Virus genome (UHGV): UHGV-1325350
DNA from: a virus
Length of the DNA stretch: 12,822 nt
Reading direction: 5' to 3' (one strand)
Shown: positions 1 to 12,822 of the stretch, in pieces
How the letters are laid out: every line of letters begins with the position of its first letter
Numbering within the stretch: the first letter of the stretch is position 1
Program-made: the position numbers and the translations under genes
The notes under the pieces: generated by a model
The model's input: the letters and a program-made list of their open reading frames with translations, nothing else
Databases searched by the model: none
Told to the model about the DNA's origin: nothing

Positions 1-1
1 C

Positions 2-595
2 GATCGGGCATACAGCATTGTGTGGGCAAGCATGACTAGTGGTGATTCACGCATATTGCTCACTTCAATTCCGTCACCAGAGGAAATAGGCTTTTTTTAT
101 GATTCACATCATGGACGTGCTTTAGCTGAAGATAATCCGAGTGGTGTATATAAAGCCATTAAGCTGAGTGCGGAGGATTCACCATTTATTACCCAAGAAT
201 ATCTTGATCATTTTGCCGAAAGGTATGGCGGGCGAAATAGTGATGACTATCGTCGTATGATTCTTGGTGAGTTCCCTGGTATTAGGGAGGCTGTTCTTGA
301 ATCAGATATGCCGAAGACAATGCGCTTTTCGATGCCTGATGGTAGTGAATGGACAATGCCATTACGAGTGATAGCCCGGCATCATGCGCAGCACCACGCC
401 AAAAAACATGGCGTCACGACATTAGAATGGTTGAAATCGCACACTATTCCACTCTTCACTGCAGATCACAATGCTATCGTTGAGTGGGCAAAAACAATTC
501 CGTGGGAGCATGTCGCTGAATATGCTCACATGCTAAAACCGCCGAAAGACAGGCACGAAATTAGCTGGCTGACAGCCGAAAAAATCATTGAATGA
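2..595 (+). CDS. 5'-truncated CDS (C-terminal about 198 codons in window); hypothetical phage protein, product not recognised
   Basis: Frame is open from window position 2 with no stop before the TGA ending at 595, so the gene most likely continues upstream of the window. Followed by a GC-rich hairpin plus T-run terminator at 603-634. Convergent with the minus-strand operon. No integrase R-H-R-Y motif seen. Confidence 0.55.
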   Translation, partial: DRAYSIVWASMTSGDSRILLTSIPSPEEIGFFYDSHHGRALAEDNPSGVYKAIKLSAEDSPFITQEYLDHFAERYGGRNSDDYRRMILGEFPGIREAVLESDMPKTMRFSMPDGSEWTMPLRVIARHHAQHHAKKHGVTTLEWLKSHTIPLFTADHNAIVEWAKTIPWEHVAEYAHMLKPPKDRHEISWLTAEKIIE

Positions 596-602
596 TATCA
601 AC

Positions 603-634
603 AAAAAGCCCGCCAGGTCTGGCGGGCTTCTTTA
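603..634. terminator. Bidirectional rho-independent terminator between convergent genes
   Basis: Stem GCCCGCC (608-614) / GGCGGGC (621-627) with 6-nt loop. Flanked by AAAAA on the left (U-run for the minus-strand transcript) and TTCTTTAT on the right (U-rich for the plus-strand transcript). Confidence 0.75.
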
Positions 635-640
635 TGCGCC

Positions 641-1030
641 TTAAATCACAGGTCTATAATCAAACTCCCCACTTCGGGCATCATTAATGACATGAGTGAT
701 CACACCAAACACAGCATTACTGCCCGTGCATCCATCGTCATCTACTGGTAACGCCTCTTTCTTCCCGGTGCTTAAATCCTCCAGGTGCTGGCGCGGATAC
801 TTCCTGTATCTCTTTATGCGATATTCACCCTCCATAGCGCATATAAGCAGTGAACCATCAACCGGAGTAAGTGAGGAATCAACCACCAGCAAAGCACCTT
901 GCAATATTCCCTCACGGTGATGGCTGTCTGCCGCCCGCATGAAGTAGGTCGCGGAAGGATGTCTGATTAGTTGCTGATCAAGAGAAATGCGGCTCTCTGC
1001 ATAATCCGCCGCAGGAGAAGGGAAGCCCAT
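641..1030 (-). CDS. umuD: UmuD'-like SOS mutagenesis protein (peptidase S24 fold), pre-processed form resembling phage P1 HumD
   Basis: 129 aa. Starts MGFPSPAADY, which corresponds to the first residues of cleaved UmuD' (UmuD cleaves at Cys24-Gly25 before GFPSPAADY). Retains the candidate Ser (AADSHH) and Lys (RIKRYRK) dyad positions and a C-terminal VFGVITHVI block matching UmuD VFGVVIHVV. ATG at 1028-1030 with GAGG Shine-Dalgarno. LexA box lies 19 bp upstream. Confidence 0.85.
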   Translation of the reverse strand: MGFPSPAADYAESRISLDQQLIRHPSATYFMRAADSHHREGILQGALLVVDSSLTPVDGSLLICAMEGEYRIKRYRKYPRQHLEDLSTGKKEALPVDDDGCTGSNAVFGVITHVINDARSGEFDYRPVI

Positions 1031-1048
1031 AGCGTTTTACCTCAATGA

Positions 1049-1068
1049 TACTGCTTATTCATACAGTA
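1049..1068. promoter_or_regulatory. LexA operator (SOS box) TACTGCTTATTCATACAGTA
   Basis: 20-bp site with the CTG-N10-CAG core and TACTG / CAGTA ends of the LexA consensus TACTGTATATATATACAGTA. Located immediately upstream of the UmuD'-like gene and overlapping its predicted -10. Confidence 0.8.
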
Positions 1069-1094
1069 TACATTGAAAAGGCATAGTTTGTGAA
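1065..1094 (-). promoter_or_regulatory. Predicted sigma70 promoter of the UmuD'-like gene (-35 TTCACA, 18-bp spacer, -10 TATACT on minus strand)
   Basis: Read on the minus strand: TTCACA (plus 1089-1094), 18 bp, TATACT (plus 1065-1070). The -10 overlaps the LexA box, as in classic SOS promoters. Confidence 0.5.
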
Positions 1095-1153
1095 AGCGGG
1101 GTTTGTAGGCGCGCCACGCTGGGGGCTAATCACATTTCTCCCCCATCTTGCCG

Positions 1154-1405
1154 TTATTTTTTTGGTGCATCCTCGTTCTGATACACCGGATCGCTCCCTT
1201 TTGGCAACTGGAGGCTTAACTGCCGGTAGTGCCGTAGCCGTTCCATGAAATAGGCGCGCAGATTCTCTGGTTGCTCGCGGGCTACCTGTTCAGCTATGAC
1301 AGGTATGTTCAATCGCTCTTTGTACGCCACACCGCTGGCAGCCAGATCAACGTTAACCTTATCCCGTTCTTCCTGACTTTTAGCTGCAATATTCCAGTCG
1401 CTCAT
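1154..1405 (-). CDS. Hypothetical small phage protein (83 aa)
   Basis: ATG start at 1403-1405, 2 nt after the stop of the upstream lipoprotein gene; TAA stop at 1154-1156. Hydrophilic and charged; no family recognised. Confidence 0.6.
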
Positions 1406-1407
1406 AT

Positions 1408-1674
1408 TTAAGGCTCACATTTCCAGATGGTATTCTGAACACCAGAACCGGGCGCTAGATGAGGGTTAGCGTTCGCGCTATGCTGATATACTGCTTTAGA
1501 CTTCCCATATTGCTGACAGGCTTTATCTGCGGTTTTTTGCAGGCTATCCAGGCCATACCAACCATCTGACTGTATGCTTACCTTTTCACCGTCGTTGTAT
1601 TGCACCATTGCACACCCAGATATAGCCAGTATCGCGCCGACAATAACGCTTTTCCATAAAACTCTATGCAACAT
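1408..1674 (-). CDS. Putative lipoprotein (88 aa from ATG; ORF track begins at an upstream TTG at 1680)
   Basis: N-terminus [21 protein letters not shown] has a positively charged n-region, a hydrophobic core and lipobox L-A-I-S-G-C (SPase II type). Mature part about 67 aa with two further Cys. Start assigned to the ATG at 1672-1674. Confidence 0.65.
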
Positions 1675-1679
1675 ATACA

Positions 1680-1710
1680 AAAATCCCCTCTGTGAATTGA
1701 GGGGATTTTA
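1680..1710 (-). terminator. Intrinsic terminator hairpin after the 252-aa gene (probably bidirectional)
   Basis: AAAATCCCCTC (1680-1690) / GAGGGGATTTT (1699-1709) with 8-nt loop. On the minus-strand transcript the stem is followed by UUUUUGU. Sits 10 nt after the stop at 1720 and directly upstream of the lipoprotein start, so the stem also contains that gene's only SD-like element (GAGGGG). Confidence 0.7.
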
Positions 1711-1719
1711 GCATGGTGA

Positions 1720-2478
1720 TCAGATATCGGCTTTATTCGGAATTTTATCAGCCACCAGCGGCAATAAAGCCTTCGCCATTTCATGAACCAACATGGCATC
1801 AATGACGCCTAGCGTATGGCCCGGCTTAATCTTTAATGCGGCCTCAAGATAGCCTCTTTCCAGAGTGGTTTTTACGCTTTTCTTGGGCGATTGTTGGGAA
1901 CTATCCGGAAAATCCGGATGGTTGCCAGCCTCGTAAGCTACCCGCAGCCAGTGCATGAATGTTTCAGTGGACACACAACCACAGTCCACATCGATTTTCC
2001 CGCGTTGCTGTTCCAGCCATTGCCCAAAATCCAACCTGTAAGTCTTACTTTCAAGTTCATCACCATTGAACTCGACTTTCTGCGACGCTATGAGAGCTGA
2101 TTCGTATTGTTCGCGAGTGACAACTGACAGGTATTCATCGCTATCAAGGTCACCAATTGGAAGCTCAATCTCACAACAAAAATTGCGCCCAAAGAACGTG
2201 TCTTTTTTGTGGTCTGAGCCAAAAGCAAAAGTCGCGCATGGCGCCATTAAATTGGCACTGAGCAGGCGACAATCGATCATACCATCAGGCCACCCGCCGC
2301 ACTTAGGCAGCTCCTTCACTAACAAGTCGATAAGCTTCATTTTTTTATCATCTTTGCAAGCCGCCAAAGCCATTTGGGCAAGTGCCAATACTTCATCTGC
2401 CGTATATCCAGCACCGTGACCATACATTTCGATACGGGAAATAATATCTGAAATACGCTCTTTAGTGATTCTTGTCAT
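1720..2478 (-). CDS. Hypothetical Cys-rich phage protein (252 aa from ATG 2476-2478; longest ORF extends to 2496)
   Basis: The ATG at 2476-2478 overlaps the TGA of the upstream gene (ATGA coupling), as at many junctions in this operon. About 12 Cys including CC and CGC pairs. No family recognised. Followed by the terminator at 1680-1710. Confidence 0.65.
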   Translation of the reverse strand: MTRITKERISDIISRIEMYGHGAGYTADEVLALAQMALAACKDDKKMKLIDLLVKELPKCGGWPDGMIDCRLLSANLMAPCATFAFGSDHKKDTFFGRNFCCEIELPIGDLDSDEYLSVVTREQYESALIASQKVEFNGDELESKTYRLDFGQWLEQQRGKIDVDCGCVSTETFMHWLRVAYEAGNHPDFPDSSQQSPKKSVKTTLERGYLEAALKIKPGHTLGVIDAMLVHEMAKALLPLVADKIPNKADI

Positions 2479-2684
2479 AGTTTTATTTCCTTGCATGGTT
2501 CGCCTTTACGGCAAACAGCTACACGGTCATTTCTTACATTAACCACAGTCACCGTTCCGTCATCGCATTGAATAACGATGAAAGGGTGTTCATTCTCTTT
2601 TGTGCAATGTTGCTGTTCTCCAGCCATTGCAGCCGGAGGATCAAATAGCGCCAGAACAAATGCCAACCTTAAAAAATGCTTCAT
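2475..2684 (-). CDS. Small secreted Cys-rich protein (69 aa precursor, about 48 aa mature, 4 Cys)
   Basis: N-terminal signal peptide MKHFLRLAFVLALFDPPAAMA with A-M-A cleavage motif. Mature part has 4 cysteines, enough for two disulfides. ATG at 2682-2684 with AAGG Shine-Dalgarno formed by the last copy of the upstream direct repeat. Confidence 0.6.
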   Translation of the reverse strand: MKHFLRLAFVLALFDPPAAMAGEQQHCTKENEHPFIVIQCDDGTVTVVNVRNDRVAVCRKGEPCKEIKL

Positions 2685-2690
2685 TTGGCC

Positions 2691-2745
2691 TTATCCGTTA
2701 TCAAAATTGGAATATCCGTTATCACGAGCGTGATATCCGTTATGA
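2691..2745. repeat. Three direct repeats of TATCCGTTAT at 21-22 bp spacing (candidate iteron/regulator-binding array)
   Basis: TTATCCGTTATC (2691-2702), ATATCCGTTATC (2712-2723), ATATCCGTTATG (2734-2745). Lies in the 79-bp gap between the 58-aa membrane ORF and the secreted Cys-rich protein gene. Confidence 0.7.
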
Positions 2746-2763
2746 AGTGGGGAATAAGACCAC

Positions 2764-2940
2764 TTACCAATACCCTCCGCCTGACTCAAAGTTGGCGATA
2801 AGCCAGGCTGCGAAAAGAGTAACCCCGCTCCAAAAACCACACCCCACCGTACCCCATTTAACACCACCAGCTAATAAAATAAATAAACCGCAAAGGCATA
2901 CAAACAAAAAAGTAATCCAAAATTTCTTTCTGTTTTTCAT
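2764..2940 (-). CDS. Small membrane protein, 58 aa, two predicted TM helices (not in ORF track; below size cut-off)
   Basis: My translation of the minus strand: MKNRKKFWITFLFVCLCGLFILLAGGVKWGTVGCGFWSGVTLFAAWLIANFESGGGYW. Basic N-terminus then two hydrophobic segments. The ATG (2938-2940) overlaps the TAA of the upstream gene (TAATG coupling). TAA stop at 2764-2766. Confidence 0.45.
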   Translation of the reverse strand: MKNRKKFWITFLFVCLCGLFILLAGGVKWGTVGCGFWSGVTLFAAWLIANFESGGGYW

Positions 2941-3233
2941 TATGGTTGACTCCAGTTATCTTCAATAACAATACTTAACCTCTGAAGCCATTCTGCTAAT
3001 TTCAGCATGGCTTCTCTTTCGCTTAAACCACGCGGAAAATCATCAAGCGAAATTGTTGGCTTGAAGTTCCCCGAATTATCCATTTCAACGGTCAGATTTT
3101 GCTCCAGCACGGTATTCCTTACGCGGCTATTGTGCCGAAGCAAATATACTGAGCGTGATTTATTGGTTTTGTGGTCGAGCTGATATTCGGTAAGTATCAT
3201 CTGGCTTCCACCATGATTATTACCGCGCCACAT
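2940..3233 (-). CDS. Hypothetical phage protein (97 aa)
   Basis: ATG at 3231-3233 preceded by GGAG at 7-nt spacing. Alternative in-frame ATG at 3198-3200 (MILTEYQ...). No family recognised. Confidence 0.55.
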   Translation of the reverse strand: MWRGNNHGGSQMILTEYQLDHKTNKSRSVYLLRHNSRVRNTVLEQNLTVEMDNSGNFKPTISLDDFPRGLSEREAMLKLAEWLQRLSIVIEDNWSQP

Positions 3234-3245
3234 AATTACTCCGTG

Positions 3246-3650
3246 TTAATAAGAGAAATAGACCGTTGCAACACTGTTATATTGGTCGAACGAAATAGCA
3301 TTTACTTCATAGCTGGTGGGCAGCTTCTTACCAAGAATGTAGCCAGGCCATGAGTTCCACGGAATTTCTGTTCGGTCGTCGTCTTGCCACATTACGCAAC
3401 CAAGAGAGCCAACCATTTCACCATATCGCTTGCCACAAGTAACAAAGCCGATATTCGGCTTTTCTTGTGTTACTGATACCGTGGTGGTATTGGCAGATGC
3501 ATTGATTGCAGTACGTTGCTCATGCTCGCTGGCGGATGAGGCGCTAATTACAGCGGTTGCCGCAGCTCCCGCAGCAATAACCGGTGCATGAGATAAATGA
3601 CAGGCAGATAACATTGCCAGAAAAATAATATTTCTTTGAAATTTAGCCAT
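3246..3650 (-). CDS. Putative lipoprotein (134 aa)
   Basis: N-terminus MAKFQRNIIFLAMLSAC has an n-region, a hydrophobic core and lipobox L-S-A-C. Ala/Ser/Thr-rich linker after the Cys, then a globular region with two Cys. The ATG at 3648-3650 overlaps the end of the upstream gene by 8 nt. Confidence 0.65.
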   Translation of the reverse strand: MAKFQRNIIFLAMLSACHLSHAPVIAAGAAATAVISASSASEHEQRTAINASANTTTVSVTQEKPNIGFVTCGKRYGEMVGSLGCVMWQDDDRTEIPWNSWPGYILGKKLPTSYEVNAISFDQYNSVATVYFSY

Positions 3651-3924
3651 TGATATTAACCTTTATCGCAAATACCTTAACCGGATTCTCTCCAAAGTGC
3701 GGATGTGTAATTGTCTTTATTTCATACCCTTCATACGGGACGTCTATTCTGCGACTGGAATCGTCGCGCTTCGGATATCCCTTTGTGATAATCAGTCGGT
3801 CATATTCCCGGAACATGATTCGCTTATTCCAGTAGCCATTACACAAGCGATACTCTTCCGTTTTCTCTCCGCGAATCATGGCATCGAAGTATTCACCTTT
3901 GACGGCAAGTTGCAGGTTAGCCAT
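3643..3924 (-). CDS. ASCH domain protein (PUA-like fold), 93 aa from ATG 3922-3924 (longest ORF extends to 3945)
   Basis: Contains the ASCH signature GxKxxExR (IRGEKTEEYR) near the N-terminus. Internal ATG has a GGAGGTGAGG Shine-Dalgarno and overlaps the upstream TAA by 1 nt (TAATG). Confidence 0.6.
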   Translation of the reverse strand: MANLQLAVKGEYFDAMIRGEKTEEYRLCNGYWNKRIMFREYDRLIITKGYPKRDDSSRRIDVPYEGYEIKTITHPHFGENPVKVFAIKVNING

Positions 3925-4184
3925 TACCTCACCTCCAGTCTCCATACCGCCTGACCAATCCGGCTGGCATGGGTATCTTTAGATACTGTTCCGTCTTTAG
4001 CCAGCTCCATAAGAATTTTGCGCAAATCTGCCGAGCGCCATTCTTCATCAGGAAATTCCTTCTCCATTGCCAACCGCAGATTCCAGGTTGCTATCGTGAA
4101 TGGATATTCCCCGCCGAGAGCTTTCTCTTGCAGGGCCGCACGGGAACGTATCACCTGCAAAACCTTCTCTTTTACATCCATCAT
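3924..4184 (-). CDS. Hypothetical phage protein (86 aa from ATG 4182-4184; longest ORF extends to 4256)
   Basis: AGGAGG Shine-Dalgarno 4 nt upstream of tandem ATG codons. The first ATG overlaps the TGA of the DUF551 gene (ATGA). Confidence 0.6.
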   Translation of the reverse strand: MMDVKEKVLQVIRSRAALQEKALGGEYPFTIATWNLRLAMEKEFPDEEWRSADLRKILMELAKDGTVSKDTHASRIGQAVWRLEVR

Positions 4185-4948
4185 TTTGCCTCCTGCGGCG
4201 GTTCTGGTAGCGGCATCCAGTGTGATGGTATCCACGACGCACCAGGTATTACCCACCCATCATTAGCGTCAGGATGCCCCGGGATGTAAGTCGCCCATTT
4301 CATTCGCCAGTCACCTTTCCTGTCAAACTCCCTGGCAACAAGAACGGCTGTTTTGGTATCCGGCATTCGCTCACTACAGCTTATCCAACTATCCGGAATT
4401 ACCGGATAGTTGCGCATTGCGACCTTTAATGCCTCATAGAAGCAACCTTTCAGATTGTTGAACTGACGCCCATTTAGCGGGCCGTGTTCAGTCAGCATGT
4501 TGTGTAATTTCCATGCCGCGTCGTTTACTTCGTTGGATGACAGGGGAGGCAACTTGTAAGTTTGGCTTACAGGTTCGGCACCATGAAGCATGGCAGCACG
4601 GCAGGCGTTCCAGCCAGCTGTTCGCCCAAGCGAGTAAACTTCAGATGGCTCAAGATAATCAATGTCATGCCCGTCCTCATCGTCGTTCTCAGGTAATGCA
4701 GCAGGTACTACTGGTACTGGAGGGGCGGCATAAACAGGAATAACGTCCGCTTGCTCTTTATTGCTTTCATCCGTTAAAGCCCAGAATAATTTCCCGGCCG
4801 GATGTTTGAAAATATAAGCAACTGGATCTGCTTCCAGCGATGCCAGTGCAATTTCATAAGCACGGCGCTCAATATTGTCTCGAACGTCCAAGCTGCCTAT
4901 GCGCTCTTTGATTTCTTTAATCAGTTCTTTGTCGGTGAAAGTGGTCAT
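4181..4948 (-). CDS. DUF551 domain-containing phage protein (255 aa)
   Basis: C-terminal region WISCSERMPD...VLV...W...SHWMPLPEPP matches the remembered DUF551 signature (HWMPLPEPP-type ending). AGGAG Shine-Dalgarno at 7 nt. Pro/Ala-rich linker in the middle. Confidence 0.6.
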   Translation of the reverse strand: MTTFTDKELIKEIKERIGSLDVRDNIERRAYEIALASLEADPVAYIFKHPAGKLFWALTDESNKEQADVIPVYAAPPVPVVPAALPENDDEDGHDIDYLEPSEVYSLGRTAGWNACRAAMLHGAEPVSQTYKLPPLSSNEVNDAAWKLHNMLTEHGPLNGRQFNNLKGCFYEALKVAMRNYPVIPDSWISCSERMPDTKTAVLVAREFDRKGDWRMKWATYIPGHPDANDGWVIPGASWIPSHWMPLPEPPQEAK

Positions 4949-4949
4949 G

Positions 4950-5702
4950 TCACTCTCCTTTGATGCGAATGCCAGCGTCAGACATCATATGCAGATACTC
5001 AACTGCATCCTGAACCCATTGACCGCCAATCCCGTAATAGCGATGCGTAATGATGTCGATAGTTACTAACGGGTCTTGTTCGATTAACTTCCGCAGAAAC
5101 TCTTCCAGGTCACCAGTGCAGTGCTTGATGACAGGAGTTTTCCCAGGATGGCGAACAACAAGAAACTGATTTCCGACTTCACGGACTTCGTTGCTTTTCA
5201 GTTCTGCAATGCGCTTCTCTGAGGCTTCCAGCTTCTCTCGCATATCGTCAACGTACTCGACCAGAGAACCGCCAGCAGGAATTTCGCACTCCTCGACCAG
5301 TTGGAAGTAGATATCAGCTGCGGCCCGTGTGTTGCTATGCCTAGCGTCGCCCATCTCACCTTCACGAAGAGCATCGCGTTCGGCGGTAAGATTGGCTATT
5401 TTGCTGTCTTTGCCTTCCAGCTCAACGCGCAGCCTCCCAACCGTAAGCGCAATATCCTCGTTCTCCTGGTCGCGGCGTTTGATGTATTGCAGGTTTCTTT
5501 CCCGTTCATCCAGCAGCGTCAGCACGGTTTCTGGTCCGGTCAGAAATTTGAAGGCGTTGAGCGCATCAATATCCACACCATAATCTTTAAGTTCCTGTTC
5601 ACTTAACAAATCATCATCAGCTGGCAACATTAACAGGCGTTCCATTGCTGGAATTGCACGTTCCGCCGCCTCACGCAGTGCCTGGTAATTAATTTTGCTC
5701 AC
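4950..5702 (-). CDS. Ead/Ea22-like coiled-coil protein, paralog A (250 aa, GTG start)
   Basis: GTG at 5700-5702 with GGAGG at 7 nt. Central heptad-like segments RLRVELEGKD and KRIAELKSNE shared with the paralogs at 8276-8986 and 9306-10007. A 17-nt stretch (5199-5215) is identical to 8636-8652. Confidence 0.6.
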   Translation of the reverse strand: MSKINYQALREAAERAIPAMERLLMLPADDDLLSEQELKDYGVDIDALNAFKFLTGPETVLTLLDERERNLQYIKRRDQENEDIALTVGRLRVELEGKDSKIANLTAERDALREGEMGDARHSNTRAAADIYFQLVEECEIPAGGSLVEYVDDMREKLEASEKRIAELKSNEVREVGNQFLVVRHPGKTPVIKHCTGDLEEFLRKLIEQDPLVTIDIITHRYYGIGGQWVQDAVEYLHMMSDAGIRIKGE

Positions 5703-5988
5703 TGGTTGCCTCCGCTTTCCACGTTTTCAGACTTTCACCACAGAACGGGCAAAATGAAACCCGAATCGGCGATTTAGAAAACTCGCCTGACCGAAGCATG
5801 ATCAGATCTTGTGAATGAATTAATTCATGGTTATAGATTTTGTATTTCAGCAGACCTTTTCGCGTCGTGTATTCAGCATCCTGCTCCAGAGATTGTGCCA
5901 GCGCCGCGCACGGTTCTATTTTTCTGTCATTAATCAAACAAGTGGAGATTCTGCACTTTGCAGCTCCGTCACCGTTACCTTGACTCAT
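5689..5988 (-). CDS. Small putative zinc-ribbon protein (99 aa)
   Basis: Cys pairs C-x4-C (CRISTC) and C-x2-C (CPFCGE). ATG at 5986-5988. Confidence 0.5.
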   Translation of the reverse strand: MSQGNGDGAAKCRISTCLINDRKIEPCAALAQSLEQDAEYTTRKGLLKYKIYNHELIHSQDLIMLRSGEFSKSPIRVSFCPFCGESLKTWKAEATSEQN

Positions 5989-6001
5989 TGCGTTGTTTCC
6001 A

Positions 6002-6997
6002 TCAGTTATTGAACGTGATCACTCCGCGCTCAATGGCGAAGTCGAAAAGCTGGTTAGCGGCTACGTAAAGGCGGATGCCATGTGCTTTTTCCCATGCCCG
6101 GACATCGTTTTCTGCGCTTCTGGCGCAGTCATCGCAAAGAGGAACAGCCCAGCGGTCGTGTTCGTTTAACGAGCGGGCGCGGTACATGAATGGGTGGTTA
6201 ACTTTGCCACCGCATCCGATGCACGGACGAGAAACCACAAACCGGAGATAAGCCGGGCTTTTACCGAGGACCGCTTTTGGTCGGCGCATATAAAGCAGGC
6301 CGGAATCCTCATCTACAGACAGGTTGACGATCTGCTCTGCGGTTATGTCCACCAGCTCGCGGGTACTGTGCTCCCAGGTGATATCTGATTCTTTCAGCGT
6401 ACCGGTAGGGATTTCAGTTTTTGGCTGACAAAATGCAATGCGACCGGCTTCATCTGGCAGCTCATCTTTCAGATTCCGGCGAATGGCCCAAAAAGTGAGT
6501 TCAACCATGCTCAGATCGCGTTCTGGCGGTAGTTTTAACTCGCTCGCAGCCCAGTTCATAACCCAGTTGGCACGATTCAGGGATAACTGGTCGTCCAGCT
6601 TGCTGTACCCCTTCATCATGTATTCCGCATCATGCTTCCAGCACAGGCGAACGGCAGAGCCGTTATAGAAATGAGTGGTTAGCTGGTGGCTGCAATCGCG
6701 CTTATCGTGCGCCTGGCAATCGTGGATATTGGAACTTACCCAATGAACAAGCGAATCTTCACCGCCCAACGCGTTAAATACGCGCTCGCTTTGAAAAAAC
6801 GGTTTCAGAGACTGGTTGGCAACCAGCGAATAATTCAGATCCACTACGCCATCTGGCGTGTTTTCAGCCTGTTCACGCGGAAGTGGGGAGATAATGAAAC
6901 GGCGACCTACGCCAATGTAGTTACTGGTGGGCTTGTCTACCGGAAAGACAGCCACACCAGCTCCGTTTACGAAATGAGGTGTGATTATTGCACTCAT
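6002..6997 (-). CDS. DUF968-like phage protein with C-terminal Cys/His cluster (possible His-Me finger/HNH-like nuclease), 331 aa
   Basis: C-terminus PCIGCGG-x3-H...NEHD...VPLCDDC resembles the C-x2-C...H...H...LPLC pattern in the Ref-like protein at 11208-11786. A second Cys/His-rich patch lies near residues 90-130. Weak Shine-Dalgarno. Preceded by an operator-like palindrome. Confidence 0.55.
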   Translation of the reverse strand: MSAIITPHFVNGAGVAVFPVDKPTSNYIGVGRRFIISPLPREQAENTPDGVVDLNYSLVANQSLKPFFQSERVFNALGGEDSLVHWVSSNIHDCQAHDKRDCSHQLTTHFYNGSAVRLCWKHDAEYMMKGYSKLDDQLSLNRANWVMNWAASELKLPPERDLSMVELTFWAIRRNLKDELPDEAGRIAFCQPKTEIPTGTLKESDITWEHSTRELVDITAEQIVNLSVDEDSGLLYMRRPKAVLGKSPAYLRFVVSRPCIGCGGKVNHPFMYRARSLNEHDRWAVPLCDDCARSAENDVRAWEKAHGIRLYVAANQLFDFAIERGVITFNN

Positions 6998-7038
6998 AAT
7001 GTATACCGACTCTGTTTTGTTCCGAGCGGTAAAATAAT

Positions 7039-7069
7039 ATGTTAGAAAACTAAAATCAATGTTCTAACA
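7039..7069. promoter_or_regulatory. Operator-like palindrome TGTTAGAA-N14-TTCTAACA containing the recurring 11-mer ATGTTAGAAAA; possible internal promoter
   Basis: Perfect 8-bp inverted arms at 7040-7047 and 7062-7069 in the 97-bp gap between the phosphatase and DUF968 genes. On the minus strand TTGATT (plus 7054-7059) sits between the arms as a -35 candidate. The same 11-mer recurs at 11129-11139 and 11787-11797. Confidence 0.5.
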
Positions 7070-7094
7070 CATTATGAGTGCGTAAATGATTTGA

Positions 7095-7784
7095 TCAGAC
7101 TTTAAGCTGCCCTCCCTTCACCTGCATTAGCGTCAGATTTCCGCAAAAAACCGCGCCCGTGTCTATGTAGTGCTGATTCCAGTATGCTTTTGGTCTTCGT
7201 ACCGGTGTGTGCCCAAAGATAAAGCGATCTGCGCCTGTGATTTCTCCACCAATGCCATCTATCGAATCACTGATACGCTCGCGCGCCCAGACAACGTTGA
7301 AAAGCGGCACCTCCTTACCGAATTGATATTCATTATCCGGATAGTCGGCATGGGCTATAACGATAGTTTCTTGCCCGGTGTTCAACTCAATGATATAGGG
7401 CAGTCGTCTTACCAACTCCACCAGCGCCCTGGCTAATATTTCCTGATCAGCGTCCAGCATGAAGAACCATTGACCGCCATTCATTAGCCAGTTATTCACG
7501 TTGCCATCAGGACTTAACGCATCGAGCATCAACAGCTCATGGTTCCCCACTACTGCCCTGAACCAGGGCATCTGCAATAGCTCCAGGCATTCAACATTTT
7601 CGGCGCCGCGATCGATAAGGTCGCCAACCGATATCAGTAAATCCTGTGTCGGGTCAAAATCCACACGATGGAGTTCATTCATAAGTAGGGTGTAGCAACC
7701 GTGCAAATCACCAACAACCCATATGTTTCTGTAGCCTGAACCATCAATACGGCTATATAACGCCTGGTCGTTAACGGTGATCAT
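7095..7784 (-). CDS. Ser/Thr protein phosphatase, lambda PPase (NinI/PrpA)-like metallophosphatase (229 aa)
   Basis: PPP-family motifs GDLHG, GDLIDRG and GNHE in the expected order. Close resemblance throughout to lambda PPase as I recall it. ATG overlaps the upstream TGA (ATGA). Confidence 0.9.
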
Positions 7785-8008
7785 TCTGCAACATCCTCCA
7801 AATCAGCAACCGCGTCCATCACATCAGAACCGCGAATAACTTCAAAAGCGCGGCAGGCCATTTGAAATACCTGTTGTTCTTGCGGGTGCGGAGACTCCCA
7901 ATATTTGAAGCCTGGGCGATGCGTGTACCCCATCATGGAATAAAAATCGCCAGCAAGTTCAATCGCGGCATCAACAAGTTCGCGATTAGTCATTCGCTTT
8001 GCTGCCAT
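7781..8008 (-). CDS. Hypothetical small phage protein (75 aa)
   Basis: ATG at 8006-8008 preceded by AGGAG at 8 nt. Acidic C-terminus. Overlaps the upstream gene by 23 nt. Confidence 0.55.
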
Positions 8009-8279
8009 TTGCTTTCTCCTGTCGGAACATCACGATCATCAGGTCACCTTTTGTCGCTATCCTGGCTGTTGTGCCAGGCTCAATGCGGCTAAGTTCAAAT
8101 GCGTCATAGAACGCCTCTAACGCTTTCTGGCGTCTCTCCTGTTTGCGGCGCTTTCCCCACTGCATTAGAAAAACAGAGGCCGCCCACTTCCCCGCACTGA
8201 ACATGATGTAAAACCAACCGAGCAGGGCCAAACCTGTGTTGAGGGCCGTATCGAGCGTTATCGTGGTGTCGATATTCAC
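7986..8279 (-). CDS. Small membrane protein (97 aa, GTG start), one or two TM segments followed by a basic cytoplasmic region
   Basis: GTG at 8277-8279 overlaps the TGA of the upstream gene (GTGA) and is preceded by AGGGGG. Hydrophobic stretch TALNTGLALLGWFYIMFSAGKWAASVFLM followed by KRRKQERRQK. Confidence 0.55.
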   Translation of the reverse strand: MNIDTTITLDTALNTGLALLGWFYIMFSAGKWAASVFLMQWGKRRKQERRQKALEAFYDAFELSRIEPGTTARIATKGDLMIVMFRQEKANGSKAND

Positions 8280-8986
8280 TGATTGCCCCCTTCCCTAAGC
8301 TGTTCTGCACAATGCAGCAGCGCACCTGTCGCATCTTTAAGCGTCACTAGCTCGTCATCATCCAGTCCTACTCCCCTCGCGTCCCTGACAAACGCCGCGC
8401 AAAGGTCGTTAAACGCCCCCGCCCGCACTTCAGCCAGGAAAGCGCCAGTAGCAGGGGTGTCAATGCAAACACTGTCACGAAGGATGAAGAACGCATTAAG
8501 CATTCCTCTTTCTGGTACATCGTCCTGGCATTCCTCATATGCAACCAATGCATCCATCATTTTCTGACCGAATTGCTGAGGGTGTGCAGATTTCAGTGCT
8601 ATATTCTCCGCCGCCAGCGTCGCGCGATTGCTCTCCAGTTCTGCAATGCGCTGTTTTGCAGCATCAAGTTCAATCGATAATTTTTCCAACTGCTCTTTAT
8701 GCTTCTTGTATTCCTGATATGCGTGCCAGGACTGACCTTTGCGCACACTATCAGTAATATCAGTAATCTGTTCTGGTGTTAGCGTGGTCAGTGGCTGTGC
8801 TGGGAAAATCAGCACTTTCCCGGAATCCCAATCAAAACCAGCGTGAATTGACTGAACCTCAACTGAGGGTGTTGAACCAATGCTGCCAGGCGAATGAACA
8901 ACGATCGTTACATCCATATCGCGACGATGGCTGTGGTTGTTGGACAAAATACGATTCACCAACTCAGAAAATTTGGAAAATTTCAT
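8276..8986 (-). CDS. Ead/Ea22-like coiled-coil protein, paralog B (236 aa from ATG 8984-8986; ORF track GTG at 9037)
   Basis: The ATG overlaps the TGA of the ClpX-ZBD-like gene (ATGA) and is preceded by AGGGA. Central segment [18 protein letters not shown] shared with paralogs A and C. Confidence 0.6.
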
Positions 8987-9309
8987 GCTGATTCCCTTTG
9001 CTCTTCCTGGATAATGTTGTTGCAATCTTTCACGCACTCGTCGCAGATGAAAACGTTGTCCCCGGCAATTAACTTTTTAACGGTGTGCTGGGATTTGTTG
9101 CAGAAGCTGCAATAAAGCGTTGGACTGGCTGATACGGATGGTGCGCCAGATGTCAGCCGCGCGATGTCGTTCTTGCGACGCAATATCACACGGCTGCACT
9201 CGACCAGCATCTCCGGGGATATCTCCTCCTCCGTAGCGAGCGTCTCTAATCGTTCGAGTATGTGGAAGGCTTTTTCCTGGGTAATTGCAGAATGAGATGT
9301 GGTCATCAT
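8983..9309 (-). CDS. Free-standing ClpX-type C4 zinc-binding domain protein (ClpX N-domain mimic), 108 aa
   Basis: C-terminal [39 protein letters not shown] aligns nearly residue-for-residue with the E. coli ClpX N-terminal zinc-binding domain ([39 protein letters not shown]), including all four Cys. No AAA+ module follows. ATG overlaps the upstream TGA; AGGGG Shine-Dalgarno. Confidence 0.85.
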
Positions 9310-10007
9310 CTTTCCCCTTCAAAGTTCGGGCGCAGGCAGGATTGTCCTTTACGAAGCAGGGCTGCGAACCTGTCGGCCGCATCCGCGCAAGCAGAAGCAA
9401 CGGAATCAAAAAATGGATCATCTCCGGTATCGCGCATCGTCAAAGCGAATGCCTCCAATCCCTTAGCCTGTATTTCTACAAGATAAGCCTCAGATATAGT
9501 GCTTTTCGCTTCACCTAACTCGTTATGAGCTATGTTCGCTACGCATGCGATGTCTATATCTGGATGATTAATTGGGAGATGGCTAAGAATTGCCTCAAGT
9601 GCTGCTTTTTTGTTTTGGCATTCCGCCACCAGCGCCCCGCTATTGCTTTCCAGCTCTGCAATACACTTTTTAGCGGCCTCCAGCTCAACACGCAGCTTCT
9701 CAAGCGTTAGGGCCATCTCCACGTTCTCGTCCAGAAGTTCAATCACATCAGGATCGCTACCATCAACTACTGATATGCGCGAATTTTTGTAATGCTCGTC
9801 AGCATAAGTTCGTCCAGTTTTGAAGCATCCGTCATCCTCCATGCCGGAACAGGCATAAACAACATGTGATCCAGATATGCGCTGCATTGACATTTCCTCG
9901 CCACAAACAGGGCATTTAGGCGCTGGTTTCGGTGAATAACGTTCACGTAACGGATAGTAAAGCTCGATCTCCGCCAGTTGCTCTGGCGTTAAACCTTCAG
10001 ACTTCAT
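9306..10007 (-). CDS. Ead/Ea22-like coiled-coil protein, paralog C, with N-terminal Cys-rich zinc-ribbon-like segment (233 aa)
   Basis: ATG at 10005-10007 with AAGGAG at 5 nt. CPVCGEE...CSGMEDDGC near the N-terminus. Central [18 protein letters not shown] shared with paralogs A and B. Confidence 0.65.
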
Positions 10008-10314
10008 GTACTCTCCTTTCGAAATAAACGTACTGATTAATCATGCCCAGGGGCATTTCGAGTTTTTCCGCGATCTCACGGCGGGGAACACCACACTGAT
10101 GAAGCTGCCGTGCCAGTTCTATATCGCTCTGCCGGTATTTGGCTGACGGATGAAAGTCTCCTTTCAGAATCATGCTGATCCCCAGCTCCCGCGCTTTAGT
10201 CCTGACGGCATCACCGGTACGACCGATCAGCTTCCCAATACTCTCTACCGTCATAGTTCCGGCGCACTGGCGGAGTATCATGATTTCTGCCCTTCCCCAT
10301 CCCCGCCAGCTCAC
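9997..10314 (-). CDS. Small DNA-binding protein with two helix-turn-helix-like segments (105 aa with GTG start; 94 aa if internal ATG)
   Basis: Segments MTVESIGKLIGRTGDAVRTKARELGIS and SDIELARQLHQCGVPRREIAEKLEMP each look like an HTH (resolvase/sigma region 4 style). GTG at 10312-10314 overlaps the TGA of the DUF4406 gene (GTGA). Confidence 0.55.
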   Translation of the reverse strand: MSWRGWGRAEIMILRQCAGTMTVESIGKLIGRTGDAVRTKARELGISMILKGDFHPSAKYRQSDIELARQLHQCGVPRREIAEKLEMPLGMINQYVYFERRVHEV

Positions 10315-10934
10315 GCCGACATCCTCCGAGACATAAACTCCACAAAACGAACTGCATCTTCAGAAACAACACCGCATGACTTCAGATAATTCATTGCGTC
10401 ATTAGGTAGCGGATTAGTTGGTTCGGCATTTGCCAGGGATTGAGATAAACGCGTGATTAATTTGACCATTCTCCGCTGTCGGAGGTTGTATCCTTCGGCT
10501 AAAGACAGGTAACTGGAAAGGGTATTGCTTAAGCGAGCGCGAAGCTGATCCGTGCCGTGACATTCAATAGCAACATCACGCAACGCATCGACCAGTTCGC
10601 GGTAAATATGCGCTGCCATTCTGCAATCTGTGTCAGATGGCGCTTCATAAATTACCGTCAGCTCCAGTTTTTCAGCCAGGGCGTGTTCTGCTCGTGCTCC
10701 TGCGGACGCTTCCCAGCCCTTAAGCAGATAGATAGCATCAGCAGAACGCACCATTGCCAGGCAAATATCCATGTATTCACTCTGACAAAGTCCACCAGGT
10801 AACACCGCTGGATTCAGAACGATATGCCCTTCAGCCGTCAGCTCACTCGCCTTCGCATTAAACGCCGCGCGGTTGTAATCTGGATAACCAGTCATCGGAC
10901 CCGCGATGTAAATTTTCAAAACACGTTTCACCAT
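10311..10934 (-). CDS. DUF4406 (nucleoside 2-deoxyribosyltransferase-like fold) protein with about 110-aa C-terminal extension (207 aa from ATG 10932-10934; ORF track TTG at 10961)
   Basis: N-terminal KIYIAGPMTGYPDYNRAAFNAKASELTAEGHIVLNP matches the YI(A/S)GPMTG...N...AF signature remembered for DUF4406/NDT-like proteins. The ATG overlaps the stop of the upstream 51-aa ORF (TGATG); GGGGAA Shine-Dalgarno. Confidence 0.6.
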   Translation of the reverse strand: MVKRVLKIYIAGPMTGYPDYNRAAFNAKASELTAEGHIVLNPAVLPGGLCQSEYMDICLAMVRSADAIYLLKGWEASAGARAEHALAEKLELTVIYEAPSDTDCRMAAHIYRELVDALRDVAIECHGTDQLRARLSNTLSSYLSLAEGYNLRQRRMVKLITRLSQSLANAEPTNPLPNDAMNYLKSCGVVSEDAVRFVEFMSRRMSA

Positions 10935-11089
10935 CAAAATTTCCCCAGCATCGTGACGCAAAACATAAGCACTGCAAAAAGCTCAATACCAAGCTCAAGT
11001 AGCGCCAACGCGCCGAAAAACAGCACATAAAACAGGCCGATCTCATTCACAGGTGGCTGGTGGATCGCACTTAAGGCTATAAGCATCAT
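10934..11089 (-). CDS. Small hydrophobic membrane protein, 51 aa; first gene of the leftward operon (not in ORF track)
   Basis: My translation: MMLIALSAIHQPPVNEIGLFYVLFFGALALLELGIELFAVLMFCVTMLGKF. GGAGGA Shine-Dalgarno just upstream of tandem ATG (11084-11089). TGA overlaps the ATG of the DUF4406 gene. Confidence 0.4.
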   Translation of the reverse strand: MMLIALSAIHQPPVNEIGLFYVLFFGALALLELGIELFAVLMFCVTMLGKF

Positions 11090-11115
11090 GTCCTCCAAAC
11101 AGTAAACAGCGACTG

Positions 11116-11143
11116 ATATTAATGTTTTATGTTAGAAAATCAA
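11116..11143 (-). promoter_or_regulatory. Predicted sigma70 promoter of the leftward operon (-35 TTGATT, 16-bp spacer, -10 TAATAT on minus strand)
   Basis: Minus-strand sequence TTGATT-TTCTAACATAAAACAT-TAATAT. The operator half-site TTCTAACAT lies in the spacer. About 25 nt upstream of the GGAGGA Shine-Dalgarno of the first ORF. Confidence 0.55.
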
Positions 11144-11159
11144 TTTTGAATATCTAACA
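11130..11159. promoter_or_regulatory. Operator-like palindrome TGTTAGA-N16-TCTAACA in the divergent control region
   Basis: Inverted 7-bp arms at 11130-11136 and 11153-11159. Contains the 11-mer ATGTTAGAAAA (11129-11139) also found at 7039-7049 and, in opposite orientation, at 11787-11797. Lies between the leftward operon and the rightward Ref-like gene. Confidence 0.55.
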
Positions 11160-11207
11160 AATATGATCAATCATAAAAAAATCGCTGATAAGTAAGAGGC
11201 AGCCAAC

Positions 11208-11786
11208 ATGCAGAGACAGAGTTATTGGGAGAAACAGAGACAAAAAGCCATGCAAAAACTGGCTGATCCGGAATGGCGGGAAGAGCAAAGGGCAAAACGT
11301 CTTCAGCAGGCTCAACGCCAGCAGCAACGCGCAAGGGAAAAAGCCGCATCGCCTGAATATCGTCAAAAGAAACTTGAAAAAGTGAGGCAAAATGAACAGC
11401 GCAGAAGAGAGAGGGCGGCGTCAGCCCTCCCCAAAAAAACGCGCCCGTCACGCGGATTAAAAGGGAGATCACTCACAGCAGAAGAGCGCCGGATACAGGA
11501 CGCTATAGGCAAACTCCCCTGTATTGCCTGCCATCTTCACGGGAAGCATAGCCCTGTCGTATCTCTCCACCACATATTTGGCAGAACGGCTAAAGATGCC
11601 CATAAATACGTTCTCCCTTTGTGTAAATGGCACCACCAGCACGCAGCGCCAGCAGAGATCCGCGAACAATATCCCTGGTTGGTTCCTGTTCATGCTGATG
11701 GAAAAATAGGCGGGAAAGCAGATTTTATACGGCACAATGCCGAAGAGATGACGCTCTATCAGACGGTGCAAGAAATGGTGAATTAA
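11208..11786 (+). CDS. ref: Ref-like recombination enhancement function protein: HNH-type nuclease with basic low-complexity N-terminal half (phage P1 Ref-like), 192 aa
   Basis: N-terminal about 95 residues are K/R/Q/E-rich and look disordered. C-terminal half carries a His-Me finger/HNH-like motif (CIACHLHGKH...SLHHIFGR...LPLCKWHHQH). AAGAGG Shine-Dalgarno 8 nt upstream of the ATG. Architecture matches what is known for P1 Ref. Confidence 0.6.
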   Translation: MQRQSYWEKQRQKAMQKLADPEWREEQRAKRLQQAQRQQQRAREKAASPEYRQKKLEKVRQNEQRRRERAASALPKKTRPSRGLKGRSLTAEERRIQDAIGKLPCIACHLHGKHSPVVSLHHIFGRTAKDAHKYVLPLCKWHHQHAAPAEIREQYPWLVPVHADGKIGGKADFIRHNAEEMTLYQTVQEMVN

Positions 11787-11805
11787 TTTTCTAACATTTT
11801 ATGTT
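11787..11805. promoter_or_regulatory. Third copy of the operator 11-mer (TTTTCTAACAT) with small palindrome AACAT-TTT-ATGTT, immediately after the ref stop
   Basis: Exact 11-mer at 11787-11797 in forward orientation. A possible rightward promoter follows (TTGAGT 11804-11809, 17 bp, TACATT 11827-11832). Confidence 0.4.
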
Positions 11806-11910
11806 GAGTTTGAAATTTACTGATTGTACATTTTGATTAGATTGGTTCACCGCTCGACGCAACGAGACAAATCCTCAAGGATTTCGTATGATTGCCAATG
11901 TCATAGTTAT

Positions 11911-11977
11911 GGCAGCGCAATACAGGTGGCTAAAAGCCCCCGTTGACTCACGGTGTTCCAACCTGTATTGCGCCGCC
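11911..11977. repeat. Long inverted repeat (13-bp perfect arms GCGCAATACAGGT / ACCTGTATTGCGC, extendable to about 19 bp with 2 mismatches, 33-bp spacer)
   Basis: Arms at 11915-11927 and 11961-11973. No U-run follows, so it is not a typical intrinsic terminator. Lies in a 330-bp region without a confident gene. Confidence 0.6.
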
Positions 11978-12117
11978 ACCAGACCGTGGAACAGTCTGTG
12001 ACGGCTTCGAAAGCAAGGAGTCACTATGAACAATTACAAACTTTTCCCATCACTCACCGTCTACTCACGCAATAACCTGCGTTCTTTGCTCCCATCAAAA
12101 CTGGAGGGAGTATCAAA

Positions 12118-12285
12118 ATGACCGTTCGCTACCTGAATTATCAAATCCAGAACATCACTGGCGGTTGCTATGACTGGTTTGTCACTCTCGGAAAAGAAGT
12201 GATTACAGGGAAACTGGATGAAGTGAAAGCTAAGGCGTTGGCTTATGCCTGTAAACAATCCATGAAAATGAAAAGAAAAAAATAA
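12118..12285 (+). CDS. Hypothetical small protein, 55 aa, with basic C-terminal tail (not in ORF track)
   Basis: ATG at 12118-12120 preceded by GGAGGGAG at about 8 nt. My translation: MTVRYLNYQIQNITGGCYDWFVTLGKEVITGKLDEVKAKALAYACKQSMKMKRKK. TAA stop at 12283-12285, followed by a hairpin. Confidence 0.5.
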   Translation: MTVRYLNYQIQNITGGCYDWFVTLGKEVITGKLDEVKAKALAYACKQSMKMKRKK

Positions 12286-12298
12286 CAATGGGAACAAT

Positions 12299-12327
12299 CC
12301 GCCCCACTCCGCTATAAGGTGGGGCGG
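12299..12327. terminator. GC-rich hairpin between convergent genes (candidate bidirectional terminator)
   Basis: CCGCCCCAC (12299-12307) / GTGGGGCGG (12319-12327) with 11-nt loop. U-runs are imperfect on both sides, so terminator function is uncertain. Confidence 0.45.
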
Positions 12328-12342
12328 CATAATTAATACTGG

Positions 12343-12735
12343 TTAAAACTCACCTGCACGCTGTTTTTCAAGCACAGATTTAACATTTGGCGCTTTACCC
12401 TCAAAAGAATGGAAAGTGCCACATTTTTCTGTCTTCACCTCGCGCAGAGCTTCGCCATCGGCATTCTGCCATTGATGGGATAATGTCATATCACCGCGAG
12501 AAGGAACATCAAGCGAGTACAGCGTATAAGTGCCTCCCATCTCTGCATATTCCTGGAACACATAACTCATTACGTCAGATTCAGTTTTACGATGTGCGTT
12601 ATCGACCTTATTCCCGTTCAGAAATATAGCGTTTGGATAGATTTTTATATCAAACTGACCGCATTTCACTTGCAGATTCCCAGCGTCTGCCAGCAAAGGA
12701 AAAGCAGCCAATAAAGCAATAGCCAATCTTTTCAA
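12343..12735 (-). CDS. Putative secreted/periplasmic protein with signal peptide (130 aa, TTG start)
   Basis: N-terminus MKRLAIALLAAFPLLADA is a typical Sec signal peptide with an A-D-A cleavage motif. TTG start at 12733-12735 preceded by GGAGG at 5 nt. No family recognised; could be host or prophage cargo. Confidence 0.6.
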   Translation of the reverse strand: MKRLAIALLAAFPLLADAGNLQVKCGQFDIKIYPNAIFLNGNKVDNAHRKTESDVMSYVFQEYAEMGGTYTLYSLDVPSRGDMTLSHQWQNADGEALREVKTEKCGTFHSFEGKAPNVKSVLEKQRAGEF

Positions 12736-12822
12736 TTCTGCCTCCGCTGCGTAACTTATTGCCCGTATTTTTTACACCATTGCTCTGCCATTTGTTTGGC
12801 TAAAGGCCCGGCTACTGCACTG

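What the first reader, a model, noticed from the sequence alone, without database searches (positions are those of the whole stretch)
641..1094. LexA-controlled, pre-cleaved UmuD' homolog with no UmuC partner
The protein begins at the position equivalent to Gly25 of UmuD, so it is made as the already-activated UmuD' form and bypasses RecA-mediated self-cleavage. The Ser and Lys dyad positions are nevertheless retained. It has its own promoter with a near-consensus LexA box (1049-1068) overlapping the -10, and sits at the distal end of the operon next to a bidirectional terminator. No umuC-like gene is in the window. This matches the logic of phage P1 HumD: a phage supplying UmuD' to host UmuC during the SOS response.
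Basis: partly seen in the sequence, partly recalled or inferred. Interest (0 to 1): 0.6.

Follow-up and report, generated by a model that had tools for sequence, protein, structure and literature searches.

The report
Phage P1 humD gene, already known

Summary
ORF 641-1030 (- strand, 129 aa) is 95% identical to phage P1 HumD. It matches NCBI's HumD equivalog model end to end (209 bits, cutoff 120). It starts at Met-Gly, where Gly is UmuD Gly25, and an in-frame TAA two codons upstream rules out a longer cleavable form. Ser36 and Lys73 align with UmuD Ser60 and Lys97. The 20-bp palindrome at 1049-1068 sits where the P1 record annotates a LexA binding site, and it overlaps a promoter-like -10 (TATACT). 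A strong hairpin at 603-632 separates humD from a convergent gene. No umuC exists in the window or anywhere in the closest complete plasmid, pTB423. The window belongs to a D6-type, P1-related phage-plasmid, and about 13% of complete E. coli genomes carry DNA matching the 1.7 kb that holds this gene. HumD was characterised in 1999 as a functional UmuD' homologue. Small additions: the Ser/Lys pair is not conserved in more distant phage orphans; all orphans share a C-terminal tail that UmuD lacks; and this window's LexA box carries a substitution not seen in any relative compared. Already known, low interest.

The parts
641..1030 (-). humD coding sequence (129 aa, stop TAA at 643-641), a pre-truncated UmuD' homologue. 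Ser36 codon is 925-923 and Lys73 codon is 814-812.
   Evidence: ORF list. 95% aa identity to P1 HumD. NCBIfam NF051876 HumD equivalog, 209.4 bits against a cutoff of 120, covering 1-129 of 129. Pfam Peptidase_S24. PDB UmuD' 1UMU, E = 6e-23. dN/dS of 0.06-0.11 against P1, D6 and 813R1.
1037..1043 (-). Shine-Dalgarno GAGG (1043-1040) followed by the in-frame stop TAA (1039-1037) that fixes the start codon at 1030-1028.
   Evidence: Sequence and translation. The segment is invariant in pTB423, D6, P1 and 813R1.
1049..1068 (-). LexA (SOS) box TACTGTATGAATAAGCAGTA. The G at 1054 replaces the A found in relatives.
   Evidence: Pattern search, only site in the window, 0.14 expected. Aligned with the LexA site annotated in the P1 record. 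A CTG-N10-CAG box lies 28-64 nt upstream of the start in N15, phiKO2, HK639, pAEv1818 and yong1 orphans and in E. coli umuDC. phiKO2 has its site annotated as a lexA binding site.
1065..1094 (-). Sigma-70-like promoter: -35 TTCACA (1094-1089), 18-nt spacer, -10 TATACT (1070-1065). The -10 overlaps the LexA box by 4 nt.
   Evidence: Consensus scan, 10 of 12 matches. Conserved in pTB423, D6 and 813R1. P1 has different sequence upstream of the -10 region. No experimental support is available here.
603..632 (.). GC-rich hairpin (13 pairs, 4-nt loop) between the convergent stop codons at 595 and 641, flanked by an A-run and a T-run. It is a plausible bidirectional intrinsic terminator.
   Evidence: RNA fold of -25.6 kcal/mol, z = -4.15. 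Sequence. Not listed by the consensus terminator scan.
1154..1405 (-). hot, a homologue of the DNA polymerase III theta subunit. It is the upstream neighbour on the same strand (context, not part of humD).
   Evidence: Pfam DNA_pol3_theta, 116 bits. NCBIfam theta subfamily. Same hot-humD neighbourhood as in P1 and D6.

Best explanation
Window 641-1030 (- strand) is the humD gene of a D6-type, P1-related phage-plasmid. It encodes a 129-aa protein made directly in the UmuD' form, so it needs no RecA-stimulated self-cleavage. Its likely mechanism is as follows. In an undamaged lysogen, host LexA binds the 20-bp box at 1049-1068, which overlaps the -10 of the promoter just upstream, and keeps expression low. 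After DNA damage LexA is cleaved and HumD is made. HumD dimerises and joins the host's own UmuC, which is also SOS-induced, to form an active polymerase V-like translesion enzyme. This skips the slow UmuD-to-UmuD' step. The hairpin at 603-632 ends the transcript.

Shown here: orthology to HumD, the N-terminal truncation, the operator and promoter sequences and their conservation, absence of umuC, and purifying selection.

Taken from the literature on P1 HumD: functional substitution for UmuD' in E. coli.

Inferred: LexA control and promoter use in this particular element, and the benefit to the phage.
For: Orthology: 92.7% nucleotide and 95% amino-acid identity to P1 humD. The HumD equivalog model is matched over its full length at 209 bits against a cutoff of 120. 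RefSeq annotates near-identical copies as 'HumD family translesion DNA polymerase'.

Truncation: the start is at the Gly25 equivalent, with a stop two codons upstream.

Fold family: UmuD' crystal and NMR structures are the top PDB matches, E = 6e-23.

Operator: exact pattern match, unique in the window. It lies at the site annotated as a LexA binding site in P1. Its position is conserved in front of eight orphan homologues down to 43% aa identity, and in front of E. coli umuDC.

Promoter: the -10 overlaps the box.

No UmuC: none in the window and none in the whole 91.8-kb plasmid pTB423, whose humD coding sequence is identical.

Selection: dN/dS of 0.06-0.11.

[quoted passage not shown] The title of McLenigan et al. 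1999, J Bacteriol 181:7005, as cited in PMC4713147, states that HumD is a functional UmuD' homologue that facilitates SOS mutagenesis.
Against: No experiment exists on this particular element. LexA binding at the humD site is, as far as I could read, a sequence prediction in the P1 and phiKO2 records, not a demonstrated footprint. This window's box has GCAG instead of the ACAG found in all compared relatives, which may weaken repression. The promoter is a consensus match only, and the scan found no more such sites than shuffled sequence gives. The P1 annotators placed PhumD elsewhere, about 480 bp upstream inside lxr. Read-through from hot is not excluded. humD is dispensable for P1 lytic growth in a CRISPRi screen (PMC10695390), so the benefit to the phage is unproven. 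The two primary papers (PMC94175, PMC523184) are not in the held library, so I could not read them.
Confidence: 0.88

Rival explanations
1. HumD is mainly expressed by read-through from the upstream leftward genes (hot and beyond) during lytic growth. On this view the LexA box contributes little, and the gene serves phage replication rather than the lysogen's SOS response.
For: I saw no terminator in the 123-bp hot-humD gap. A terminator-like site lies further upstream at 1709-1680. P1 hot has a late promoter. The proximal promoter match is no better than chance expectation for the region scanned. This window's operator carries a weakening substitution.
Against: The LexA box is conserved in position in front of orphan homologues that sit in entirely different neighbourhoods: after tail-fibre genes in N15, HK639, pAEv1818 and yong1, and divergent from a dinI homologue in phiKO2. 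That argues the operator is the conserved control element. Read-through and LexA control are not mutually exclusive.
Confidence: 0.15
2. HumD keeps the Ser-Lys dyad because it is an active S24 protease working in trans. For example, it might cleave host UmuD (or another S24 substrate) to speed up polymerase V activation, rather than simply replacing UmuD'.
For: Ser36 and Lys73 are retained in the window, P1, D6 and 813R1 proteins. From my own recollection, not checked here: intermolecular cleavage between UmuD protomers has been described.
Against: More distant pre-truncated orphans have lost the dyad. N15 and phiKO2 have Ser to Thr. HK639 has Ser to Thr and Lys to Met. pAEv1818 has no Ser and Lys to Arg. 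yong1 has Ser to Tyr and Lys to Arg. A phage with a complete umuDC operon keeps GDSM and Lys. The motif here is ADSH rather than GDSM. So catalysis is not a family-wide requirement.
Confidence: 0.05
3. The ORF is a decaying remnant of a former umuDC operon that lost its 5' end and its umuC, and has no function.
For: It is an orphan and is N-terminally shorter than UmuD. It is non-essential in P1 (PMC10695390).
Against: dN/dS is 0.06-0.11 against P1, D6 and 813R1. The start codon, SD and operator are invariant. The same architecture recurs in many phages. Matching DNA occurs in 703 of 5426 complete E. coli genomes. The literature reports function for the P1 protein.
Confidence: 0.02

Closest known systems
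Bacteriophage P1 HumD (YP_006569.1; McLenigan et al. 1999, J Bacteriol 181:7005; P1 genome annotation NC_005856)
   Same: 95% amino-acid identity and the same 129-aa length. Same Met-Gly start at UmuD Gly25, same Ser and Lys, same C-terminal extension. The LexA box lies at the same distance from the start (-38 versus -39). hot lies upstream on the same strand, and there is no umuC.
   Different: P1 has the divergent gene lxr (573 bp) inserted between hot and humD, and phd-doc immediately downstream. Here hot and humD are 123 bp apart and the downstream neighbour is a convergent gene of unknown function behind a hairpin. The sequence upstream of the -10 differs from P1. The tail reads EFDYRPVI rather than EFDDCPVI. 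The LexA box has GCAG rather than ACAG.
humD of phage D6 and D6-type phage-plasmids such as E. coli pTB423 (NZ_CP034790)
   Same: pTB423 has an identical humD coding sequence and the same flanking genes, with 96% identity over 86% of the window. D6 HumD is 94% identical and also lacks lxr.
   Different: Three substitutions in the 136-bp upstream region relative to pTB423, one of them in the LexA box. D6 has a truncated hot, and an unnamed gene (orf109) followed by phd-doc downstream of humD.
Orphan UmuD' homologues of other temperate phages: N15 gp26, phiKO2 Gp23, HK639 UmuD
   Same: Same pre-truncated start (MGFPSP), the same C-terminal ...GEFDDCPV(I/M/L) tail, a LexA box upstream, no umuC next to the gene in the roughly 3.4-kb stretches fetched, and 62-67% identity.
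   Different: Different genomic neighbourhoods (after tail genes, next to sopAB or integrase). The catalytic Ser is replaced by Thr, and in HK639 Lys is also replaced by Met.
E. coli UmuD / UmuD' (polymerase V accessory subunit; PDB 1UMU, 1I4V, 1AY9, 8GMT)
   Same: Same S24 fold family with about 43-45% identity over UmuD residues 25-139. Ser60 and Lys97 equivalents are present. A very similar LexA box lies 39 nt upstream of the start.
   Different: UmuD is made with a 24-residue N-terminal tail that must be removed at Cys24-Gly25, and it is co-transcribed with umuC. HumD lacks the tail and the partner gene, and carries about 10 extra C-terminal residues. It scores below the cutoff of the NCBIfam 'autoproteolytic subunit' model (86.8 against 110).

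Membership tests
HumD family (NCBIfam NF051876, equivalog) | Full-length match to the family model above the curated cutoff | tested here: met
   209.4 bits against a cutoff of 120, residues 1-129 on profile 1-129 of 129, E = 1.4e-62.
HumD family (NCBIfam NF051876, equivalog) | Translation starts at the residue equivalent to UmuD Gly25, with no cleavable N-terminal tail | tested here: met
   Met1-Gly2 aligns to Gly25. An in-frame TAA lies two codons upstream.
HumD family (NCBIfam NF051876, equivalog) | Not in an operon with a umuC-like gene | tested here: met
   No IMS or UmuC domain in 25 window ORFs. tblastn with UmuC gave no hit in the window or in the whole of pTB423. pTB423's annotation lists no such gene.
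HumD family (NCBIfam NF051876, equivalog) | Functionally replaces UmuD': restores SOS mutagenesis with host UmuC. My recollection, which I could not check, is that HumD also dimerises and binds UmuC and RecA filaments. | not testable with these tools
   Known for the 95%-identical P1 protein, from the title of McLenigan et al. 1999 (cited in PMC4713147) and from PMC7092418. The paper itself could not be read.
Peptidase S24 / autoproteolytic UmuD (Pfam PF00717; NCBIfam NF007621) | S24 domain present with the Ser-Lys catalytic dyad | tested here: met
   PF00717 at 35.1 bits against 23.3. Ser36 and Lys73 align to Ser60 and Lys97.
Peptidase S24 / autoproteolytic UmuD (Pfam PF00717; NCBIfam NF007621) | Self-cleavage site (Cys/Ala-Gly) preceded by an N-terminal segment that is removed | tested here: not met
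   The protein begins at the Gly, so there is nothing to cleave. NF007621 scores 86.8, below its cutoff of 110.
LexA-regulated (SOS) gene of Enterobacteria | A 20-bp LexA box of the type TACTGTATATATATACAGTA (CTGT-N8-ACAG) in the promoter region | tested here: met
   TACTGTATGAATAAGCAGTA at 1068-1049. CTG-N10-CAG is intact, 16 of 20 match the consensus, and one half-site reads GCAG. It overlaps the predicted -10. Its position is conserved in homologous loci.
LexA-regulated (SOS) gene of Enterobacteria | LexA binding and damage-inducible transcription demonstrated | not testable with these tools
   Only record annotations and a statement in PMC9603915 are available. There is no binding or expression data for this element.

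The most novel reading that the evidence does not exclude
The phage orphan UmuD' proteins (HumD, N15 gp26, phiKO2 Gp23 and others) may form a distinct clade that has given up protease chemistry, since the Ser/Lys pair decays outside the P1 group. In exchange the clade has gained a conserved acidic C-terminal tail with a hydrophobic end, ...GEFDDCPV(I/M/L)-COOH. This tail is absent from UmuD and from phage-borne full umuDC operons. From my own recollection, it resembles the SSB C-terminal tip (DFDDDIPF). It could be a docking peptide that ties HumD to a replisome or repair partner other than UmuC. That might act together with the neighbouring theta homologue Hot, giving HumD a role beyond simply replacing UmuD'. 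Separately, this window's substitution in the LexA box, unseen in any compared relative, might make HumD partly constitutive in this element.
Probability: 0.1. Interest if true: 0.4.

Novelty: already known. Interest (0 to 1): 0.08.

Why it matters
It matters little as a discovery. humD has been known since the 1990s, was shown to substitute for UmuD' in 1999, and now has its own NCBI family model. DNA matching the 1.7 kb that holds it occurs on P1- and D6-type phage-plasmids in about 13% of complete E. coli genomes. Its general relevance is that a very common mobile element can hand its host a ready-activated polymerase V subunit. That could raise damage-induced mutagenesis, and so possibly the evolution of antibiotic resistance, in lysogens. 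That idea is already in the literature and this window adds nothing to it.

Tried and rejected
1. Upstream in-frame extension encoding a cleavable tail. This is rejected: TAA lies two codons before the ATG, and a second stop lies further up. A tblastn alignment of UmuD against D6 appeared to extend to UmuD residue 5, but it runs through the same two stop codons and adds only about 1 bit. It is spurious.

2. A umuC hidden elsewhere. None was found in the window or in the closest complete plasmid.

3. A divergent LexA-controlled partner gene like P1 lxr or phiKO2 dinI. It is absent here. Only 85 bp separate the box from the end of hot, and the 52-aa ORF at 1090..1248 (+) overlaps hot in antisense.

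4. Other LexA boxes in the window. There are none beyond chance.

5. Structured RNAs. There were no Rfam matches.

6. Reading the primary papers (McLenigan 1999, PMC94175; Lobocka 2004, PMC523184). Neither is held, so statements about HumD biochemistry rest on citing papers and my own recollection.

7. A heterology-index score for the LexA box. I did not compute it because I do not have the published matrix, and used pattern statistics and phylogenetic conservation instead.

8. The large protein-database searches and structure prediction were deliberately not run. Orthology was already unambiguous from cheaper tools.

Full report
**What is at the coordinates**

The only long ORF in 641-1094 is 641..1030 on the - strand, 129 aa with an ATG start. 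Read on the - strand, the upstream frame is ...ILYE*AVSLR*NAMGFPSP. A TAA at 1039-1037 lies two codons before the ATG at 1030-1028, and a GAGG Shine-Dalgarno lies at 1043-1040. The protein therefore cannot be longer at its N-terminus.

**What the protein is**

- Pfam assigns it to Peptidase_S24 (35.1 bits, cutoff 23.3).
- The best solved structures are E. coli UmuD' and UmuD (1UMU E = 6e-23, 1I4V, 8GMT, 1AY9).
- Gly2 aligns with UmuD Gly25, the residue that becomes the N-terminus of UmuD' after cleavage. Ser36 aligns with Ser60 and Lys73 with Lys97 (UmuD sequence verified from MG1655).
- Megablast against phage genomes finds P1 humD at 92.7% nucleotide identity, plus P7, D6, RCS47, SJ46 and others.
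- At protein level it is 95% identical to P1 HumD, 94% to D6 and 95% to vB_EcoM-813R1.
- NCBI's curated equivalog model NF051876, 'HumD family translesion DNA polymerase', matches end to end at 209.4 bits against a cutoff of 120. The model for the autoproteolytic UmuD subunit stays below its cutoff (86.8 against 110).
- RefSeq annotates near-identical copies under the HumD name. Matching DNA (query: window 1-1700) is found in 703 of 5426 complete E. coli genomes, almost always on plasmids.
- dN/dS against P1, D6 and 813R1 is 0.06-0.11, so the gene is under purifying selection.

**Where the window comes from**

The whole 12.8 kb is 96% identical over 86% of its length to the 91.8-kb non-mobilizable E. 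coli plasmid pTB423. It is similar to many other roughly 90-kb plasmids. Among phages it is closest to D6, a P1 relative. pTB423 encodes head, tail, portal, pacase and lytic-replication proteins together with plasmid replication and partition genes. It is therefore a phage-plasmid. The gene order around humD is hot (theta-subunit homologue, 1154-1405, - strand) followed by humD, as in P1 and D6.

**The operator and promoter**

On the - strand, 1068-1049 reads TACTGTATGAATAAGCAGTA.

- It matches TACTGTAT-N7-CAGTA exactly. It is the only site in the window within two mismatches of that pattern, with 0.14 expected from shuffles. A looser CTGT-N8-ACAG search finds nothing else above chance.
- In an alignment of the upstream regions, the box lines up with the site that the P1 record annotates as 'LexA binding site in the regulatory region of lxr and humD'.
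- A CTG-N10-CAG box lies 28-64 nt upstream of the start codon in every orphan homologue I fetched: N15 gp26, phiKO2 Gp23 (annotated there as a lexA binding site), HK639, Aeromonas phage pAEv1818 and Hafnia phage yong1. It also precedes E. coli umuDC. These genes sit in unrelated neighbourhoods, so the positional conservation is good comparative evidence that the box is functional.
- A consensus scan finds -35 TTCACA (1094-1089), an 18-nt spacer and -10 TATACT (1070-1065), 10 of 12 matches. The -10 overlaps the box by four bases.
- This promoter is a prediction only. The scan found as many such sites as shuffled sequence gives. The P1 annotators placed their predicted PhumD elsewhere, inside lxr.
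- Homology to P1 begins at about the -10 region. The -35 region is shared with D6, pTB423 and 813R1 but not with P1.

**The terminator and the 'operon'**

The 45 bp between the convergent stop codons (595 on +, 641 on -) hold a 13-pair hairpin at 603-632. It has an A-run on one side and a T-run on the other. The 61-nt stretch folds at -25.6 kcal/mol, z = -4.15. A bidirectional intrinsic terminator is a fair reading, although the consensus terminator scan did not list it. humD is the last gene of a long leftward array, and I saw no terminator in the 123-bp gap after hot. A terminator-like site lies further upstream at 1709-1680. Read-through into humD therefore remains possible alongside its own promoter.

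**No UmuC**

The longest ORF in the window is 331 aa (DUF968). Pfam finds no Y-family polymerase domain in 25 ORFs. tblastn with MG1655 UmuC finds nothing in the window or in the whole of pTB423. No such gene is annotated in pTB423.

**How it most likely works**

This is inferred from orthology and from the literature on P1. LexA represses the gene in the lysogen. DNA damage removes LexA. HumD is then made directly in the active UmuD' form and pairs with host UmuC, bypassing the RecA-dependent cleavage that normally delays polymerase V activation.

[quoted passage not shown] 1999, cited in PMC4713147). I could not read it or the P1 genome paper. humD is non-essential for P1 in a CRISPRi screen (PMC10695390).

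1. The Ser/Lys pair is retained here and in P1, D6 and 813R1, but not in more distant pre-truncated orphans. N15 and phiKO2 have Thr for Ser. HK639 has Thr and Met. pAEv1818 and yong1 have lost Ser and have Arg for Lys. By contrast, phage Oslo carries a complete umuDC operon and keeps the N-terminal tail, GDSM and Lys. Retention of the dyad here is therefore probably historical, not evidence of protease activity.

2. All orphans share a C-terminal extension...INDxRxGEFDDCPV(I/M/L), which UmuD and the Oslo protein lack. In the phage tblastn table, hits whose match stops at query residue 118-121 include those annotated with an adjacent polymerase gene (Oslo and ENT39118), while orphan hits mostly run to the last residues. 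The window and pTB423 have EFDYRPVI. I have no explanation for the tail. A resemblance to the SSB C-terminal tip is only my recollection.

3. This window's LexA box has G at 1054 (- strand) where pTB423, D6, 813R1 and P1 have A. The best identity to the 136-bp upstream region among 72,556 plasmids is 135 of 136. A 55-mer centred on that base has no full-length match in those plasmids or in 20,395 E. coli records. Only four plasmids share the 28 bases on one side of it. It may be a real variant that weakens repression, or a sequencing error.

4. P1 has lxr inserted divergently between hot and humD and has phd-doc downstream. Both are absent here.

**Verdict**

The feature is the already characterised humD gene in a common phage-plasmid lineage. 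Novelty: already known. Interest: low.

Noticed in passing
window 641-682 (- strand; last ~14 codons of humD); also L001, L004, L008-L012: All phage orphan UmuD' homologues compared share a C-terminal extension, ...INDxRxGEFDDCPV(I/M/L)-COOH. It is absent from E. coli UmuD and from the UmuD of phage Oslo, which has a full umuDC operon. The window and pTB423 read GEFDYRPVI (DD to DY, C to R). The function is unknown. The acidic stretch with a hydrophobic end recalls the SSB C-terminal tip, but that is my recollection only.
   Followed up: partly
window 1054 (within the LexA box 1049-1068): The box reads ...AAGCAGTA, whereas pTB423, D6, 813R1 and P1 read ...A(A)ACAGTA. No full-length match to a 55-mer centred on this base exists in 72,556 plasmids or 20,395 E. 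coli records. It is either a variant of this element not seen in those collections that could loosen LexA repression, or a sequencing error.
   Followed up: partly
L008-L012 versus window residues Ser36 and Lys73: The catalytic Ser/Lys dyad is replaced in more distant pre-truncated orphans (Thr in N15 and phiKO2; Thr plus Met in HK639; no Ser plus Arg in pAEv1818 and yong1). This suggests relaxed selection on protease chemistry once the N-terminal tail is gone.
   Followed up: yes
window 1031-1153 compared with L001 3392-4144: P1 carries the 573-bp gene lxr, divergent from humD and sharing its LexA box, between hot and humD. The window, pTB423 and 813R1 have only a 95-123-bp spacer and no lxr; D6, whose hot is truncated, has 11 bp. 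Homology to P1 resumes at about the -10 and LexA box.
   Followed up: partly
window 1-595 (+ strand) and 603-632: Downstream of humD, where P1 and 813R1 have phd-doc (in D6 phd-doc follows after one intervening gene), this lineage has the 3' end of a convergent 364-aa gene of unknown function (phrog_5902). It shows a weak resemblance to a terminase large-subunit segment (phrog_2, E = 6e-7). The toxin-antitoxin module is not adjacent here.
   Followed up: no
window 1408-1674 (- strand): A small ORF between the 258-aa gene and hot encodes [21 protein letters not shown]..., a lipoprotein-type signal peptide with a lipobox. It matches phrog_7757 (unknown function, E = 5e-53) but is not listed in the PLSDB gene table for pTB423. 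A terminator-like hairpin lies just upstream at 1709-1680.
   Followed up: no
window 11208-11786 (+ strand), 1154-1405 (-) and 641-1030 (-): Three genes for proteins that act on the host replication and repair machinery sit within this 12.8-kb accessory region. They are Ref (RecA-dependent nuclease, PF16786), Hot (Pol III theta homologue) and HumD (UmuD' homologue).
   Followed up: no
window 3652-5713: This stretch (DUF551 and Ead/Ea22-like genes) is about 95% identical to Stx-converting lambdoid prophages. It shows mosaic exchange between the phage-plasmid's accessory region and lambdoid phages.
   Followed up: no

What the first reader, a model, noticed from the sequence alone, without database searches (positions are those of the whole stretch)
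3246..3650. Lipoprotein in the early operon as candidate superinfection-exclusion or envelope-modifying factor
This protein has a canonical lipobox (LSAC) followed by an Ala/Ser/Thr-rich linker and a globular part. A second, smaller lipoprotein (1408-1674, lipobox ISGC) lies further down the operon. Prophage early-region lipoproteins commonly block receptors or DNA entry of competing phages (for example Cor-type and Llp-type proteins).
Basis: partly seen in the sequence, partly recalled or inferred. Interest (0 to 1): 0.45.

Follow-up and report, generated by a model that had tools for sequence, protein, structure and literature searches.

The report
Exported phage protein with lineage-specific lipobox
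The gene is real and encodes a small protein that a P1/D6-like phage-plasmid exports to the bacterial envelope, but its lipoprotein signal comes from a single-base change found only in this lineage, it is unrelated to the known Cor/Llp exclusion lipoproteins, and its function is unknown.

Summary
The 134-codon ORF at 3246-3650 (minus strand) is real. It has an L-S-A-C lipobox (Cys17), a linker that is 54% Ala/Ser/Thr, and a 71-residue globular domain that AlphaFold2 models confidently (pLDDT 89.6).

The window is the accessory-gene operon of a roughly 90 kb D6/P1-like phage-plasmid of E. coli and Salmonella. The protein belongs to a small orphan family (PHROG 8805, function unknown). Members occur only in Enterobacteriaceae phages: D6-like plasmids, Mu-like prophages, and the virulent phages Av-05, KW1E_UTAR and KLB16/22.

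What the family shares is Sec export with an ordinary signal-peptidase-I site, not lipidation. The sister allele, which is common and 81-93% identical, reads LSAS (AGT instead of TGT). Every more distant member has an AxA cleavage site.

Envelope targeting is therefore supported. Lipidation is plausible for this allele only, and superinfection exclusion remains a guess.

The second ORF (1408-1674) is the sound lipoprotein. Its lipobox Cys is kept across Enterobacterales homologues, and its mature form is 68 residues.

The parts
3246..3650 (-). CDS of the 134-aa exported protein (stop codon at 3246-3248). PHROG 8805 family.
3660..3663 (-). AAGG Shine-Dalgarno-like motif, 9 nt upstream of the ATG. 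The ATG lies inside the last codons of the upstream ASCH gene (8-nt overlap), which suggests translational coupling within the operon.
   Evidence: read directly from the sequence
3603..3650 (-). Signal peptide if cleaved as a lipoprotein (residues 1-16): n-region MAKFQR and a hydrophobic core IIFLAMLSA.
   Evidence: hydropathy peaks at residues 7-17
3600..3611 (-). Lipobox L14-S15-A16-C17. The Cys17 codon is TGT (3600-3602). The sister allele has AGT (Ser) at this position.
3582..3593 (-). Ancestral signal-peptidase-I site S20-H-A22|X23. It aligns with the AxA| sites of all other family members. In this window X23 is Pro (CCG, 3582-3584), a rare allele; pTB423 and most relatives have Ser.
3462..3599 (-). 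Low-complexity linker, residues 18-63, 54% Ala/Ser/Thr. Its length varies between alleles: 38 (in the N-terminally truncated entry P0203) and 44-52 residues among the cluster members measured, and longer in the 152-aa P0029.
3249..3461 (-). Conserved globular domain, residues 64-134. Predicted topology is beta-beta-beta-beta-alpha-beta-beta. It contains 12 aromatic residues and ends in YF-x-Y.
3396..3437 (-). Invariant Cys72 ... Cys85 pair (TCG...SLGC), probably a periplasmic disulfide that closes a beta-hairpin.
   Evidence: invariant; the disulfide itself is inferred
1408..1674 (-). Second, smaller ORF (88 aa from the ATG), a conserved lipoprotein. Lipobox I-S-G-C is at 1612-1623. The mature form is 68 aa with Cys1, Cys33 and Cys66. 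Its stop codon lies 2 nt before the start of the hot (pol III theta) gene.
1680..1709 (-). Terminator-like hairpin (11 pairs followed by a T-run) between the 258-aa ORF and the small lipoprotein gene. Its 3' arm (GAGGGG) is also the only Shine-Dalgarno-like sequence for that gene.

Best explanation
The ORF encodes a stand-alone accessory protein that acts in the cell envelope. It belongs to a small, uncharacterised family confined to phages of Enterobacteriaceae.

The trait the family shares is Sec export followed by signal-peptidase-I cleavage. This releases into the periplasm a variable Ala/Thr/Ser-rich linker and a roughly 75-residue domain that is rich in aromatic residues and probably stapled by a disulfide.

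In one lineage of D6-like phage-plasmids, a single A-to-T change (AGT to TGT, Ser17 to Cys) placed a Cys six residues upstream of the old cleavage site. This created a canonical lipobox (LSAC). This allele is therefore probably diverted, at least in part, to the Lgt/LspA/Lnt lipoprotein pathway. With His at position +2 there is no inner-membrane retention signal, so the protein would hang from the inner face of the outer membrane on a tether of about 45 residues. In the window's own allele, Pro at +1 of the old site should block signal peptidase I, which leaves the lipobox as the only canonical processing site.

The protein is made as one cistron of a long accessory operon with no promoter or terminator of its own, and it has no conserved partner gene. 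It most likely works by binding a host envelope component during phage growth. The most plausible purpose is to protect the infected cell or its progeny from further phage attack (superinfection exclusion in the broad sense).

Shown here: the gene, export signals across the whole family, the lineage-specific origin of the lipobox, the orphan fold, and the genomic contexts.

Inferred: lipidation, outer-membrane location, the disulfide, the existence of a binding target, and the exclusion role.
For: Element and family:
- The window matches ~90 kb E. coli plasmids carrying P1/D6 markers: S24 peptidase (HumD-like), pol III theta (Hot-like), Ref, tyrosine-type recombinase/integrase and terminase. 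It is 91% identical to phage D6 over 51% of its length.
- About 100 homologous clusters were found, all from Enterobacteriaceae or their phages. Only 8 clusters reach E<=1e-10 among 1.84 billion 50%-identity cluster representatives.

Signal peptides:
- All members outside the 134-aa clade have AxA| signal-peptidase-I sites that align with S-H-A22| of this protein.
- The sister clade is identical in the signal peptide except LSAS in place of LSAC. The codons are AGT and TGT.
- Both alleles are common: 540+80 contigs for LSAC, and 197+127+44 and more for LSAS.
- The lipobox fits the PS51257-type rule.
- The S23P allele is present but rare, on 3 contigs.

Domain:
- The Cys72/Cys85 pair and the aromatic residues are invariant.
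- The domain model is confident.

Context:
- The gene sits in accessory arrays of unrelated phage types: the long leftward operon of D6-like plasmids, the early region of Mu-like prophages between the transposition genes and gemA/mor, and small-gene arrays of the virulent phages Av-05, KW1E_UTAR and KLB16.
- It has no conserved neighbour.
- Known early periplasmic or outer-membrane exclusion proteins provide a precedent for this kind of role: T4 Spackle (PMC7677548), T5 Llp (PMC9586334) and Rtp45 (PMC12685063).
Against: - No experiment or homology links the family to any function.
- Because the lipobox Cys is absent from most of the family, lipid anchoring cannot be essential to whatever the domain does.
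- In most LSAC alleles the signal-peptidase-I site remains intact six residues downstream. Cleavage there would remove the Cys and release a soluble protein.
- Within the LSAC clade there is too little divergence to tell whether the lipobox is under selection.
- The gene is not next to a receptor-binding-protein gene and lacks its own promoter and terminator. This differs from the Llp/Cor-type exclusion lipoproteins, whose genes lie directly downstream of the receptor-binding-protein gene, and, from general knowledge, from typical lysogenic-conversion genes.
- The timing of operon expression is unknown. No P1 C1 operator or LexA box was found in the window.
Confidence: 0.45

Rival explanations
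1. One reading: a Cor/Llp-type outer-membrane lipoprotein that binds a phage receptor from the periplasmic side and blocks adsorption or DNA entry of competing phages.
For: - The lipobox is canonical in this allele.
- His at +2 is compatible with outer-membrane sorting (general knowledge of the Lol rule).
- The domain has an invariant Cys pair, as Llp and Cor do.
- The gene is phage-borne.
Against: - The lipobox Cys is absent from the sister allele and from all distant homologues.
- No similarity to any Cor/Llp family or any other named family.
- No such structure appears among the fold matches shown.
- The gene is far from any tail or receptor-binding gene, whereas Llp and Rtp45-type genes lie directly downstream of the receptor-binding gene.
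- The mature protein is 118 aa with a 46-residue linker, against about 61 aa for Llp.
Confidence: 0.1
2. This allele behaves like the rest of the family. Signal peptidase I cleaves after Ala22 or nearby, the Cys17 substitution is a neutral or hitch-hiking polymorphism inside the discarded signal peptide, and the protein is soluble in the periplasm.
For: - The signal-peptidase-I site aligns across the whole family, and in most LSAC alleles it is intact as SHA|S.
- The two alleles are otherwise interchangeable, with a nearly identical domain.
- Both alleles are frequent.
Against: - A Cys preceded by L-S-A behind a short hydrophobic core is what Lgt recognises, and Lgt acts on the uncleaved precursor (general knowledge).
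- In this window's allele, Pro at +1 should block signal peptidase I at the ancestral site (general knowledge of the enzyme's specificity).
- The two substitutions seen at lipobox position -1 in the clade (A16S) keep the lipobox valid. This is weak evidence.
Confidence: 0.3
3. The domain is not an exclusion factor. It modulates or inhibits a host periplasmic process, for example a peptidoglycan hydrolase or protease, an envelope-stress sensor, or outer-membrane-protein assembly. It might be a very distant relative of the enterobacterial DUF1471 stress proteins (BhsA, YdgH, SrfN).
For: - Both families are small periplasmic proteins restricted to Enterobacteriaceae. DUF1471 includes both lipoprotein and non-lipoprotein members; BsmA is annotated as a putative lipoprotein.
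- The C-terminal hairpin motif looks alike, and hhalign aligns only that part.
- The gene occurs in virulent phages, which fits a role during lytic growth.
Against: - hhalign probability is 3.6%.
- HMM scores are about 0 bits in both directions.
- No PF07338 hit even at E<=10.
- DUF1471 function is itself poorly defined.
Confidence: 0.2
4. If this region encodes an Llp-like exclusion or lysogenic-conversion lipoprotein at all, it is the small ORF at 1408-1674, not the 134-aa protein.
For: - The lipobox Cys is kept in virtually every full-length homologue from Escherichia, Klebsiella, Enterobacter, Serratia, Pectobacterium and others, although the signal peptides have diverged.
- The mature form is 68 aa with two further Cys, similar in size to Llp.
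- In Klebsiella lambdoid prophages it has an upstream terminator and a promoter-like site of its own (10 of 12 consensus positions), as independently expressed 'moron' genes do.
- In the window a strong terminator-like hairpin insulates it from the operon upstream.
Against: - No similarity to Cor, Llp or any named family; its PHROG 7757 has unknown function.
- It is not adjacent to a receptor-binding gene. It travels instead with a pol III theta (hot) gene.
- No tblastn match in the phage genome collection.
- It has decayed to a pseudogene in at least one P1-like plasmid.
Confidence: 0.2

Closest known systems
T5 Llp, the Cor proteins of T1/phi80, and Rtp45 (small outer-membrane superinfection-exclusion lipoproteins)
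   Same: - Phage-encoded.
- Exported to the envelope.
- This allele has a lipobox with no inner-membrane retention residue.
- The domain has an intramolecular Cys pair.
- No partner gene is needed.
   Different: - No sequence, profile or fold match.
- The lipobox is not conserved in the family.
- The mature protein is about twice the size and carries a long low-complexity linker.
- The gene lies in an accessory operon, not downstream of the receptor-binding gene.
- In Llp the disulfide ties the two termini together (Cys11-Cys58); here the pair closes a 12-residue hairpin.
T4 Spackle (Sp), a periplasmic exclusion protein
   Same: A small phage protein with a cleavable signal peptide that is released into the periplasm. 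This is the ancestral state of the family studied here. Homologues occur in virulent phages among early-type small genes.
   Different: - No sequence match to any PDB chain.
- Spackle is not among the fold matches shown.
- Spackle's target (the gp5 lysozyme) is specific to T-even phages. No target is known here.
DUF1471 / YhcN family (BhsA, McbA, YdgH, SrfN, YjfN, BsmA)
   Same: - Small periplasmic proteins restricted to Enterobacteriaceae.
- A mixed beta/alpha fold with a similar order of core elements.
- A C-terminal strand motif '...A-T-[VI]-Y'.
- The family contains both lipoprotein and soluble members.
   Different: - Homology is not supported: hhalign probability 3.6%, HMM scores about 0 bits, no Pfam hit.
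- The phage family has an inserted Cys-closed hairpin and an aromatic WPGY loop that DUF1471 lacks.
PHROG 8805 (phage protein family of unknown function)
   Same: Full-length match at E=1.4e-44. This is the family the protein belongs to.
   Different: The family carries no functional annotation. The lipobox allele is a lineage-specific variant within it.

Membership tests
Bacterial lipoproteins (Lgt/LspA substrates) | N-terminal signal peptide with lipobox [LVI][ASTVI][GAS]C, Cys within residues 15-35, and K/R in the first 7 residues (PROSITE PS51257-type rule) | tested here: met
   MAKFQRNIIFLAM-LSAC, with Cys17. The regular expression matches.
Bacterial lipoproteins (Lgt/LspA substrates) | The lipobox Cys is conserved among homologues | tested here: not met
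   Only the 134-aa D6-like clade, plus the variants P0031 and P0035, has it. The sister allele reads LSAS, and all other subfamilies have AxA| sites.
Bacterial lipoproteins (Lgt/LspA substrates) | Diacylglyceryl modification, globomycin-sensitive cleavage, N-acylation | not testable with these tools
   Needs labelling and inhibitor experiments. SignalP and LipoP are not available here.
Llp/Cor/Rtp45-type exclusion lipoproteins | Sequence or profile similarity to Llp or the Cor family | tested here: not met
   No Pfam, NCBIfam or PADLOC hit. The only PHROG hit is 8805, of unknown function.
Llp/Cor/Rtp45-type exclusion lipoproteins | Gene directly downstream of the receptor-binding protein or gpJ locus | tested here: not met
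   The flanking genes are an ASCH-domain gene and a 97-aa hypothetical. No tail gene lies in the 12.8 kb window or among the annotated neighbours. The rule is taken from PMC9586334 and PMC12685063.
Llp/Cor/Rtp45-type exclusion lipoproteins | Very small mature lipoprotein (about 6-7 kDa) with an intramolecular disulfide | tested here: not met
   The mature protein is 12.1-12.7 kDa. A Cys pair exists but closes a hairpin.
Llp/Cor/Rtp45-type exclusion lipoproteins | Binds an outer-membrane receptor and abolishes phage adsorption | not testable with these tools
   Needs plating and binding assays.
DUF1471 (PF07338, BhsA/YdgH/SrfN) | Match to the family profile | tested here: not met
   - No PF07338 hit for any of 39 members at E<=10.
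- hhalign against 7 K-12 paralogues gives probability 3.6%.
- hmmsearch scores are about 0 bits in both directions.
DUF1471 (PF07338, BhsA/YdgH/SrfN) | Shared fold | tested here: inconclusive
PHROG 8805 | Full-length profile match | tested here: met
   E=1.4e-44; residues 9-134 align to profile positions 5-136 of 136.
Known anti-phage defence systems (PADLOC-DB) | Match to any defence protein model | tested here: not met
   No families at E<=0.1 for this protein or for six neighbouring or envelope-targeted proteins.
Bacterial lipoproteins: the second ORF, 1408-1674 | Lipobox present and its Cys conserved among homologues | tested here: met
   ISGC in the window. A lipobox Cys (mostly [LVIMF][STAV]GC) followed by A-x-VQYNDG occurs in essentially all full-length homologues across Enterobacterales.

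The most novel reading that the evidence does not exclude
This is a new family of phage periplasmic effectors with no recognisable fold relative. A single-nucleotide polymorphism switches the same domain between a soluble periplasmic form and a form tethered to the outer membrane, and both alleles are kept at high frequency in natural D6-like phage-plasmids. That would point to location-dependent function, for example exclusion of different competitors.

The family-wide hydrophobic V-[VI]-[IV] tripeptide at the mature N-terminus, the flexible linker and the C-terminal YF-x-Y resemble strand-docking signals (a TonB box; the C-termini of outer-membrane proteins). The protein could therefore act as a decoy that jams a host envelope machine such as TonB, BAM or DegS/DegP.
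Probability: 0.08. Interest if true: 0.65.

Novelty: new member of a known kind. Interest (0 to 1): 0.3.

Why it matters
If the protein does exclude phages or remodel the envelope, it would add a new, structurally unrelated family to the few known phage envelope effectors. It would be one carried by widespread E. coli and Salmonella phage-plasmids, Mu-like prophages and virulent phages.

The natural Ser/Cys alleles are a ready-made experiment on how one mutation converts a secreted protein into a lipoprotein.

In practice the result is a caution: a perfect lipobox in a single sequence is not evidence that the family consists of lipoproteins. As it stands this is an ordinary hypothetical exported phage protein with no demonstrated function.

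Tried and rejected
- Pfam, NCBIfam and PADLOC scans of this protein and six neighbouring or envelope-targeted proteins gave nothing usable.
- A Pfam scan of all 39 domain sequences at E<=10 returned only noise.
- The full-length AlphaFold2 model was poor (pLDDT 48) and was not used. The domain-only model was good.
- Fold searches:
  - Foldseek against the PDB found nothing with E<=0.001.
  - The viral structure set (BFVD) returned only a member of the same family.
  - The afdb50 library was unavailable.
- A profile search of PDB sequences returned noise.
- An all-against-all BLAST of ORFs from five contexts found no conserved partner gene.
- The P1 C1 operator consensus (up to 3 mismatches) and the LexA box were searched for and not found, so the operon's regulation remains unknown.
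- tblastn of the small lipoprotein against phage genomes found no match.
- The P1 genome paper is not held. No paper mentions 'prophage exported protein'.

Full report
**Observation**

The window carries a 134-codon ORF on the minus strand at 3246-3650. Its ATG is preceded by AAGG at a 9-nt spacing. It overlaps the stop of the upstream ASCH-domain gene by 8 nt (ATGGCTAA), and the next gene starts 12 nt after its stop. It is therefore an internal cistron of a long leftward operon.

The product begins MAKFQRNIIFLAMLSAC. K3 and R6 form the n-region, and a 9-residue window of peak hydropathy lies at residues 7-17. L14-S-A-C17 satisfies the PROSITE-type lipoprotein rule that I coded as a regular expression. 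Residues 18-63 are 54% Ala/Ser/Thr. Residues 64-134 are only 17% Ala/Ser/Thr and contain 12 aromatic residues.

**What the element is**

The 405-nt gene occurs only on plasmids of about 90 kb among 5,426 complete E. coli genomes: 33 genomes, no chromosomal copies.

In pTB423 the neighbourhood contains a terminase, a tyrosine-type recombinase/integrase, dut, an S24 peptidase (HumD-like), pol III theta (Hot-like), Ea22-like genes, a metallophosphoesterase (Ppp-like), DUF968 and a Ref nuclease. The window is 91% identical to phage D6 over 51% of its length, and it matches P1, P7, SJ46 and RCS47 in patches.

This is the mosaic accessory operon of a D6/P1-like phage-plasmid. D6 itself lacks the gene: tblastn against 50,697 phage records finds only Av-05, KW1E_UTAR and two Klebsiella M5a1 phages.

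**The family**

Two searches of the 5.8-billion-protein collection and one exhaustive profile search of 1.84 billion representatives give a narrow family. There are about 100 clusters at 90% identity. Only 8 representatives at 50% identity reach E<=1e-10. All come from Escherichia, Salmonella, Shigella, Citrobacter, Cronobacter, Rahnella, Klebsiella or their phages. It corresponds to PHROG 8805, of unknown function. Pfam, NCBIfam and PADLOC return nothing.

The domain has invariant G68, T71, C72, S82-L-G-C85, P102, Y114, D122 and T129-x-Y-F-x-Y134.

**The lipobox is lineage-specific**

Alignments and a scan of all N-termini give three results.

1. The Cys-containing lipobox occurs only in the near-identical 134-aa clade of D6-like plasmids and in two variants (P0031 and P0035).
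2. The sister clade (81-93% identical) has the same signal peptide but reads LSAS.
3. Every more distant subfamily has a textbook signal-peptidase-I site (AQA|S, VHA|S, ANA|V, VKA|A, ASA|N, ARA|V, AHA|V, TQA|V). These sites align with S20-H-A22| of the window protein.

At the DNA level the difference is one base, TGT against AGT. Both alleles are abundant:

- LSAC: 540 and 80 contigs for the two commonest sequences.
- LSAS: 197, 127, 44, 25 and more.

The two alleles are mosaic. The 5' third (signal peptide and linker) differs at many sites and by a 12-nt indel, while the 3' two-thirds differ at only about 5 positions. Linker length varies between alleles, 44 to 52 residues in full-length cluster members and longer in the 152-aa P0029.

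The window's own allele has Pro instead of Ser at +1 of the ancestral cleavage site (CCG against TCG in pTB423). This exact protein is on record on only 3 contigs. From general knowledge of signal peptidase I, Pro at +1 prevents cleavage. In this allele the lipobox is then the only canonical processing site.

The conserved property is export to the periplasm. Lipid anchoring is a recent, optional addition, and whether it operates is an open experimental question.

**Structure**

The full-length model was poor (pLDDT 48). Residues 57-134, modelled with a 39-sequence alignment, gave pLDDT 89.6 and pTM 0.76, with topology beta-beta-beta-beta-alpha-beta-beta.

- Foldseek against the PDB found nothing with E<=0.001.
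- The viral structure set returned only the family itself.
- afdb50 was unavailable.

**Context**

Homologues sit in accessory arrays of unrelated phages:

- In Mu-like prophages, between the transposition genes or DUF3164 and gemA/mor.
- In the virulent Vequintavirinae phage Av-05, among small hypotheticals.
- In 45-kb siphophages, between a cytosine methylase and the terminase.

No neighbour is conserved across these contexts, although Av-05 shares two other genes with the window. The protein therefore acts alone. Its presence in virulent phages argues for a role during lytic growth rather than a purely lysogenic-conversion role.

In the window it has no promoter or terminator of its own. 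No P1 C1 operator or LexA box is present, so 'early' remains unverified.

**Mechanism**

- Shown: the gene, its export signals, the origin of the lipobox, the orphan fold, and its stand-alone distribution.
- Inferred: after Sec export, this allele is probably acylated at Cys17 and sorted to the outer membrane (His at +2). The 71-residue domain would then hang on a tether of about 45 residues. In sister alleles and distant relatives the same domain is free in the periplasm. The invariant Cys pair should form a DsbA-dependent disulfide.

An aromatic-rich, disulfide-stapled periplasmic domain with no catalytic signature most likely binds a host envelope component. By analogy with Spackle, Llp and Rtp45, the most plausible benefit is protection from secondary infection. 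I give this composite explanation 0.45, and the exclusion role alone perhaps 0.25-0.3.

**Comparison with known systems**

It may work like an exclusion factor, but it is not a member of the Llp/Cor class. Sequence similarity, position next to a receptor-binding gene, small size and a conserved lipobox were all tested and not met. It is a member of PHROG 8805.

**The second ORF**

The 88-aa protein from 1408-1674 has a lipobox Cys that is retained in essentially all full-length homologues from many Enterobacterales genera, despite divergent signal peptides. The Cys is followed by an almost invariant A-x-VQYNDG. The mature protein is 68 aa (7.4 kDa) with Cys1, Cys33 and Cys66.

In Klebsiella lambdoid prophages it lies behind a strong terminator and has a promoter-like site matching 10 of 12 consensus positions. 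In the window an 11-pair hairpin terminator ends 6 nt before its ATG. In both contexts it lies close to a pol III theta gene. It is the sounder lipoprotein and a better candidate for a gene expressed from the lysogen, but it too has no known relative.

**Verdict**

This is a real, ordinary hypothetical exported phage protein. The lipobox is real but lineage-specific. The Cor/Llp analogy is unsupported, and the function is unknown. Interest is modest (0.3). The points of interest are the natural one-base switch between secreted and lipoprotein forms and an orphan fold shared by temperate and virulent enterobacterial phages.

Noticed in passing
window 1408-1674 (-); loci L016-L018 6001-6261: The small ORF is a conserved lipoprotein. 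Its lipobox Cys is kept across Enterobacterales homologues, and the mature form is 68 aa with two further Cys. In Klebsiella lambdoid prophages it has an upstream terminator and its own promoter-like site. In both contexts it lies near a pol III theta (hot) gene.
   Followed up: yes
window 1680-1714 (-): An 11-pair terminator-like hairpin ends 6 nt before the ATG of the small lipoprotein gene. Its 3' arm (GAGGGG) is the only Shine-Dalgarno-like sequence for that gene. A TGcTAAAAT extended -10-like motif (1713-1705) overlaps the 5' arm. A transcript starting there could not form the hairpin, which may be a way to insulate this gene from the operon upstream.
   Followed up: partly
L001 8161-8474 (pTB423), compared with L010 3001-3267 and L019 1308-1574: NCBI's annotation pipeline leaves the small lipoprotein ORF unannotated in pTB423 although the DNA is 100% identical to the window. 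It calls the same ORF in other records. In a P1-like 112 kb plasmid (L015) the ORF has decayed to a frameshifted remnant.
   Followed up: partly
window 3246-3650, compared with L019 3001-3450: The LSAC and LSAS alleles are mosaic. The signal-peptide and linker third is diverged, including a 12-nt indel, while the domain-coding two-thirds are almost identical. This suggests recombination within the gene or fast evolution of the N-terminal module. In p1_000533 a 1-nt deletion upstream leads the annotation pipeline to call an N-terminally extended 164-aa product.
   Followed up: partly
window 3582-3584: The window's allele has Pro23 (CCG) at +1 of the ancestral signal-peptidase-I site, where the common alleles have Ser. 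This exact protein is on record on only 3 contigs.
   Followed up: yes
window 2475-2684 (-), 2764-2940 (-), 10934-11098 (-), 12343-12735 (-): Four more small envelope-directed ORFs lie in the same operon region:
- a 69-aa protein with a signal peptide and 4 Cys (PHROG 20764);
- a 58-aa protein with two hydrophobic helices;
- a 54-aa hydrophobic protein at the head of the operon;
- a 130-aa protein with a signal peptide (PHROG 13864).

All are of unknown function.
   Followed up: partly
window 8276-9037 and 1720-2496; L002 4267-4809 and 1381-1596: The virulent phage Av-05 shares two further accessory genes with this phage-plasmid operon: 59% identity over 133 aa, and 62% over 50 aa. One of them lies immediately downstream of its copy of the 134-aa family gene.
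   Followed up: no
window 11118-11171: A 26-nt-arm imperfect palindrome (73% complementary) lies in the divergent region between the ref gene and the leftward operon. It is a candidate operator. No P1 C1 operator consensus or LexA box occurs anywhere in the window.
   Followed up: partly
window 3444-3462: A perfect 8-bp-stem palindrome (AAAGCCGATATTCGGCTTT) lies inside the coding sequence at the linker/domain boundary (codons K-P-N-I-G-F). The scan flagged it as terminator-like on both strands. It is probably incidental.
   Followed up: no
family alignment (A3 and A5; residues 23-26 and 130-134 of the window protein): A hydrophobic V-[VI]-[IV] tripeptide directly after the predicted cleavage site, and a C-terminal YF-x-Y, are kept across subfamilies whose linkers are otherwise unrelated. 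Their meaning is unknown; strand-docking motifs are one possibility.
   Followed up: no

Follow-up and report, generated by a model that had tools for sequence, protein, structure and literature searches.

The locus and its setting

The window, a 12,822-nt stretch of the virus genome UHGV-1325350, carries three minus-strand open reading frames, here termed A, B and C, which an initial annotation had presented as coiled-coil genes of the Ead/Ea22 type; their coordinates were confirmed. These genes and the other features considered below are as follows.

4950..5702, minus: gene A, by sequence a long-form Ea22, 250 aa; N-region, coil motif 1, 63-codon middle, coil motif 2, lambda-type C-terminal domain ending IKGE
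4953..5194, minus: residues 170-250 of A, a C-terminal domain of the lambda Ea22 type (phmmer against PDB 8DSX)
5191..5251, minus: shared block D1, coding for coil motif 2 of A (...EKRIAELKSN); includes the 17-nt exact match 5199-5215; junction of chimera P0145
5225-5233 and 5414-5422 (span 5225..5422), minus: internal 9-nt direct repeat CTTCCAGCT in A, copies 189 nt = 63 codons = 9 heptads apart
5414..5465, minus: shared block D3, coding for coil motif 1 of A (...ALTVGRLRVELE); matches 9679-9728 in C at 82% identity; junction of chimera P0138
8276..8986, minus: gene B, 236 aa; N-domain rich in beta structure (phrog_6026), followed by one coil and a helical C-terminal domain with the end QLREGGNQ
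8607..8673, minus: shared coil block of B, where chimeras P0130 and P0150 and the 1015-bp deletion have their crossovers
8633..9647, no strand: 1015-bp interval missing in contig L008; crossover in the hexamer ATTGCT, 8627-8632 = 9642-9647
8983..9309, minus: ClpX-type C4 zinc-finger-only gene between C and B, 108 aa (Pfam zf-C4_ClpX, 6e-18)
9306..10007, minus: gene C, 233 aa; zinc-ribbon-like insert (CxxC...C) in the N-region, then one coil and a helical C-terminal domain
9622..9728, minus: coil block in C; D1-type part 9622-9688 and D3-type part 9679-9728, contiguous

The GTG start of gene A agrees with the N-terminus of lambda Ea22, and the ATG of gene B at 8986 with 236-aa database proteins. 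The closest matches to the window are E. coli plasmids of about 90 kb, such as pTB423 (96.3% identity, 86% coverage); phage D6 is also among the best matches, and the gene order agrees with that of D6 and P1 (ref, ppp, pdcB, hot, humD). The window is part of a D6/P1-like phage-plasmid, and its reading as a lambdoid prophage is rejected. A, B and C lie between ref and hot/humD, in the variable leftward gene train of such elements, and not in an exo-xis region of a lambdoid phage transcribed from pL; related chimeras of the same modules do occur in lambdoid early-left operons. Genes C, ClpX zinc finger, B and a DUF4752 gene overlap through ATGA-type junctions, the zinc-finger gene overlapping its neighbors at both start and stop. 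Gene A is preceded by a 97-nt gap (6998-7094) containing an operator-like palindrome and followed by a DUF551 gene. Judged from this arrangement, it is plausible that A, B and C belong to one operon. The anti-phage defence models of PADLOC gave no match for A, B, C or seven neighboring genes.

Family membership of the three proteins

Protein A matched the Pfam Ead_Ea22 profile (PF13935/IPR025153; gathering threshold 27 bits) over residues 2-122 with 94.3 bits (1.3e-26), and is 78% identical to lambda Ea22 over the aligned columns. It further recovered phrog_250 (6.9e-65) and, with its N-terminal half only (residues 1-114 to profile positions 1-124), phrog_368 (1.1e-38). A phmmer search with residues 170-250 retrieved the PDB entry 8DSX, 'Protein ea22', with 77 of 81 positions identical (95%; E 4.1e-48), which assigns to A the mixed alpha/beta dimeric C-terminal domain of lambda. 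The C-terminal K/R-G-E tripeptide that has been noted in all Ea22 proteins (PMC7093339) is likewise present in A, in its IKGE end, and is absent from B, which ends in EGGNQ, and from C, which ends in FEGER. On its sequence, gene A is a true Ea22 of a long form.

Protein C also passes the Pfam threshold (41.6 bits, 2.3e-10, residues 20-122); B alone fails it, with no match at E<=0.01. However, B aligns end to end with the 239-position profile phrog_368 (residues 17-236 to positions 16-239, 1.3e-51), as does C (residues 17-224 to positions 6-239, 5.6e-45), and PF13935 is present in full-length relatives that are 64-77% identical to B, so that the assignment of all three proteins to an Ead/Ea22-like family holds. 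The N-domain of B is instead described by phrog_6026 (1.7e-54). Neither B nor C matched any PDB entry, including the lambda-type C-terminal domain, and their end-domains likewise had no fold, NCBIfam or PADLOC match. The further proposal that the three proteins have different N- and C-terminal domains needs to be narrowed: B and C have homologous C-terminal domains (hhalign probability 97.1%, E 5.8e-11, with the coil excluded and disjoint homologue sets), in line with BLASTP of C against relatives of B, which covers residues 102-221 at E ~1e-10, and the N-regions of A and C both fit Pfam Ead_Ea22. Otherwise the end-domains do differ.

The central coiled coil

The motif IAEL(E/K)SN was recovered in frame in all three proteins, as IAELKSN at residues 165-171 of A and as IAELESN at 114-120 of B and 116-122 of C. 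The segment (L/I)ELxxxK that was said to precede it is exact in B only (IELDAAK); the corresponding residues are VELEAAK in C and KLEASEK in A. A constant heptad register extends over residues ~87-134 of B and ~93-130 of C, and AlphaFold2 predicts single long helices at 87-134 of B (pLDDT 80-92) and 86-143 of C; outside the helix both models are of low confidence, with mean pLDDT of 59 and 63. These predictions agree with the coiled coil originally proposed and with the central alpha-helical heptad region that is a feature of the Ead/Ea22 family. Over 28 stalk residues, B and C share 68% identity. Gene A has two coil motifs separated by 63 codons, and its internal 9-nt repeat flanks the middle segment, which is not present in B or C; a virtual deletion between the two copies of the repeat yields LRVELEASEKRIAELKSN, which is colinear with the single coil of B and C.

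DNA blocks shared between the coil-coding regions

Both DNA matches initially recorded between the genes were recovered. The first, 5199-5215 with 8636-8652, is exact over 17 nt; the window has no longer exact direct repeat, and no other one reaches 14 nt. None of 200 shuffles contained any repeated 17-mer. The second, originally given as 5413-5433 with 9677-9696, extends in register to 5416-5465 against 9679-9728 (41 of 50 positions, 82%). Around the first match there is a three-copy family of 41 nt (5191-5231, 8628-8668 and 9643-9683; 78%), and the coil-coding families are the top two gene-to-gene direct-repeat families of the window. The blocks measure 41-67 nt at 78-82% identity, but their exact runs span only 6-17 nt; the longest are 17 nt between A and B, 11 nt between A and C and 10 nt between B and C. 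Synonymous sites in the coil of B and C are near saturation (the same codon at 8 of 19 identical residues, against 0.36 expected), so that the conservation of the block reflects constraint on the protein and not recent exchange.

It could be argued that the common motif is a convergent likeness of low-complexity coiled coils, in genes that are not paralogues and whose DNA matches are incidental, especially as pairwise BLASTP of A, B and C aligns only 23-33 residues (E 3e-5 to 4e-3) and B stays under the Pfam threshold. We regard the chances of this as negligible. An exact in-frame identity of 17 nt was equalled in none of the shuffles, and the family profiles extend well beyond the coil: A and C score above the Pfam threshold, phrog_368 is matched by B and C over their whole length, and PF13935 is found on the relatives of B. 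The C-terminal domains of B and C remain homologous with the coil taken out, and natural chimeras, described below, link all three genes. Profile, hhalign and chimera evidence thus already contradicts convergence; in particular, the profile matches outside the coil run counter to the possibility, raised at the outset, that the motif is too short to indicate homology and its flanks are not of Ea22 type.

Natural chimeras joined within the shared blocks

Among database homologues we identified four natural chimeras of these modules. P0130 consists of residues 1-122 of C and residues 114-236 of B, each 100% identical, with IAELESN counted in both; P0150 reverses this order, combining the N-domain of B with the C-terminal domain of C. 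P0145 joins the N-domain of C to the lambda-type C-terminal domain of A, and P0138 the N-region of A to the coil and C-terminal domain of C. In each case the DNA alignments to the two 'parents' overlap solely within the shared blocks. Across 240 homologues, the starts and ends of HSPs cluster at the borders of the coil (for C, starts at 100-104 and ends at 125-139). The related plasmids present a similar picture. They combine a 99-100% identical N-domain of B with at least four different C-terminal domains, retaining B to about 8585-8603 with the other domains beyond, and they join the core of A to other N- and C-ends. In at least ten of them homology to the window starts only at 5192 or 5199, so that the C-terminal domain of A has been swapped there. 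Taken together, these sequence comparisons support the initial interpretation of a module-shuffling family with a shared stalk and variable heads, the junction of every chimera falling within a shared block.

A deletion between paralogues

The suggestion that the repeats serve as substrates for deletion between paralogues is borne out by a single observation. Contig L008 comes from a D6-like phage-plasmid whose genes stand in the same order, and it corresponds to the window less 1015 bp; the deletion fuses C to B and removes the ClpX zinc-finger gene that lies between them. The crossover hexamer, ATTGCT, encodes the Ser-Asn codons of IAELESN and lies within the coil blocks of C and B. Of the 161 nt aligned at the junction, those on one side are identical to B and those on the other side to C; the flanking genes are the same.

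L008 is a single Logan short-read contig from a single sample (ERR1971803), and the C-B junction was found in none of 5,426 complete E. coli genomes or 72,556 PLSDB plasmids, which raises the possibility of an assembly or sequencing artefact that would leave no direct evidence of deletion between paralogues. We consider this very unlikely. The exact runs, at most 8 nt in register at the junction and at most 10 nt anywhere in both blocks, are too short to collapse a de Bruijn graph; the contig extends by kilobases to either side, its synteny being normal and its ORF intact; and the same blocks are used in three further independent chimeras, of which one comes from an NCBI genome assembly.

A model for the stalk as a module joint

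We propose, at a probability of roughly 80% for the explanation as a whole, that A, B and C are old paralogues of a mosaic Ead/Ea22 family of early accessory genes in which the coil blocks are the joints between modules. Each protein would comprise a central alpha-helical heptad stalk of ~30-50 residues with exchangeable end-domains on either side: in A, an Ea22-type N-region and the lambda-type dimeric C-terminal domain; in C, an Ea22-type N-region with the zinc-ribbon-like insert and a helical C-terminal domain of the '...FLAEVRAQG...QLRKG' kind; and in B, an unrelated beta-rich N-domain with a C-terminal domain of the kind found in C. By analogy with the Ea22 proteins of lambda and P27, the stalk would oligomerise the protein, probably into tetramers, and display several copies of the end-domains, which might bind host or phage partners soon after derepression and bias the decision between lysis and lysogeny, or that on maintenance.

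The coil-coding blocks would act as exchange joints because they are the only sequence common in frame to otherwise unrelated modules. Crossovers in them would give in-register, heptad-preserving swaps between paralogues and between phages, and crossovers between tandem paralogues would give deletions that fuse two genes and remove the intervening DNA. With exact identities this short, homology-driven exchange would be inefficient, and we infer an enzymology that relies on short or homeologous stretches: phage single-strand-annealing proteins, replication slippage or template switching are likely routes, as opposed to classical RecA/RecBCD exchange. Erf-type annealing proteins use short, diverged homology, and two of the chimeras adjoin genes for such proteins.

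The same short identities, down to the 6-nt stretch of the crossover in L008, would also be expected if joining were illegitimate and could occur anywhere, with selection retaining the in-frame products that have a working stalk and whole end-domains. The coil block would then be a tolerated boundary, since selection on random recombinants also places mosaic boundaries at conserved blocks. The synonymous saturation of a block held by protein constraint fits this, as do other junctions of the relatives at gene borders without a repeat, such as those at about 9285 and 9969 where gene C is missing from pTB423. Yet the four chimeras and the deletion are all in exact homologous register, with no indels, within homeologous blocks of 50-67 nt, whereas stalks of varying length would be expected from random joining with later selection; the neighboring Erf-type genes also speak against it. 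We therefore hold illegitimate joining to be unlikely and prefer the coil blocks as module joints.

A more far-reaching and rather speculative extension, which we put forward as improbable, is that the stalk is a common oligomerisation interface through which co-expressed paralogues form mixed tetramers, and that the block is at the same time maintained as an in-frame 'universal joint' for phage annealing proteins or for the Ref nuclease encoded nearby. If so, the mixed tetramers would be combinatorial multi-headed adaptors produced from one gene train, and the DNA joint would let heads pass between lambdoid prophages and P1/D6-like phage-plasmids.

Relationship to known systems

In published Ea22 proteins an N-region is followed by a coiled coil and a C-terminal domain that varies; they are described as pro-lysogenic tetramers of 'mosaic' make-up, and one genome may carry up to three variants (PMC10834534, PMC7093339, PMC8614690). 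A conserved coil with variable ends, mosaic genes and several variants per genome were already published for lambda and Stx phages, and the tetrameric state of full-length Ea22 and its pro-lysogenic phenotype come from experiments on lambda, phi24B and P27 (both PMC10834534, PMC7093339). The present locus adds detail to this picture and changes none of it. What is added, and is absent from the paper on the mosaic variants, is the mapping of junctions at the nucleotide level and a deletion between paralogues.

Like lambda Ea22, A has the three-part architecture, with the same N-terminal helix, the coil LLDERERN...ENEDIALTVG(K/R)LRVELE and a C-terminal domain that ends in the same way, and it is probably an early-expressed accessory gene. 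It differs in its length (250 aa against 182 aa), with ~20 extra residues in the N-region and ~48 between the coil motifs, and in lying in a P1/D6-like phage-plasmid beside DUF551 and DUF968 genes and not between exo and xis. The long-form coil of A is shared with EaD of Salmonella phage P22, in which two motifs (the second being ALRQRIQELEA) are ~60 residues apart and the C-terminus also has KGE; however, EaD is only 35% identical to A over the aligned columns and its C-terminal domain is different. The Pfam family Ead_Ea22 takes its name from P22 EaD. As in the mosaic Ea22 variants, a common N-region and coil (IPR025153/Ead_Ea22) are combined with unrelated C-terminal domains in 2-3 variants per genome, and DUF551, a portable domain there, is encoded here by the gene after A. 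Unlike those variants, B and C have a C-terminal domain of the '...QLRKGGNQ' type and the N-domain of B is non-Ea22.

Ea22, one of the few lambda early genes still uncharacterised, has an influence on the induction of Shiga-toxin prophages. Its modular family is multiplied, to 2-4 copies, in the accessory operon of widespread P1/D6-like phage-plasmids of E. coli and Salmonella, and the locus offers a clean natural series in which the heads are swapped while the stalk stays constant, which should help in assigning functions to the domains. It also provides nucleotide-level examples of short in-frame conserved blocks channelling domain shuffling and gene fusion in phage accessory genes. The idea of 'linkers' in modular phage evolution reportedly goes back to Susskind and Botstein in 1978, and Tetart and colleagues are said to have described in 1998 recombination at conserved motifs in tail-fibre and adhesin genes. 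Both there and here, short conserved in-frame islands between variable modules would serve as the crossover points of domain swaps, but the tail-fibre and adhesin cases concern determinants of host range, whereas the joint considered here is the coiled-coil stalk of early accessory genes.

Genomic setting of the Ead/Ea22-like genes

The best matches of the whole window are E. coli plasmids of ~90 kb, headed by pTB423 (96.3% identity, 86% coverage); phage D6 covers 51% of it at 91%, and the matches to P1, P7, SJ46 and RCS47 are patchy. As judged from the annotation of relatives, it is bounded by hot/humD and ref, between which runs a leftward gene train comprising, in order of transcription, DUF4406, a small DNA-binding protein, gene C, a ClpX-type zinc-finger protein, gene B, DUF4752, a 75-aa ORF, a Ppp phosphatase, DUF968/HNH (pdcB-like), a 99-aa ORF, gene A, DUF551, ASCH and others. 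These matches, along with the gene order, place the window in a D6/P1-like phage-plasmid and not in a lambdoid prophage. Despite this setting, 3652-5713 shares ~95% identity with Stx-phage early-left regions. The three coiled-coil ORFs reported in the initial annotation (A, B and C) are all present, and related phage-plasmids carry 2 to 4 Ead/Ea22-type copies per operon.

Principal features
641-1405, minus strand: hot/humD
4950-5702, minus strand: gene A
8276-8986, minus strand: gene B
9306-10007, minus strand: gene C
11208-11786, plus strand: ref, a Ref-family RecA-dependent nuclease gene divergent from the train

The N-terminus of Ref is strongly K/R/E/Q-rich, and an AT skew of 0.42 is seen at 11001-11500. 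P1 Ref stimulates recombination; a link between Ref and shuffling at A, B and C is speculation.

Relationships among the three paralogues

A passes the Pfam Ead_Ea22 threshold with 94.3 bits, matches phrog_250 end to end and is 78% identical in aligned columns to lambda Ea22; its residues 170-250 share 77 of 81 positions with the solved lambda C-terminal domain (8DSX). C also passes Ead_Ea22 (41.6 bits); B gave no match to this model, and its database relatives at 64-77% identity carry PF13935. Both B (1.3e-51) and C (5.6e-45) match phrog_368 along their full length, and in each the coil plus C-terminal domain matches phrog_492 and phrog_10746. When the C-terminal domains of B and C were compared using hhalign, with the coil cut off and disjoint homologue sets, they proved homologous (97.1% probability, E 5.8e-11, 55 columns), the aligned motif ending in FAxQLRKG. 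The three paralogues therefore form a chain of partial homology, with the N-region and coil common to A and C, the coil and C-terminal domain common to B and C, and the coil common to all. The earlier proposal that they differ in both terminal domains thus holds in part, given the homologous C-terminal domains of B and C and the N-region shared by A and C.

The lambda-type C-terminal domain of A (4950-5194, 95% identical to 8DSX) is found here on a phage-plasmid and attached to a long stalk of the Stx/P22 type, a combination that differs from lambda's own. The Ea22 structure paper recorded this domain as absent among its 37 Stx-phage and EHEC genomes.

No family was returned by NCBIfam for A, B, C and two neighbours, and PADLOC found no match among ten genes, which led us to drop a reading as known anti-phage defence. 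PDB sequence searches with B and C yielded nothing, and a Foldseek search of the C AlphaFold2 model against BFVD gave 0 matches at E<=0.001; thus, these four resources suggested no function for the B/C-type C-terminal domain, the B N-domain or the zinc-ribbon-like insert of C.

A shared coil encoded by repeated DNA blocks

The IAEL(E/K)SN motif occurs in all three proteins, as originally noted (A 165-171, B 114-120, C 116-122), and BLASTP aligns them in the coil only (A/C 3e-5; B/C 7e-8, 19/28 identical; A/B 4e-3). A simple heptad scan finds a constant register over ~87-134 of B and ~93-130 of C, and AlphaFold2 models one long helix in each (B 87-134, pLDDT 80-92; C 86-143, pLDDT 65-79), demonstrating a helical heptad stalk; the models are confident only for this stalk and part of the C-terminal domain of C, the remainder being of low confidence.

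At the DNA level, the 17 nt at 5199-5215 and 8636-8652 are identical, as first reported, and form the longest exact direct repeat of the window; none of 200 shuffles contained a repeated 17-mer. An unbiased repeat search is topped by a three-copy 41-nt family (5191-5231, 8628-8668 and 9643-9683; 78%), followed by a 50-nt pair (5416-5465 and 9679-9728; 82%) that bears out the second match noted initially. Tandem Repeats Finder returned no hit in the window. We further noted, beyond that account, that the two blocks are contiguous in C but 185 nt apart in A, so that A contains two coil motifs, LRVELEGKDSKIANL and REKLEASEKRIAELKSN. The 9-nt sequence CTTCCAGCT is directly repeated in A, at 5225 and 5414, a spacing of exactly 63 codons or 9 heptads, and in-silico deletion of one such interval yields LRVELEASEKRIAELKSN, to which the single coils of B and C are colinear. 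The long form with two motifs recurs in P22 EaD; that of lambda Ea22 is shorter.

In the B/C coil, synonymous sites approach saturation (same codon at 8/19, against 0.36 expected), which rules out recent gene conversion as the source of the similarity. Given, in addition, that exact identity spans just 6-17 nt, the blocks are probably conserved by constraint on the protein.

Natural chimeras joined within the coil

Among 240 listed homologues of B and C, the ends of high-scoring alignments that are internal to both proteins concentrate at the borders of the coil; in C, 69 alignments start at residues 100-104 and 50 end at 125-139. Scores of each homologue against the three segments (N, coil and C-terminal) of A, B and C, followed by three-way alignments, recovered natural proteins composed of exactly these modules. 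The DNA alignments of each to its two window "parents" overlap solely in the shared blocks.

Chimeric homologues, their joints and the DNA overlap of their parents
P0130: C 1-122 (100%) and B 114-236 (100%); inside the shared IAELESN, counted in both ranges; 8607-8673 / 9622-9688
P0150: B N-domain and C C-terminal domain; same place as P0130, reciprocal; 8607-8673 / 9622-9688
P0145: C N-domain and lambda-type C-terminal domain of A; IAEL(E/K)SNE; 5191-5251 / 9643-9703
P0138: A N-region and C coil with C-terminal domain; LRVELE; 5414-5465 / 9677-9728

The junctions in these four proteins fall in register within the coil blocks, and the joints in related phage-plasmids follow the same pattern. 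In the phage-plasmids, a 99-100% identical B N-domain and coil is joined to at least 4 different C-terminal domains, with homology to the window starting at 8585-8603; other N- and C-ends are likewise found on the A core, and in many plasmids the match to the window does not start before 5192 or 5199, where the first shared block (D1, 5191-5251 in A) has its edge.

The modules also circulate in chromosomal lambdoid/P22-like prophages (L009 2691-3359; L010 5001-5573; L012 5001-5633), showing that they are exchanged between prophage types and between different genome regions. Two chimeras adjoin Erf and Abc2 genes in lambdoid early-left operons, also with Kil and cIII, and one is located shortly downstream of a replication gene of lambda-P type.

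Deletion between paralogues and whole-gene loss

The predicted product of deletion between paralogues was observed once: P0130 is encoded on L008, a 27-kb contig of a D6-like element from the Logan assembly of ERR1971803. Its gene order is that of the window (Ref, DUF4406, DNA-binding gene, P0130, DUF4752, 75-aa ORF, phosphatase, DUF968), and it aligns with 6001-8673 at 95% and 9622-12258 at 90.6%, the alignments overlapping by 67 nt in L008. In a three-way alignment it matches the B side exactly as far as 8632 and the C side exactly from 9642 on, which places the exchange within ATTGCT, a hexamer common to both sides that encodes Ser-Asn of IAELESN. Missing from L008 are 1015 bp, which take in the C-terminal domain of C, all of the ClpX-zinc-finger gene and B's N-domain. 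With the fusion seen in a single assembled contig, an assembly artefact might be suspected; exact runs common to the blocks do not exceed 10 nt, which makes one unlikely. The deletion is rare, with 0 records spanning the junction in complete E. coli genomes and PLSDB.

Gene C is cleanly absent from pTB423, which has ~20 nt instead, with junctions near the gene borders (9285-9969 versus 11185-11207 of L001) and no coil repeat there. Phage D6 has C and is without B; DNA alignment identifies D6 orf92 as the C homologue and rules it out as one of B. Thus, whole genes are also gained and lost by a route other than the coil blocks.

Other sequence features

An operator-like imperfect palindrome (GTTAGAn and TTCTAAC, 12-14 nt apart) lies between genes at 7038-7072, 11128-11162 and 11765-11799, respectively upstream of DUF968, in the region from which ref and DUF4406 diverge and immediately past the ref stop, with the 11-mer TTTTCTAACAT exact at each site. 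With one mismatch the pattern has 4 matches, a number reached in 0 of 200 shuffles. The P1 C1 operator consensus, ATTGCTCTAATAAATTT, had no match at up to 3 mismatches, which rejects that identity; the palindrome may be a D6-type repressor site, and its positions may indicate that A is transcribed separately from B and C.

Between two small minus-strand ORFs, 2692-2756 holds three 21-nt units in head-to-tail order, TATCCGTTAT-N-(G)GAATA, 74-78% similar to one another and resembling iterons or sites of protein binding; Tandem Repeats Finder gave them no score. A near-palindromic 26-27-nt element, AACTATCCGGAA...CCGGATAGTT, occurs at 1899-1925 and 4386-4413, in genes 1720-2496 (258 aa) and DUF551 (4181-4948), which have the N-terminal PHROG matches phrog_60 and phrog_3323 in common. 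In the latter it encodes the ...NYPVIPDSW... linker immediately before the DUF551 domain, and it looks like a shuffling joint in a second mosaic family.

The 108-aa protein at 8983-9309, translationally coupled between C and B, contains little beyond a ClpX-type C4 zinc finger. Its homologue in phage D6 and some plasmids is labelled "carboxylate--amine ligase", apparently a mis-annotation; the protein could imitate the ClpX domain that binds substrates or adaptors, or compete with it.

Mechanism, function and comparison with known systems

The feature singled out initially is real and was correctly read. Exchange probably proceeds by short-homology or homeologous recombination or by replication slippage, and not by efficient RecA exchange; the Erf and Abc2 genes beside two chimeras and the Ref encoded in the window are suggestive only. 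The main rival is illegitimate joining at random followed by selection, with which the complete absence of register shifts fits poorly.

Ea22 of lambda and of P27 forms tetramers in which the acidic C-terminal domains are dimeric; the ea22 gene, one of the first to be transcribed, promotes lysogeny (PMC10834534, PMC7093339, PMC8614690). On this model, A, B and C would act as oligomeric stalks, presenting their variable heads after derepression to partners of host or phage origin. A literature search for newer Ea22 function found none beyond the pro-lysogenic phenotype.

The mosaic three-part architecture of Ea22, with several variants per genome and a portable DUF551 C-terminal domain, is already published for lambda and Stx phages, and the general interpretation is therefore already known. 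New here are the phage-plasmid setting with 2-4 paralogues, the recognition of B as a family member sharing its C-terminal domain with C, the relation of long and short stalks through the 63-codon interval, and the joints at the nucleotide level, including a gene-fusing deletion.

Follow-up and report, generated by a model that had tools for sequence, protein, structure and literature searches.

The window, a stretch of 12,822 nt, comes from a P1-type plasmid prophage resembling D6. Its bases 5000 to 8000 are 95.8% identical to Escherichia phage D6, and its gene order is that of D6 orf87 to orf108, which runs from a umuD-like gene to an Ea22-like gene, the small orf99, orf98 ("HNH endonuclease"), and ppp and ends with a DUF4406 gene, with ref divergent. 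The counterpart of orf98 is a PdcB-type DUF968 protein gene at positions 6002 to 6997 on the minus strand, an ATG-initiated open reading frame (ORF) of 331 amino acids (aa). The junction between this gene and ppp is the same in approximately 116 plasmid records.

In the accessory region around the gene, ea- and nin-type genes of the lambdoid kind are assembled as a mosaic within a P1-like backbone. Immediately downstream of the DUF968 gene lies a 99-aa ORF (positions 5689 to 5988, minus strand) that overlaps the next gene by 14 nt, contains two Cys pairs (KCRISTC ... CPFCGES), and has no match in Pfam. The D6 counterpart of this ORF is described as "similar to upf87.4 of P7," and the product may be a small zinc-ribbon partner protein. 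Ead/Ea22-like paralogues are encoded at 4950 to 5702 and 9306 to 10007, both on the minus strand (Pfam PF13935; E values of 1e-26 and 2e-10, respectively), and the ORF at 8276 to 9037 contains a coiled-coil segment (...AELESN...) similar to theirs. A 108-aa ORF at 8983 to 9309 on the minus strand encodes a stand-alone ClpX N-terminal zinc-binding domain on this phage-plasmid; its C-terminal residues 66 to 102 are a zinc finger of the ClpX C4 type (Pfam PF06689; E = 6e-18). As a decoy, this domain could draw adaptors or substrates away from ClpX; the D6 counterpart of the ORF, gp034, is annotated "carboxylate--amine ligase," which looks wrong.

Residues 161 to 325 of the 331-aa protein cover positions 1 to 171 of the Pfam DUF968 profile (PF06147) with a score of 153.7 bits against a cutoff of 27.8 (E = 6.5e-45), and the protein also matches PHROG 96 ("HNH endonuclease") with an E value of 8e-103. 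It is 99% identical to D6 gp029 (orf98), whose annotation reads "HNH endonuclease; similar to P1 gene pdcB," and 37 to 38% identical to P1 PdcB over 99% of its length. Identity to the YdfU-type proteins that lambdoid and Stx phages encode in their nin regions is about 26%. The similarity to PdcB extends over the full length of the protein, and clade-specific substitutions are common to both. These data establish the 331-aa protein as the D6-type orthologue of phage P1 PdcB and as a multidomain member of the DUF968/YdfU proteins. Searches of NCBIfam and PADLOC returned no match for the DUF968 protein or for the Ref-like protein described below, and PADLOC was likewise blank for ppp and the 99-aa neighbor. 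P1 pdcB is still entered as being of unknown function (PMC10067587), and a literature search found no functional study of PdcB or YdfU.

The coding sequence was compared with that of a Salmonella plasmid orthologue. The dN/dS ratio for the whole gene was 0.07 (50.5 synonymous and 14.5 nonsynonymous differences), and that of the C-terminal module, calculated from only 6 substitutions, was 0.055. The DUF968 gene is under purifying selection, and a pseudogene reading was rejected on the ratio of 0.07.

The window also contains a gene for a Ref-like, RecA-dependent HNH nuclease of 192 aa (positions 11208 to 11786, plus strand). This protein matches Pfam RecA_dep_nuc (PF16786; 124.2 bits; E = 2.7e-36) and PHROG 2321, and the profile of its family matches PDB entry 3plw with an E value of 2e-76. 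All of its conserved Cys and His residues are intact, the invariant columns being C105, C108, H121, H122, H132, C139, H142, H143, and H162. A sequence-only reading of the window had aligned the two proteins by eye, pairing a C-terminal motif of the DUF968 protein with a motif of the Ref-like protein, and had suggested that both are built on the same zinc-stabilized His-Me finger core. Both motifs are present as it described: P258-C259-I-G-C262-G-G ... H268 ... N278-E-H280-D281 ... V285-P-L-C288-D-D-C291 in the DUF968 protein and PCIACHLHGKH ... LPLCKWHH in residues 104 to 143 of the Ref-like protein. When the two window proteins were compared pairwise by BLASTP, the similarity was marginal (E = 0.047, over PCIGC..PLC). 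Homologues of both families were then gathered and aligned (36 full-length DUF968 proteins and 27 Ref proteins), and the profiles were compared using hhalign. The family profiles aligned significantly, with a probability of 93.2% and an E value of 2.9e-7 over 74 columns, which bears out the proposed similarity at the profile level. This alignment pairs DUF968 residues 246 to 320 with Ref residues 92 to 190, matches PCxxC with PCIAC, PHH with LHH, AHD with AH, PLC with PLC, and CH with HH, and has one gap of approximately 15 residues at the finger loop of Ref. When only the C-terminal module was used, the probability was 93.6%. The C-terminal module and the HNH (His-Me finger) core of Ref are thus truly homologous.

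The C-terminal His-Me finger module corresponds to positions 6029 to 6256 on the minus strand (residues 248 to 323) and has the ββα-metal fold of the His-Me finger/HNH superfamily. Single-sequence and profile HMM searches of the PDB with the DUF968 protein did not find Ref or YbcO, and Foldseek matches in the PDB were weak, the best being EcoKMcrA (McrA) with an E value of 0.12. The fold shared by DUF968 and Ref is already known from the literature (PMC5714182) and from RefSeq and PHROG annotation. In the classification of Jablonska 2017 (PMC5714182), His-Me finger group 7 contains DUF968 together with DUF1364, and RecA_dep_nuc falls into groups 26 and 31; on the analogy of NinG and Ref, a function in recombination was proposed there for group 7. 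DUF968 had been described with a C-terminal zinc-finger HNH motif by Curtis et al. in 2014 (PMC4118853).

Although the fold of the module is that of a nuclease family, its active-site residues are not. The broad DUF968 consensus, QPCxxCG..AD-DPHHxIGHG..KAHD..PLCRxCHxELH, reads RPCIGCGGKVN-HPFMYRARS..NEHD..PLCDDCARSAEN in the window protein, so that the HH, CH, and ELH of other DUF968 proteins become FM, CA, and E and the four His columns are occupied by F270, M271, A292, and E296. We examined these columns in the P1/D6 PdcB clade, defined as the 14 sequences at least 36% identical to the window protein. Columns 270 and 271 are FM, FL, YM, YL, YI, or YQ in all 14 sequences; column 292 is A, T, S, Q, or Y; and column 296 varies among E, A, S, T, D, and R and is never His. 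P1 PdcB shows the same loss, with Y-I, Q, and E at these positions. In contrast, His is kept in nearly all DUF968 proteins outside the clade; about 45 more distant ones have it at each of the four columns (H-H, H, and H), and the H-H pair at F270-M271 is likewise found in Ref. The Cys residues at positions 259, 262, 288, and 291 and H280 are kept in 14 of the 14 clade members, and D281 is kept in 13.

Measured against the hallmarks of the superfamily, the window protein has F-M where the general-base His should stand at the end of strand β1, and it has A292 and E296 where the family has His at the core-helix positions that supply the metal-ion ligand (His or Asn), a role for which an acidic residue might conceivably substitute. 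The catalytic His has been described as nearly invariant across the superfamily (PMC5714182). The H153 residue of P1 Ref, a published active-site mutant position (PMC4330346), lies in VPVH and aligns with the ELH column, that is, with E296 of the window protein. The structural CxxC...CxxC zinc site of the zinc-containing subgroup, on the other hand, is present in the whole clade, as judged from Cys conservation. Since the His columns are lost throughout the clade, the window protein is likely not a working nuclease. The sequence-only reading had called the motif nuclease-like, and the first His of the motif that it quoted is H268. This residue aligns with the noncatalytic Asp of DPHH, and close relatives have R, T, S, or Y in its place; with F270-M271 at the catalytic His-His column and A292 and E296 at the other two, the nuclease-like implication is probably wrong for the PdcB clade. 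That reading had also said what would count against it, namely, a nonnuclease zinc ribbon with no catalytic His; of the two parts of that description, the lack of a catalytic His applies here.

Some YdfU-type proteins (P0046, P0052, P0056, P0071, P0078, and P0106) have the opposite arrangement: the four active-site His residues are kept and the zinc Cys residues are lost (CT..RE or CS..SA). This reciprocal pattern of Cys loss and His loss indicates that the structural Cys4 site is separable from the His-based active site.

A second Cys/His patch had been noted further toward the N terminus, and its residues (C94, H97, C102, H104, H109, C119, and H122) are all present. The N-terminal Cys/His module spans positions 6608 to 6727 on the minus strand (residues 91 to 130) and contains a ββα unit with a predicted zinc site formed by C94, C102, C119, and H122; the conserved D123 comes next. 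Of 36 homologues, 35 have Cys or His at each of the ligand columns (C94, C/H102, C119, and H/C122), and 34 have D123. In the structure model, a loop is followed by a β-hairpin (residues 106 to 111 and 114 to 119) and a helix (residues 120 to 129). An hhalign comparison of this module with the C-terminal module and with Ref was not significant (probability of <25%), searching the PDB with a profile returned nothing beyond chance matches to amylases, and Pfam had no match in the N-terminal 160 residues. The alignment of homologues contains no conserved His at the end of β1 of this module. From the model and the conservation, the module is predicted to be a second structural zinc module, and it is possibly a very diverged His-Me-like unit whose modeled fold weakly resembles HNH domains. 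That it duplicates the C-terminal module or is a YbcO-like domain was dropped in view of the hhalign and PDB results and is kept as a fold-level suggestion only. Zinc binding by the 331-aa protein as a whole is predicted from conservation and fold.

The sequence-only reading had placed the DUF968 gene directly downstream from an operator-like palindrome, and an inverted repeat is indeed located in the 97-bp gap between ppp (positions 7095 to 7784) and this gene. The repeat, ATAATATGTTAGAA-N14-TTCTAACACATTAT, has its arms at 7034 to 7047 and 7062 to 7075, is complementary at 13 of 14 positions, and lies 37 to 78 nt upstream of the start codon. A terminator reading of the palindrome was rejected because the stem is AT rich and is not followed by a T-run. 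The promoter-proximal half-site within 7034 to 7075 is invariant in D6 and two Salmonella plasmids, yet the intergenic sequences compared are 93 to 99% similar, too similar for this conservation to be informative. The core of the repeat at 7040 to 7069, TGTTAGAA-N14-TTCTAACA, recurs at 11130 to 11159 with the same half-site offset of 22 bp. This second copy, TGTTAGAA-N14-ATCTAACA, lies where ref and the long leftward operon diverge, and a single half-site, TTTCTAACA, is found on the plus strand at 11788 to 11796, directly after the ref stop codon; the D6 equivalent of this half-site is at 75980.

The complete D6 genome contains 12 exact copies of TTTCTAACA, compared with 0.9 expected; none of 100 Markov simulations gave more than 4. 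Of the 12 copies, 11 are in intergenic DNA. They are found upstream of c1, of hrdC-dmt (as an inverted pair), and of the DUF968 gene; between repL and icd; on either side of ref; and elsewhere. In D6 (L002/L003), the motif TTTCTAACA(Y)A is at positions 199, 8920, 9076, 10325, 11368, 21270, 54211, 64116/64139, 75980, 76640, 80732, and 89948, and at three to four loci it forms inverted pairs with the fixed 22-bp offset. P1 has 22 dispersed 17-bp C1 operators with the consensus ATTGCTCTAATAAATTT (PMC8546580). The extended D6-type consensus, TTAgTTTTCTAACAyA, has the TCTAA-A core and 10 of 17 positions in common with the P1 C1 operator, and D6 thus contains what a C1-type operator set consists of, a dispersed, multicopy motif at early promoters that include that of c1. 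From this pattern, we infer that the copies of the dispersed motif are the operators at which a D6-type C1 repressor would act and that its regulon would include both ref and the pdcB-like gene.

The palindrome had also been taken to suggest that the DUF968 gene heads a regulated suboperon of its own. A scan of positions 5600 to 8200 for σ70 consensus promoters found no site at threshold; a weak TTGATT-17-TATTTT overlapping the proximal half-site was seen by eye. An internal promoter and a suboperon headed by this gene are plausible. The leader (positions 6990 to 7081, minus strand) additionally contains a perfect 12-nt inverted repeat, GCACTCATAATG at 6990 to 7001 and CATTATGAGTGC at 7070 to 7081, through which, in read-through transcripts, the start codon at 6995 to 6997 would base pair with leader RNA upstream of it. 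The RNA from 6990 to 7100 on the minus strand folds with a free energy of −33.6 kcal/mol (z score of −6.4). The significance of the start-codon-pairing repeat is uncertain, since its distal arm has two changes in D6 and the two Salmonella plasmids and the repeat is imperfect there.

We consider it reasonably probable that the PdcB-type protein is a noncatalytic His-Me finger that binds DNA or a partner without cleaving it and that is under C1-type control. The gene, which has lost its catalytic His codons and is under purifying selection, most likely encodes a noncatalytic His-Me finger. The PdcB-type protein would consist of two zinc-stabilized ββα modules; the clade retains the Cys4 scaffold and has lost the general-base His, its neighbor, and both helix His ligands. 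It would bind DNA or a partner protein without cleavage, and its gene would be expressed with other early accessory genes under the control of a C1-type repressor acting on the operator pair just upstream, the same operator type that flanks ref. A more specific form of this proposal, to which we give slightly less than an even chance, is a conserved pseudonuclease with tandem His-Me-finger-like modules that has lost all canonical catalytic His residues but stays under strong purifying selection, is coregulated with Ref by shared repressor operators, and acts as a noncutting binder of DNA structures or RecA filaments. If this is true, the pseudonuclease may target, protect, or compete as a partner and is not the "HNH endonuclease" of its annotation.

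That annotation (PHROG 96 and D6 gp029) would instead hold if the protein were an active HNH/His-Me finger endonuclease with a noncanonical catalytic set and a recombination or repair role like those of NinG, Ref, and the YdfU-type proteins. The His-Me fold and the homology to Ref are real, and the recombination role proposed for group 7 (PMC5714182) agrees with such an activity. The clade also keeps H280, D281 (13 of 14), and D298 and has an acidic E at position 279 in most members, and the window protein has E296 in addition. Enzymes of the His-Me finger type vary, and E279, H280, D281, E296, and D298 might conceivably form a noncanonical active site. However, all four active-site His columns carry non-His residues throughout the clade, and the one further His of the window motif, H268, is not conserved. 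H280-D281 is equally conserved in the His-containing members, which makes a structural role more likely for this pair, as the counterpart of the "N" in HNH. An active nuclease thus appears unlikely to us.

Two predicted structural zinc modules without catalytic residues would also suit a zinc-finger regulator of transcription or development, for example, of early or late gene expression. One group 7 member is annotated as a phage transcriptional regulator, family members adjoin antiterminator Q in lambdoid phages, and P1 pdcB is directly upstream of lpa, the late promoter activator gene. Yet among such regulator annotations, some "Q" labels placed over the gene look like misannotation, domain searches of the 331-aa protein detected no helix-turn-helix or other regulator domain, and family members otherwise occur as fusions with recombination proteins or next to them, all of which make a regulator quite improbable. 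We give almost no credence to a convergent or chance Cys/His similarity to Ref in an ORF that is a decaying nuclease remnant. The marginal pairwise BLASTP result, the PDB searches that did not return Ref or YbcO, and the weak Foldseek match to McrA are what such a remnant would have in its favor, and it is largely refuted by the profile alignment, the fold comparison, and the dN/dS ratio.

The family is thus a known one with a modest new twist, and what is added here is the His loss of the PdcB clade, the predicted second zinc site, and the operator-like motif. Hundreds of P1/D6-like plasmid prophages of Escherichia coli and Salmonella carry a gene labeled "HNH endonuclease" that lacks the active-site His residues, and the label is probably wrong for this clade. 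The YdfU type, in which the His residues are kept, and the PdcB type, in which they are lost, form a natural pair for studying the function of a nuclease-dead His-Me finger. From the operator motif comes a testable map of a D6-type C1 regulon that would link ref and the pdcB-like gene.

Among known proteins, P1 PdcB and D6 gp029 have the same domain order as the window protein, and, as in the window protein, the Cys4 site and the HD pair are kept and the four His residues are lost. The genetic contexts differ: in P1, pdcB follows phd-doc-pdcA and precedes lpa, whereas in the window and in D6 the gene follows ppp in a lambdoid-type accessory block. The YdfU-type DUF968 proteins, which belong to group 7 together with DUF1364/YbcO (PDB 3g27), keep DPHH...CH...ELH, and the PdcB clade does not; some YdfU-type members have lost the zinc Cys residues while keeping the His residues. 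In comparison with P1 Ref (PF16786; PDB 3plw) and the Ref-like protein of the window, the DUF968 protein has no PF16786 match, no catalytic His, and neither the basic, disordered N-terminal DNA-binding region nor the helical finger loop, with its insertion of approximately 15 residues, that together with the HMM match characterize the Ref family; it has instead about 250 additional N-terminal residues, which are structured. The D6-type motif, TTTTCTAACAYA, differs in sequence from the P1 C1 operator and at three to four loci is arranged as inverted pairs with a constant offset of 22 bp, but both motifs are dispersed, mostly intergenic, and located at c1, repL/icd, and ref.

What the first reader, a model, noticed from the sequence alone, without database searches (positions are those of the whole stretch)
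7039..7069. Same operator 11-mer recurs inside the operon, and a third time after ref
ATGTTAGAAAA occurs exactly at 7039-7049 and 11129-11139, and as its reverse complement at 11787-11797. Three exact copies of an 11-mer in 12.8 kb, all intergenic, are very unlikely by chance. At 7040-7069 it forms a perfect 8-bp-arm palindrome (TGTTAGAA-N14-TTCTAACA) flanking a TTGATT -35-like hexamer, mirroring the layout at the main promoter. This points to one regulator controlling the operon head, an internal re-entry point before the DUF968 gene, and the region downstream of ref.
Basis: seen in the sequence. Interest (0 to 1): 0.55.

Follow-up and report, generated by a model that had tools for sequence, protein, structure and literature searches.

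The report
D6-type C1 repressor operator sites
The repeated 11-mer is the core of the binding site for the master prophage repressor (C1) of a D6-like, P1-related plasmid prophage, so it is a real regulatory motif, but of an already well-understood kind.

Summary
ATGTTAGAAAA lies at 7039, 11129 (+) and 11787 (-), and 7040-7069 is a perfect TGTTAGAA-N14-TTCTAACA dyad.

The window is a segment of a D6-like plasmid prophage of the phage P1 supercluster. It is 96% identical to E. coli plasmid pTB423 and 91% to phage D6.

The 11-mer is the core of an asymmetric ~19-bp site, T(G/A)TGTTAGAAAA(C/T)TAA(W)(W)T.
- TGTTAGAAAA is the most repeated 10-mer in the whole D6 genome (10 copies, 9 of them between genes).
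- About 15 sites sit where P1 carries its C1 operators: at c1 itself, lpa, repL, c4/icd/ant, hrdC, pmgS, after cre, upstream of ref and at the ref stop codon.
- The motif tracks the repressor type. All 15 D6-type c1 loci carry it and no P1 operator. All 52 P1-type c1 loci carry P1 operators and not this motif.
- Sites occur singly (site C) or as convergent overlapping pairs at a fixed 15-bp offset (sites A and B), like P1's monovalent and bivalent operators.

Best reading: these are operators of the D6-type C1 repressor. They shut off the leftward early operon and ref (B), an internal promoter before the DUF968 gene (A), and the c4-like immunity region (C).

This is a new member of a known kind. 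Binding itself is untested. Interest is modest.

The parts
7038..7056 (+). Site A, strong operator unit TATGTTAGAAAACTAAAAT (29.3 bits)
   Evidence: Matrix scan. Invariant in 26 distinct related sequences.
7053..7071 (-). Site A, weaker convergent unit TGTGTTAGAACATTGATTT (17.5 bits). It overlaps the strong unit by 4 bp and together they form a bivalent operator.
   Evidence: The GTTAGAA core is kept in most relatives while its 5' flank varies. The same 15-bp offset is seen at site B, at D6 64114/64129, in L025-type loci and in L040.
7031..7059 (-). Candidate sigma-70 promoter for the DUF968 gene: -35 TTGATT (7059-7054), 17-bp spacer, -10 TATTTT (7036-7031). It is fully covered by operator A.
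   Evidence: Relaxed scan, 8 of 12 matches. It missed the stricter 9-of-12 scan. Inferred, with no transcription start data.
6002..6997 (-). DUF968 / PdcB-like HNH gene downstream of site A
   Evidence: Pfam PF06147, E 6.5e-45. D6 orf98 is annotated 'similar to P1 pdcB'.
7095..7784 (-). ppp-like metallophosphoesterase gene upstream of site A
   Evidence: Pfam PF00149. D6 orf97.
11128..11146 (+). Site B, strong operator unit TATGTTAGAAAATCAATTT (27.4 bits)
   Evidence: Conserved in all D6-type ref loci, including ones whose flanks are unalignable.
11143..11161 (-). Site B, weak convergent unit TTTGTTAGATATTCAAAAT (12.8 bits). The same unit is a full-strength site (20-28 bits) in relatives L025, L027, L029, L034 and L040.
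11116..11143 (-). Candidate promoter of the long leftward early operon: -35 TTGATT (11143-11138), 16-bp spacer, -10 TAATAT (11121-11116). The first ORF starts at ATG 11089 behind a GGAGGA Shine-Dalgarno sequence.
   Evidence: Relaxed scan, 8 of 12. Sequence. Inferred.
11146..11174 (+). Candidate ref promoter: -35 TTGAAT (11146-11151), 17-bp spacer, -10 AATCAT (11169-11174). It lies back-to-back with the leftward promoter, and both -35 boxes lie under operator B.
   Evidence: Relaxed scan. The TGATCAA(T/C)CAT block is conserved in divergent relatives. Inferred.
11208..11786 (+). ref (RecA-dependent nuclease) gene
   Evidence: Pfam PF16786, E 2.7e-36
11780..11798 (-). Site C, single operator unit AATGTTAGAAAATTAATTC (25.0 bits). 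The ref stop codon (11784-11786) lies inside it.
   Evidence: Present at the same place in all complete D6-type ref loci. P1 has its C1 operator Omat over its own ref stop codon.
11804..11832 (+). Candidate promoter just right of site C: -35 TTGAGT, 17-bp spacer, -10 TACATT
   Evidence: Both hexamers are conserved across relatives while the spacer sequence varies.
11864..11892 (+). Second promoter-like site, GAGACA-17-TATGAT, directly upstream of the c4-like RNA
   Evidence: Strict scan, 9 of 12. Conserved blocks GAGACAAA and TTTCGTAT.
11905..11983 (+). c4-like antisense RNA (ImmI-type immunity RNA)
   Evidence: Rfam RF01695: 39.7 bits, E 8e-6, full-length match, below the gathering score of 45

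Best explanation
The 11-mer is the conserved core of the operator recognised by the C1-family master prophage repressor of D6-like, P1-related plasmid prophages.

The site is an asymmetric ~19-bp sequence, T(G/A)TGTTAGAAAA(C/T)TAA(W)(W)T. It occurs singly or as two convergent units overlapping by 4 bp.

In the lysogen, C1 is encoded elsewhere on the plasmid, outside this window. It would occupy:
- Site B, covering the back-to-back -35 regions of the leftward early operon and of ref.
- Site A, covering an internal promoter in front of the DUF968/pdcB-like nuclease gene.
- Site C, at the ref stop codon, next to the promoter of the c4-like immunity RNA region.

These units would therefore stay off until the repressor is inactivated.

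Shown here: the motif, its genome-wide distribution, its positional equivalence to P1 C1 operators, and its exclusive association with D6-type c1 genes.

Inferred: that C1 is the protein that binds, the promoter positions, and the repressive outcome.
For: 1. The element is D6-like.
2. An unbiased k-mer count shows TGTTAGAAAA is the most repeated 10-mer in the whole D6 genome, with 10 copies. In a P1-type genome the top 10-mer is the known C1 operator core ATTGCTCTAA, with 13 copies.
3. Sites chosen only for containing TGTTAGAA share further conserved positions on both sides and have no internal dyad.
4. D6 and pTB423 carry 13-15 strong sites, nearly all between genes. They lie before c1, lpa, repL, icd/ant, hrdC/rdgC and pmgS, just after cre, upstream of ref and at the ref stop codon. 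P1 carries annotated or consensus C1 operators at the same gene positions: Oref, Omat, Olpa, OpmgR, OpmgT, Oc1, plus the consensus-matching sites before c4/icd, kilA-repL and hrdC-dmt, which I equate from memory with the classical Op51, Op53 and Op68.
5. The two operator types are mutually exclusive. The P1-type genome has 18 P1-consensus sites and no D6-type site. D6, pTB423 and the window have no P1-type site.
6. All 15 c1 loci with D6-type C1 hold D6-type sites (30 sites, 0 P1-type). All 52 P1-type c1 loci hold P1-type sites (237 sites, 0 D6-type).
7. An invariant site lies 12-30 nt upstream of the c1 start codon in all 30 such loci that retain the sequence upstream of c1, even where the rest of the upstream region diverges.
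8. D6 C1 and P1 C1 are homologous: same PHROG at E 1e-170 and 1e-140, BLASTP E 2e-8, 21% identity. Both lie next to pacB. The low identity fits a changed specificity.
9. P1 C1 is known to bind 22 dispersed, asymmetric 17-bp operators (PMC8546580).
10. Composition controls rule out an AT-richness artefact.
Against: - No binding or expression data exist for any D6-type site.
- The c1 gene is not in the window, so its presence in this particular element is inferred from 96%-identical pTB423 and from IMG/VR contig 3300045988_131606.
- Co-occurrence with D6-type c1 cannot by itself exclude another protein specific to the D6 lineage.
- Promoter candidates match the consensus only 8 of 12, and the strict scan found none at A or B.
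- Site C lies 5 bp upstream of its candidate -35 box rather than over it.
- The D6 and P1 consensus sequences can be aligned in either orientation with about 8 matches, so homology of the sites themselves is not demonstrable.
- The spacing of paired units differs: the P1 pair spans 28 bp and the D6-type pair 30 bp.
Confidence: 0.85

Rival explanations
1. The motif is bound by another DNA-binding protein specific to the D6 lineage, such as an unannotated early regulator, a co-repressor or an Ant/Rha-type protein, and not by C1.
For: The association shows only that the motif belongs to the D6 lineage, so any lineage-specific regulator would co-vary in the same way. D6-like elements lack the P1 co-repressor Lxc, which suggests their lysogeny control differs from P1 (PMC6799933).
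Against: The sites occupy the same gene positions as experimentally established P1 C1 operators, including c1's own leader, lpa, repL and the ImmI promoter. The style matches C1: asymmetric sites, single or paired, dispersed over the genome. In each genome the top repeated 10-mer is the corresponding operator core.
Confidence: 0.08
2. The primary function is at the RNA level. The dyads form hairpins in read-through mRNA that control translation or stability, and the DNA repeat is secondary.
For: The site A region folds into a stable structure: -34.8 kcal/mol, z = -6.45. The operator dyad forms one hairpin, and a closing helix pairs with the DUF968 start codon.
Against: Most copies, including site C and about 10 sites in D6, are single asymmetric units that cannot form a hairpin. 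The sites occur in both orientations relative to transcription. No compensatory changes were seen.
Confidence: 0.03
3. The recurrence is chance in AT-rich intergenic DNA.
For: About 15% of Markov simulations of the window contain some 11-mer three times. The gaps are 31-35% GC.
Against: Column-permuted matrices give about 0 hits. The sites are conserved in position across divergent relatives. D6 has 10 exact copies of the 10-mer against 0.17 expected. The motif is absent from P1-type genomes and from the K-12 sample.
Confidence: 0.01

Closest known systems
Phage P1/P7 C1 repressor operator network (Op sites, 17-bp asymmetric consensus ATTGCTCTAATAAATTT, 22 sites)
   Same: The repressors are homologous (same PHROG). 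Both use asymmetric sites of about 17-19 bp, with roughly 15-22 copies dispersed over a ~90-kb plasmid prophage. Both have sites at c1, lpa, repL, c4/icd/ant, hrdC, pmgR/S, after cre, upstream of ref and over the ref stop codon. In each genome the operator core is the most repeated 10-mer.
   Different: The sequence is different: no P1-consensus match within 3 mismatches in D6 and pTB423, or within 4 in the window. The repressors share only 21% identity, and D6 C1 has a C-terminal extension of about 60 aa. No Lxc co-repressor is reported in D6-like elements. Site A has no counterpart in P1, because homology to P1-type phages stops inside ppp.
P1 bivalent operators (for example Oc1ab = former Op99a/b)
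   Same: Two asymmetric units face each other with their AT-rich ends overlapping, giving a near-palindrome that covers a promoter.
   Different: The P1 pair overlaps by 6 bp and spans 28 bp. The D6-type pair overlaps by 4 bp and spans 30 bp between the outer ends of its two 17-bp units, or 34 bp with the flanking T(G/A). The two unit starts are at a fixed 15-bp offset, so the conserved cores are about 20 bp apart instead of about 15.
P1 ImmI region (Op51 - P51 - c4 antisense RNA - icd - ant)
   Same: Site C is followed by two tandem promoter-like sites and a c4-like RNA. D6 has icd and ant further downstream.
   Different: The c4 match is below Rfam's gathering score. In the closest plasmid pTB423 no icd/ant follows this copy and mat lies further on. 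The window ends before this can be resolved.
Lambda-type CI/Cro operators
   Same: Prophage repressor sites overlapping early promoters.
   Different: Lambda-type sites are individually two-fold symmetric, bound by dimers and clustered at the immunity region. Here the unit is asymmetric and scattered genome-wide.

Membership tests
P1-type C1 operator network (kind) | Asymmetric operator unit of about 17 bp with no internal dyad | tested here: met
   Alignment of 12 D6 sites gives the conserved positions T(G/A)TGTTAGAAAA(C/T)TAA(W)(W)T, with no self-complementarity.
P1-type C1 operator network (kind) | Many copies dispersed over the phage genome, in intergenic regions before early, replication and immunity genes | tested here: met
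   D6 has 15 sites >=20 bits and pTB423 has 13. Of the 10 exact 10-mer copies in D6, 9 lie between genes.
P1-type C1 operator network (kind) | Occurs both as single (monovalent) and as convergent overlapping paired (bivalent) operators | tested here: met
   Window sites A and B are pairs and C is single. The 15-bp offset is constant in more than 6 independent pairs.
P1-type C1 operator network (kind) | The element encodes a C1-family repressor with an operator at its own gene | tested here: met
   D6 and pTB423 C1 fall in phrog_1678 together with P1 C1. An invariant site lies 12-30 nt before the c1 ATG in all 30 loci that retain that upstream sequence. The c1 gene itself lies outside this window.
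P1-type C1 operator network (kind) | The operator type tracks the repressor type | tested here: met
   15 of 15 against 52 of 52 c1 loci, with no cross-type sites.
P1-type C1 operator network (kind) | Direct binding by C1 and repression of the adjacent promoter | not testable with these tools
   Needs EMSA or footprinting, ChIP and reporter assays.
P1/P7 immunity specificity (exact family) | Match to the consensus ATTGCTCTAATAAATTT | tested here: not met
   No match within 4 mismatches in the window, and none within 3 in D6 or pTB423. This is therefore not a P1/P7-specificity operator.
P1/P7 immunity specificity (exact family) | The repressor is an equivalog of P1 C1 (NCBIfam NF041318, cut-off 500 bits) | tested here: not met
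   D6 C1 scores 25.4 bits, against 607.5 for P1 C1.
Lambda-type dyad-symmetric operator | Each individual site is two-fold symmetric | tested here: not met
   Site C and most D6 sites are lone asymmetric units.
P1 late (Lpa-dependent) promoter | A -22 box resembling AAGTGACTT, 4-5 bp upstream of a -10 hexamer, in front of late genes | tested here: not met
   The P1 boxes extracted from the annotation do not resemble TGTTAGAAAA. The motif precedes early and immunity genes, not the tail, lysis or packaging operons.

The most novel reading that the evidence does not exclude
Site A may be part of a two-level gate on the DUF968/PdcB-like nuclease.

In transcripts reading through from ppp, a conserved helix (GCACUCA, 7081-7075, with UGAGUGC, 6997-6991) closes a three-way junction around the operator hairpin and buries the DUF968 start codon. 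Only transcripts started at the internal, C1-controlled promoter would lack the 5' arm of that helix and be translatable.

If so, synthesis of the nuclease would depend on de-repression at site A itself, not on activity of the operon head.
Probability: 0.15. Interest if true: 0.5.

Novelty: new member of a known kind. Interest (0 to 1): 0.3.

Why it matters
- It defines the operator and the likely regulon of the master repressor of D6-like plasmid prophages. The site B region was found on plasmids in 95 of 5,426 complete E. coli genomes.
- It explains at the sequence level why D6-type and P1-type elements should be heteroimmune.
- It allows automatic annotation of the lysogeny-controlled promoters in these plasmids.
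- It offers a second repressor-operator pair from the P1 family that is probably orthogonal to P1's.
- It does not reveal a new regulatory principle.

Tried and rejected
- Rfam at gathering thresholds found nothing in the window. Only the relaxed search gave the c4-like match.
- The strict promoter scan found no promoter at A or B. Only 8-of-12 candidates exist.
- A scan of species-representative genomes with D6 C1 found no relative.
- The D6 genome paper (Gilcrease & Casjens 2018) and the P1 genome paper could not be opened. Full-text searches found no open paper that describes D6 operators or contains the motif in this context. The RefSeq D6 record annotates rox and cix sites but no operators.
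- I looked for a natural 'operator swap' at site A in P1-type phages that share the flanking genes. Homology stops inside ppp, so the test is not possible.
- LexA box CTGT-N8-ACAG: none in the window.
- P1 late-promoter box: unrelated to the motif and weakly represented in D6 with my pattern.
- IHF consensus: checked by eye at A and B, no fit.
- Aligning the D6 and P1 consensus sequences to infer site homology and orientation gave about 8 matches in either orientation, so it is ambiguous.
- C1 has no Pfam domain and no solved relative. I did not model its structure.

Full report
**1. The observation.**
ATGTTAGAAAA occurs exactly at 7039-7049 (+), 11129-11139 (+) and 11787-11797 (-). The sequence at 7040-7069 is TGTTAGAA-N14-TTCTAACA, a perfect 8-bp-arm dyad. 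The TTGATT hexamer between the arms reads on the minus strand. Site B (11130-11159) has the same geometry: TGTTAGA and TCTAACA start 23 bp apart at both places. All three copies lie in AT-rich gaps between genes.

About 15% of first-order Markov simulations of the window contain some 11-mer in three non-overlapping copies. Other results show the motif is real:
- It is the only 11-mer with three copies in the window.
- The similarity extends beyond the 11-mer.
- Column-permuted versions of the motif matrix, which keep its base composition, give essentially no hits.

**2. What the window is.**
The window is a segment of a D6-like plasmid prophage of the P1 supercluster. It is 91% identical to phage D6 over half its length, and 96% identical to E. 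coli plasmid pTB423 (NZ_CP034790.1) over 86%.

The gene order follows D6:
- A long leftward array runs from a small ORF (ATG at 11089) through DUF4406, ead/Ea22-like genes, ppp (7095-7784) and a DUF968/pdcB-like gene (6002-6997) to hot and humD homologues.
- ref (11208-11786) is transcribed rightward.
- A relaxed Rfam search places a c4-like antisense RNA at 11905-11983. It scores 39.7 bits at E 8e-6, below the gathering score. The DNA right of ref is therefore an ImmI-type immunity region.

**3. The motif in full.**
I took every TGTTAGAA in the D6 genome and aligned the copies. This shows an asymmetric site of about 19 bp, T(G/A)TGTTAGAAAA(C/T)TAA(W)(W)T, with conserved positions on both sides of the word used to select the sites and no internal dyad.

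A matrix built from these 12 sites scores them highly by construction. It also finds three further D6 sites that were not in the training set: before lpa, before repL, and the partner unit before hrdC.

In the window it finds five units:

| Unit | Coordinates | Strand | Bits |
|---|---|---|---|
| A, strong | 7038-7056 | + | 29.3 |
| A, weak | 7053-7071 | - | 17.5 |
| B, strong | 11128-11146 | + | 27.4 |
| B, weak | 11143-11161 | - | 12.8 |
| C | 11780-11798 | - | 25.0 |

A and B are therefore convergent pairs overlapping by 4 bp, and C is a single unit. The same 15-bp offset between paired units recurs before D6 hrdC and in several related loci. In some of those loci the weak arm of B is a full-strength site.

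**4. Genome-wide distribution.**
An unbiased count shows that TGTTAGAAAA is the most repeated 10-mer in the whole 91-kb D6 genome, with 10 copies against about 0.17 expected. Nine of the ten lie between annotated genes. In a P1-type genome the most repeated 10-mer is ATTGCTCTAA, the core of the known C1 operator. In both genomes the next most repeated words contain Chi.

D6 has 15 sites of at least 20 bits, and pTB423 has 13. They lie:
- immediately before c1, lpa, repL, the second icd/ant operon, hrdC/rdgC and pmgS;
- just after pmgS and just after cre;
- between the capsid gene and a divergent gene;
- at the three window positions.

The P1 record annotates C1 operators at the matching genes: Oref upstream of ref, Omat over the ref stop codon, Olpa, OpmgRa/b, OpmgT and Oc1a-e. 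A consensus scan of a P1-type genome adds sites before c4/icd, kilA-repL, hrdC-dmt and just after cre.

In both lineages the ref stop codon lies inside an operator. In P1, Omat is 2628-2645 and the stop codon 2635-2637. In the window, the operator is 11780-11798 and the stop codon 11784-11786.

**5. Link to the repressor.**
D6 encodes a 345-aa protein annotated as similar to P1 C1. It lies next to pacB, as c1 does in P1. It is only 21% identical to P1 C1 (BLASTP E 2e-8). Both proteins match the same PHROG at E 1e-170 and 1e-140, while D6 C1 falls far below the NCBIfam C1 equivalog cut-off. The pTB423 protein is 90% identical to D6 C1.

The two operator types are mutually exclusive:
- The P1-type genome has 18 P1-consensus sites and no D6-type site of 10 bits or more.
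- D6, pTB423 and the window have no P1-type site.
- Among c1 loci fetched from viral contigs, all 15 with D6-type C1 carry D6-type sites (30 sites) and no P1-type sites. All 52 with P1-type C1 carry P1-type sites (237 sites) and no D6-type sites.
- An invariant unit lies 12-30 nt before the c1 start codon in all 30 D6-type c1 loci that retain the sequence upstream of c1. These C1 proteins are 79-100% identical, and the site is kept even where the rest of the upstream DNA diverges.

P1 C1 is documented to bind 22 dispersed operators with an asymmetric 17-bp consensus (PMC8546580).

**6. Mechanism proposed.**
Shown here are the sites, their conservation, their genome-wide pattern and their association with D6-type c1. 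The following is inferred.

C1 made from the plasmid's c1 gene, which lies outside the window, binds one unit each.
- At B, the strong unit covers the -35 box and spacer of a candidate leftward promoter (TTGATT-16-TAATAT, 11143-11116). The weak unit covers the -35 box of a candidate ref promoter (TTGAAT-17-AATCAT, 11146-11174).
- At A, the pair covers a candidate internal promoter for the DUF968 gene (TTGATT-17-TATTTT, 7059-7031).
- At C, the unit ends 5 bp before a candidate promoter (TTGAGT-17-TACATT, 11804-11832). The hexamers of this promoter are conserved while its spacer varies. A second promoter-like site and the c4-like RNA follow.

The promoter candidates match the consensus only 8 of 12, and the strict scan found none at A or B. 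Their positions are the weakest part of the model.

**7. Rivals.**
- Another D6-lineage-specific protein could be the binder, because lineage association alone cannot exclude that. The one-to-one positional match with established P1 C1 operators, including c1's own leader, makes C1 much the more likely (about 0.85 against 0.08).
- An RNA-level role for the dyads is unlikely to be primary, because most sites are single asymmetric units.
- Chance or AT-richness is excluded by the permuted-matrix control and by the absence of the motif from 97 kb of P1-type genome, 316 kb of P1-type c1 loci and 50 kb of K-12 chromosome.
- The motif does not resemble the P1 late-promoter box.

**8. Comparison with the known, and novelty.**
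In kind this is the P1 C1 operator system: homologous repressor, asymmetric units, single and paired sites, dispersed regulon, same target genes.

It is not a member of the P1/P7 specificity group. The consensus test and the equivalog test both fail. Paired units are also spaced differently, spanning 30 bp against 28 bp.

The two consensus sequences can be aligned in either orientation with about 8 matches. Homology and relative orientation of the sites themselves therefore remain open.

I found no description of D6 operators in the searchable literature, and none is annotated in the D6 record. The D6 genome paper could not be read.

I rate this a new member of a known kind, of modest interest. 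It is useful for annotating D6-like plasmids, which carry the site B region in 95 of 5,426 complete E. coli genomes, always on plasmids. It is also useful for explaining heteroimmunity with P1.

Noticed in passing
window 6991-7003 and 7069-7081 (minus-strand RNA): A perfect 13-bp inverted repeat, GCACTCATAATGT / ACATTATGAGTGC, brackets operator A. Its right-hand copy in the mRNA contains the DUF968 start codon. The 121-nt read-through RNA folds at -34.8 kcal/mol (z = -6.45) into a three-way junction that buries the AUG. The 7-bp core helix GCACUCA/UGAGUGC is predicted in 8 of 9 relatives, but only with invariant or wobble pairs and no compensatory changes.
   Followed up: partly
window 11905-11983 (+): c4-like antisense RNA: Rfam RF01695, 39.7 bits, below the gathering score of 45, E 8e-6, full-length match. 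It is followed by a small ORF with a strong AAGGAG Shine-Dalgarno sequence (ATG at about 12027). This suggests a second ImmI-type module right of ref.
   Followed up: partly
window, 10 positions (for example 883, 1752, 6349, 11056, 11633): Chi sites (GCTGGTGG) are about 24-fold over-represented: 10 observed against 0.42 expected, with 0 of 200 shuffles reaching 10. Seven are on the minus strand. Chi-containing words are also among the most repeated 10-mers in D6, pTB423 and a P1-type genome.
   Followed up: partly
window 7114 and L049:1103-1223: Mosaic boundaries sit next to operator A. Homology to P1-type phages ends inside ppp at about 7114. In relative L049 the sequence upstream of the operator is unrelated, and conservation begins at the left operator arm.
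   Followed up: no
window 11164-11174: The block TGATCAA(T/C)CAT, containing a GATC (Dam) site at 11165, is conserved beside operator B even in relatives whose flanks are otherwise unalignable. It overlaps the candidate ref -10 region.
   Followed up: no
window 641-1030 and whole window: A humD/UmuD-like gene is present, but no perfect LexA box (CTGT-N8-ACAG) occurs anywhere in the window. P1, by contrast, annotates a LexA site before humD.
   Followed up: partly
L179 / collection-level: The site B region occurs in 95 of 5,426 complete E. coli genomes, always once and always on a plasmid of about 76-120 kb, never on a chromosome. Some plasmids conserve only the ~50-bp operator block.
   Followed up: partly

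What the first reader, a model, noticed from the sequence alone, without database searches (positions are those of the whole stretch)
10311..10934. DUF4406 (NDT-like fold) protein with long C-terminal extension, coupled to a double-HTH protein
The N-terminal 95 residues carry the YIAGPMTG signature of the nucleoside 2-deoxyribosyltransferase-like fold, which is related to LOG/SLOG nucleotide-binding domains. An extra roughly 110-residue C-terminal region of unknown type is fused to it, and the gene is translationally coupled to a small protein with two HTH-like segments. A nucleotide- or nucleoside-acting enzyme paired with a DNA-binding partner at the head of the early operon is a plausible anti-defence or nucleotide-pool-modifying module, but this is not established.
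Basis: partly seen in the sequence, partly recalled or inferred. Interest (0 to 1): 0.5.

Follow-up and report, generated by a model that had tools for sequence, protein, structure and literature searches.

The report
Phage DUF4406 nucleotide-enzyme domain with shuffled tail
This gene, from a D6-like phage-plasmid of E. coli, encodes a small and probably nucleotide-cleaving enzyme domain common in phages, fused to a poorly conserved helical tail; its link to the neighbouring DNA-binding gene looks like ordinary phage gene packing, so the finding is real but fairly ordinary.

Summary

The nucleophile Glu83, Tyr9 and the Ser77-x-Gly79 loop are invariant. The third triad position (Asp/Asn in known enzymes) is Cys58, conserved in 95% of close relatives; actinophage DUF4406 proteins have Asp there.

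The 110-aa C-terminal part consists of two helical modules. They recur in DUF551-type and other mosaic accessory proteins, have no known fold, and are under relaxed selection (dN/dS 0.3-0.5, against 0.07 for the enzyme domain).

The downstream 105-aa protein is predicted to have two helix-turn-helix units and overlaps by GTGA. Such overlaps are the rule in this operon, and each gene commonly occurs without the other.

In other phages DUF4406 lies in replication and nucleotide-metabolism modules. It sits next to dATP/dGTP diphosphohydrolase or dUTPase genes, and once is fused to a MazG-like domain.

Best reading: a nucleotide N-glycosidase or base-exchange enzyme used during phage replication, not a two-gene anti-defence module. 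The window comes from a D6-like P1-type phage-plasmid, where the gene is already annotated as DUF4406.

The parts
10311..10934 (-). Gene for the 207-aa DUF4406 protein with C-terminal extension (equivalent to phage D6 orf89)
   Evidence: ORF. Matches phrog_5781 over its full length, E=2.6e-94. 99% identical cluster P0001. D6 and RefSeq annotate it as a DUF4406 domain-containing protein.
10644..10916 (-). DUF4406 catalytic-type domain (residues 7-97): four strands and three helices, a minimal NDT-like fold
10686..10688 (-). Codon of Glu83, the predicted nucleophile, in the motif S77-A-G79-A-R-A-E83
   Evidence: Aligns with Glu82 of T. brucei NDT in DCGTAFE. Glu in 194 of 194 distinct relatives; Ser77 also 194 of 194.
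10761..10763 (-). Codon of Cys58, at the position of the general-acid Asp/Asn of NDT-family enzymes
   Evidence: Aligns with Asn53 of T. brucei NDT in two independent alignments. Cys in 185 of 195 close relatives. Asp in six actinophage DUF4406 proteins.
10908..10910 (-). Codon of Tyr9, the first triad residue, in KIYIAGPMTG
   Evidence: Aligns with Tyr5 of T. brucei NDT. Tyr in 187 and Phe in 6 of 193 relatives.
10497..10622 (-). C-terminal module A (residues about 105-146, HIYRELVDALRDVAIECHGTDQLRARLS...), a shuffled helical module
   Evidence: A search of 1.84 billion representatives found only 25 hits. Most cover just this stretch and lie at varied positions in DUF551 and other mosaic proteins. 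pLDDT 53-63. dN/dS 0.51.
10338..10487 (-). C-terminal module B (residues about 150-199, LRQRRMVKLITRLSQSLANAEP...AMNYLKS), a second helical module
   Evidence: Found together with module A behind other N-terminal heads in P0230 and P0232, and at another position in P0236. phrog_660 partial match. pLDDT 39-58. dN/dS 0.29.
9997..10314 (-). Downstream 105-aa DNA-binding protein with two HTH units; its GTG start overlaps the upstream stop (GTGA)
10934..11089 (-). 51-aa hydrophobic ORF, the first gene of the leftward operon; its stop overlaps the DUF4406 ATG (TGATG)
   Evidence: phrog_8890, E=2.8e-34. GGAGGA precedes its ATG. Present in 12 of 80 DUF4406 viral loci, 10 at 94-98% identity and two at 62-70%.
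11118..11171 (.). Imperfect 26-nt inverted repeat in the divergent intergenic region between this operon and ref; a candidate operator
   Evidence: Almost invariant in phage D6 and an E. coli plasmid although the flanking genes are only 87% identical. Function not tested.

Best explanation
The gene encodes a mosaic protein of a D6-like P1-type phage-plasmid.

Enzyme domain. The first ~97 residues are a DUF4406 domain, a stripped-down four-stranded version of the nucleoside 2-deoxyribosyltransferase / DNPH1 / MilB fold. I infer that it cleaves the N-glycosidic bond of a (deoxy)nucleoside 5'-monophosphate-type substrate. Glu83, held by Tyr9, would attack C1' and form a covalent sugar-enzyme intermediate. 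Water would then resolve it (hydrolase), or another base would (transferase; the transferase-type Pro42 is present). Ser77 occupies the position where nucleoside transferases have an Asp, as in the 5'-phosphate-specific hydrolases. The usual general acid is replaced by a subfamily-conserved Cys58, so either the leaving-group chemistry or the substrate differs from the known enzymes. The likely role is management of the nucleotide pool during phage DNA replication.

C-terminal tail. The last 110 residues are two helical modules taken from the pool that lambdoid accessory proteins (DUF551 type) shuffle among themselves. I infer an adaptor or oligomerisation role, not catalysis.

Neighbour. The downstream two-HTH gene is an independent cassette, and its overlap with this gene reflects the packing style of the operon.

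Shown: family membership, fold, residue conservation, mosaic origin of the tail, separability of the two genes. Inferred: substrate class, reaction, biological role.
For: - Active-site motifs: KIYIAGP, the conserved Asp before strand 3, and S/D-x-G-x-x-x-E all align with T. brucei NDT. Glu83 and Ser77 are invariant in 194 of 194 relatives, and Tyr9 is present in 187 of 193.
- Literature: triad roles and the phosphate-pocket rule come from PMC10603095 (DNPH1) and PMC12884076 (phage DmtZ).
- Selection: dN/dS 0.069 on the domain.
- Context in mycobacteriophages: in 244, Murphy and Minerva the DUF4406 gene is immediately followed by a PF18909 dATP/dGTP diphosphohydrolase gene (E 4.5e-38, 1.8e-27, 1.3e-23). 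Minerva gp164 fuses DUF4406 to a PRA-PH/MazG-like domain.
- Context in other phages: in a Vibrio phage the next gene is dUTPase. Other phages carry the gene among helicase, sliding clamp, exonuclease, RusA and dNMP kinase genes. BFVD structural matches include proteins named as containing the dATP/dGTP diphosphohydrolase N-terminal domain.
- Tail: only 25 hits in 1.84 billion representatives, mostly to module A alone inside DUF551-type and other mosaic proteins; low pLDDT; dN/dS 0.29-0.51 at similar dS.
- Separability of the two genes.
Against: - The general-acid Asp/Asn of all characterised family enzymes is absent (Cys58), so the classical mechanism is not fully supported.
- The domain has four strands and lacks the C-terminal elements that complete the active site across the dimer in NDT and DNPH1.
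- No DUF4406 protein has been assayed; the literature searches found nothing functional.
- No nucleotide-metabolism gene lies next to it in this window. The dut gene of a related plasmid is about 12 kb away.
- The neighbour evidence comes from 11 hand-inspected phage loci, not a systematic count.
Confidence: 0.5

Rival explanations
1. One reading: the DUF4406 enzyme and the two-HTH protein form one functional two-gene module, either an enzyme plus a DNA-binding partner or regulator, or an anti-defence pair. Translational coupling would fix their stoichiometry.
For: - GTGA overlap with a strong Shine-Dalgarno sequence inside the upstream gene.
- Among 80 viral loci carrying the HTH gene, 58 have DUF4406 directly adjacent, and in both gene orders: 31 D6-type loci (DUF4406 then HTH) and 27 lambdoid loci (HTH then DUF4406).
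Against: - The 58 loci fall into a few heavily sampled E. coli lineages with near-constant identities.
- 22 of 80 viral HTH loci and 9 of 9 loci from other species have no DUF4406 within 3 kb.
- 61 of the 80 nearest DUF4406 loci lack the HTH gene.
- The DUF4406 family has at least 7548 clusters against 107 for the HTH protein.
- Five of the first seven junctions in this operon are 4-nt overlaps.
- In the lambdoid prophages examined the HTH gene follows DUF1627.
- No PADLOC match.
- One plasmid carries an in-frame deletion that destroys both genes (P0219).
Confidence: 0.12
2. The domain is a glycohydrolase for nucleotides with an activated, positively charged leaving group: NAD+ or NMN, or NAD-derived immune signals such as cyclic ADP-ribose isomers. 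These substrates need only the Glu nucleophile and no general acid, which would make the protein an anti-defence enzyme or a toxin.
For: - The general-acid position is Cys, or Ala/Gly in some relatives.
- An NDT-like retron effector is reported to deplete NAD+ (PMC13276650).
Against: - No context evidence: the neighbours in other phages are dNTP pyrophosphohydrolases and replication genes.
- The S-x-G-x-x-x-E motif and the Tyr are of the NDT type, and NDT-family structures score higher than TIRs.
- Cys58 is 95% conserved, which suggests it has a role rather than the position simply being dispensable.
- No PADLOC match.
Confidence: 0.15
3. The domain no longer catalyses anything and works as a nucleotide-binding (sponge or sensor) module. 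The helical tail would then be the effector or interaction part.
For: The canonical Asp/Asn is missing. The fold is truncated to four strands. The tail modules are shared with many non-enzymatic accessory proteins.
Against: The nucleophile Glu83, Ser77, Gly79 and Tyr9 are invariant across about 195 relatives and in distant actinophage members. Purifying selection is strong (dN/dS 0.07). Most family members have no tail at all.
Confidence: 0.08

Closest known systems
DNPH1 / Rcl (2'-deoxynucleoside 5'-phosphate N-hydrolase) and MilB (CMP / hydroxymethyl-CMP hydrolase)
   Different: About 95 residues instead of about 150, with four strands. No sequence-level PDB hit. The general acid Asp (D80 in human DNPH1) is Cys58. 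Dimer-completed phosphate contacts are not identifiable. No activity data.
Phage DmtZ (NDT-like dAMP hydrolase / deoxyribose-5-phosphate transferase of Z-genome phages, PMC12884076)
   Same: A phage-encoded NDT-superfamily enzyme that works together with a dNTP pyrophosphohydrolase (DutZ or DUF5664). DUF4406 genes of mycobacteriophages sit directly upstream of PF18909 dATP/dGTP diphosphohydrolase genes. Like DmtZ, this protein combines a hydrolase-like phosphate pocket with the transferase-type Pro (P42).
   Different: DmtZ is about 145 aa with five strands and a Tyr/Asn/Glu triad, and it occurs in PurZ0 phages with modified DNA. This element has no PurZ, DpoZ or adjacent pyrophosphohydrolase in the window. 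No sequence relationship to DmtZ was tested.
Nucleoside 2-deoxyribosyltransferases (Lactobacillus NDT/PDT; T. brucei and L. mexicana NDT)
   Different: The Asp in D-x-G-x-x-x-E that NDTs use for the sugar hydroxyl is Ser77. The third triad residue is Cys. The protein is much shorter.
DUF1937 (PDB 1t1j, P. aeruginosa hypothetical protein)
   Different: Also uncharacterised, so it adds no functional information. Sequence similarity is marginal (E=2).
DUF551-type and other mosaic accessory proteins of lambdoid prophages
   Same: They share module A, and some share module B, of the C-terminal extension. They sit in the same kind of accessory operon, and Ead/Ea22-like and DUF551-like genes lie in this window.
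   Different: Those proteins carry the modules with other heads (DUF551, a Cys-rich region). None of the ten scanned has an enzyme domain.

Membership tests
Pfam DUF4406 (PF14359) | Match to the family HMM above the gathering score | tested here: met
   118.2 bits against a cut-off of 22, E=2.2e-34, profile positions 2-91 of 91.
Pfam DUF4406 (PF14359) | Family-invariant residues (G12, P13, N21, F25, P42, Y54, M55, W74, S77, G79, A80, E83) | tested here: met
   All are present in the window protein. Each is found in 191-195 of about 195 distinct relatives.
NDT / DNPH1 superfamily (nucleoside 2-deoxyribosyltransferase-like) | Flavodoxin-like alpha/beta fold superposable on solved members | tested here: met
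NDT / DNPH1 superfamily | Catalytic nucleophile Glu in the (D/S)-x-G-x-x-x-E loop | tested here: met
   Glu83 aligns with Glu82 of T. brucei NDT and is invariant in 194 of 194 relatives.
NDT / DNPH1 superfamily | Tyr after strand 1 that orients the nucleophile | tested here: met
   Tyr9 in KIYIAGP aligns with Tyr5 of T. brucei NDT. Tyr in 187 and Phe in 6 of 193 relatives.
NDT / DNPH1 superfamily | General acid/base Asp (or Asn) in helix 3, eight residues before the conserved xDxxI Asp | tested here: not met
   The position is Cys58 in both the HMMER and MAFFT alignments. Cys in 185 of 195 close relatives. Six actinophage DUF4406 proteins have Asp there.
NDT / DNPH1 superfamily | Five-stranded sheet and an active site completed by the partner subunit of a dimer or hexamer | tested here: inconclusive
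   The model has four strands (7-11, 38-40, 67-70, 93-96) followed by low-confidence helices. Oligomeric state cannot be tested with these tools.
5'-monophosphate-specific hydrolase subgroup (DNPH1, Rcl, MilB, DmtZ) | A small uncharged residue in place of the Asp/Asn that binds the sugar hydroxyl in nucleoside transferases | tested here: met
   Ser77 aligns with the Asp of DCGTAFE in T. brucei NDT and is invariant. The rule is taken from PMC12884076.
5'-monophosphate-specific hydrolase subgroup | Measured N-glycosidase activity on dNMP or NMP | not testable with these tools
Obligate two-gene module (enzyme plus HTH partner, including toxin-antitoxin-like pairs) | The two genes co-occur wherever either is found | tested here: not met
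   The HTH gene is absent from 61 of 80 DUF4406 loci. DUF4406 is absent from 22 of 80 viral and 9 of 9 other-species HTH loci.
Known anti-phage defence systems (PADLOC-DB 2.0) | Match to any defence-protein HMM | tested here: not met
   No match at E up to 1 for the DUF4406 protein, the HTH protein or the small ORF. No anti-defence library was available.
Bipartite tri-helical HTH (GcrA / Myb / Tc3-like), for the neighbouring protein | Two three-helix HTH units joined by a linker | tested here: met

The most novel reading that the evidence does not exclude
The proteobacterial-phage branch of DUF4406 is a new catalytic variant of the NDT fold, with Tyr-Cys-Glu instead of Tyr-Asp/Asn-Glu. Its real substrates would be non-canonical nucleotides: either hydroxymethylated dNMPs of competing phages (MilB and DNPH1 cleave hmCMP and hmdUMP) or NAD-derived immune signals. 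Thousands of temperate phages would then carry a tiny enzyme for inter-phage exclusion or anti-defence. In the D6 lineage the shuffled C-terminal modules would target that enzyme to a partner.
Probability: 0.1. Interest if true: 0.7.

Novelty: new member of a known kind. Interest (0 to 1): 0.3.

Why it matters
DUF4406 is one of the commoner uncharacterised small domains of temperate phages. It forms at least 7548 clusters at 90% identity and is present in 768 of 50,697 phage genome records. This work places it in the NDT/DNPH1 enzyme superfamily, with the nucleophile and the phosphate-type pocket intact. It also shows a subfamily switch at the general-acid position: Cys in enterobacterial and Vibrio phages, Asp in actinophages. 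Finally, it links the domain to dNTP pyrophosphohydrolase neighbours. Together these give a concrete and cheap biochemical hypothesis for a large family. For this particular gene the practical result is negative: the C-terminal tail and the HTH neighbour are products of lambdoid-style module shuffling, not evidence of a dedicated anti-defence module.

Tried and rejected
- A single-sequence search of the PDB found nothing.
- Literature searches for DUF4406 and PF14359 gave only annotation lists or nothing.
- PADLOC and NCBIfam gave nothing useful.
- For the C-terminal extension, the Pfam scan of each aligned sequence and the profile search of PDB sequences gave only chance-level hits, E above 0.01. 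tblastn found no second copy in the window.
- There is no similarity between the extension and the DUF1627 protein that precedes the HTH gene in lambdoid prophages.
- Fusion evidence from annotation names was rejected. Phage genes named 'deoxycytidylate deaminase', 'MazG-like pyrophosphatase' or 'hydrolase' over the DUF4406 match looked like fusions, but three I checked (Amelia gp53, 244 gp113, Murphy gp110) are 110-124 aa proteins with only a DUF4406 domain. Only Minerva gp164 is a true fusion.
- The toxin-antitoxin reading of the pair (two proteins of about 100 aa, coupled, one with an HTH) was rejected because each gene is common without the other.
- The P1 C1 operator consensus has no match within 3 mismatches. 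The simple sigma-70 scan found no promoter in the 11099-11207 intergenic region.
- My first mapping took the 'SAD' Asp (D66) as the catalytic Asp. This was wrong. D66 corresponds to the structural Asp before strand 3, and the catalytic position is eight residues upstream, at Cys58.

Full report
**Where the window comes from.** The region 9900-11200 is 86.6% identical to Escherichia phage D6 (orf88-orf91). It is 92-98% identical to E. coli plasmids of about 90 kb, with 100 of the 115 matching places on plasmids. The annotated neighbourhoods contain P1-type genes such as ref, mat, humD, hot, ppp, pdcB and tail genes. The window is therefore part of a D6-like P1-type phage-plasmid. The target gene is D6 orf89, which RefSeq already annotates as a 'DUF4406 domain-containing protein'. 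A 99% identical cluster with 667 member sequences exists (P0001).

**Observation.** The minus-strand ORF runs from ATG 10934 to TGA 10311-10313 and encodes 207 aa. Pfam DUF4406 matches residues 7-96 at E=2.2e-34. PHROG 5781 matches the full length, and PHROG 355 ('nucleoside 2-deoxyribosyltransferase') matches the domain. YIAGPMTG is residues 9-16. Residues 98-207 match nothing in Pfam, NCBIfam or the PDB.

The next gene (9997-10314) starts at a GTG inside GTGA, with GGAGGA 8 nt upstream. Homologues conserve W6, A9 and E10, which lie upstream of the internal ATG that RefSeq uses. The overlapping long form is therefore the real one.

The gene is not first in its operon. A 51-aa hydrophobic ORF (10934-11089, phrog_8890) precedes it with a TGATG overlap.

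**Fold and active site.** An AlphaFold model built on 71 sequences gives pLDDT 81-97 for residues 1-100. It shows four strands and three helices. Residues 101-207 are helical with pLDDT 39-63.

A family profile hits the T. brucei NDT sequence at E=0.007, with co-linear motifs. In the NDT superfamily the catalytic triad is Tyr, Asp (or Asn) and Glu. Examples are Y24/D80/E104 in human DNPH1 (PMC10603095) and Tyr6/Asn77/Glu103 in phage DmtZ (PMC12884076).

Two independent alignments (HMMER, MAFFT) map the T. brucei residues Tyr5, Asn53 and Glu82 onto Tyr9, Cys58 and Glu83 of this protein. The T. brucei numbering is my own assignment: I subtracted 8 from the chain positions printed and matched the single Asn of that helix to the paper's remark that this enzyme carries Asn at the triad position.

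Among about 195 distinct close relatives:
- Glu83 and Ser77 are invariant.
- Tyr9 is Tyr in 187 and Phe in 6.
- Position 58 is Cys in 185; the rest are Ala 5, Gly 2, Asp 1, Asn 1, Phe 1.

Six actinophage DUF4406 proteins have Asp at that column. Ser77 sits where nucleoside transferases have an Asp. PMC12884076 describes uncharged residues there as the mark of 5'-phosphate-specific hydrolases. Pro42 aligns with the Pro that the same paper calls typical of transferases.

In short, the fold and two of the three triad residues are present. The third is a subfamily-specific Cys.

**What the family does elsewhere.** The family is large. A profile search returned 7548 clusters before hitting its cap, and most of the best ones are stand-alone enterobacterial prophage proteins of 95-101 aa. 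tblastn finds the domain in 768 phage genome records, mainly phages of Mycobacterium, Arthrobacter, Vibrio and Gordonia.

Annotation names over these matches are unreliable. Three genes called 'deoxycytidylate deaminase', 'MazG-like pyrophosphatase' and 'hydrolase' are 110-124 aa DUF4406-only proteins.

Real context evidence does exist:
- In mycobacteriophages 244, Murphy and Minerva the DUF4406 gene is immediately followed by a PF18909 dATP/dGTP diphosphohydrolase gene (E 4.5e-38, 1.8e-27, 1.3e-23).
- Minerva gp164 is a true fusion of DUF4406 with a PRA-PH/MazG-like domain.
- In Vibrio phage 1.017.O the next gene is dUTPase.
- Other phages place the gene among helicase, sliding clamp, DnaQ-like exonuclease, RusA, methyltransferase and dNMP kinase genes.
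- BFVD structural matches include proteins named as containing the dATP/dGTP diphosphohydrolase N-terminal domain.

This mirrors the published DutZ or DUF5664 plus DmtZ pathway, in which a dNTP is first cut to a dNMP and the NDT-like enzyme then removes or exchanges the base (PMC12884076). I therefore favour a nucleotide N-glycosidase or base-exchange function in replication-linked nucleotide metabolism.

**The C-terminal extension.** A search of 1.84 billion representative proteins with residues 98-207 found only 25 hits. Apart from D6-type alleles, most hits cover only residues about 105-146 (module A, consensus PHVYRELVNSLRDTAVKYQGTQQLRE). They lie at varied positions in mosaic proteins, several of which carry DUF551. 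Residues about 150-199 (module B) occur together with module A behind other N-terminal heads in P0230 and P0232, and at another position in P0236.

Comparing the window allele with the D6 allele:

| Segment | dS | dN/dS |
|---|---|---|
| Enzyme domain | 0.47 | 0.07 |
| Module A | 0.57 | 0.51 |
| Module B | 0.71 | 0.29 |

The tail is therefore translated and constrained, but much more weakly than the enzyme domain. I read it as a shuffled helical adaptor or oligomerisation element. Its function is unknown.

Is it a partner of the enzyme? The co-occurrence counts are:
- Of 80 viral loci with the nearest DUF4406 relatives, 11 are D6-type (DUF4406 with tail, then HTH), 8 are lambdoid (HTH, then stand-alone DUF4406) and 61 have no HTH gene.
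- Of 80 viral loci with the HTH gene, 31 are D6-type, 27 are lambdoid with adjacent DUF4406, and 22 lack DUF4406.
- Of 10 loci from species-representative genomes, one is a D6-like contaminant contig. The other nine (Erwinia, Citrobacter, Pantoea, Pluralibacter, Franconibacter, Superficieibacter, Kluyvera and an unnamed Enterobacteriaceae bacterium) all lack DUF4406 within 3 kb.

Adjacency in two gene orders is a weak hint of linkage. However, the counts are dominated by a few heavily sampled E. coli lineages. The HTH gene follows DUF1627 in the lambdoid loci examined. Five of the first seven gene junctions in this operon are 4-nt overlaps. One plasmid carries an in-frame deletion that joins DUF4406 residue 52 to HTH residue 52 (P0219). 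There is no PADLOC match. I conclude that the coupling is generic packing, not evidence of a dedicated module.

**Verdict.** The gene is a catalogued member of an uncharacterised but recognisable branch of the NDT/DNPH1 superfamily, carrying a lineage-specific shuffled tail. The most useful new points are three:
- The general-acid position is Cys in this branch and Asp in actinophage members.
- The pocket is of the phosphate type.
- dNTP pyrophosphohydrolases recur as neighbours.

Interest is modest.

Noticed in passing
window 11118-11171: An imperfect 26-nt inverted repeat (core TGTTAGA...TCTAACA) lies in the divergent intergenic region between ref and the leftward operon. It is nearly invariant in phage D6 and an E. 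coli plasmid although the flanking genes are only about 87% identical. It may be an operator. It does not match the P1 C1 operator consensus.
   Followed up: partly
window 9997-10314 (compare L001 12568-12852): RefSeq annotates the HTH gene from an internal ATG (94 aa). This cuts off W6, A9 and E10, which are conserved in 34 homologues. The GTG start overlapping the upstream stop is more likely correct.
   Followed up: yes
window 10761-10763 (Cys58); L183, L184, L185, L190, L191, L192: The triad position that is Asp/Asn in NDT-family enzymes is Cys in 95% of the close relatives examined, as well as in a Vibrio and a Shewanella phage protein, but Asp in six actinophage DUF4406 proteins. This is a clean subfamily split that may reflect different substrates.
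   Followed up: partly
L183 2492-3414; L185 1135-1991; L184 1180-2408: In three mycobacteriophages the DUF4406 gene is directly followed by a PF18909 dATP/dGTP diphosphohydrolase gene. Minerva gp164 fuses DUF4406 to a PRA-PH/MazG-like domain.
   Followed up: partly
L182 2477-2845; L183 2492-2824; L185 1135-1509: Deposited product names for DUF4406-only proteins of 110-124 aa are inconsistent ('deoxycytidylate deaminase', 'MazG-like pyrophosphatase', 'hydrolase'). They could mislead anyone inferring function from annotation.
   Followed up: yes
L172 (JAFAFN010000164.1, 3228 bases): A 3.2-kb contig filed under an 'Actinomycetes bacterium' MAG carries the small ORF, the DUF4406 gene and the HTH gene at 91-97% protein identity to this E. 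coli phage-plasmid. It is almost certainly contamination or mis-binning.
   Followed up: partly
P0219 (one E. coli contig of 23 kb): A natural in-frame deletion joins DUF4406 residue 52 to HTH residue 52, giving a 106-aa chimera. It removes Glu83 and the first HTH unit, so both genes are dispensable for carriage of that element.
   Followed up: no
window 8983-9309 (minus strand): A 108-aa protein has a stand-alone ClpX C4-type zinc-finger domain at its C-terminus (Pfam E=6e-18) and no ATPase domain. It could mimic or compete with the ClpX N-domain.
   Followed up: no
window 9306-10007 and 8276-9037 (minus strand): Two neighbouring Ead/Ea22-like coiled-coil proteins match the same PHROGs (368 and 492). 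This is further evidence that the operon is built from shuffled lambdoid modules inside a P1-type backbone.
   Followed up: no
window 11208-11786 (plus strand): A Ref-like RecA-dependent nuclease gene (Pfam RecA_dep_nuc, E=2.7e-36) is transcribed divergently from the operon. Its N-terminal 90 residues are a highly charged, Arg/Gln/Glu-rich low-complexity region.
   Followed up: no

What the first reader, a model, noticed from the sequence alone, without database searches (positions are those of the whole stretch)
11116..11167. Divergent control region with operator palindrome inside a strong leftward promoter
The leftward promoter (-35 TTGATT, 16 bp, -10 TAATAT) has the half-site TTCTAACAT in its spacer, and the partner half-site TGTTAGA lies 16 bp away toward the Ref-like gene. 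A DNA-binding protein occupying this palindrome would block the leftward promoter. The candidate -10 for the rightward ref gene (TATGAT, 11162-11167) is adjacent. No repressor gene is obvious in the window; the small double-HTH protein at 9997-10314 is one candidate, and the true repressor may lie outside the window.
Basis: seen in the sequence. Interest (0 to 1): 0.55.

Follow-up and report, generated by a model that had tools for sequence, protein, structure and literature searches.

The report
Prophage repressor operator at ref promoter
The palindrome is real and is most likely a double binding site for the master repressor (a distant relative of phage P1's C1) of a D6-like plasmid prophage, switching off the ref gene and a long divergent early operon; it is a new example of a well-known kind of switch.

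Summary
The window comes from a D6-like plasmid prophage of E. coli (99.5% identical to pTB423, 84% to phage D6).

A 7-bp inverted repeat alone is not unusual in this AT-rich spacer: 23% of shuffles contain one. What makes it significant:
- It belongs to an asymmetric motif of about 17-21 bp, AAATTAATTTTCTAACAYA.
- The same TGTTAGA-N16-TCTAACA layout recurs at window 7040-7069, and a single site overlaps the ref stop codon at 11779-11799.
- D6 has 13 sites scoring at least 20 bits, against 0.05 expected.
- The sites lie between genes, or overlap only a gene end, next to c1, lpa, repL, c4/icd, hrdC-dmt, pmgS and ref. Phage P1 has annotated C1 operators beside the homologous genes.
- The palindrome is the main conserved block of the spacer across three lineages whose flanks differ.

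The likely binder is the D6-type C1 repressor. It is 21% identical to P1 C1, falls in the same PHROG family, and is encoded outside the window. The in-window HTH protein is an unlikely candidate.

The site overlaps every well-scoring promoter candidate in both directions.

Verdict: a real operator, a new member of a known kind. Binding and transcription starts remain untested.

The parts
11130..11146 (-). Left operator 17-mer, AAATTGATTTTCTAACA read on the minus strand (core TCTAACA = 11136..11130).
   Evidence: PWM score 27.0 bits and 23.8 bits with this locus left out. The TGTTAGAAAATCAATTTT stretch is conserved in nearly all D6-like relatives; exceptions are a 1-nt deletion in L013 and one substitution in L043.
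11143..11159 (+). Right operator 17-mer, ATTTTGAATATCTAACA. It overlaps the left 17-mer by 4 bp, so the two form a 30-bp bivalent operator.
   Evidence: PWM score 20.7 bits and 15.4 bits with this locus left out. The CTAA core is kept in all relatives. The arm improves to a near-perfect palindrome in lineages L028-L034, L037, L038 and L043.
11116..11143 (-).
   Evidence: Sequence. Log-odds score 5.7, 8/12 consensus matches, not listed by the promoter scan. The -10 sequence is not conserved, but -10-like hexamers (GATACT, TAGTCT) sit at the same distance in L028 and L043.
11143..11170 (-). Alternative leftward promoter candidate: -35 TTGATC (11170..11165), 16-nt spacer holding the right operator arm, -10 CAAAAT (11148..11143).
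   Evidence: Top-scoring leftward candidate (7.7) in the window. It recurs at the same position in L012, L028 and L043. GATCAA and ATTTTG are invariant columns in alignment A1.
11146..11174 (+). Best rightward (ref) promoter candidate: -35 TTGAAT (11146-11151), 17-nt spacer holding the right operator arm, -10 AATCAT (11169-11174).
   Evidence: Top rightward score (6.6) in the window and at the equivalent position in L012, L028 and L043. The geometry matches P1, where operator Oref fills the spacer of promoter P2ref.
11165..11176 (.). Conserved block GATCAATCATAA just outside the palindrome. It contains a Dam site (GATC) and overlaps both the TTGATC -35 and the AATCAT -10 candidates.
   Evidence: G82-A87 and A90-A92 are invariant columns in alignment A1.
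10934..11089 (-). First gene of the leftward operon: a small hydrophobic protein (MMLIALSAIH...), with the ribosome-binding site GGAGGA at 11096..11091.
   Evidence: ORF list. pTB423 annotates the CDS at 65861-66016. Matches phrog_8890. Translation.
11208..11786 (+). ref: a Ref-family RecA-dependent nuclease. This is the rightward gene.
   Evidence: Pfam RecA_dep_nuc, E = 2.7e-36. Annotated as Ref family in pTB423 and D6.
11779..11799 (+). Single (monovalent) operator TGAATTAATTTTCTAACATTT overlapping the ref stop codon. It is positioned like P1 Omat and is probably the operator of the downstream c4-like RNA promoter.
   Evidence: PWM score 24.4 bits. Also present in D6 (75977-75997) and L043. 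P1 Omat overlaps the ref stop codon. P1 Oc4 precedes promoters P2c4 and P1c4 and the c4 gene.
11905..11983 (+). c4-like antisense RNA gene, preceded by promoter candidates TTGAGT-17-TACATT (11804-11832) and GAGACA-17-TATGAT (11864-11892).
   Evidence: Rfam RF01695, 39.7 bits (gathering score 45), E = 5.1e-6, full-length match. Fold z-score -4.1. Promoter candidates.
7037..7072 (.). Second bivalent operator with the identical TGTTAGA-N16-TCTAACA layout, between the ppp-like and pdcB-like genes. A candidate internal leftward promoter is TTGATT (7059..7054)-17-TATTTT (7036..7031).
   Evidence: PWM scores 27.2 and 23.2 bits. Promoter score 6.9. The same site is in D6 at 80706-80741.

Best explanation
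The 30-bp imperfect palindrome at 11130-11159 is a bivalent operator for the master lysogeny repressor of this D6-like plasmid prophage. That repressor is a distant homologue of phage P1 C1 and is encoded outside the window, beside lox/cre.

The operator consists of two inverted, asymmetric sites of about 17 bp (consensus AAATTAATTTTCTAACA) that overlap by 4 bp at the AT-rich centre. They cover two back-to-back -35 hexamers, TTGATT pointing left and TTGAAT pointing right. They also cover the adjoining spacers, and the spacer and -10 of a second leftward promoter candidate.

In the lysogen, bound repressor would keep RNA polymerase off all of these promoters. That would silence ref to the right and, to the left, the long early/accessory operon (small membrane protein, DUF4406, HTH protein and onward). 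When the repressor is absent or inactivated, both directions would fire.

A second, identical bivalent operator at 7037-7072 would guard an internal promoter of the same operon. A single operator at the ref stop codon would guard the promoter of a c4-like antisense RNA.

Shown here: the motif, its recurrence, its conservation, its placement beside the same genes as in P1, and the presence of a C1 homologue.
Inferred: that C1 is the binder, where transcription starts, and that binding represses.
For: 1. Source. The window is 99.5% identical to pTB423 and 83.6% to phage D6.
2. Recurrence. The same N16 layout occurs at 7040-7069, and a single site occurs at 11779-11799. pTB423 has 17 sites of at least 15 bits. 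D6 has 13 sites of at least 20 bits against 0.05 expected.
3. Regulon. In D6 the sites lie next to c1, lpa, pmgS/pmgR, c4-icd, repL, hrdC-dmt and ref (both upstream and at its stop codon), as well as between ppp and pdcB and between cre and orf117. P1 has annotated C1 operators Oc1, Olpa, OpmgRa/b, Oc4, OrepL, Odmt, Oref and Omat beside the homologous genes.
4. Local match to P1. P1 Oref fills the spacer of promoter P2ref, and Omat overlaps the ref stop codon. The window has the same two positions.
5. P1 also mixes single and bivalent operators. Oban and Oc1ab are each two inverted 17-mers overlapping at the AT-rich end.
6. Repressor. D6-type C1 aligns with P1 C1 at 21% identity over 240 aa, E = 2e-8. 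Both match phrog_1678, and the D6-type protein gives a weak hit to NCBIfam phage_rep_C1. The gene order pacB-c1-cre is shared with P1.
7. An operator at -31..-11 of the c1 start codon is identical in all 29 viral contigs checked.
8. Phylogenetic footprint. In alignment A1 the palindrome plus GATCAAyCATA is the only long conserved block across three lineages, apart from the ribosome-binding site and start of the leftward gene. It becomes a near-perfect 34-36 bp palindrome where the flanks differ completely.
9. Operator type tracks lineage. A P1-like Ref locus (L041) has P1-type sites upstream of ref and after its stop codon.
Against: - No binding or transcription data exist for this element.
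- Similarity to the P1 consensus ATTGCTCTAATAAATTT is modest: at most 10/17 in the best register, and the register is ambiguous. No P1-type site occurs in the window within 3 mismatches.
- The bivalent geometry differs from P1: 30 bp with a 4-bp overlap here, against 28 bp with a 6-bp overlap in P1.
- The right arm is weaker (15.4 bits with this locus left out) and degenerate in D6 itself, where the core reads TCTAAT.
- All promoter candidates match only about 8/12 consensus positions, and several compete.
- I could not show a C1 gene on the contig of the most divergent lineage, L043.
- The motif model was trained on pTB423, and D6 is a relative, so the two site counts are not independent.
Confidence: 0.8

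Rival explanations
1. The palindrome is an operator for a different phage-encoded DNA-binding protein. Candidates are the small HTH protein at 9997-10314 or another regulator of the D6-like genome, acting as an autoregulator of the early operon.
For: The 105-aa protein matches phrog_323, 'transcriptional regulator, D5-like', and is present in D6 and nearly all D6-like loci. Nothing here proves which protein binds the site.
Against: - The motif is dispersed genome-wide. It includes an invariant site at the c1 start and sites beside the P1 C1-regulon homologues.
- The HTH gene lies downstream of the promoter that would be repressed.
- About 77%-identical homologues occur in 49 non-D6 viral contigs with no motif within 300 nt.
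- L043 keeps a perfect palindrome, but no HTH homologue was found within 1.5 kb.
Confidence: 0.08
2. The repeated motif is a site for an activator or a host factor rather than a repressor. Examples would be the Lpa-type late activator, IHF, or Dam/SeqA-related control.
For: The centre AATCAATTTT partly resembles the IHF core WATCAA (my reading). A conserved GATC adjoins the palindrome.
Against: - The sites sit at early or immunity genes (c1, lpa itself, repL, c4, ref), not at the structural-gene operons.
- P1 late promoters are annotated with a different 9-bp -22 element.
- The IHF match lacks the TTR part.
- The information in the motif lies in TTCTAACA, not in the centre.
Confidence: 0.05
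3. The inverted repeat is a chance feature of an AT-rich spacer and has no function.
For: 23% of shuffles of the 109-nt spacer contain a perfect 7-bp inverted repeat.
Against: The identical layout recurs, the extended motif is far over-represented (13 sites against 0.05 expected in D6), and it is conserved where the flanks diverge.
Confidence: 0.02

Closest known systems
Phage P1 C1 repressor operators at ref (Oref, formerly Op2a) and at the ref stop codon (Omat, formerly Op2b)
   Same: - One operator lies inside the ref promoter and a second overlaps the ref stop codon.
- The sites are asymmetric, about 17 bp long, and number about 22 across the genome (PMC8546580).
- The repressor is a homologue: same PHROG family, 21% identity.
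- Both elements are plasmid prophages with the gene order pacB-c1-cre.
   Different: - The operator sequence differs: AAATTAATTTTCTAACA here against ATTGCTCTAATAAATTT in P1, so the two phages are expected to be heteroimmune.
- The ref site here is bivalent and serves divergent promoters. P1 Oref is a single site, and the gene upstream of it (c8) runs in the same direction as ref.
- The site after ref appears to serve a c4-like RNA rather than mat.
P1 bivalent operators Oban (Op72a,b) and Oc1ab (Op99a,b)
   Same: Two inverted asymmetric 17-mers overlap at their AT-rich ends to form an imperfect palindrome across a promoter.
   Different: P1 uses 28 bp with a 6-bp overlap (AAATTT); here it is 30 bp with a 4-bp overlap. 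Which end of the site corresponds to which in P1 cannot be settled from sequence alone.
Phage D6 (Gilcrease & Casjens 2018, Virology 515:203)
   Same: Same phage group. D6 has the same left operator, spacer and ref gene (83.6% identity). Its c1 is annotated 'similar to P1 gene C1'.
   Different: Neither D6 record shows operator features in the regions examined: the whole RefSeq record and the ref region of the GenBank record. The D6 right arm is degenerate (TCTAAT). I could not read the paper, so I do not know whether it already predicts these operators.

Membership tests
P1-type C1 repressor operator system | Asymmetric site of about 17 bp that can stand alone (monovalent operators) | tested here: met
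   Information content is concentrated in TTCTAACA with an AT-rich 5' extension. Single sites without a partner occur at c1, lpa, repL, c4 and the ref stop codon.
P1-type C1 repressor operator system | Many sites dispersed over the genome, mainly at early, immunity and replication genes | tested here: met
   pTB423 has 17 sites of at least 15 bits. D6 has 13 sites of at least 20 bits against 0.05 expected. All lie between annotated genes or overlap only a gene end. P1 has 22 operators (PMC8546580).
P1-type C1 repressor operator system | Operators beside c1 itself and beside homologues of the P1 C1-controlled genes | tested here: met
   D6 has sites at c1, lpa, pmgS/pmgR, c4-icd, repL, hrdC-dmt and ref (upstream and at its stop codon). 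P1 has Oc1, Olpa, OpmgR, Oc4, OrepL, Odmt, Oref and Omat.
P1-type C1 repressor operator system | A mix of monovalent and bivalent (inverted, overlapping) operators | tested here: met
   pTB423 has three bivalent sites with identical N16 spacing, plus single sites. The geometry differs from P1 by 2 bp.
P1-type C1 repressor operator system | Match to the P1/P7 consensus ATTGCTCTAATAAATTT (that is, P1 immunity specificity) | tested here: not met
   No match in the window within 3 mismatches. The best manual register gives 10/17. This is therefore not a P1-specificity operator but a diverged relative.
P1-type C1 repressor operator system | The genome encodes a C1-family repressor | tested here: met
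   pTB423 48901-49938 is 90% identical to D6 C1. D6 C1 against P1 C1 gives E = 2e-8 at 21% identity. Both match phrog_1678. The NCBIfam equivalog phage_rep_C1 scores only 23 bits against a cut-off of 500, so this is a homologue, not an equivalog. The gene is outside the window.
P1-type C1 repressor operator system | C1 protein binds the site and represses transcription | not testable with these tools
   This needs EMSA or footprinting, plus reporter assays.
   TTGATT-16-TAATAT matches 8/12 and falls below the 9/12 threshold of the scan. Its log-odds score of 5.7 ties with or trails the alternative TTGATC-16-CAAAAT at 7.7. No transcription start data are available.
   The best -35 partner matches only 2/6 (score 3.0). 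The hexamer is not conserved.

The most novel reading that the evidence does not exclude
The D6-type C1 repressor may recognise an operator that has not yet been described (AAATTAATTTTCTAACAYA). Unlike monomeric P1 C1, it may bind the near-perfect 30-36 bp palindromes cooperatively or as a dimer, perhaps through its roughly 60-residue C-terminal extension. One compact site would then switch two back-to-back promoters, possibly with looping to the operator 640 bp away at the ref stop codon so that ref is enclosed. This would define a separate immunity group among the widespread D6-like phage-plasmids of E. coli and Salmonella.
Probability: 0.2. Interest if true: 0.4.

Novelty: new member of a known kind. 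Interest (0 to 1): 0.3.

Why it matters
D6-like phage-plasmids are common in E. coli and Salmonella: 124 PLSDB plasmids match this region. A consensus operator and a predicted regulon of about 14-17 sites for their master repressor give three practical gains:
- A testable map of which genes are silent in the lysogen, including the Ref nuclease and a leftward operon spanning roughly 25-30 annotated genes.
- A way to predict immunity groups among these elements.
- Candidate parts for repressible bidirectional promoters.

Conceptually it adds little. It extends the established P1 C1 paradigm to a diverged relative.

Tried and rejected
- Rfam at gathering thresholds found nothing in the window. 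Only a relaxed search revealed the c4-like RNA. No tRNA genes were found.
- A LexA box as an explanation for the palindrome: there is no CTGT-N8-ACAG at the site.
- P1-type operator: absent from the window.
- IHF: the centre matches only WATCAA and lacks the TTR part (my reading).
- I tried to show that the contigs of L043 (D6-like, most divergent) and L041 (P1-like) carry the matching C1 type. The P1 C1 search returned only 80 near-identical P1 hits, and the D6-type C1 alignment search did not recover the L043 contig. Both were uninformative.
- The D6 genome paper (PMC5800970, DOI 10.1016/j.virol.2017.12.019) and Lobocka et al. 2004 (PMC523184) are not held. Full-text searches found no paper describing D6-type operators.
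- Pfam gives no family for D6-type C1, and no relative has a solved structure.
- I did not run structure prediction or the large protein searches. They would not identify the binder.

Full report
**Source of the window.** The region 10300-12822 is 99.5% identical to E. coli plasmid pTB423 (NZ_CP034790.1) and 83.6% identical to Escherichia phage D6. In all, 124 PLSDB plasmids match it. The annotation shows a D6-like plasmid prophage. A Ref-family nuclease gene (11208-11786, +) faces a long minus-strand operon. That operon encodes a small hydrophobic protein, DUF4406, an HTH protein, a ClpX-type zinc-finger protein, ead/Ea22-like proteins, a ppp-like phosphoesterase, a pdcB-like protein and, at its far end, hot and a humD-like S24 peptidase.

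**Checking the observation.** The repeat finder extends the repeat to 26-nt arms that are 73% complementary.
- A perfect 7-bp inverted repeat with a loop of 30 nt or less occurs in 23% of shuffles of this 109-nt, 28% GC spacer.
- The promoter matches only 8/12 consensus positions and was not listed by the consensus scan.

**Recurrence.** TCTAACA occurs five times in the window against 1.25 expected. The five form the finding itself, a second pair with exactly the same TGTTAGA-N16-TCTAACA layout at 7040-7069 (between the ppp-like and pdcB-like genes), and a single copy at 11790-11796 overlapping the ref stop codon.
- In the whole pTB423 sequence the 7-mer sits within a longer asymmetric motif, consensus AAATTAATTTTCTAACAYA.
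- A 21-nt weight matrix finds 17 sites of at least 15 bits in pTB423. In D6 it finds 13 sites of at least 20 bits, against 0.05 in dinucleotide shuffles.
- With the finding's own locus left out of the model, its left arm scores 23.8 bits and its right arm 15.4 bits.
- pTB423 has three bivalent sites with identical spacing.

**What the sites sit next to.** In D6 the sites lie between annotated genes or overlap only a stop codon. They are found:
- just upstream of c1;
- upstream of lpa;
- around pmgS and pmgR;
- between repL and icd, which is the c4 position;
- upstream of repL;
- upstream of hrdC-dmt (bivalent);
- upstream of ref and at the ref stop codon;
- between ppp and pdcB (bivalent);
- between cre and orf117.

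The P1 reference record annotates C1 operators beside the homologous genes: Oc1a-e, Olpa, OpmgRa/b, Oc4, OrepL, Odmt, Oref and Omat.

The local parallel is close. P1 Oref fills the spacer between the -35 and -10 of promoter P2ref, and Omat overlaps the ref stop codon. P1 also mixes single operators with bivalent ones. Oban and Oc1ab are each two inverted 17-mers overlapping by 6 bp at the AT-rich end, 28 bp in all. Here the two 17-mers (11130-11146 on the minus strand, 11143-11159 on the plus strand) overlap by 4 bp, 30 bp in all.

**The likely binder.** D6 annotates a 345-aa 'prophage repressor, similar to P1 gene C1' next to the lox-like site.
- The pTB423 orthologue (48901-49938, minus strand) is 90% identical to it. 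It lies between pacB and cre as in P1, outside the window.
- D6 C1 aligns with P1 C1 at 21% identity over 240 residues, E = 2e-8.
- Both proteins match phrog_1678 strongly.
- The NCBIfam equivalog phage_rep_C1 is hit only weakly, at 23 bits against a cut-off of 500. The protein is therefore a diverged homologue, which fits a diverged operator.
- No P1-type site occurs in the window within 3 mismatches. The best manual register between the two consensus sequences gives about 10/17.
- An operator at -31..-11 of the c1 start codon is identical in all 29 viral contigs examined. That is what an autoregulated repressor gene would show.

P1 C1 is reported to bind 22 dispersed operators with the asymmetric consensus ATTGCTCTAATAAATTT, and to control repL and lpa (PMC8546580).

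**Conservation.** Thirty-six viral contigs encode Ref relatives.
- In 33 D6-like loci the left arm TGTTAGAAAATCAATTTT is essentially invariant; L013 has a 1-nt deletion and L043 one substitution. The CTAA core of the right arm is kept throughout.
- In two divergent lineages (L028-L034, L037 and L038; and L043, whose Ref is about 70% identical) the flanks on both sides are unrelated to the window. There the site is a near-perfect 34-36 bp palindrome.
- In alignment A1 the only long conserved block is the palindrome plus an adjoining GATCAAyCATA. The other conserved stretch is the ribosome-binding site and start codon of the leftward gene.
- A P1-like Ref locus (L041, 50% identity) instead carries P1-type sites: TTTGCTCTAATAAATTT upstream of ref and ATTACTCTAATTAATAA after its stop codon. 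Operator type therefore follows phage lineage while the positions stay the same.

**Promoters.** I scored candidates with a simple log-odds model built from textbook hexamer and spacer frequencies.
- Rightward: the best candidate is TTGAAT (11146-11151), a 17-nt spacer and AATCAT (11169-11174). It recurs at the equivalent position in L012, L028 and L043.
Its -10 sequence is not conserved, although -10-like hexamers occupy the same position in L028 and L043.
- A second leftward candidate, TTGATC (11170..11165)-16-CAAAAT (11148..11143), scores 7.7 and is invariant in all lineages. It would explain the conserved GATCAA.

Whichever candidates are real, the operator overlaps each of them. The two 17-mers cover both back-to-back -35 hexamers and part of the adjoining spacers. 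The right arm lies in the spacer of the alternative leftward promoter, whose -10 sits at the operator centre.

**Mechanism.** In the lysogen, D6-type C1 would occupy both arms and exclude RNA polymerase from ref and from the leftward operon. The site at 7037-7072 would do the same for a candidate internal promoter, TTGATT-17-TATTTT.

The single site at the ref stop codon precedes two promoter candidates and a c4-like antisense RNA at 11905-11983. That RNA matches Rfam RF01695 at 39.7 bits, below the gathering score of 45, with E = 5.1e-6 over the full model length, and its fold z-score is -4.1. This mirrors the P1 order Oc4, P2c4, P1c4, c4.

Binding, repression and transcription starts are all inferred, not shown.

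The HTH protein at 9997-10314 matches phrog_323. It is unlikely to be the binder for three reasons:
- It lies within the operon that would be repressed.
- About 77%-identical homologues occur in 49 other viral contigs with no motif nearby.
- It was not found within 1.5 kb in L043.

**Novelty.** This is the D6-group counterpart of the experimentally established P1 C1/Oref system, with a different recognition sequence and a bivalent, bidirectional layout at ref. The regions of the D6 records I examined carry no operator features, and I found no paper describing them. I could not read the D6 genome paper. I rate it a new member of a known kind, of modest interest.

Noticed in passing
window 11905-11983 (+): A c4-like antisense RNA. 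It matches Rfam RF01695 at 39.7 bits, just below the gathering score of 45, with E = 5.1e-6 over the full model length, and has a strong fold (z-score -4.1). In this element no icd/ant genes follow it. Instead there are two small coupled ORFs (12026-12121 and 12118-12285), whereas D6 has icd-ant further downstream. pTB423 has a separate icd/Rha-family module at 29769-30700.
   Followed up: partly
window 7037-7072: A second bivalent operator with the identical TGTTAGA-N16-TCTAACA layout lies inside the long minus-strand operon, between the ppp-like and pdcB-like genes. A candidate internal promoter is TTGATT-17-TATTTT.
   Followed up: partly
window 1051-1066 (+): A LexA-box-like sequence, CTGCTTATTCATACAG (1 mismatch to CTGT-N8-ACAG), lies just upstream of the humD-like S24 peptidase gene (641-1030, minus strand). 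P1 has an annotated LexA site in the same position before humD. The count of such matches window-wide is at chance level, so only the position is suggestive.
   Followed up: no
window 11165-11176: An invariant GATCAAyCATA block containing a Dam site lies next to the palindrome and overlaps the candidate -35 (leftward) and -10 (rightward) elements. P1 annotates Dam sites in its cre and kilA promoters, so methylation-dependent control is conceivable.
   Followed up: no
window 9997-10314 (-); loci L108-L156: The small HTH protein (phrog_323, 'D5-like regulator') has about 77%-identical homologues in at least 49 viral contigs that are not in the D6-like set. It therefore looks like a mosaic accessory gene rather than a D6-specific one.
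   Followed up: partly
L041:1255-1271 and L041:2004-2020: A P1-like lineage whose Ref is 50% identical has P1-type C1 operators at the same two positions, upstream of ref and just after its stop codon. The operator positions are conserved while the specificity differs.
   Followed up: partly
L007:30620-30650 (D6); L013: Natural operator variants. In D6 the core of the right arm reads TCTAAT (C to T). L013 has a 1-nt deletion in the left arm (TGTTAG-AAATCAA) and ACTAACA in the right arm. These could serve as natural tests of binding strength.
   Followed up: no

What the first reader, a model, noticed from the sequence alone, without database searches (positions are those of the whole stretch)
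11208..11786. P1 Ref-like RecA-dependent HNH nuclease placed divergently from the early operon
The protein has a basic, low-complexity N-terminal half and a C-terminal Cys/His motif typical of His-Me finger nucleases, matching P1 Ref, which cuts DNA at RecA-formed D-loops. It is the only sizeable rightward gene here and shares the operator-containing control region with the leftward operon. With the HumD-like gene and the phosphatase, this gives a P1-flavoured set of accessory functions inside what otherwise looks like a lambdoid-style early region.
Basis: partly seen in the sequence, partly recalled or inferred. Interest (0 to 1): 0.6.

Follow-up and report, generated by a model that had tools for sequence, protein, structure and literature searches.

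The report
Known Ref nuclease gene in phage-plasmid
The gene is a clear, intact relative of phage P1's Ref nuclease, which cuts DNA only where RecA is bound; databases already name it, and it sits in a P1/D6-type phage-plasmid rather than a lambda-like phage, so it is ordinary.

Summary
The ORF at 11208-11786 (+), 192 aa, is real and belongs to the Ref family. It scores E 2.7e-36 against Pfam PF16786 and E 1e-51 against the P1 Ref crystal structure 3PLW. Its nuclease core is 65% identical to P1 Ref, and the predicted fold superposes on 3PLW at 0.9 Å. All active-site and zinc-binding Cys/His residues are present, and the N-terminal segment carries the same net +16 charge as in P1. dN/dS is 0.13.

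RefSeq already names a protein one residue different 'Ref family recombination enhancement nuclease', and phage D6 has an annotated orthologue. RecA dependence is inferred by homology, not tested.

The window is 91-99% identical to ~90-kb E. coli plasmids and ~85% to phage D6, so it is a P1-family phage-plasmid, not a lambdoid early region.

The 'operator-containing control region' does hold up. A 17-bp motif, AATTRATTTTCTAACAT, occurs 11 times in the closest plasmid against 0.4 expected. It forms a back-to-back pair in the ref/leftward-operon gap and recurs over the ref stop codon, mirroring P1's Oref/Omat operators with a different sequence.

The P1 leader attenuator is absent. A second, divergent C4-like antisense RNA lies downstream.

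The parts
11208..11786 (+). ref orthologue: 192-aa Ref-family recombination-enhancement nuclease (the end coordinate includes the stop codon)
   Evidence: Pfam PF16786 scores 124 bits against a cutoff of 26.9. PDB 3PLW matches at E 1.1e-51. PHROG 2321 matches at E 2e-79. The RefSeq protein WP_077249931.1 differs by only N62S. dN/dS is 0.13 against the E. marmotae plasmid orthologue.
11208..11453 (+). Basic N-terminal segment (residues 1-82); by homology, the DNA-binding anchor of Ref
   Evidence: It has 26 K+R and a net charge of +16, compared with 25 K+R and +16 for P1 residues 1-76. Among 26 family members the length varies from 59 to 99 aa, but the net charge stays at +9 to +17. In P1 Ref this segment is required for DNA binding (PMC4330346).
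11454..11783 (+). HNH / beta-beta-alpha-metal nuclease core (residues 83-192)
   Evidence: It is 65% identical to P1 Ref residues 77-183. C105, C108, H121, H122, H132, C139, H142, H143 and H162 are invariant in 51 homologues. The AF2 model matches 3PLW at rmsd 0.9 Å with target-normalised TM 0.94.
11129..11145 (-). Operator-like 17-mer AATTGATTTTCTAACAT; left half of a 32-bp imperfect palindrome in the divergent control region
   Evidence: It scores 26.9 bits with the weight matrix. It belongs to a dispersed motif family with 11 sites against 0.4 expected in pTB423, all non-coding or at gene ends. It is conserved in five relatives while the flanks diverge.
11144..11160 (+). Weaker partner half-site TTTTGAATATCTAACAA, overlapping the left half by 2 bp
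   Evidence: It scores 10.0 bits, which is weak on its own. The same 2-bp-overlap geometry is seen at 7039-7070 and in D6. This half-site is closer to consensus in the E. marmotae and S. dysenteriae relatives.
11781..11797 (+). Operator-like 17-mer AATTAATTTTCTAACAT overlapping the ref stop codon (TAA 11784-11786)
   Evidence: It is the best weight-matrix score in the window, 28.7 bits. It is conserved in five relatives. It corresponds in position to the P1 operator Omat, which overlaps the P1 ref stop codon.
11146..11174 (+). Candidate rightward ref promoter: TTGAAT, 17-bp spacer, AATCAT (8 of 12 matches to consensus), overlapped by the right half-site; includes an invariant GATC at 11165-11168
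   Evidence: It was found only by a relaxed consensus scan. The strict scan found no promoter here. Its elements are conserved in relatives. This is an inference only.
11116..11143 (-). Candidate leftward promoter: TTGATT, 16-bp spacer, TAATAT (8 of 12 matches), overlapped by the left half-site
   Evidence: It was found by the relaxed consensus scan. This is an inference only.
10934..11089 (-). First gene of the leftward array: a 51-aa hydrophobic peptide with an upstream GGAGGA ribosome-binding site
   Evidence: It is an ORF in the list and is annotated in pTB423 and D6. It matches phrog_8890 at E 2e-34.

Best explanation
This is the ref gene of a D6-type, P1-family phage-plasmid.

Its product is a two-part protein. 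The first part is a roughly 82-residue, strongly basic N-terminal segment that binds DNA and anchors the protein to the RecA filament. The second is a 110-residue HNH (beta-beta-alpha-metal) nuclease core with two zinc sites.

By homology with P1 Ref, it should cut DNA only where RecA is bound. In P1, Ref nicks first the paired strand and then the displaced strand of RecA-made D-loops.

In P1 this activity stimulates recombination, boosts the SOS response, blocks cell division, and sensitises lysogens to DNA-damaging antibiotics.

Expression is most likely shut off in the plasmid prophage by the element's own distant C1-type repressor. That repressor would bind a 32-bp back-to-back operator pair lying over two divergent weak promoters, with a further operator over the ref stop codon. 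The gene would then be turned on in lytic growth.

Shown here: family membership, fold, conservation of catalytic and metal residues, purifying selection, and the existence, enrichment and conservation of the operator-like motif.

Inferred: RecA dependence, the identity of the protein that binds the motif, the promoter positions, and the timing of expression.
For: Family and fold: PF16786 at E 2.7e-36; 3PLW at E 1.1e-51 by sequence; Foldseek E 7.6e-15, rmsd 0.9 Å over 107 columns, with every other PDB hit above E 1.

Catalytic residues: the P1 active-site residues H134 and H153 correspond to H143 and H162. P1 C96/C99/C130/H133 correspond to C105/C108/C139/H142. All are invariant in 51 homologues.

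N-terminal segment: its charge matches P1 and is conserved across the family.

Selection: dN/dS is 0.13 overall, 0.15 for the N-terminal part and 0.12 for the core.

Existing annotation: the orthologues in D6 and in more than 100 E. coli, Salmonella and Shigella plasmids are annotated as Ref.

Operator motif: 11 sites against 0.4 expected in pTB423, all in non-coding DNA or at gene ends. They lie next to the lytic-replication gene, upstream of c4/icd/ant, next to the C1-like gene, near mat, upstream of the gene before pacA, and flanking ref.

Repressor candidate: the gene at the c1 position encodes a distant C1 homologue, 20% identical over 239 aa with pairwise E 6e-8.

P1 parallel: P1 ref is itself flanked by C1 operators, Oref upstream and Omat over its stop codon. 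P1 ref is a C1-repressed lytic gene (PMC4713147).

Footprint: the operator block is conserved while its flanks diverge in five relatives.
Against: No biochemical data exist for this protein or for the D6 orthologue. The N-terminal segment is only 23/64 identical to P1 over aligned positions and carries an insertion of about 21 residues relative to P1. Details of RecA-filament docking could therefore differ.

The residues of Ref that contact RecA are not defined in the papers I read, so RecA dependence cannot be checked from sequence.

The promoter assignments are weak. They match consensus at only 8 of 12 positions, and the strict scan found none.

The right half-site scores only 10 bits, a level that shuffled sequence reaches about 0.8 times per window.

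The protein that binds the motif is unidentified. The C1-like assignment rests on gene position and a weak pairwise similarity, and neither Pfam nor PHROGs names that protein.

The P1 leader attenuator hairpin is absent here, so regulation is not identical to P1.
Confidence: 0.85

Rival explanations
1. It is a Ref-family HNH nuclease whose activity is not coupled to RecA. It might act as a general or structure-specific nuclease, or with another partner, and the diverged N-terminal segment would redirect it.
For: The N-terminal segment, which in P1 is proposed to anchor Ref in the RecA filament groove, is only 23/64 identical to P1 and has an insertion of about 21 residues. The genomic neighbourhood also differs from P1: the gene is divergent from the DUF4406 operon and next to a C4-like RNA.
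Against: The core is 65% identical to P1 Ref with every metal and catalytic residue kept. N-terminal charge is conserved across the family despite sequence drift, so charge rather than sequence appears to be what is selected. In P1 and phiW39 Ref, removing up to 47 N-terminal residues does not abolish RecA-dependent cutting (PMC4330346). The gene is not next to the terminase genes, so a packaging-HNH role is unlikely.
Confidence: 0.08
2. The 17-bp motif is not a repressor operator. It would instead be a binding site for another factor, such as a late activator, a nucleoid protein or a partition/packaging factor, or simply a conserved promoter element. In that case ref would not be under immunity control.
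For: The binding protein is unidentified. The motif does not resemble the P1 C1 operator ATTGCTCTAATAAATTT, and no P1-type site exists in the window. The control regions are A+T-rich at 69%, and in P1 the host protein H-NS binds the ref 5' region (PMC4713147).
Against: The sites are distributed as P1 C1 operators are: next to the C1-like gene, upstream of c4/icd/ant, next to the lytic-replication gene, near mat, and flanking ref. They are asymmetric 17-mers occurring singly or as overlapping inverted pairs, as described in the P1 record. They overlap the candidate -35 boxes and spacers. The element's C1 homologue is highly diverged, which would explain a different operator sequence.
Confidence: 0.12
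3. The ORF is a decaying or non-functional remnant carried along by the plasmid.
For: None beyond the general fact that accessory genes of phage-plasmids are often lost. Some database entries are truncated.
Against: The reading frame is intact and has a good ribosome-binding site. dN/dS is 0.13 on both halves. All catalytic residues are invariant. The gene is present in 115 of 5426 complete E. coli genomes, almost always on ~90-kb plasmids.
Confidence: 0.02

Closest known systems
[quoted passage not shown]
   Same: Both have the same two-part build, a basic N-terminal segment of about 80 residues with net charge +16 followed by a 110-residue HNH core. The core is 65% identical, and the active-site residues (P1 H134/H153) and the Cys/His zinc ligands are all identical. 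The predicted fold superposes at 0.9 Å. In both, the gene is flanked by 17-bp repressor-type operators, one upstream and one over the stop codon.
   Different: The N-terminal sequence is only 23/64 identical and has an insertion of about 21 residues. There is no Cys11, the residue behind the incidental disulfide dimer of P1 Ref, which phiW39 Ref also lacks. The operator sequence differs: AATTRATTTTCTAACAT here against ATTGCTCTAATAAATTT in P1. The upstream site is a back-to-back pair serving divergent transcription, not a single site. The terminator-like leader hairpin of P1 (-16.2 kcal/mol followed by U8) is absent. The neighbours also differ: P1 has cre-c8-ref-mat, all rightward, while here ref is divergent from a DUF4406...ppp array and is followed by a C4-like RNA.
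Escherichia phage D6 orf87 / Ref-like RecA filament endonuclease (YP_009914764.1)
   Same: It is the direct orthologue: 192 aa, 84% identical, with the same neighbours on both sides, the same operator layout, and a control region 95% identical.
   Different: It has minor substitutions, for example H145 here is Y in D6. In D6 an icd/ant module follows the C4-like RNA about 0.7 kb further on. The window has a leftward 130-aa gene there instead.
Staphylococcus phage PhiNM1 Gp16 (RecA-dependent HNH nuclease; PMC12817073)
   Same: It is a functional analogue: an early phage HNH nickase reported to depend on RecA, inhibit host growth and favour lytic development.
   Different: It is not a family member. 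Gp16 has a NinB-like N-terminal domain and an IscB-like HNH domain. It did not appear among the homologues of the window protein.
P1 C1 repressor/operator immunity network (Oref, Omat, Oc1ab and others)
   Same: Both use a dispersed, asymmetric 17-bp site, found singly or as overlapping inverted pairs, placed in front of lytic and immunity genes and around ref. A C1 homologue is encoded next to pacB.
   Different: The consensus sequence differs. Paired sites overlap by 2 bp here against 6 bp in P1 Oc1ab. The repressor homologue is 345 aa and only 20% identical to P1 C1. Binding is untested.

Membership tests
Ref family (Pfam PF16786 RecA_dep_nuc; prototype P1 Ref) | Sequence match to the family profile above the curated threshold | tested here: met
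   The protein scores 124.2 bits against a gathering score of 26.9, E 2.7e-36, over residues 90-191. It also matches PHROG 2321 'Ref-like RecA filament endonuclease' at E 2.3e-79.
Ref family (Pfam PF16786 RecA_dep_nuc; prototype P1 Ref) | HNH / beta-beta-alpha-metal core fold as in 3PLW | tested here: met
   The AF2 model has mean pLDDT 88.9, with core 10-residue blocks at 88-98. The Foldseek top hit is 3PLW at E 7.6e-15, target-normalised TM 0.94 and rmsd 0.9 Å. The next hits are other HNH enzymes above E 1. This is a predicted structure, not a solved one.
Ref family (Pfam PF16786 RecA_dep_nuc; prototype P1 Ref) | Active-site histidines (P1 H134 and H153, the latter coordinating the active-site Zn) and the Cys/His ligands of the second Zn | tested here: met
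   H143 and H162 correspond to P1 H134 and H153. C105/C108/C139/H142 correspond to P1 C96/C99/C130/H133. All are invariant in 51 homologues. The roles of the residues are taken from PMC3973344 and PMC4713147. The assignment of the Cys/His quartet to the second zinc is my inference.
Ref family (Pfam PF16786 RecA_dep_nuc; prototype P1 Ref) | Highly basic N-terminal segment of about 76 residues, required for DNA binding | tested here: met
   The first 82 residues hold 26 K+R with net charge +16, compared with 25 of 76 and net +16 in P1. The family range is +9 to +17. DNA binding itself was not tested.
Ref family (Pfam PF16786 RecA_dep_nuc; prototype P1 Ref) | Nuclease activity strictly dependent on a RecA filament (cuts RecA-bound ssDNA and D-loops) | not testable with these tools
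   This is a biochemical property. It is inferred only from 65% core identity to P1 Ref.
P1-type ref regulatory unit | Immunity-repressor operator overlapping the ref promoter, plus a second operator at the 3' end of ref | tested here: inconclusive
   Operator-like 17-mers lie at 11129-11160 and 11781-11797. They are enriched, dispersed and conserved, and their positions mirror Oref and Omat. The binding protein and the promoters are not demonstrated.
P1-type ref regulatory unit | Terminator-like attenuator hairpin in the ref leader | tested here: not met
   The P1 leader folds at -16.2 kcal/mol and is followed by U8. The window leader folds at -3.3 kcal/mol with z 0.3, and no plus-strand terminator-like site lies between 11100 and 11208.
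   The window is 91-99% identical to plasmid pTB423 and about 85% identical to phage D6. Those elements carry P1-type pacA/pacB, a C1 homologue, a lytic replication gene, mat, C4 RNA, icd/ant, a cre-like recombinase and plasmid partition genes.

The most novel reading that the evidence does not exclude
Two heteroimmune lineages, P1 and the D6 type, keep ref inside the same operator bracket even though the operator sequence has been completely replaced. One site or site pair lies over the promoter, and another lies exactly over the stop codon about 650 bp away.

That would suggest the bracket itself is selected. It could work through repressor-mediated looping, or as a roadblock that seals a toxic RecA-dependent nuclease gene in the prophage. 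It could also couple ref to the downstream unit, which is mat in P1 and a second C4-like antisense RNA with two small coupled ORFs here.

In this reading the D6 type has dispensed with the P1 leader attenuator and relies on a bivalent, bidirectional operator instead.
Probability: 0.25. Interest if true: 0.35.

Novelty: already known. Interest (0 to 1): 0.15.

Why it matters
For the gene itself, little is new. It is a correctly recognisable orthologue of a well-studied enzyme, already named in RefSeq and in the phage D6 records.

It has practical relevance because D6-type phage-plasmids are common in E. coli, Salmonella and Shigella. This ref region is present in 115 of 5426 complete E. coli genomes. 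P1 Ref is known to raise ciprofloxacin lethality in lysogens (PMC4713147), so the D6-type enzyme is a natural second example to test.

Two things are modestly useful. The first is the candidate operator consensus for the D6-type immunity system, AATTRATTTTCTAACAT.

The second is the observation that the operator positions around ref are conserved between heteroimmune phages.

Tried and rejected
- **NCBIfam scan:** it returned no family for the protein, although RefSeq names it. This is uninformative.
- **P1-type C1 operator (ATTGCTCTAATAAATTT):** there are no matches in the window at up to 3 mismatches. The element therefore does not use P1 immunity specificity.
- **Strict sigma-70 scan:** it found no promoter in 11090-11207. 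Only 8-of-12 matches appear with relaxed criteria, so the promoter positions stay tentative.
- **TATGAT at 11162-11167:** I first considered this as the -10 box because it lies 1 nt after the right half-site, as in P1 P2ref. I rejected it because relatives have TTTGAT or TTCGAT there.
- **LexA box in the ref control region:** none was found. The only good LexA box in the window is upstream of the humD-like gene.
- **Helical N-terminus as a D6-type peculiarity:** AF2 predicts three confident helices for residues 6-71. A P1-type control that is 96% identical to P1 Ref is predicted helical too, although the P1 N-terminus is disordered experimentally. The prediction therefore does not distinguish the two types.
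- **Pfam and PHROGs for the C1-like protein:** no named family came up. Only a direct pairwise comparison with P1 C1 showed the relationship.
- **D6 genome paper:** Gilcrease & Casjens 2018 (citation recalled from memory, not checked) could not be retrieved by DOI or by my guessed PMC id. Searching the motif as text gave only unrelated papers.
- **Sandbox files:** several fetched loci were not exported to the scripting sandbox. The plasmid-wide motif counts therefore come from the built-in pattern search rather than my own scan.

Full report
**1. The observation**

It runs 11208-11786 on the plus strand, starts with ATG and encodes 192 aa. A Shine-Dalgarno sequence AAGAGG lies 8 nt upstream.

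The composition described is correct. Residues 1-82 contain 26 Lys+Arg and 10 Asp+Glu (net +16), many Gln and Ala, and no Cys or His. Residues 83-192 hold all 3 Cys and 11 His.

The gene is divergent from a leftward array, and a 118-bp gap (11090-11207, 69.5% A+T) lies between them. The array starts with a 51-aa hydrophobic ORF at 10934-11089.

One detail is wrong. Ref is not the only sizeable rightward gene, because the last 191 codons of a rightward gene end at 595.

**2. What the protein is**

Every test points to the Ref family.

- Pfam PF16786 (RecA-dependent nuclease) matches at 124 bits against a cutoff of 26.9.
- PHROG 2321 'Ref-like RecA filament endonuclease' matches at E 2e-79.
- The P1 Ref crystal-structure sequence 3PLW matches at E 1.1e-51 over residues 28-192.
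- In a three-way alignment with D6 and P1 Ref, the core is 65% identical to P1.

The literature defines P1 Ref in three parts. It has a disordered, charged N-terminal segment of 76 residues that is required for DNA binding. It has a 110-residue HNH core with two Zn2+ ions. The active-site Zn is held by three histidines including H153, and H134/H153 is the pair used for the double active-site variant (PMC4330346, PMC3973344, PMC4713147).

These residues map to H143 and H162 here. The CxxC...CxxH quartet maps to C105/C108/C139/H142. All of them, plus H121, H122 and H132, are invariant in a 51-sequence family alignment.

An AlphaFold2 model (mean pLDDT 88.9) superposes on 3PLW at 0.9 Å rmsd with target-normalised TM 0.94. 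All other PDB hits are HNH enzymes above E 1.

The N-terminal segment is poorly conserved in sequence, 23/64 identical to P1 with an insertion of about 21 residues. Its net charge is the same, and across 26 homologues the length varies from 59 to 99 aa while the charge stays between +9 and +17.

Against a 75%-identical orthologue from an E. marmotae plasmid, dN/dS is 0.13, with 0.15 for the N-terminal part and 0.12 for the core. Both halves are therefore under purifying selection.

**3. Where it sits**

The window is not lambdoid.

The 1.5 kb around ref is 99.9% identical to three ~90-kb E. coli plasmids and 84.5% identical to phage D6. Across the whole window, identity to plasmid pTB423 is 98.9% at both ends and about 91% in the middle.

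pTB423 and D6 are P1-family phage-plasmids. They carry pacA/pacB, portal, head and tail genes, a lytic replication gene, mat, icd/ant, a cre-like recombinase, and partition and replication genes.

The D6 record annotates the leftward genes of this window as similar to P1 genes: humD (641-1030), hot (1154-1405), pdcB (6002-6997) and ppp (7095-7784). Pfam agrees with S24 peptidase, Pol III theta, DUF968 and metallophosphoesterase respectively.

The small ead/Ea22-, DUF551- and DUF4752-type genes between them are shared with lambdoid phages.

RefSeq already names a protein differing by one residue (N62S) 'Ref family recombination enhancement nuclease'. D6 orf87 is annotated 'similar to P1 gene ref'. 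The family comprises at least 148 protein clusters, mostly on 85-100 kb contigs of Enterobacterales.

**4. The control region**

A 17-mer, AATTGATTTTCTAACAT, lies at 11129-11145 on the minus strand. A near-identical copy, AATTAATTTTCTAACAT, lies at 11781-11797 on the plus strand, overlapping the ref stop codon.

In the complete plasmid pTB423 the motif occurs 11 times at 3 or fewer mismatches, against about 0.4 expected. All 11 sites are in non-coding DNA or at gene ends. They lie:

- next to the lytic replication gene
- upstream of the C4/icd/ant module
- immediately upstream of the gene at the c1 position
- at the end of the cre-like gene
- upstream of the gene preceding pacA
- between pdcB and ppp
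- near mat
- on both sides of ref

That c1-position gene encodes a 345-aa protein that is a distant homologue of P1 C1, 20% identical over 239 aa with pairwise E 6e-8.

A weight matrix built from these sites finds exactly five sites in the window. They are the two strong sites around ref, a weak partner at 11144-11160, and a pair at 7039-7055 and 7054-7070 between pdcB and ppp. Both pairs are back-to-back with a 2-bp overlap, forming 32-bp imperfect palindromes. D6 has the same layout.

Five relatives give a clean footprint. In the E. marmotae and S. dysenteriae plasmids the intergenic flanks are largely different. The 32-bp block, an adjacent GATC (11165-11168 in the window) and the site at the ref stop codon are nearly unchanged, and the weak half-site is closer to consensus in those relatives.

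P1 has the same architecture with a different sequence. Oref lies between the -35 and -10 boxes of P2ref, and Omat overlaps the ref stop codon. The P1 record also annotates bivalent overlapping operators, such as Oc1ab. No P1-type operator sequence exists in the window.

I infer that these are the operators of the element's own C1-type repressor. Ref, like P1 ref, would then be a repressed lytic-cycle gene (PMC4713147).

The promoter positions are tentative. The candidates are TTGAAT-17-AATCAT rightward and TTGATT-16-TAATAT leftward. Their -35 boxes sit back to back at the dyad centre, and each matches consensus at only 8 of 12 positions.

One clear difference from P1 is the leader. The strong terminator-like hairpin in the P1 ref leader is absent here.

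**5. Mechanism**

By homology, the basic N-terminal segment binds DNA and anchors the protein to a RecA filament. The HNH core nicks RecA-bound DNA, cutting first the paired strand and then the displaced strand of a D-loop.

In P1 the physiological effects are stimulated recombination, an enhanced SOS response, blocked cell division and increased quinolone lethality in lysogens.

None of this was measured for the D6-type enzyme. RecA dependence cannot be tested computationally.

**6. Verdict**

The gene call is correct and the gene is already known and annotated. The surrounding element is a D6-type, P1-family phage-plasmid, so the 'P1 genes in a lambdoid setting' reading is not supported.

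The only mildly new material is the candidate operator consensus for D6-type immunity and the conserved operator bracket around ref. I could not check either against the D6 genome paper.

Noticed in passing
window 11905-11983 (+), with a promoter-like site at 11864-11892: A C4 antisense-RNA-like element lies just downstream of ref. It scores 39.7 bits against Rfam RF01695, below the gathering score of 45, with E 9e-5. It folds at -40 kcal/mol (z -4.9). The closest plasmid also has a canonical C4 (68.8 bits) with its a1b1 targets upstream of icd/ant elsewhere. The copy next to ref is therefore a second, divergent one, and D6 conserves it.
   Followed up: partly
window 11987-12285 (+): Two small ORFs follow the C4-like RNA, 12026-12121 (31 aa) and 12118-12285 (55 aa, phrog_7786), and they overlap at an ATGA. 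Unpaired parts of the C4-like RNA are complementary to TGGAACA (11987-11993) and to GAGTCA (12018-12023). The latter overlaps the Shine-Dalgarno sequence of the first ORF, as would be expected for C4-type translational repression.
   Followed up: partly
window 1049-1068 (- strand): A near-consensus LexA box, TACTGTATGAATAAGCAGTA, lies about 18 nt upstream of the start codon of the humD-like (UmuD'-like, S24 peptidase) gene at 641-1030. This suggests SOS control of that gene. The loose pattern itself occurs at chance frequency in the window (3 matches against 3.8 expected), so the argument rests on position and on the quality of the match.
   Followed up: partly
window 7039-7070: A second back-to-back pair of the operator-like 17-mers sits in the 97-bp gap between the ppp-like and pdcB-like genes. 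A candidate leftward promoter (TTGATT-17-TATTTT) lies over it. The long leftward array is therefore probably at least two repressor-controlled units rather than one operon. This region is 98% identical to D6.
   Followed up: partly
window 11439-11454 (- strand), inside ref: A terminator-like hairpin followed by a T-run, CGCGTGACGGGCGCG TTTTTTT, reads on the antisense strand within the ref coding sequence, at the junction of the basic segment and the nuclease core. It could stop antisense transcription entering ref from downstream.
   Followed up: no
window 11165-11168: A GATC (Dam) site in the spacer of the candidate ref promoter is invariant in all five relatives compared, even where neighbouring bases vary.
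   Followed up: no
L004 (pTB423) 40355-41622: Another gene of the plasmid, a 410-aa hypothetical protein at 40372-41604, is bracketed in the same way as ref. Operator-like 17-mers lie immediately before its start and immediately after its stop.
   Followed up: no
window 3924-9968 compared with pTB423: The window is a mosaic relative to its closest complete plasmid. It is 98.9% identical at 1-3923 and 9969-12822, but only about 91% identical, with indels and unaligned stretches, in the middle of the leftward accessory array. This indicates recombinational exchange of accessory genes between D6-type elements.
   Followed up: no
window 596-713 (- strand): Weak Rfam 'leader' hits (rnk and Phe leaders, E 0.3-0.5) are caused by a strong GC-rich hairpin followed by a U-run, AAGCCCGCCAGACCUGGCGGGCUUUUU. 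It lies between the convergent rightward gene ending at 595 and the humD-like gene, and is most simply an intrinsic terminator.
   Followed up: no
window 10311-10961 (-): The first large gene of the leftward unit is a DUF4406 protein. It also matches a PHROG annotated as nucleoside 2-deoxyribosyltransferase at E 1.7e-42. A DNA-binding protein and a protein with a ClpX-type C4 zinc finger follow it.
   Followed up: no

What the first reader, a model, noticed from the sequence alone, without database searches (positions are those of the whole stretch)
11911..11977. Long inverted repeat in a gene-poor stretch downstream of ref
The 13-bp perfect arms (19 bp with 2 mismatches) separated by 33 bp are stronger than any other secondary structure in the window, and no U-run follows. 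It sits downstream of the third operator-motif copy and a possible rightward promoter, so it could be part of a structured small RNA. Alternatively it could be a recombinase or integrase binding site marking a module or prophage boundary. A 41-codon ORF (11888-12013) with an AAGGA Shine-Dalgarno overlaps it but is unconvincing.
Basis: seen in the sequence. Interest (0 to 1): 0.5.

Follow-up and report, generated by a model that had tools for sequence, protein, structure and literature searches.

The report
Unannotated C4-type phage antisense RNA gene
The inverted repeat is the closing stem of a divergent, unannotated copy of the phage P1 "C4" antisense RNA, which most likely shuts off the two small genes just downstream in a D6-like phage-plasmid; this is a known kind of regulator found in a new place.

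Summary
The inverted repeat is real: arms 11910-11927 and 11961-11978, 17 of 18 positions paired, the longest in the window. It is not a recombination site, a terminator or a coding region. It is the closing stem of a C4-type antisense RNA on the + strand, predicted mature at about 11911-11981.

- **Match to Rfam C4:** full length but below threshold (39.7 bits, cut-off 45).
- **Reciprocal test:** a model built only from this copy and its orthologues finds P1 c4.
- **Covariation:** all three helices covary across the family (96% paired, 21 of 25 pairs compensatory).
- **Anatomy:** like P1, it has a UUAU|GG leader and an ACCA 3' tail. A 7-nt junction strand (a') is complementary to 11987-11993. 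The hairpin-2 loop (b') is complementary to 12018-12023, over the Shine-Dalgarno sequence of a 31-codon ORF. That ORF is coupled by an ATGA overlap to a conserved 55-aa gene of unknown function.
- **Conservation:** the RNA interior and both targets are almost invariant, while flanks are 52-72% identical.
- **Upstream:** a repressor-operator-like motif and two promoter-like sites lie ahead of it.

The host is a D6-like phage-plasmid that also has a canonical c4-icd-antirepressor operon with a different pairing specificity. Published D6-like annotation does not list this copy. Verdict: new member of a known kind, of modest interest. Expression and function are untested.

The parts
11782..11798 (+). 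Operator-like 17-mer ATTAATTTTCTAACATT, a candidate D6-type C1 repressor operator. It overlaps the ref stop codon (11784-11786).
   Evidence: About 20 copies at 4 or fewer mismatches lie at scattered sites in the full plasmid. The ones I placed are upstream of ref and of the canonical c4 operon. The position matches P1's Omat operator, which overlaps the ref stop codon. Binding by C1 is inferred and was not tested.
11804..11832 (+). Distal promoter-like site: TTGAGT, 17 nt, TACATT.
   Evidence: Read from the sequence. TTGA.. and TACATT are conserved in D6 and L175 while the spacer varies. It scores 8 of 12, below the scan threshold, so it is inferred.
11864..11892 (+). Proximal promoter-like site: GAGACA, 17 nt, TATGAT. 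The predicted start is about 10 nt before the RNA.
   Evidence: This is the only sigma-70-like hit in 11700-12400. GAGACA is invariant, and the -10 hexamer is TATGAT, TATTAT or TATCAT in relatives.
11911..11981 (+). Predicted mature C4-type antisense RNA. It has a 5' arm (11911-11927), hairpin 1 (11928-11938), hairpin 2 (11940-11953, with loop UGACUC = b' at 11944-11949), junction UGUUCCA = a' (11954-11960), a 3' arm (11961-11977) and tail ACCA (11978-11981).
   Evidence: Rfam C4 (RF01695) matches full length at 11905-11983 on the + strand: 39.7 bits, E 4e-6. The MFE and consensus folds agree. Covariation supports the helices. The leader UUAU|GG and the ACC tail match annotated P1 c4. The ends are inferred by analogy to P1.
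11987..11993 (+). a2 target TGGAACA, complementary to the junction a'. It sits in the loop of a small hairpin (11980-11984 / 11994-11998).
   Evidence: It lies 7 nt after the ACC tail, against 4-8 nt in other C4 classes. It is invariant in all variants except the error-prone L007.
12003..12022 (+). Leader hairpin GGCUUC / GGAGUC that sequesters the Shine-Dalgarno sequence of ORF1.
   Evidence: RNAalifold consensus of 5 variants: 6 pairs, one with a one-sided change. Its function is inferred.
12018..12023 (+). b2 target GAGTCA, complementary to the hairpin-2 loop b'. It overlaps the Shine-Dalgarno sequence AAGGAG (12015-12020) and ends 2 nt before the ORF1 ATG.
   Evidence: The a2-b2 gap is 24 nt, against 22-24 nt in P1, P7 and D6 C4 operons. 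Both targets in the right order occur in 1e-5 of leader shuffles.
12026..12121 (+). ORF1, 31 codons. It is probably a deletion remnant of the icd-like gene found at this position in relatives, and its stop overlaps the ORF2 start (ATGA).
   Evidence: Alignment with L006, where a 61-aa NCBIfam phage_ICD_like gene follows the same RNA. The frame and the ATGA overlap are kept in D6 despite indels. No family hit.
12118..12285 (+). ORF2, 55 aa, a conserved protein of unknown function (phrog_7786). It is the likely regulated cargo.
   Evidence: PHROG hit at 2e-37. Homologues are 80-98% identical, with mostly synonymous differences. Distant homologues of 43-58% identity exist in other ~90-kb phage-plasmid contigs. 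No Pfam, NCBIfam or PDB match, and the AF2 model has low confidence.
12299..12327 (.). GC-rich hairpin CCGCCCCAC / GTGGGGCGG between ORF2 and the convergent - strand gene 12343-12735. It is probably the end of the transcription unit.
   Evidence: Read from the sequence. The terminator scan reports - strand hits at 12287-12308. Its function is inferred.

Best explanation
The repeat is the 17-bp closing stem of a C4-type antisense RNA gene on the + strand, a diverged paralogue of c4 from the phage P1/P7 immI region, carried by a D6-like phage-plasmid.

**Inferred sequence of events:**
1. Transcription starts at one or both promoter-like sites downstream of a C1-operator-like motif, and may also read through from ref.
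2. The RNA folds into a tRNA-like three-way junction.
3. RNase P cuts after UUAU, leaving G11911 as the 5' end, with ACCA at the 3' side.
4. The released RNA of about 70 nt pairs through its junction strand (a', UGUUCCA) and its hairpin-2 loop (b', UGACUC) with a2 (11987-11993) and b2 (12018-12023) on the same transcript.
5. This pairing occludes the ribosome-binding site of the 31-codon ORF1. As in P1, that is expected to shut off the downstream ORF2 as well, by loss of translational coupling and Rho-dependent polarity.

**Shown here:** homology, structure, covariation, target complementarity, geometry and conservation.

**Inferred:** transcription, processing, repression, and what ORF2 does.
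For: - **Rfam match.** Rfam C4 matches full length on the + strand only (39.7 bits, E 4e-6). Orthologues in D6 and six plasmids score 36.5-42.3 bits.
- **Reciprocal test.** A covariance model built only from the five ref-proximal variants finds P1 c4 (34.3 bits), the D6 canonical C4 (38.7), and the C4 copies upstream of distant ORF2 homologues in L176 (42.1) and L175 (36.7). Sixteen unrelated contigs gave only one weak hit, at E 0.31.
- **Covariation.** 96.4% of cells are paired, 21 of 25 pairs carry compensatory changes, 0 of 500 shuffles reach this, and sliding the partners drops pairing to 32-52%. On a MAFFT alignment not fitted to the structure, the outer stem is 97.4% paired with 11 of 16 pairs compensatory.
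- **Target pairing across classes.** Six specificity classes were compared: P1, P7, the repL-side copy of this plasmid, two isrK-side copies, and this one. Each has its own a' and b' matched by its own a2 and b2 in the same geometry: a2 at 4-8 nt after the RNA, a gap of 22-24 nt, and b2 at the RBS.
- **Chance.** Both of this RNA's targets occur in order in 1e-5 of leader shuffles, and the pair is unique in the 89-kb plasmid.
- **Conservation.** The RNA interior is 33/33 identical and the SD/b2 stretch 94-100% identical to D6 and E. fergusonii, while flanks are 52-72% identical.
- **Strand.** In relatives the stem differences are G-U wobbles that pair only on the + strand, and the + strand fold is more stable in 3 of 5 variants.
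- **Gene context.** In L006, L008 and L175 the same RNA directly precedes a genuine icd-like gene followed by ORF2.
- **Upstream signals.** The operator-like motif and promoter-like sites are conserved.
Against: - The score is below Rfam's gathering threshold (39.7 against 45 bits).
- There are no a1/b1 copies upstream: no RF03163 hit, only degenerate TGGTTCA and GAGACA.
- b'/b2 is 6 bp, against 8 bp in P1, and the hairpin-2 loop is 6 nt against 10-12 nt.
- This window's variant has an A-C mismatch in the stem, and its - strand folds better (-40.1 against -35.7 kcal/mol).
- Within the ref-proximal subfamily there are no double compensatory changes, and a'/b' never vary, so there is no covariation of loops with targets inside the lineage.
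- In the distant relative L176, no a2 complement is found downstream.
- There is no icd or antirepressor in this window, and ORF2 has its own GGAGG Shine-Dalgarno sequence.
- No expression data were available.
Confidence: 0.85

Rival explanations
1. It is a decaying, non-functional duplicate of c4. On this view it was left behind when an icd-antirepressor module was lost, and persists only because the lineage is young.
For: The Rfam score is sub-threshold. The stem has an A-C mismatch in this variant. The icd-like gene is reduced to a 31-codon remnant. No antirepressor follows. All known copies come from one closely related lineage of Escherichia, Salmonella and Shigella plasmids.
Against: The RNA interior and both targets are 94-100% identical while adjacent intergenic DNA is 52-72% identical. 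Stem changes are overwhelmingly pair-preserving. The same RNA-to-ORF2 linkage is kept in much more distant contigs with entirely different stem sequences (L175, L176). The ATGA coupling and the frame of ORF1 survive indels.
Confidence: 0.09
2. It acts at the DNA level, as a palindromic binding site for a recombinase, integrase or other protein, or as a cruciform marking a module or prophage junction.
For: It is a long, near-perfect inverted repeat in an intergenic stretch. The gene order downstream of ORF2 differs between this plasmid and D6.
Against: The synteny break lies after ORF2, at about 12262-12290, and not at the repeat. The 33 nt between the arms are the invariant part, while the arms vary by pair-preserving transitions, which is the opposite of what a protein-binding palindrome would show. 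The element is a plasmid with a Cre/lox-type system, not an integrated prophage.
Confidence: 0.02
3. The functional transcript is on the - strand. It would be a stable stem-loop that ends or protects a leftward RNA, or an antisense RNA to the ORF1 leader.
For: In this window the - strand fold is stronger (-54.4 kcal/mol, z -6.4; -40.1 against -35.7 for the core).
Against: Rfam gives no - strand hit even at E 10. In D6, L004 and L006 the - strand is 4-6 kcal/mol weaker and folds differently, because the wobble pairs become A-C mismatches. No leftward promoter or T-run is associated with it. The leader, ACCA tail, a'/a2 and b'/b2 only make sense on the + strand.
Confidence: 0.03
4. It is part of a protein-coding gene: the 41-codon ORF 11888-12013, or the 52-codon - strand ORF 11875-12033.
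For: The ORFs exist, and AAGGA precedes the ATG at 11888.
Against: The ATG at 11888 is ATT in D6 and ATC in L006. A 1-nt indel in hairpin 1 between variants would shift the frame. Neither ORF is annotated in the RefSeq record p23AR1183B or in the D6 record.
Confidence: 0.01

Closest known systems
c4 antisense RNA of phages P1 and P7 (immI region; Rfam RF01695, clan CL00128)
   Same: - **Fold:** the same three-way junction, with a 16-17-bp closing stem, two hairpins and a 7-nt junction strand.
- **Ends:** the same UUAU|GG 5' context and ACC 3' tail.
- **Pairing:** a' in the junction and b' in the hairpin-2 loop pair with a2 just after the RNA and with b2 at the RBS of the first ORF on the same transcript, with a 22-24-nt gap.
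- **Upstream:** an operator plus tandem promoters.
- **Downstream:** in three relatives an icd-like gene follows.

Sources. The P1 mechanism (translation block of icd, shut-off of ant, P1/P7 heteroimmunity, RNase P processing) is taken from the P1 record's annotation, from PMC12197685, and from the title of Hartmann et al. 1995 as listed in PMC4919922.
   Different: - It scores below the Rfam cut-off.
- The hairpin-2 loop is 6 nt rather than 10-12 nt, and b'/b2 is 6 bp rather than 8 bp.
- Hairpin 1 has an A-rich loop in place of UUCG.
- b2 ends 2 nt from the ATG, against 10 nt in P1.
- There are no a1/b1 copies.
- The leader before the RNA is only about 10 nt from the proximal promoter.
- The genes downstream are a 31-codon remnant and a 55-aa protein of unknown function, not icd and ant.
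- It lies next to ref, under the operator that in P1 controls mat.
Canonical C4 copies of D6-like phage-plasmids: c4-a1b1/C4/icd/Rha next to repL, and isrK/C4/icd/ant downstream of ORF2 in D6
   Same: They are in the same genomes and have the same architecture and target geometry.
   Different: The canonical copies score 72-76 bits and are annotated in pYU39_89 (PMC6799933, S1 Table). The ref-proximal copy is not listed there. The pairing sequences differ (CUGCUAA and UCAUUCGU, or GUCUCAA and CCUUUUGC, against UGUUCCA and UGACUC), so the circuits should not cross-react.
sar RNA of phage P22 (antisense control of the antirepressor)
   Same: It is a small phage RNA that blocks translation initiation of a gene that must stay off in lysogens (PMC12197685).
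   Different: sar is a true cis-antisense transcript from the opposite strand. It has no tRNA-like fold and is not known to be processed by RNase P, and there is no sequence or structure relationship. It is a functional analogy only.
IsrK sRNA / orf45-anrP module of Gifsy-1
   Same: A small RNA precedes a short upstream ORF whose stop overlaps the start (AUGA) of the regulated gene, with control exerted at the RBS of the upstream ORF (PMC4825925). An isrK homologue lies just downstream of ORF2 in D6.
   Different: IsrK activates rather than represses, and it has a different fold and a terminator. No isrK is present in this window.

Membership tests
C4 antisense RNA (Rfam RF01695; P1/P7 c4) | Covariance-model score at or above Rfam's gathering threshold (45 bits) | tested here: not met
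   The score is 39.7 bits (E 4e-6 over 571 nt) for a full-length match to model positions 1-87. Orthologues score 36.5-42.3 bits. The homologous copy upstream of a distant ORF2 homologue (L176) scores 48.1 and passes. The threshold is an annotation cut-off and not a biological property.
C4 antisense RNA (Rfam RF01695; P1/P7 c4) | Three-way junction: long closing stem, two hairpins, single-stranded 3' junction strand | tested here: met
   The MFE, centroid and consensus folds all give this structure on the + strand in all 5 variants. The Rfam alignment covers every element.
C4 antisense RNA (Rfam RF01695; P1/P7 c4) | Helices supported by compensatory changes across members | tested here: met
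   Alignment A9: 96.4% paired, 21 of 25 pairs changed on both sides, 0 of 500 shuffles, slid controls 32-52% (this alignment was fitted to the model). Alignment A2, made with MAFFT, outer stem only: 97.4% paired, 11 of 16 pairs compensatory. Within the ref-proximal lineage alone there are only one-sided changes.
C4 antisense RNA (Rfam RF01695; P1/P7 c4) | Reciprocal similarity to experimentally defined P1 c4 | tested here: met
   Model R1, built only from the ref-proximal copies, finds P1 c4 at its annotated position: 34.3 bits, E 6e-6 over 48.6 kb.
C4 antisense RNA (Rfam RF01695; P1/P7 c4) | a' and b' complementary to a2 and b2 downstream on the same strand, with b2 at the RBS of the first ORF | tested here: met
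   UGUUCCA pairs with TGGAACA (11987-11993) and UGACUC pairs with GAGTCA (12018-12023, over AAGGAG). The geometry matches five other classes. The chance of both in order is 1e-5.
C4 antisense RNA (Rfam RF01695; P1/P7 c4) | Upstream a1/b1 copies of the targets (Rfam RF03163) | tested here: not met
   There is no c4-a1b1 hit at E up to 10. Only degenerate TGGTTCA (5/7) and GAGACA (5/6) lie between the two promoters. The canonical copy in the same plasmid does have a1/b1 (52.2 bits).
C4 antisense RNA (Rfam RF01695; P1/P7 c4) | Context: C1-operator-controlled promoter upstream; icd then antirepressor downstream | tested here: inconclusive
   An operator-like motif and promoter-like sites are present. 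An icd-like gene follows the orthologous RNA in L006, L008 and L175, but in this window only a 31-codon remnant remains. No antirepressor follows in any of them; the 55-aa ORF2 follows instead.
C4 antisense RNA (Rfam RF01695; P1/P7 c4) | Processed from a longer transcript by RNase P to an RNA of about 77 nt | not testable with these tools
   Only the sequence signals can be read: UUAU|GG before the stem, identical to P1, and ACCA after it.
Intrinsic (Rho-independent) terminator | GC-rich hairpin with a short loop, followed by a U-run | tested here: not met
   The terminator scan gives no hit at 11905-11985. The interior is 33 nt, and the stem is followed by CCAGACCG.
tRNA / tmRNA | Cloverleaf with an anticodon, recognised by ARAGORN or the Rfam tRNA model | tested here: not met
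   ARAGORN finds 0 genes in the window, and Rfam finds no tRNA. Only the acceptor-stem-like end resembles a tRNA.
Attachment or recombination site at an element boundary | Homology to relatives ends at the site; the arms are the conserved part | tested here: not met
   Homology to D6 runs from ref through ORF2, to about 12262. The interior is invariant while the arms vary.

The most novel reading that the evidence does not exclude
D6-like phage-plasmids may run up to three mutually orthogonal C4-type riboregulators. The ref-proximal one would form a separate immunity-like circuit. Its pairing code (UGUUCCA / UGACUC) is fixed across the whole lineage, and it would gate a lineage-specific 55-aa protein (phrog_7786) rather than an antirepressor. 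That protein could be a new small antirepressor, toxin or anti-defence factor, released only when the C1 repressor is lost or when a superinfecting relative lacks the matching RNA.
Probability: 0.3. Interest if true: 0.5.

Novelty: new member of a known kind. Interest (0 to 1): 0.3.

Why it matters
C4 is the classic trans-acting antisense immunity RNA of P1-type phages. This finding shows three things.

- A diverged copy escapes Rfam's automatic cut-off. It is not listed in the published pYU39_89 annotation or in the D6 and RefSeq records fetched, although it is present in about 2% of complete E. coli genomes (115 of 5426).
- Some phage-plasmids carry several C4 circuits with different pairing codes.
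- One of these circuits is wired to a small conserved gene of unknown function in place of the antirepressor.

It gives a concrete handle for finding out what that 55-aa protein does: derepress it by mutating a' or b'. It also offers natural orthogonal C4/target pairs for studying the specificity of this class of riboregulator. It does not change how the class is understood.

Tried and rejected
- **Rfam at gathering threshold:** no hit. The match appeared only with the E-value threshold.
- **tRNA/tmRNA scan:** nothing.
- **Search for ORF2 relatives in species-representative genomes:** nothing, either with the single protein or with the exact a'/b' DNA pattern.
- **15-nt pattern from the 3' arm:** mostly chance hits in viral contigs. 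After filtering it added no new variants, and none with a different a'/b'.
- **ORF2 function:** no significant Pfam, NCBIfam or PDB match. The AlphaFold model had pLDDT 68.5 and pTM 0.40, too weak to justify a fold search.
- **BLASTP comparisons:** ORF1 against the icd-like protein, and that protein against P1 Icd, gave no alignment. The icd relationship rests on the NCBIfam profile and the DNA alignment.
- **Papers not held:** the P1 genome paper, the D6 genome paper and Hartmann et al. 1995.
- **Readings rejected:** a recombination site, a terminator, a coding region and a - strand RNA, for the reasons given under the rival explanations.

Full report
**Observation.** The inverted repeat exists as described. 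The repeat finder gives arms 11910-11927 and 11961-11978: 18 nt, 94% complementary, 33 nt apart. It is the longest of only four inverted repeats within 200 nt in the 12.8-kb window. Either strand folds much better than dinucleotide shuffles: z -4.3 on + and -6.4 on -, with 0 of 200 shuffles as good. No T-run follows, and the terminator scan reports nothing there.

**Where the window comes from.** The region is 99.9% identical to about 90-kb E. coli plasmids such as p23AR1183B (NZ_CP195379). It is about 80-82% identical to phage D6, a P1-related phage that lives as a plasmid. Matches occur in 115 of 5426 complete E. coli genomes, almost all on plasmids. The gene to the left (11208-11786) is a Ref-family nuclease.

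**What the repeat is.**
- At Rfam's gathering thresholds the window has no RNA family. With the E-value threshold, 11905-11983 on the + strand is a full-length match to the C4 antisense RNA model RF01695: positions 1-87, 39.7 bits against a cut-off of 45, E 4e-6. Nothing matches on the - strand.
- The orthologous position in D6 and six other plasmids scores 36.5-42.3 bits.
- I built a covariance model from the five distinct ref-proximal variants alone and searched 293 kb with it. It recovered experimentally defined P1 c4 at its annotated coordinates (34.3 bits). It also recovered the D6 canonical C4 (38.7 bits) and two further copies described below. Sixteen unrelated viral contigs gave only one weak hit, at E 0.31.
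- On the resulting structural alignment, 96.4% of cells are standard pairs and 21 of 25 pairs show changes on both sides. No shuffle out of 500 reaches this, and sliding the partners by 1-3 columns drops pairing to 32-52%. That alignment is fitted to the model.
- The outer stem gives the same answer on a plain MAFFT alignment of 12 C4 sequences: 97.4% paired, 11 of 16 pairs compensatory.

**Anatomy compared with P1.** The P1 record annotates, in order: operator Oc4, two promoters, a1, b1, the 77-nt c4 RNA, a2 (7 nt, 3 nt after the RNA), b2 (8 nt, 22 nt further on), and icd starting 10 nt later. P1 a' (CUGUCAA) is the single-stranded junction just before the 3' arm. P1 b' (UCACUAAC) is the loop of hairpin 2. 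The window element has the same layout:

| Feature | Coordinates or sequence |
|---|---|
| Leader | ...UUAU, then G11911 (P1: ...UUAU, then GG) |
| 5' arm | 11911-11927 |
| Hairpin 1 | 11928-11938 |
| Hairpin 2 | 11940-11953, loop UGACUC |
| Junction | UGUUCCA, 11954-11960 |
| 3' arm | 11961-11977 |
| Tail | ACCA |
| a2 | TGGAACA, 11987-11993, exact complement of the junction |
| Gap a2 to b2 | 24 nt |
| b2 | GAGTCA, 12018-12023, exact complement of the loop |
| Shine-Dalgarno | AAGGAG, 12015-12020, overlapped by b2 |
| First ORF | ATG at 12026 |

- Six specificity classes were compared: P1, P7, the repL-side copy of this same plasmid, two isrK-side copies, and this one. Each carries different a'/b' sequences, matched by its own a2/b2 at the same relative positions.
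- In shuffles of the 49-nt leader, both targets appear in order at a frequency of 1e-5. The a2...b2 pair occurs nowhere else in the 89-kb plasmid.

**Selection.** Against D6 and an E. fergusonii plasmid:

| Segment | Identity to the window |
|---|---|
| RNA interior (hairpins plus junction) | 33/33 |
| SD/b2 stretch | 94-100% |
| a2 region | 82-88% |
| Upstream intergenic DNA | 52-72% |
| ORF1 body | 51-67% |

Stem differences among variants are nearly all G-C to G-U or A-U to G-U changes that keep pairing on the + strand only. Accordingly, the + strand fold is the more stable in D6, L004 and L006. The - strand advantage seen in this window comes from its single A-C mismatch.

**Downstream genes.**
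- ORF1 (12026-12121, 31 codons) ends in an ATGA overlap with ORF2 (12118-12285, 55 aa).
- ORF2 is a real gene. It belongs to phrog_7786 (E 2e-37), and its homologues are 80-98% identical with mostly synonymous differences.
- In the E. fergusonii and S. dysenteriae plasmids, the same RNA is followed by a 61-aa gene that passes the NCBIfam phage_ICD_like cut-off, and then by ORF2. The DNA alignment shows that ORF1 shares that gene's start and scattered blocks, so ORF1 is probably a deletion remnant that keeps the coupling.
- A profile search found distant ORF2 homologues (43-58% identity) in other ~90-kb viral contigs.
- In L175, an operator-like motif and a promoter precede a C4-like RNA with a completely different 15-bp stem. 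It has the same a' and two downstream CUGGAAC(A) copies, followed by an icd-like gene and ORF2.
- In L176/L177, a C4 that does pass Rfam's cut-off (48.1 bits) lies 37 nt upstream of ORF2, with a weak a1b1 match before it and isrK plus a second C4 after it. In that copy I found no a2 complement downstream, which is a caveat.
- ORF2 has no Pfam, NCBIfam or PDB relative, and its AlphaFold model has low confidence. Its function is unknown.

**Upstream signals.**
- The 17-mer ATTAATTTTCTAACATT at 11782-11798 overlaps the ref stop codon. Copies at 4 or fewer mismatches recur about 20 times at scattered sites in the plasmid. The ones I placed are upstream of ref, upstream of the canonical c4 operon, and an inverted pair at 7038-7071.
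- This distribution resembles that of P1 C1 operators. In P1 the operator Omat overlaps the ref stop codon in the same way, and mat follows directly. So in the D6 lineage the C4-like module appears to have been inserted between ref and mat, under that operator.
- Two promoter-like sites follow: TTGAGT-17-TACATT (11804-11832) and GAGACA-17-TATGAT (11864-11892, the only scan hit). Both have conserved hexamers and variable spacers.

**Other C4 copies and prior annotation.** The window's plasmid also has a canonical c4-a1b1 / C4 (71.9 bits) / icd / Rha operon next to repL, with a' CUGCUAA and b' UCAUUCGU. D6 has that operon plus an isrK / C4 (76 bits) / icd / ant module just after ORF2. The re-annotation of the D6-like plasmid pYU39_89 lists exactly those two c4 genes and notes the duplication. 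Between ref and the ORF2 homologue it lists nothing (PMC6799933). The RefSeq and D6 records show no feature there either.

**Mechanism.** By analogy with P1, the RNA is released from the operon transcript by RNase P. It pairs with a2/b2, blocks ribosome binding at ORF1, and thereby silences ORF2 through lost coupling and Rho polarity. The circuit is expected to be orthogonal to the other C4 copy. The P1 mechanism comes from the P1 record's annotation, the review PMC12197685, and the title of Hartmann et al. 1995 in the reference list of PMC4919922. Transcription, processing and repression of this copy are inferred and were not shown.

**Rivals.**
- A decaying relic is unlikely, given the conservation pattern and the ancient RNA-to-ORF2 linkage.
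- A recombination or boundary site is contradicted by synteny continuing to about 12262, and by the interior rather than the arms being invariant.
- A - strand RNA and the overlapping small ORFs are contradicted by the comparative data.

**Verdict.** The element is a diverged, unannotated member of the C4 antisense RNA family, attached to an unusual cargo gene. It is a new member of a known kind, of modest interest.

Noticed in passing
window 11782-11798 (+), 11128-11144 (-), 7038-7054 (-) / 7055-7071 (+); whole plasmid NZ_CP195379 (L009, L010): A 17-mer with consensus about ATTArTTTTCTAACAyA recurs about 20 times at scattered sites in the plasmid. The ones I placed are upstream of ref, upstream of the canonical c4 operon, and an abutting inverted pair at 7038-7071. 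It is probably the D6-type C1 repressor operator. P1 operators share the TCTAA core.
   Followed up: partly
window 6990-7002 / 7069-7081: A perfect 13-bp inverted repeat (I4) brackets the paired operator-like motifs in the gap between two - strand genes. It looks like a bivalent operator region.
   Followed up: no
L002 (D6) 5330-5365; L004 3222-3255; weaker at window 11971-11978 / 11998-12005: In isrK-side C4 copies, the last 8 nt of the RNA (3' arm plus tail) are complementary to the spacer between a2 and b2. This covaries between D6 (GCUACCGC / GCGGUAGC) and L004 (CCACCGCC / GGCGGUGG), with shuffle frequencies of 0.0006 and 0.002. It is 7 nt in the D6 ref-proximal copy and not significant in this window. 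It could be a third contact or an alternative pairing in the precursor.
   Followed up: partly
window 12003-12008 / 12017-12022: A conserved 6-bp leader hairpin pairs GGCUUC with GGAGUC. The ORF1 Shine-Dalgarno sequence and most of b2 are therefore already sequestered within the mRNA itself.
   Followed up: no
window about 12262-12340 and rightwards; L002 5090-8400: Synteny with D6 breaks just after ORF2. D6's isrK / C4 / icd / ant / pmgF / simB block is replaced here by two - strand genes of unknown function (12343-12735 belongs to phrog_13864), ahead of mat.
   Followed up: partly
L003 (NZ_CP135715) 4208-4327: This relative carries a truncated icd-like pseudogene after ORF2, with no C4 or isrK detected in front of it. 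It is a remnant of the D6-type second module.
   Followed up: no
L176/L177 1800-2412; L178/L179 1650-2162: Distant ORF2 homologues differ in context. In L176 a C4 passing Rfam's threshold sits 37 nt upstream, with a1/b1-like matches but no a2 downstream. In L178/L179 the homologue abuts an upstream coding region, whose TAA stop directly precedes its ATG, and has no C4 nearby.
   Followed up: partly
L010 6508-6628 (plasmid record 50508-50628): A match to the sRNA family STnc100, exactly at its gathering score, lies among the plasmid's tRNA genes.
   Followed up: no
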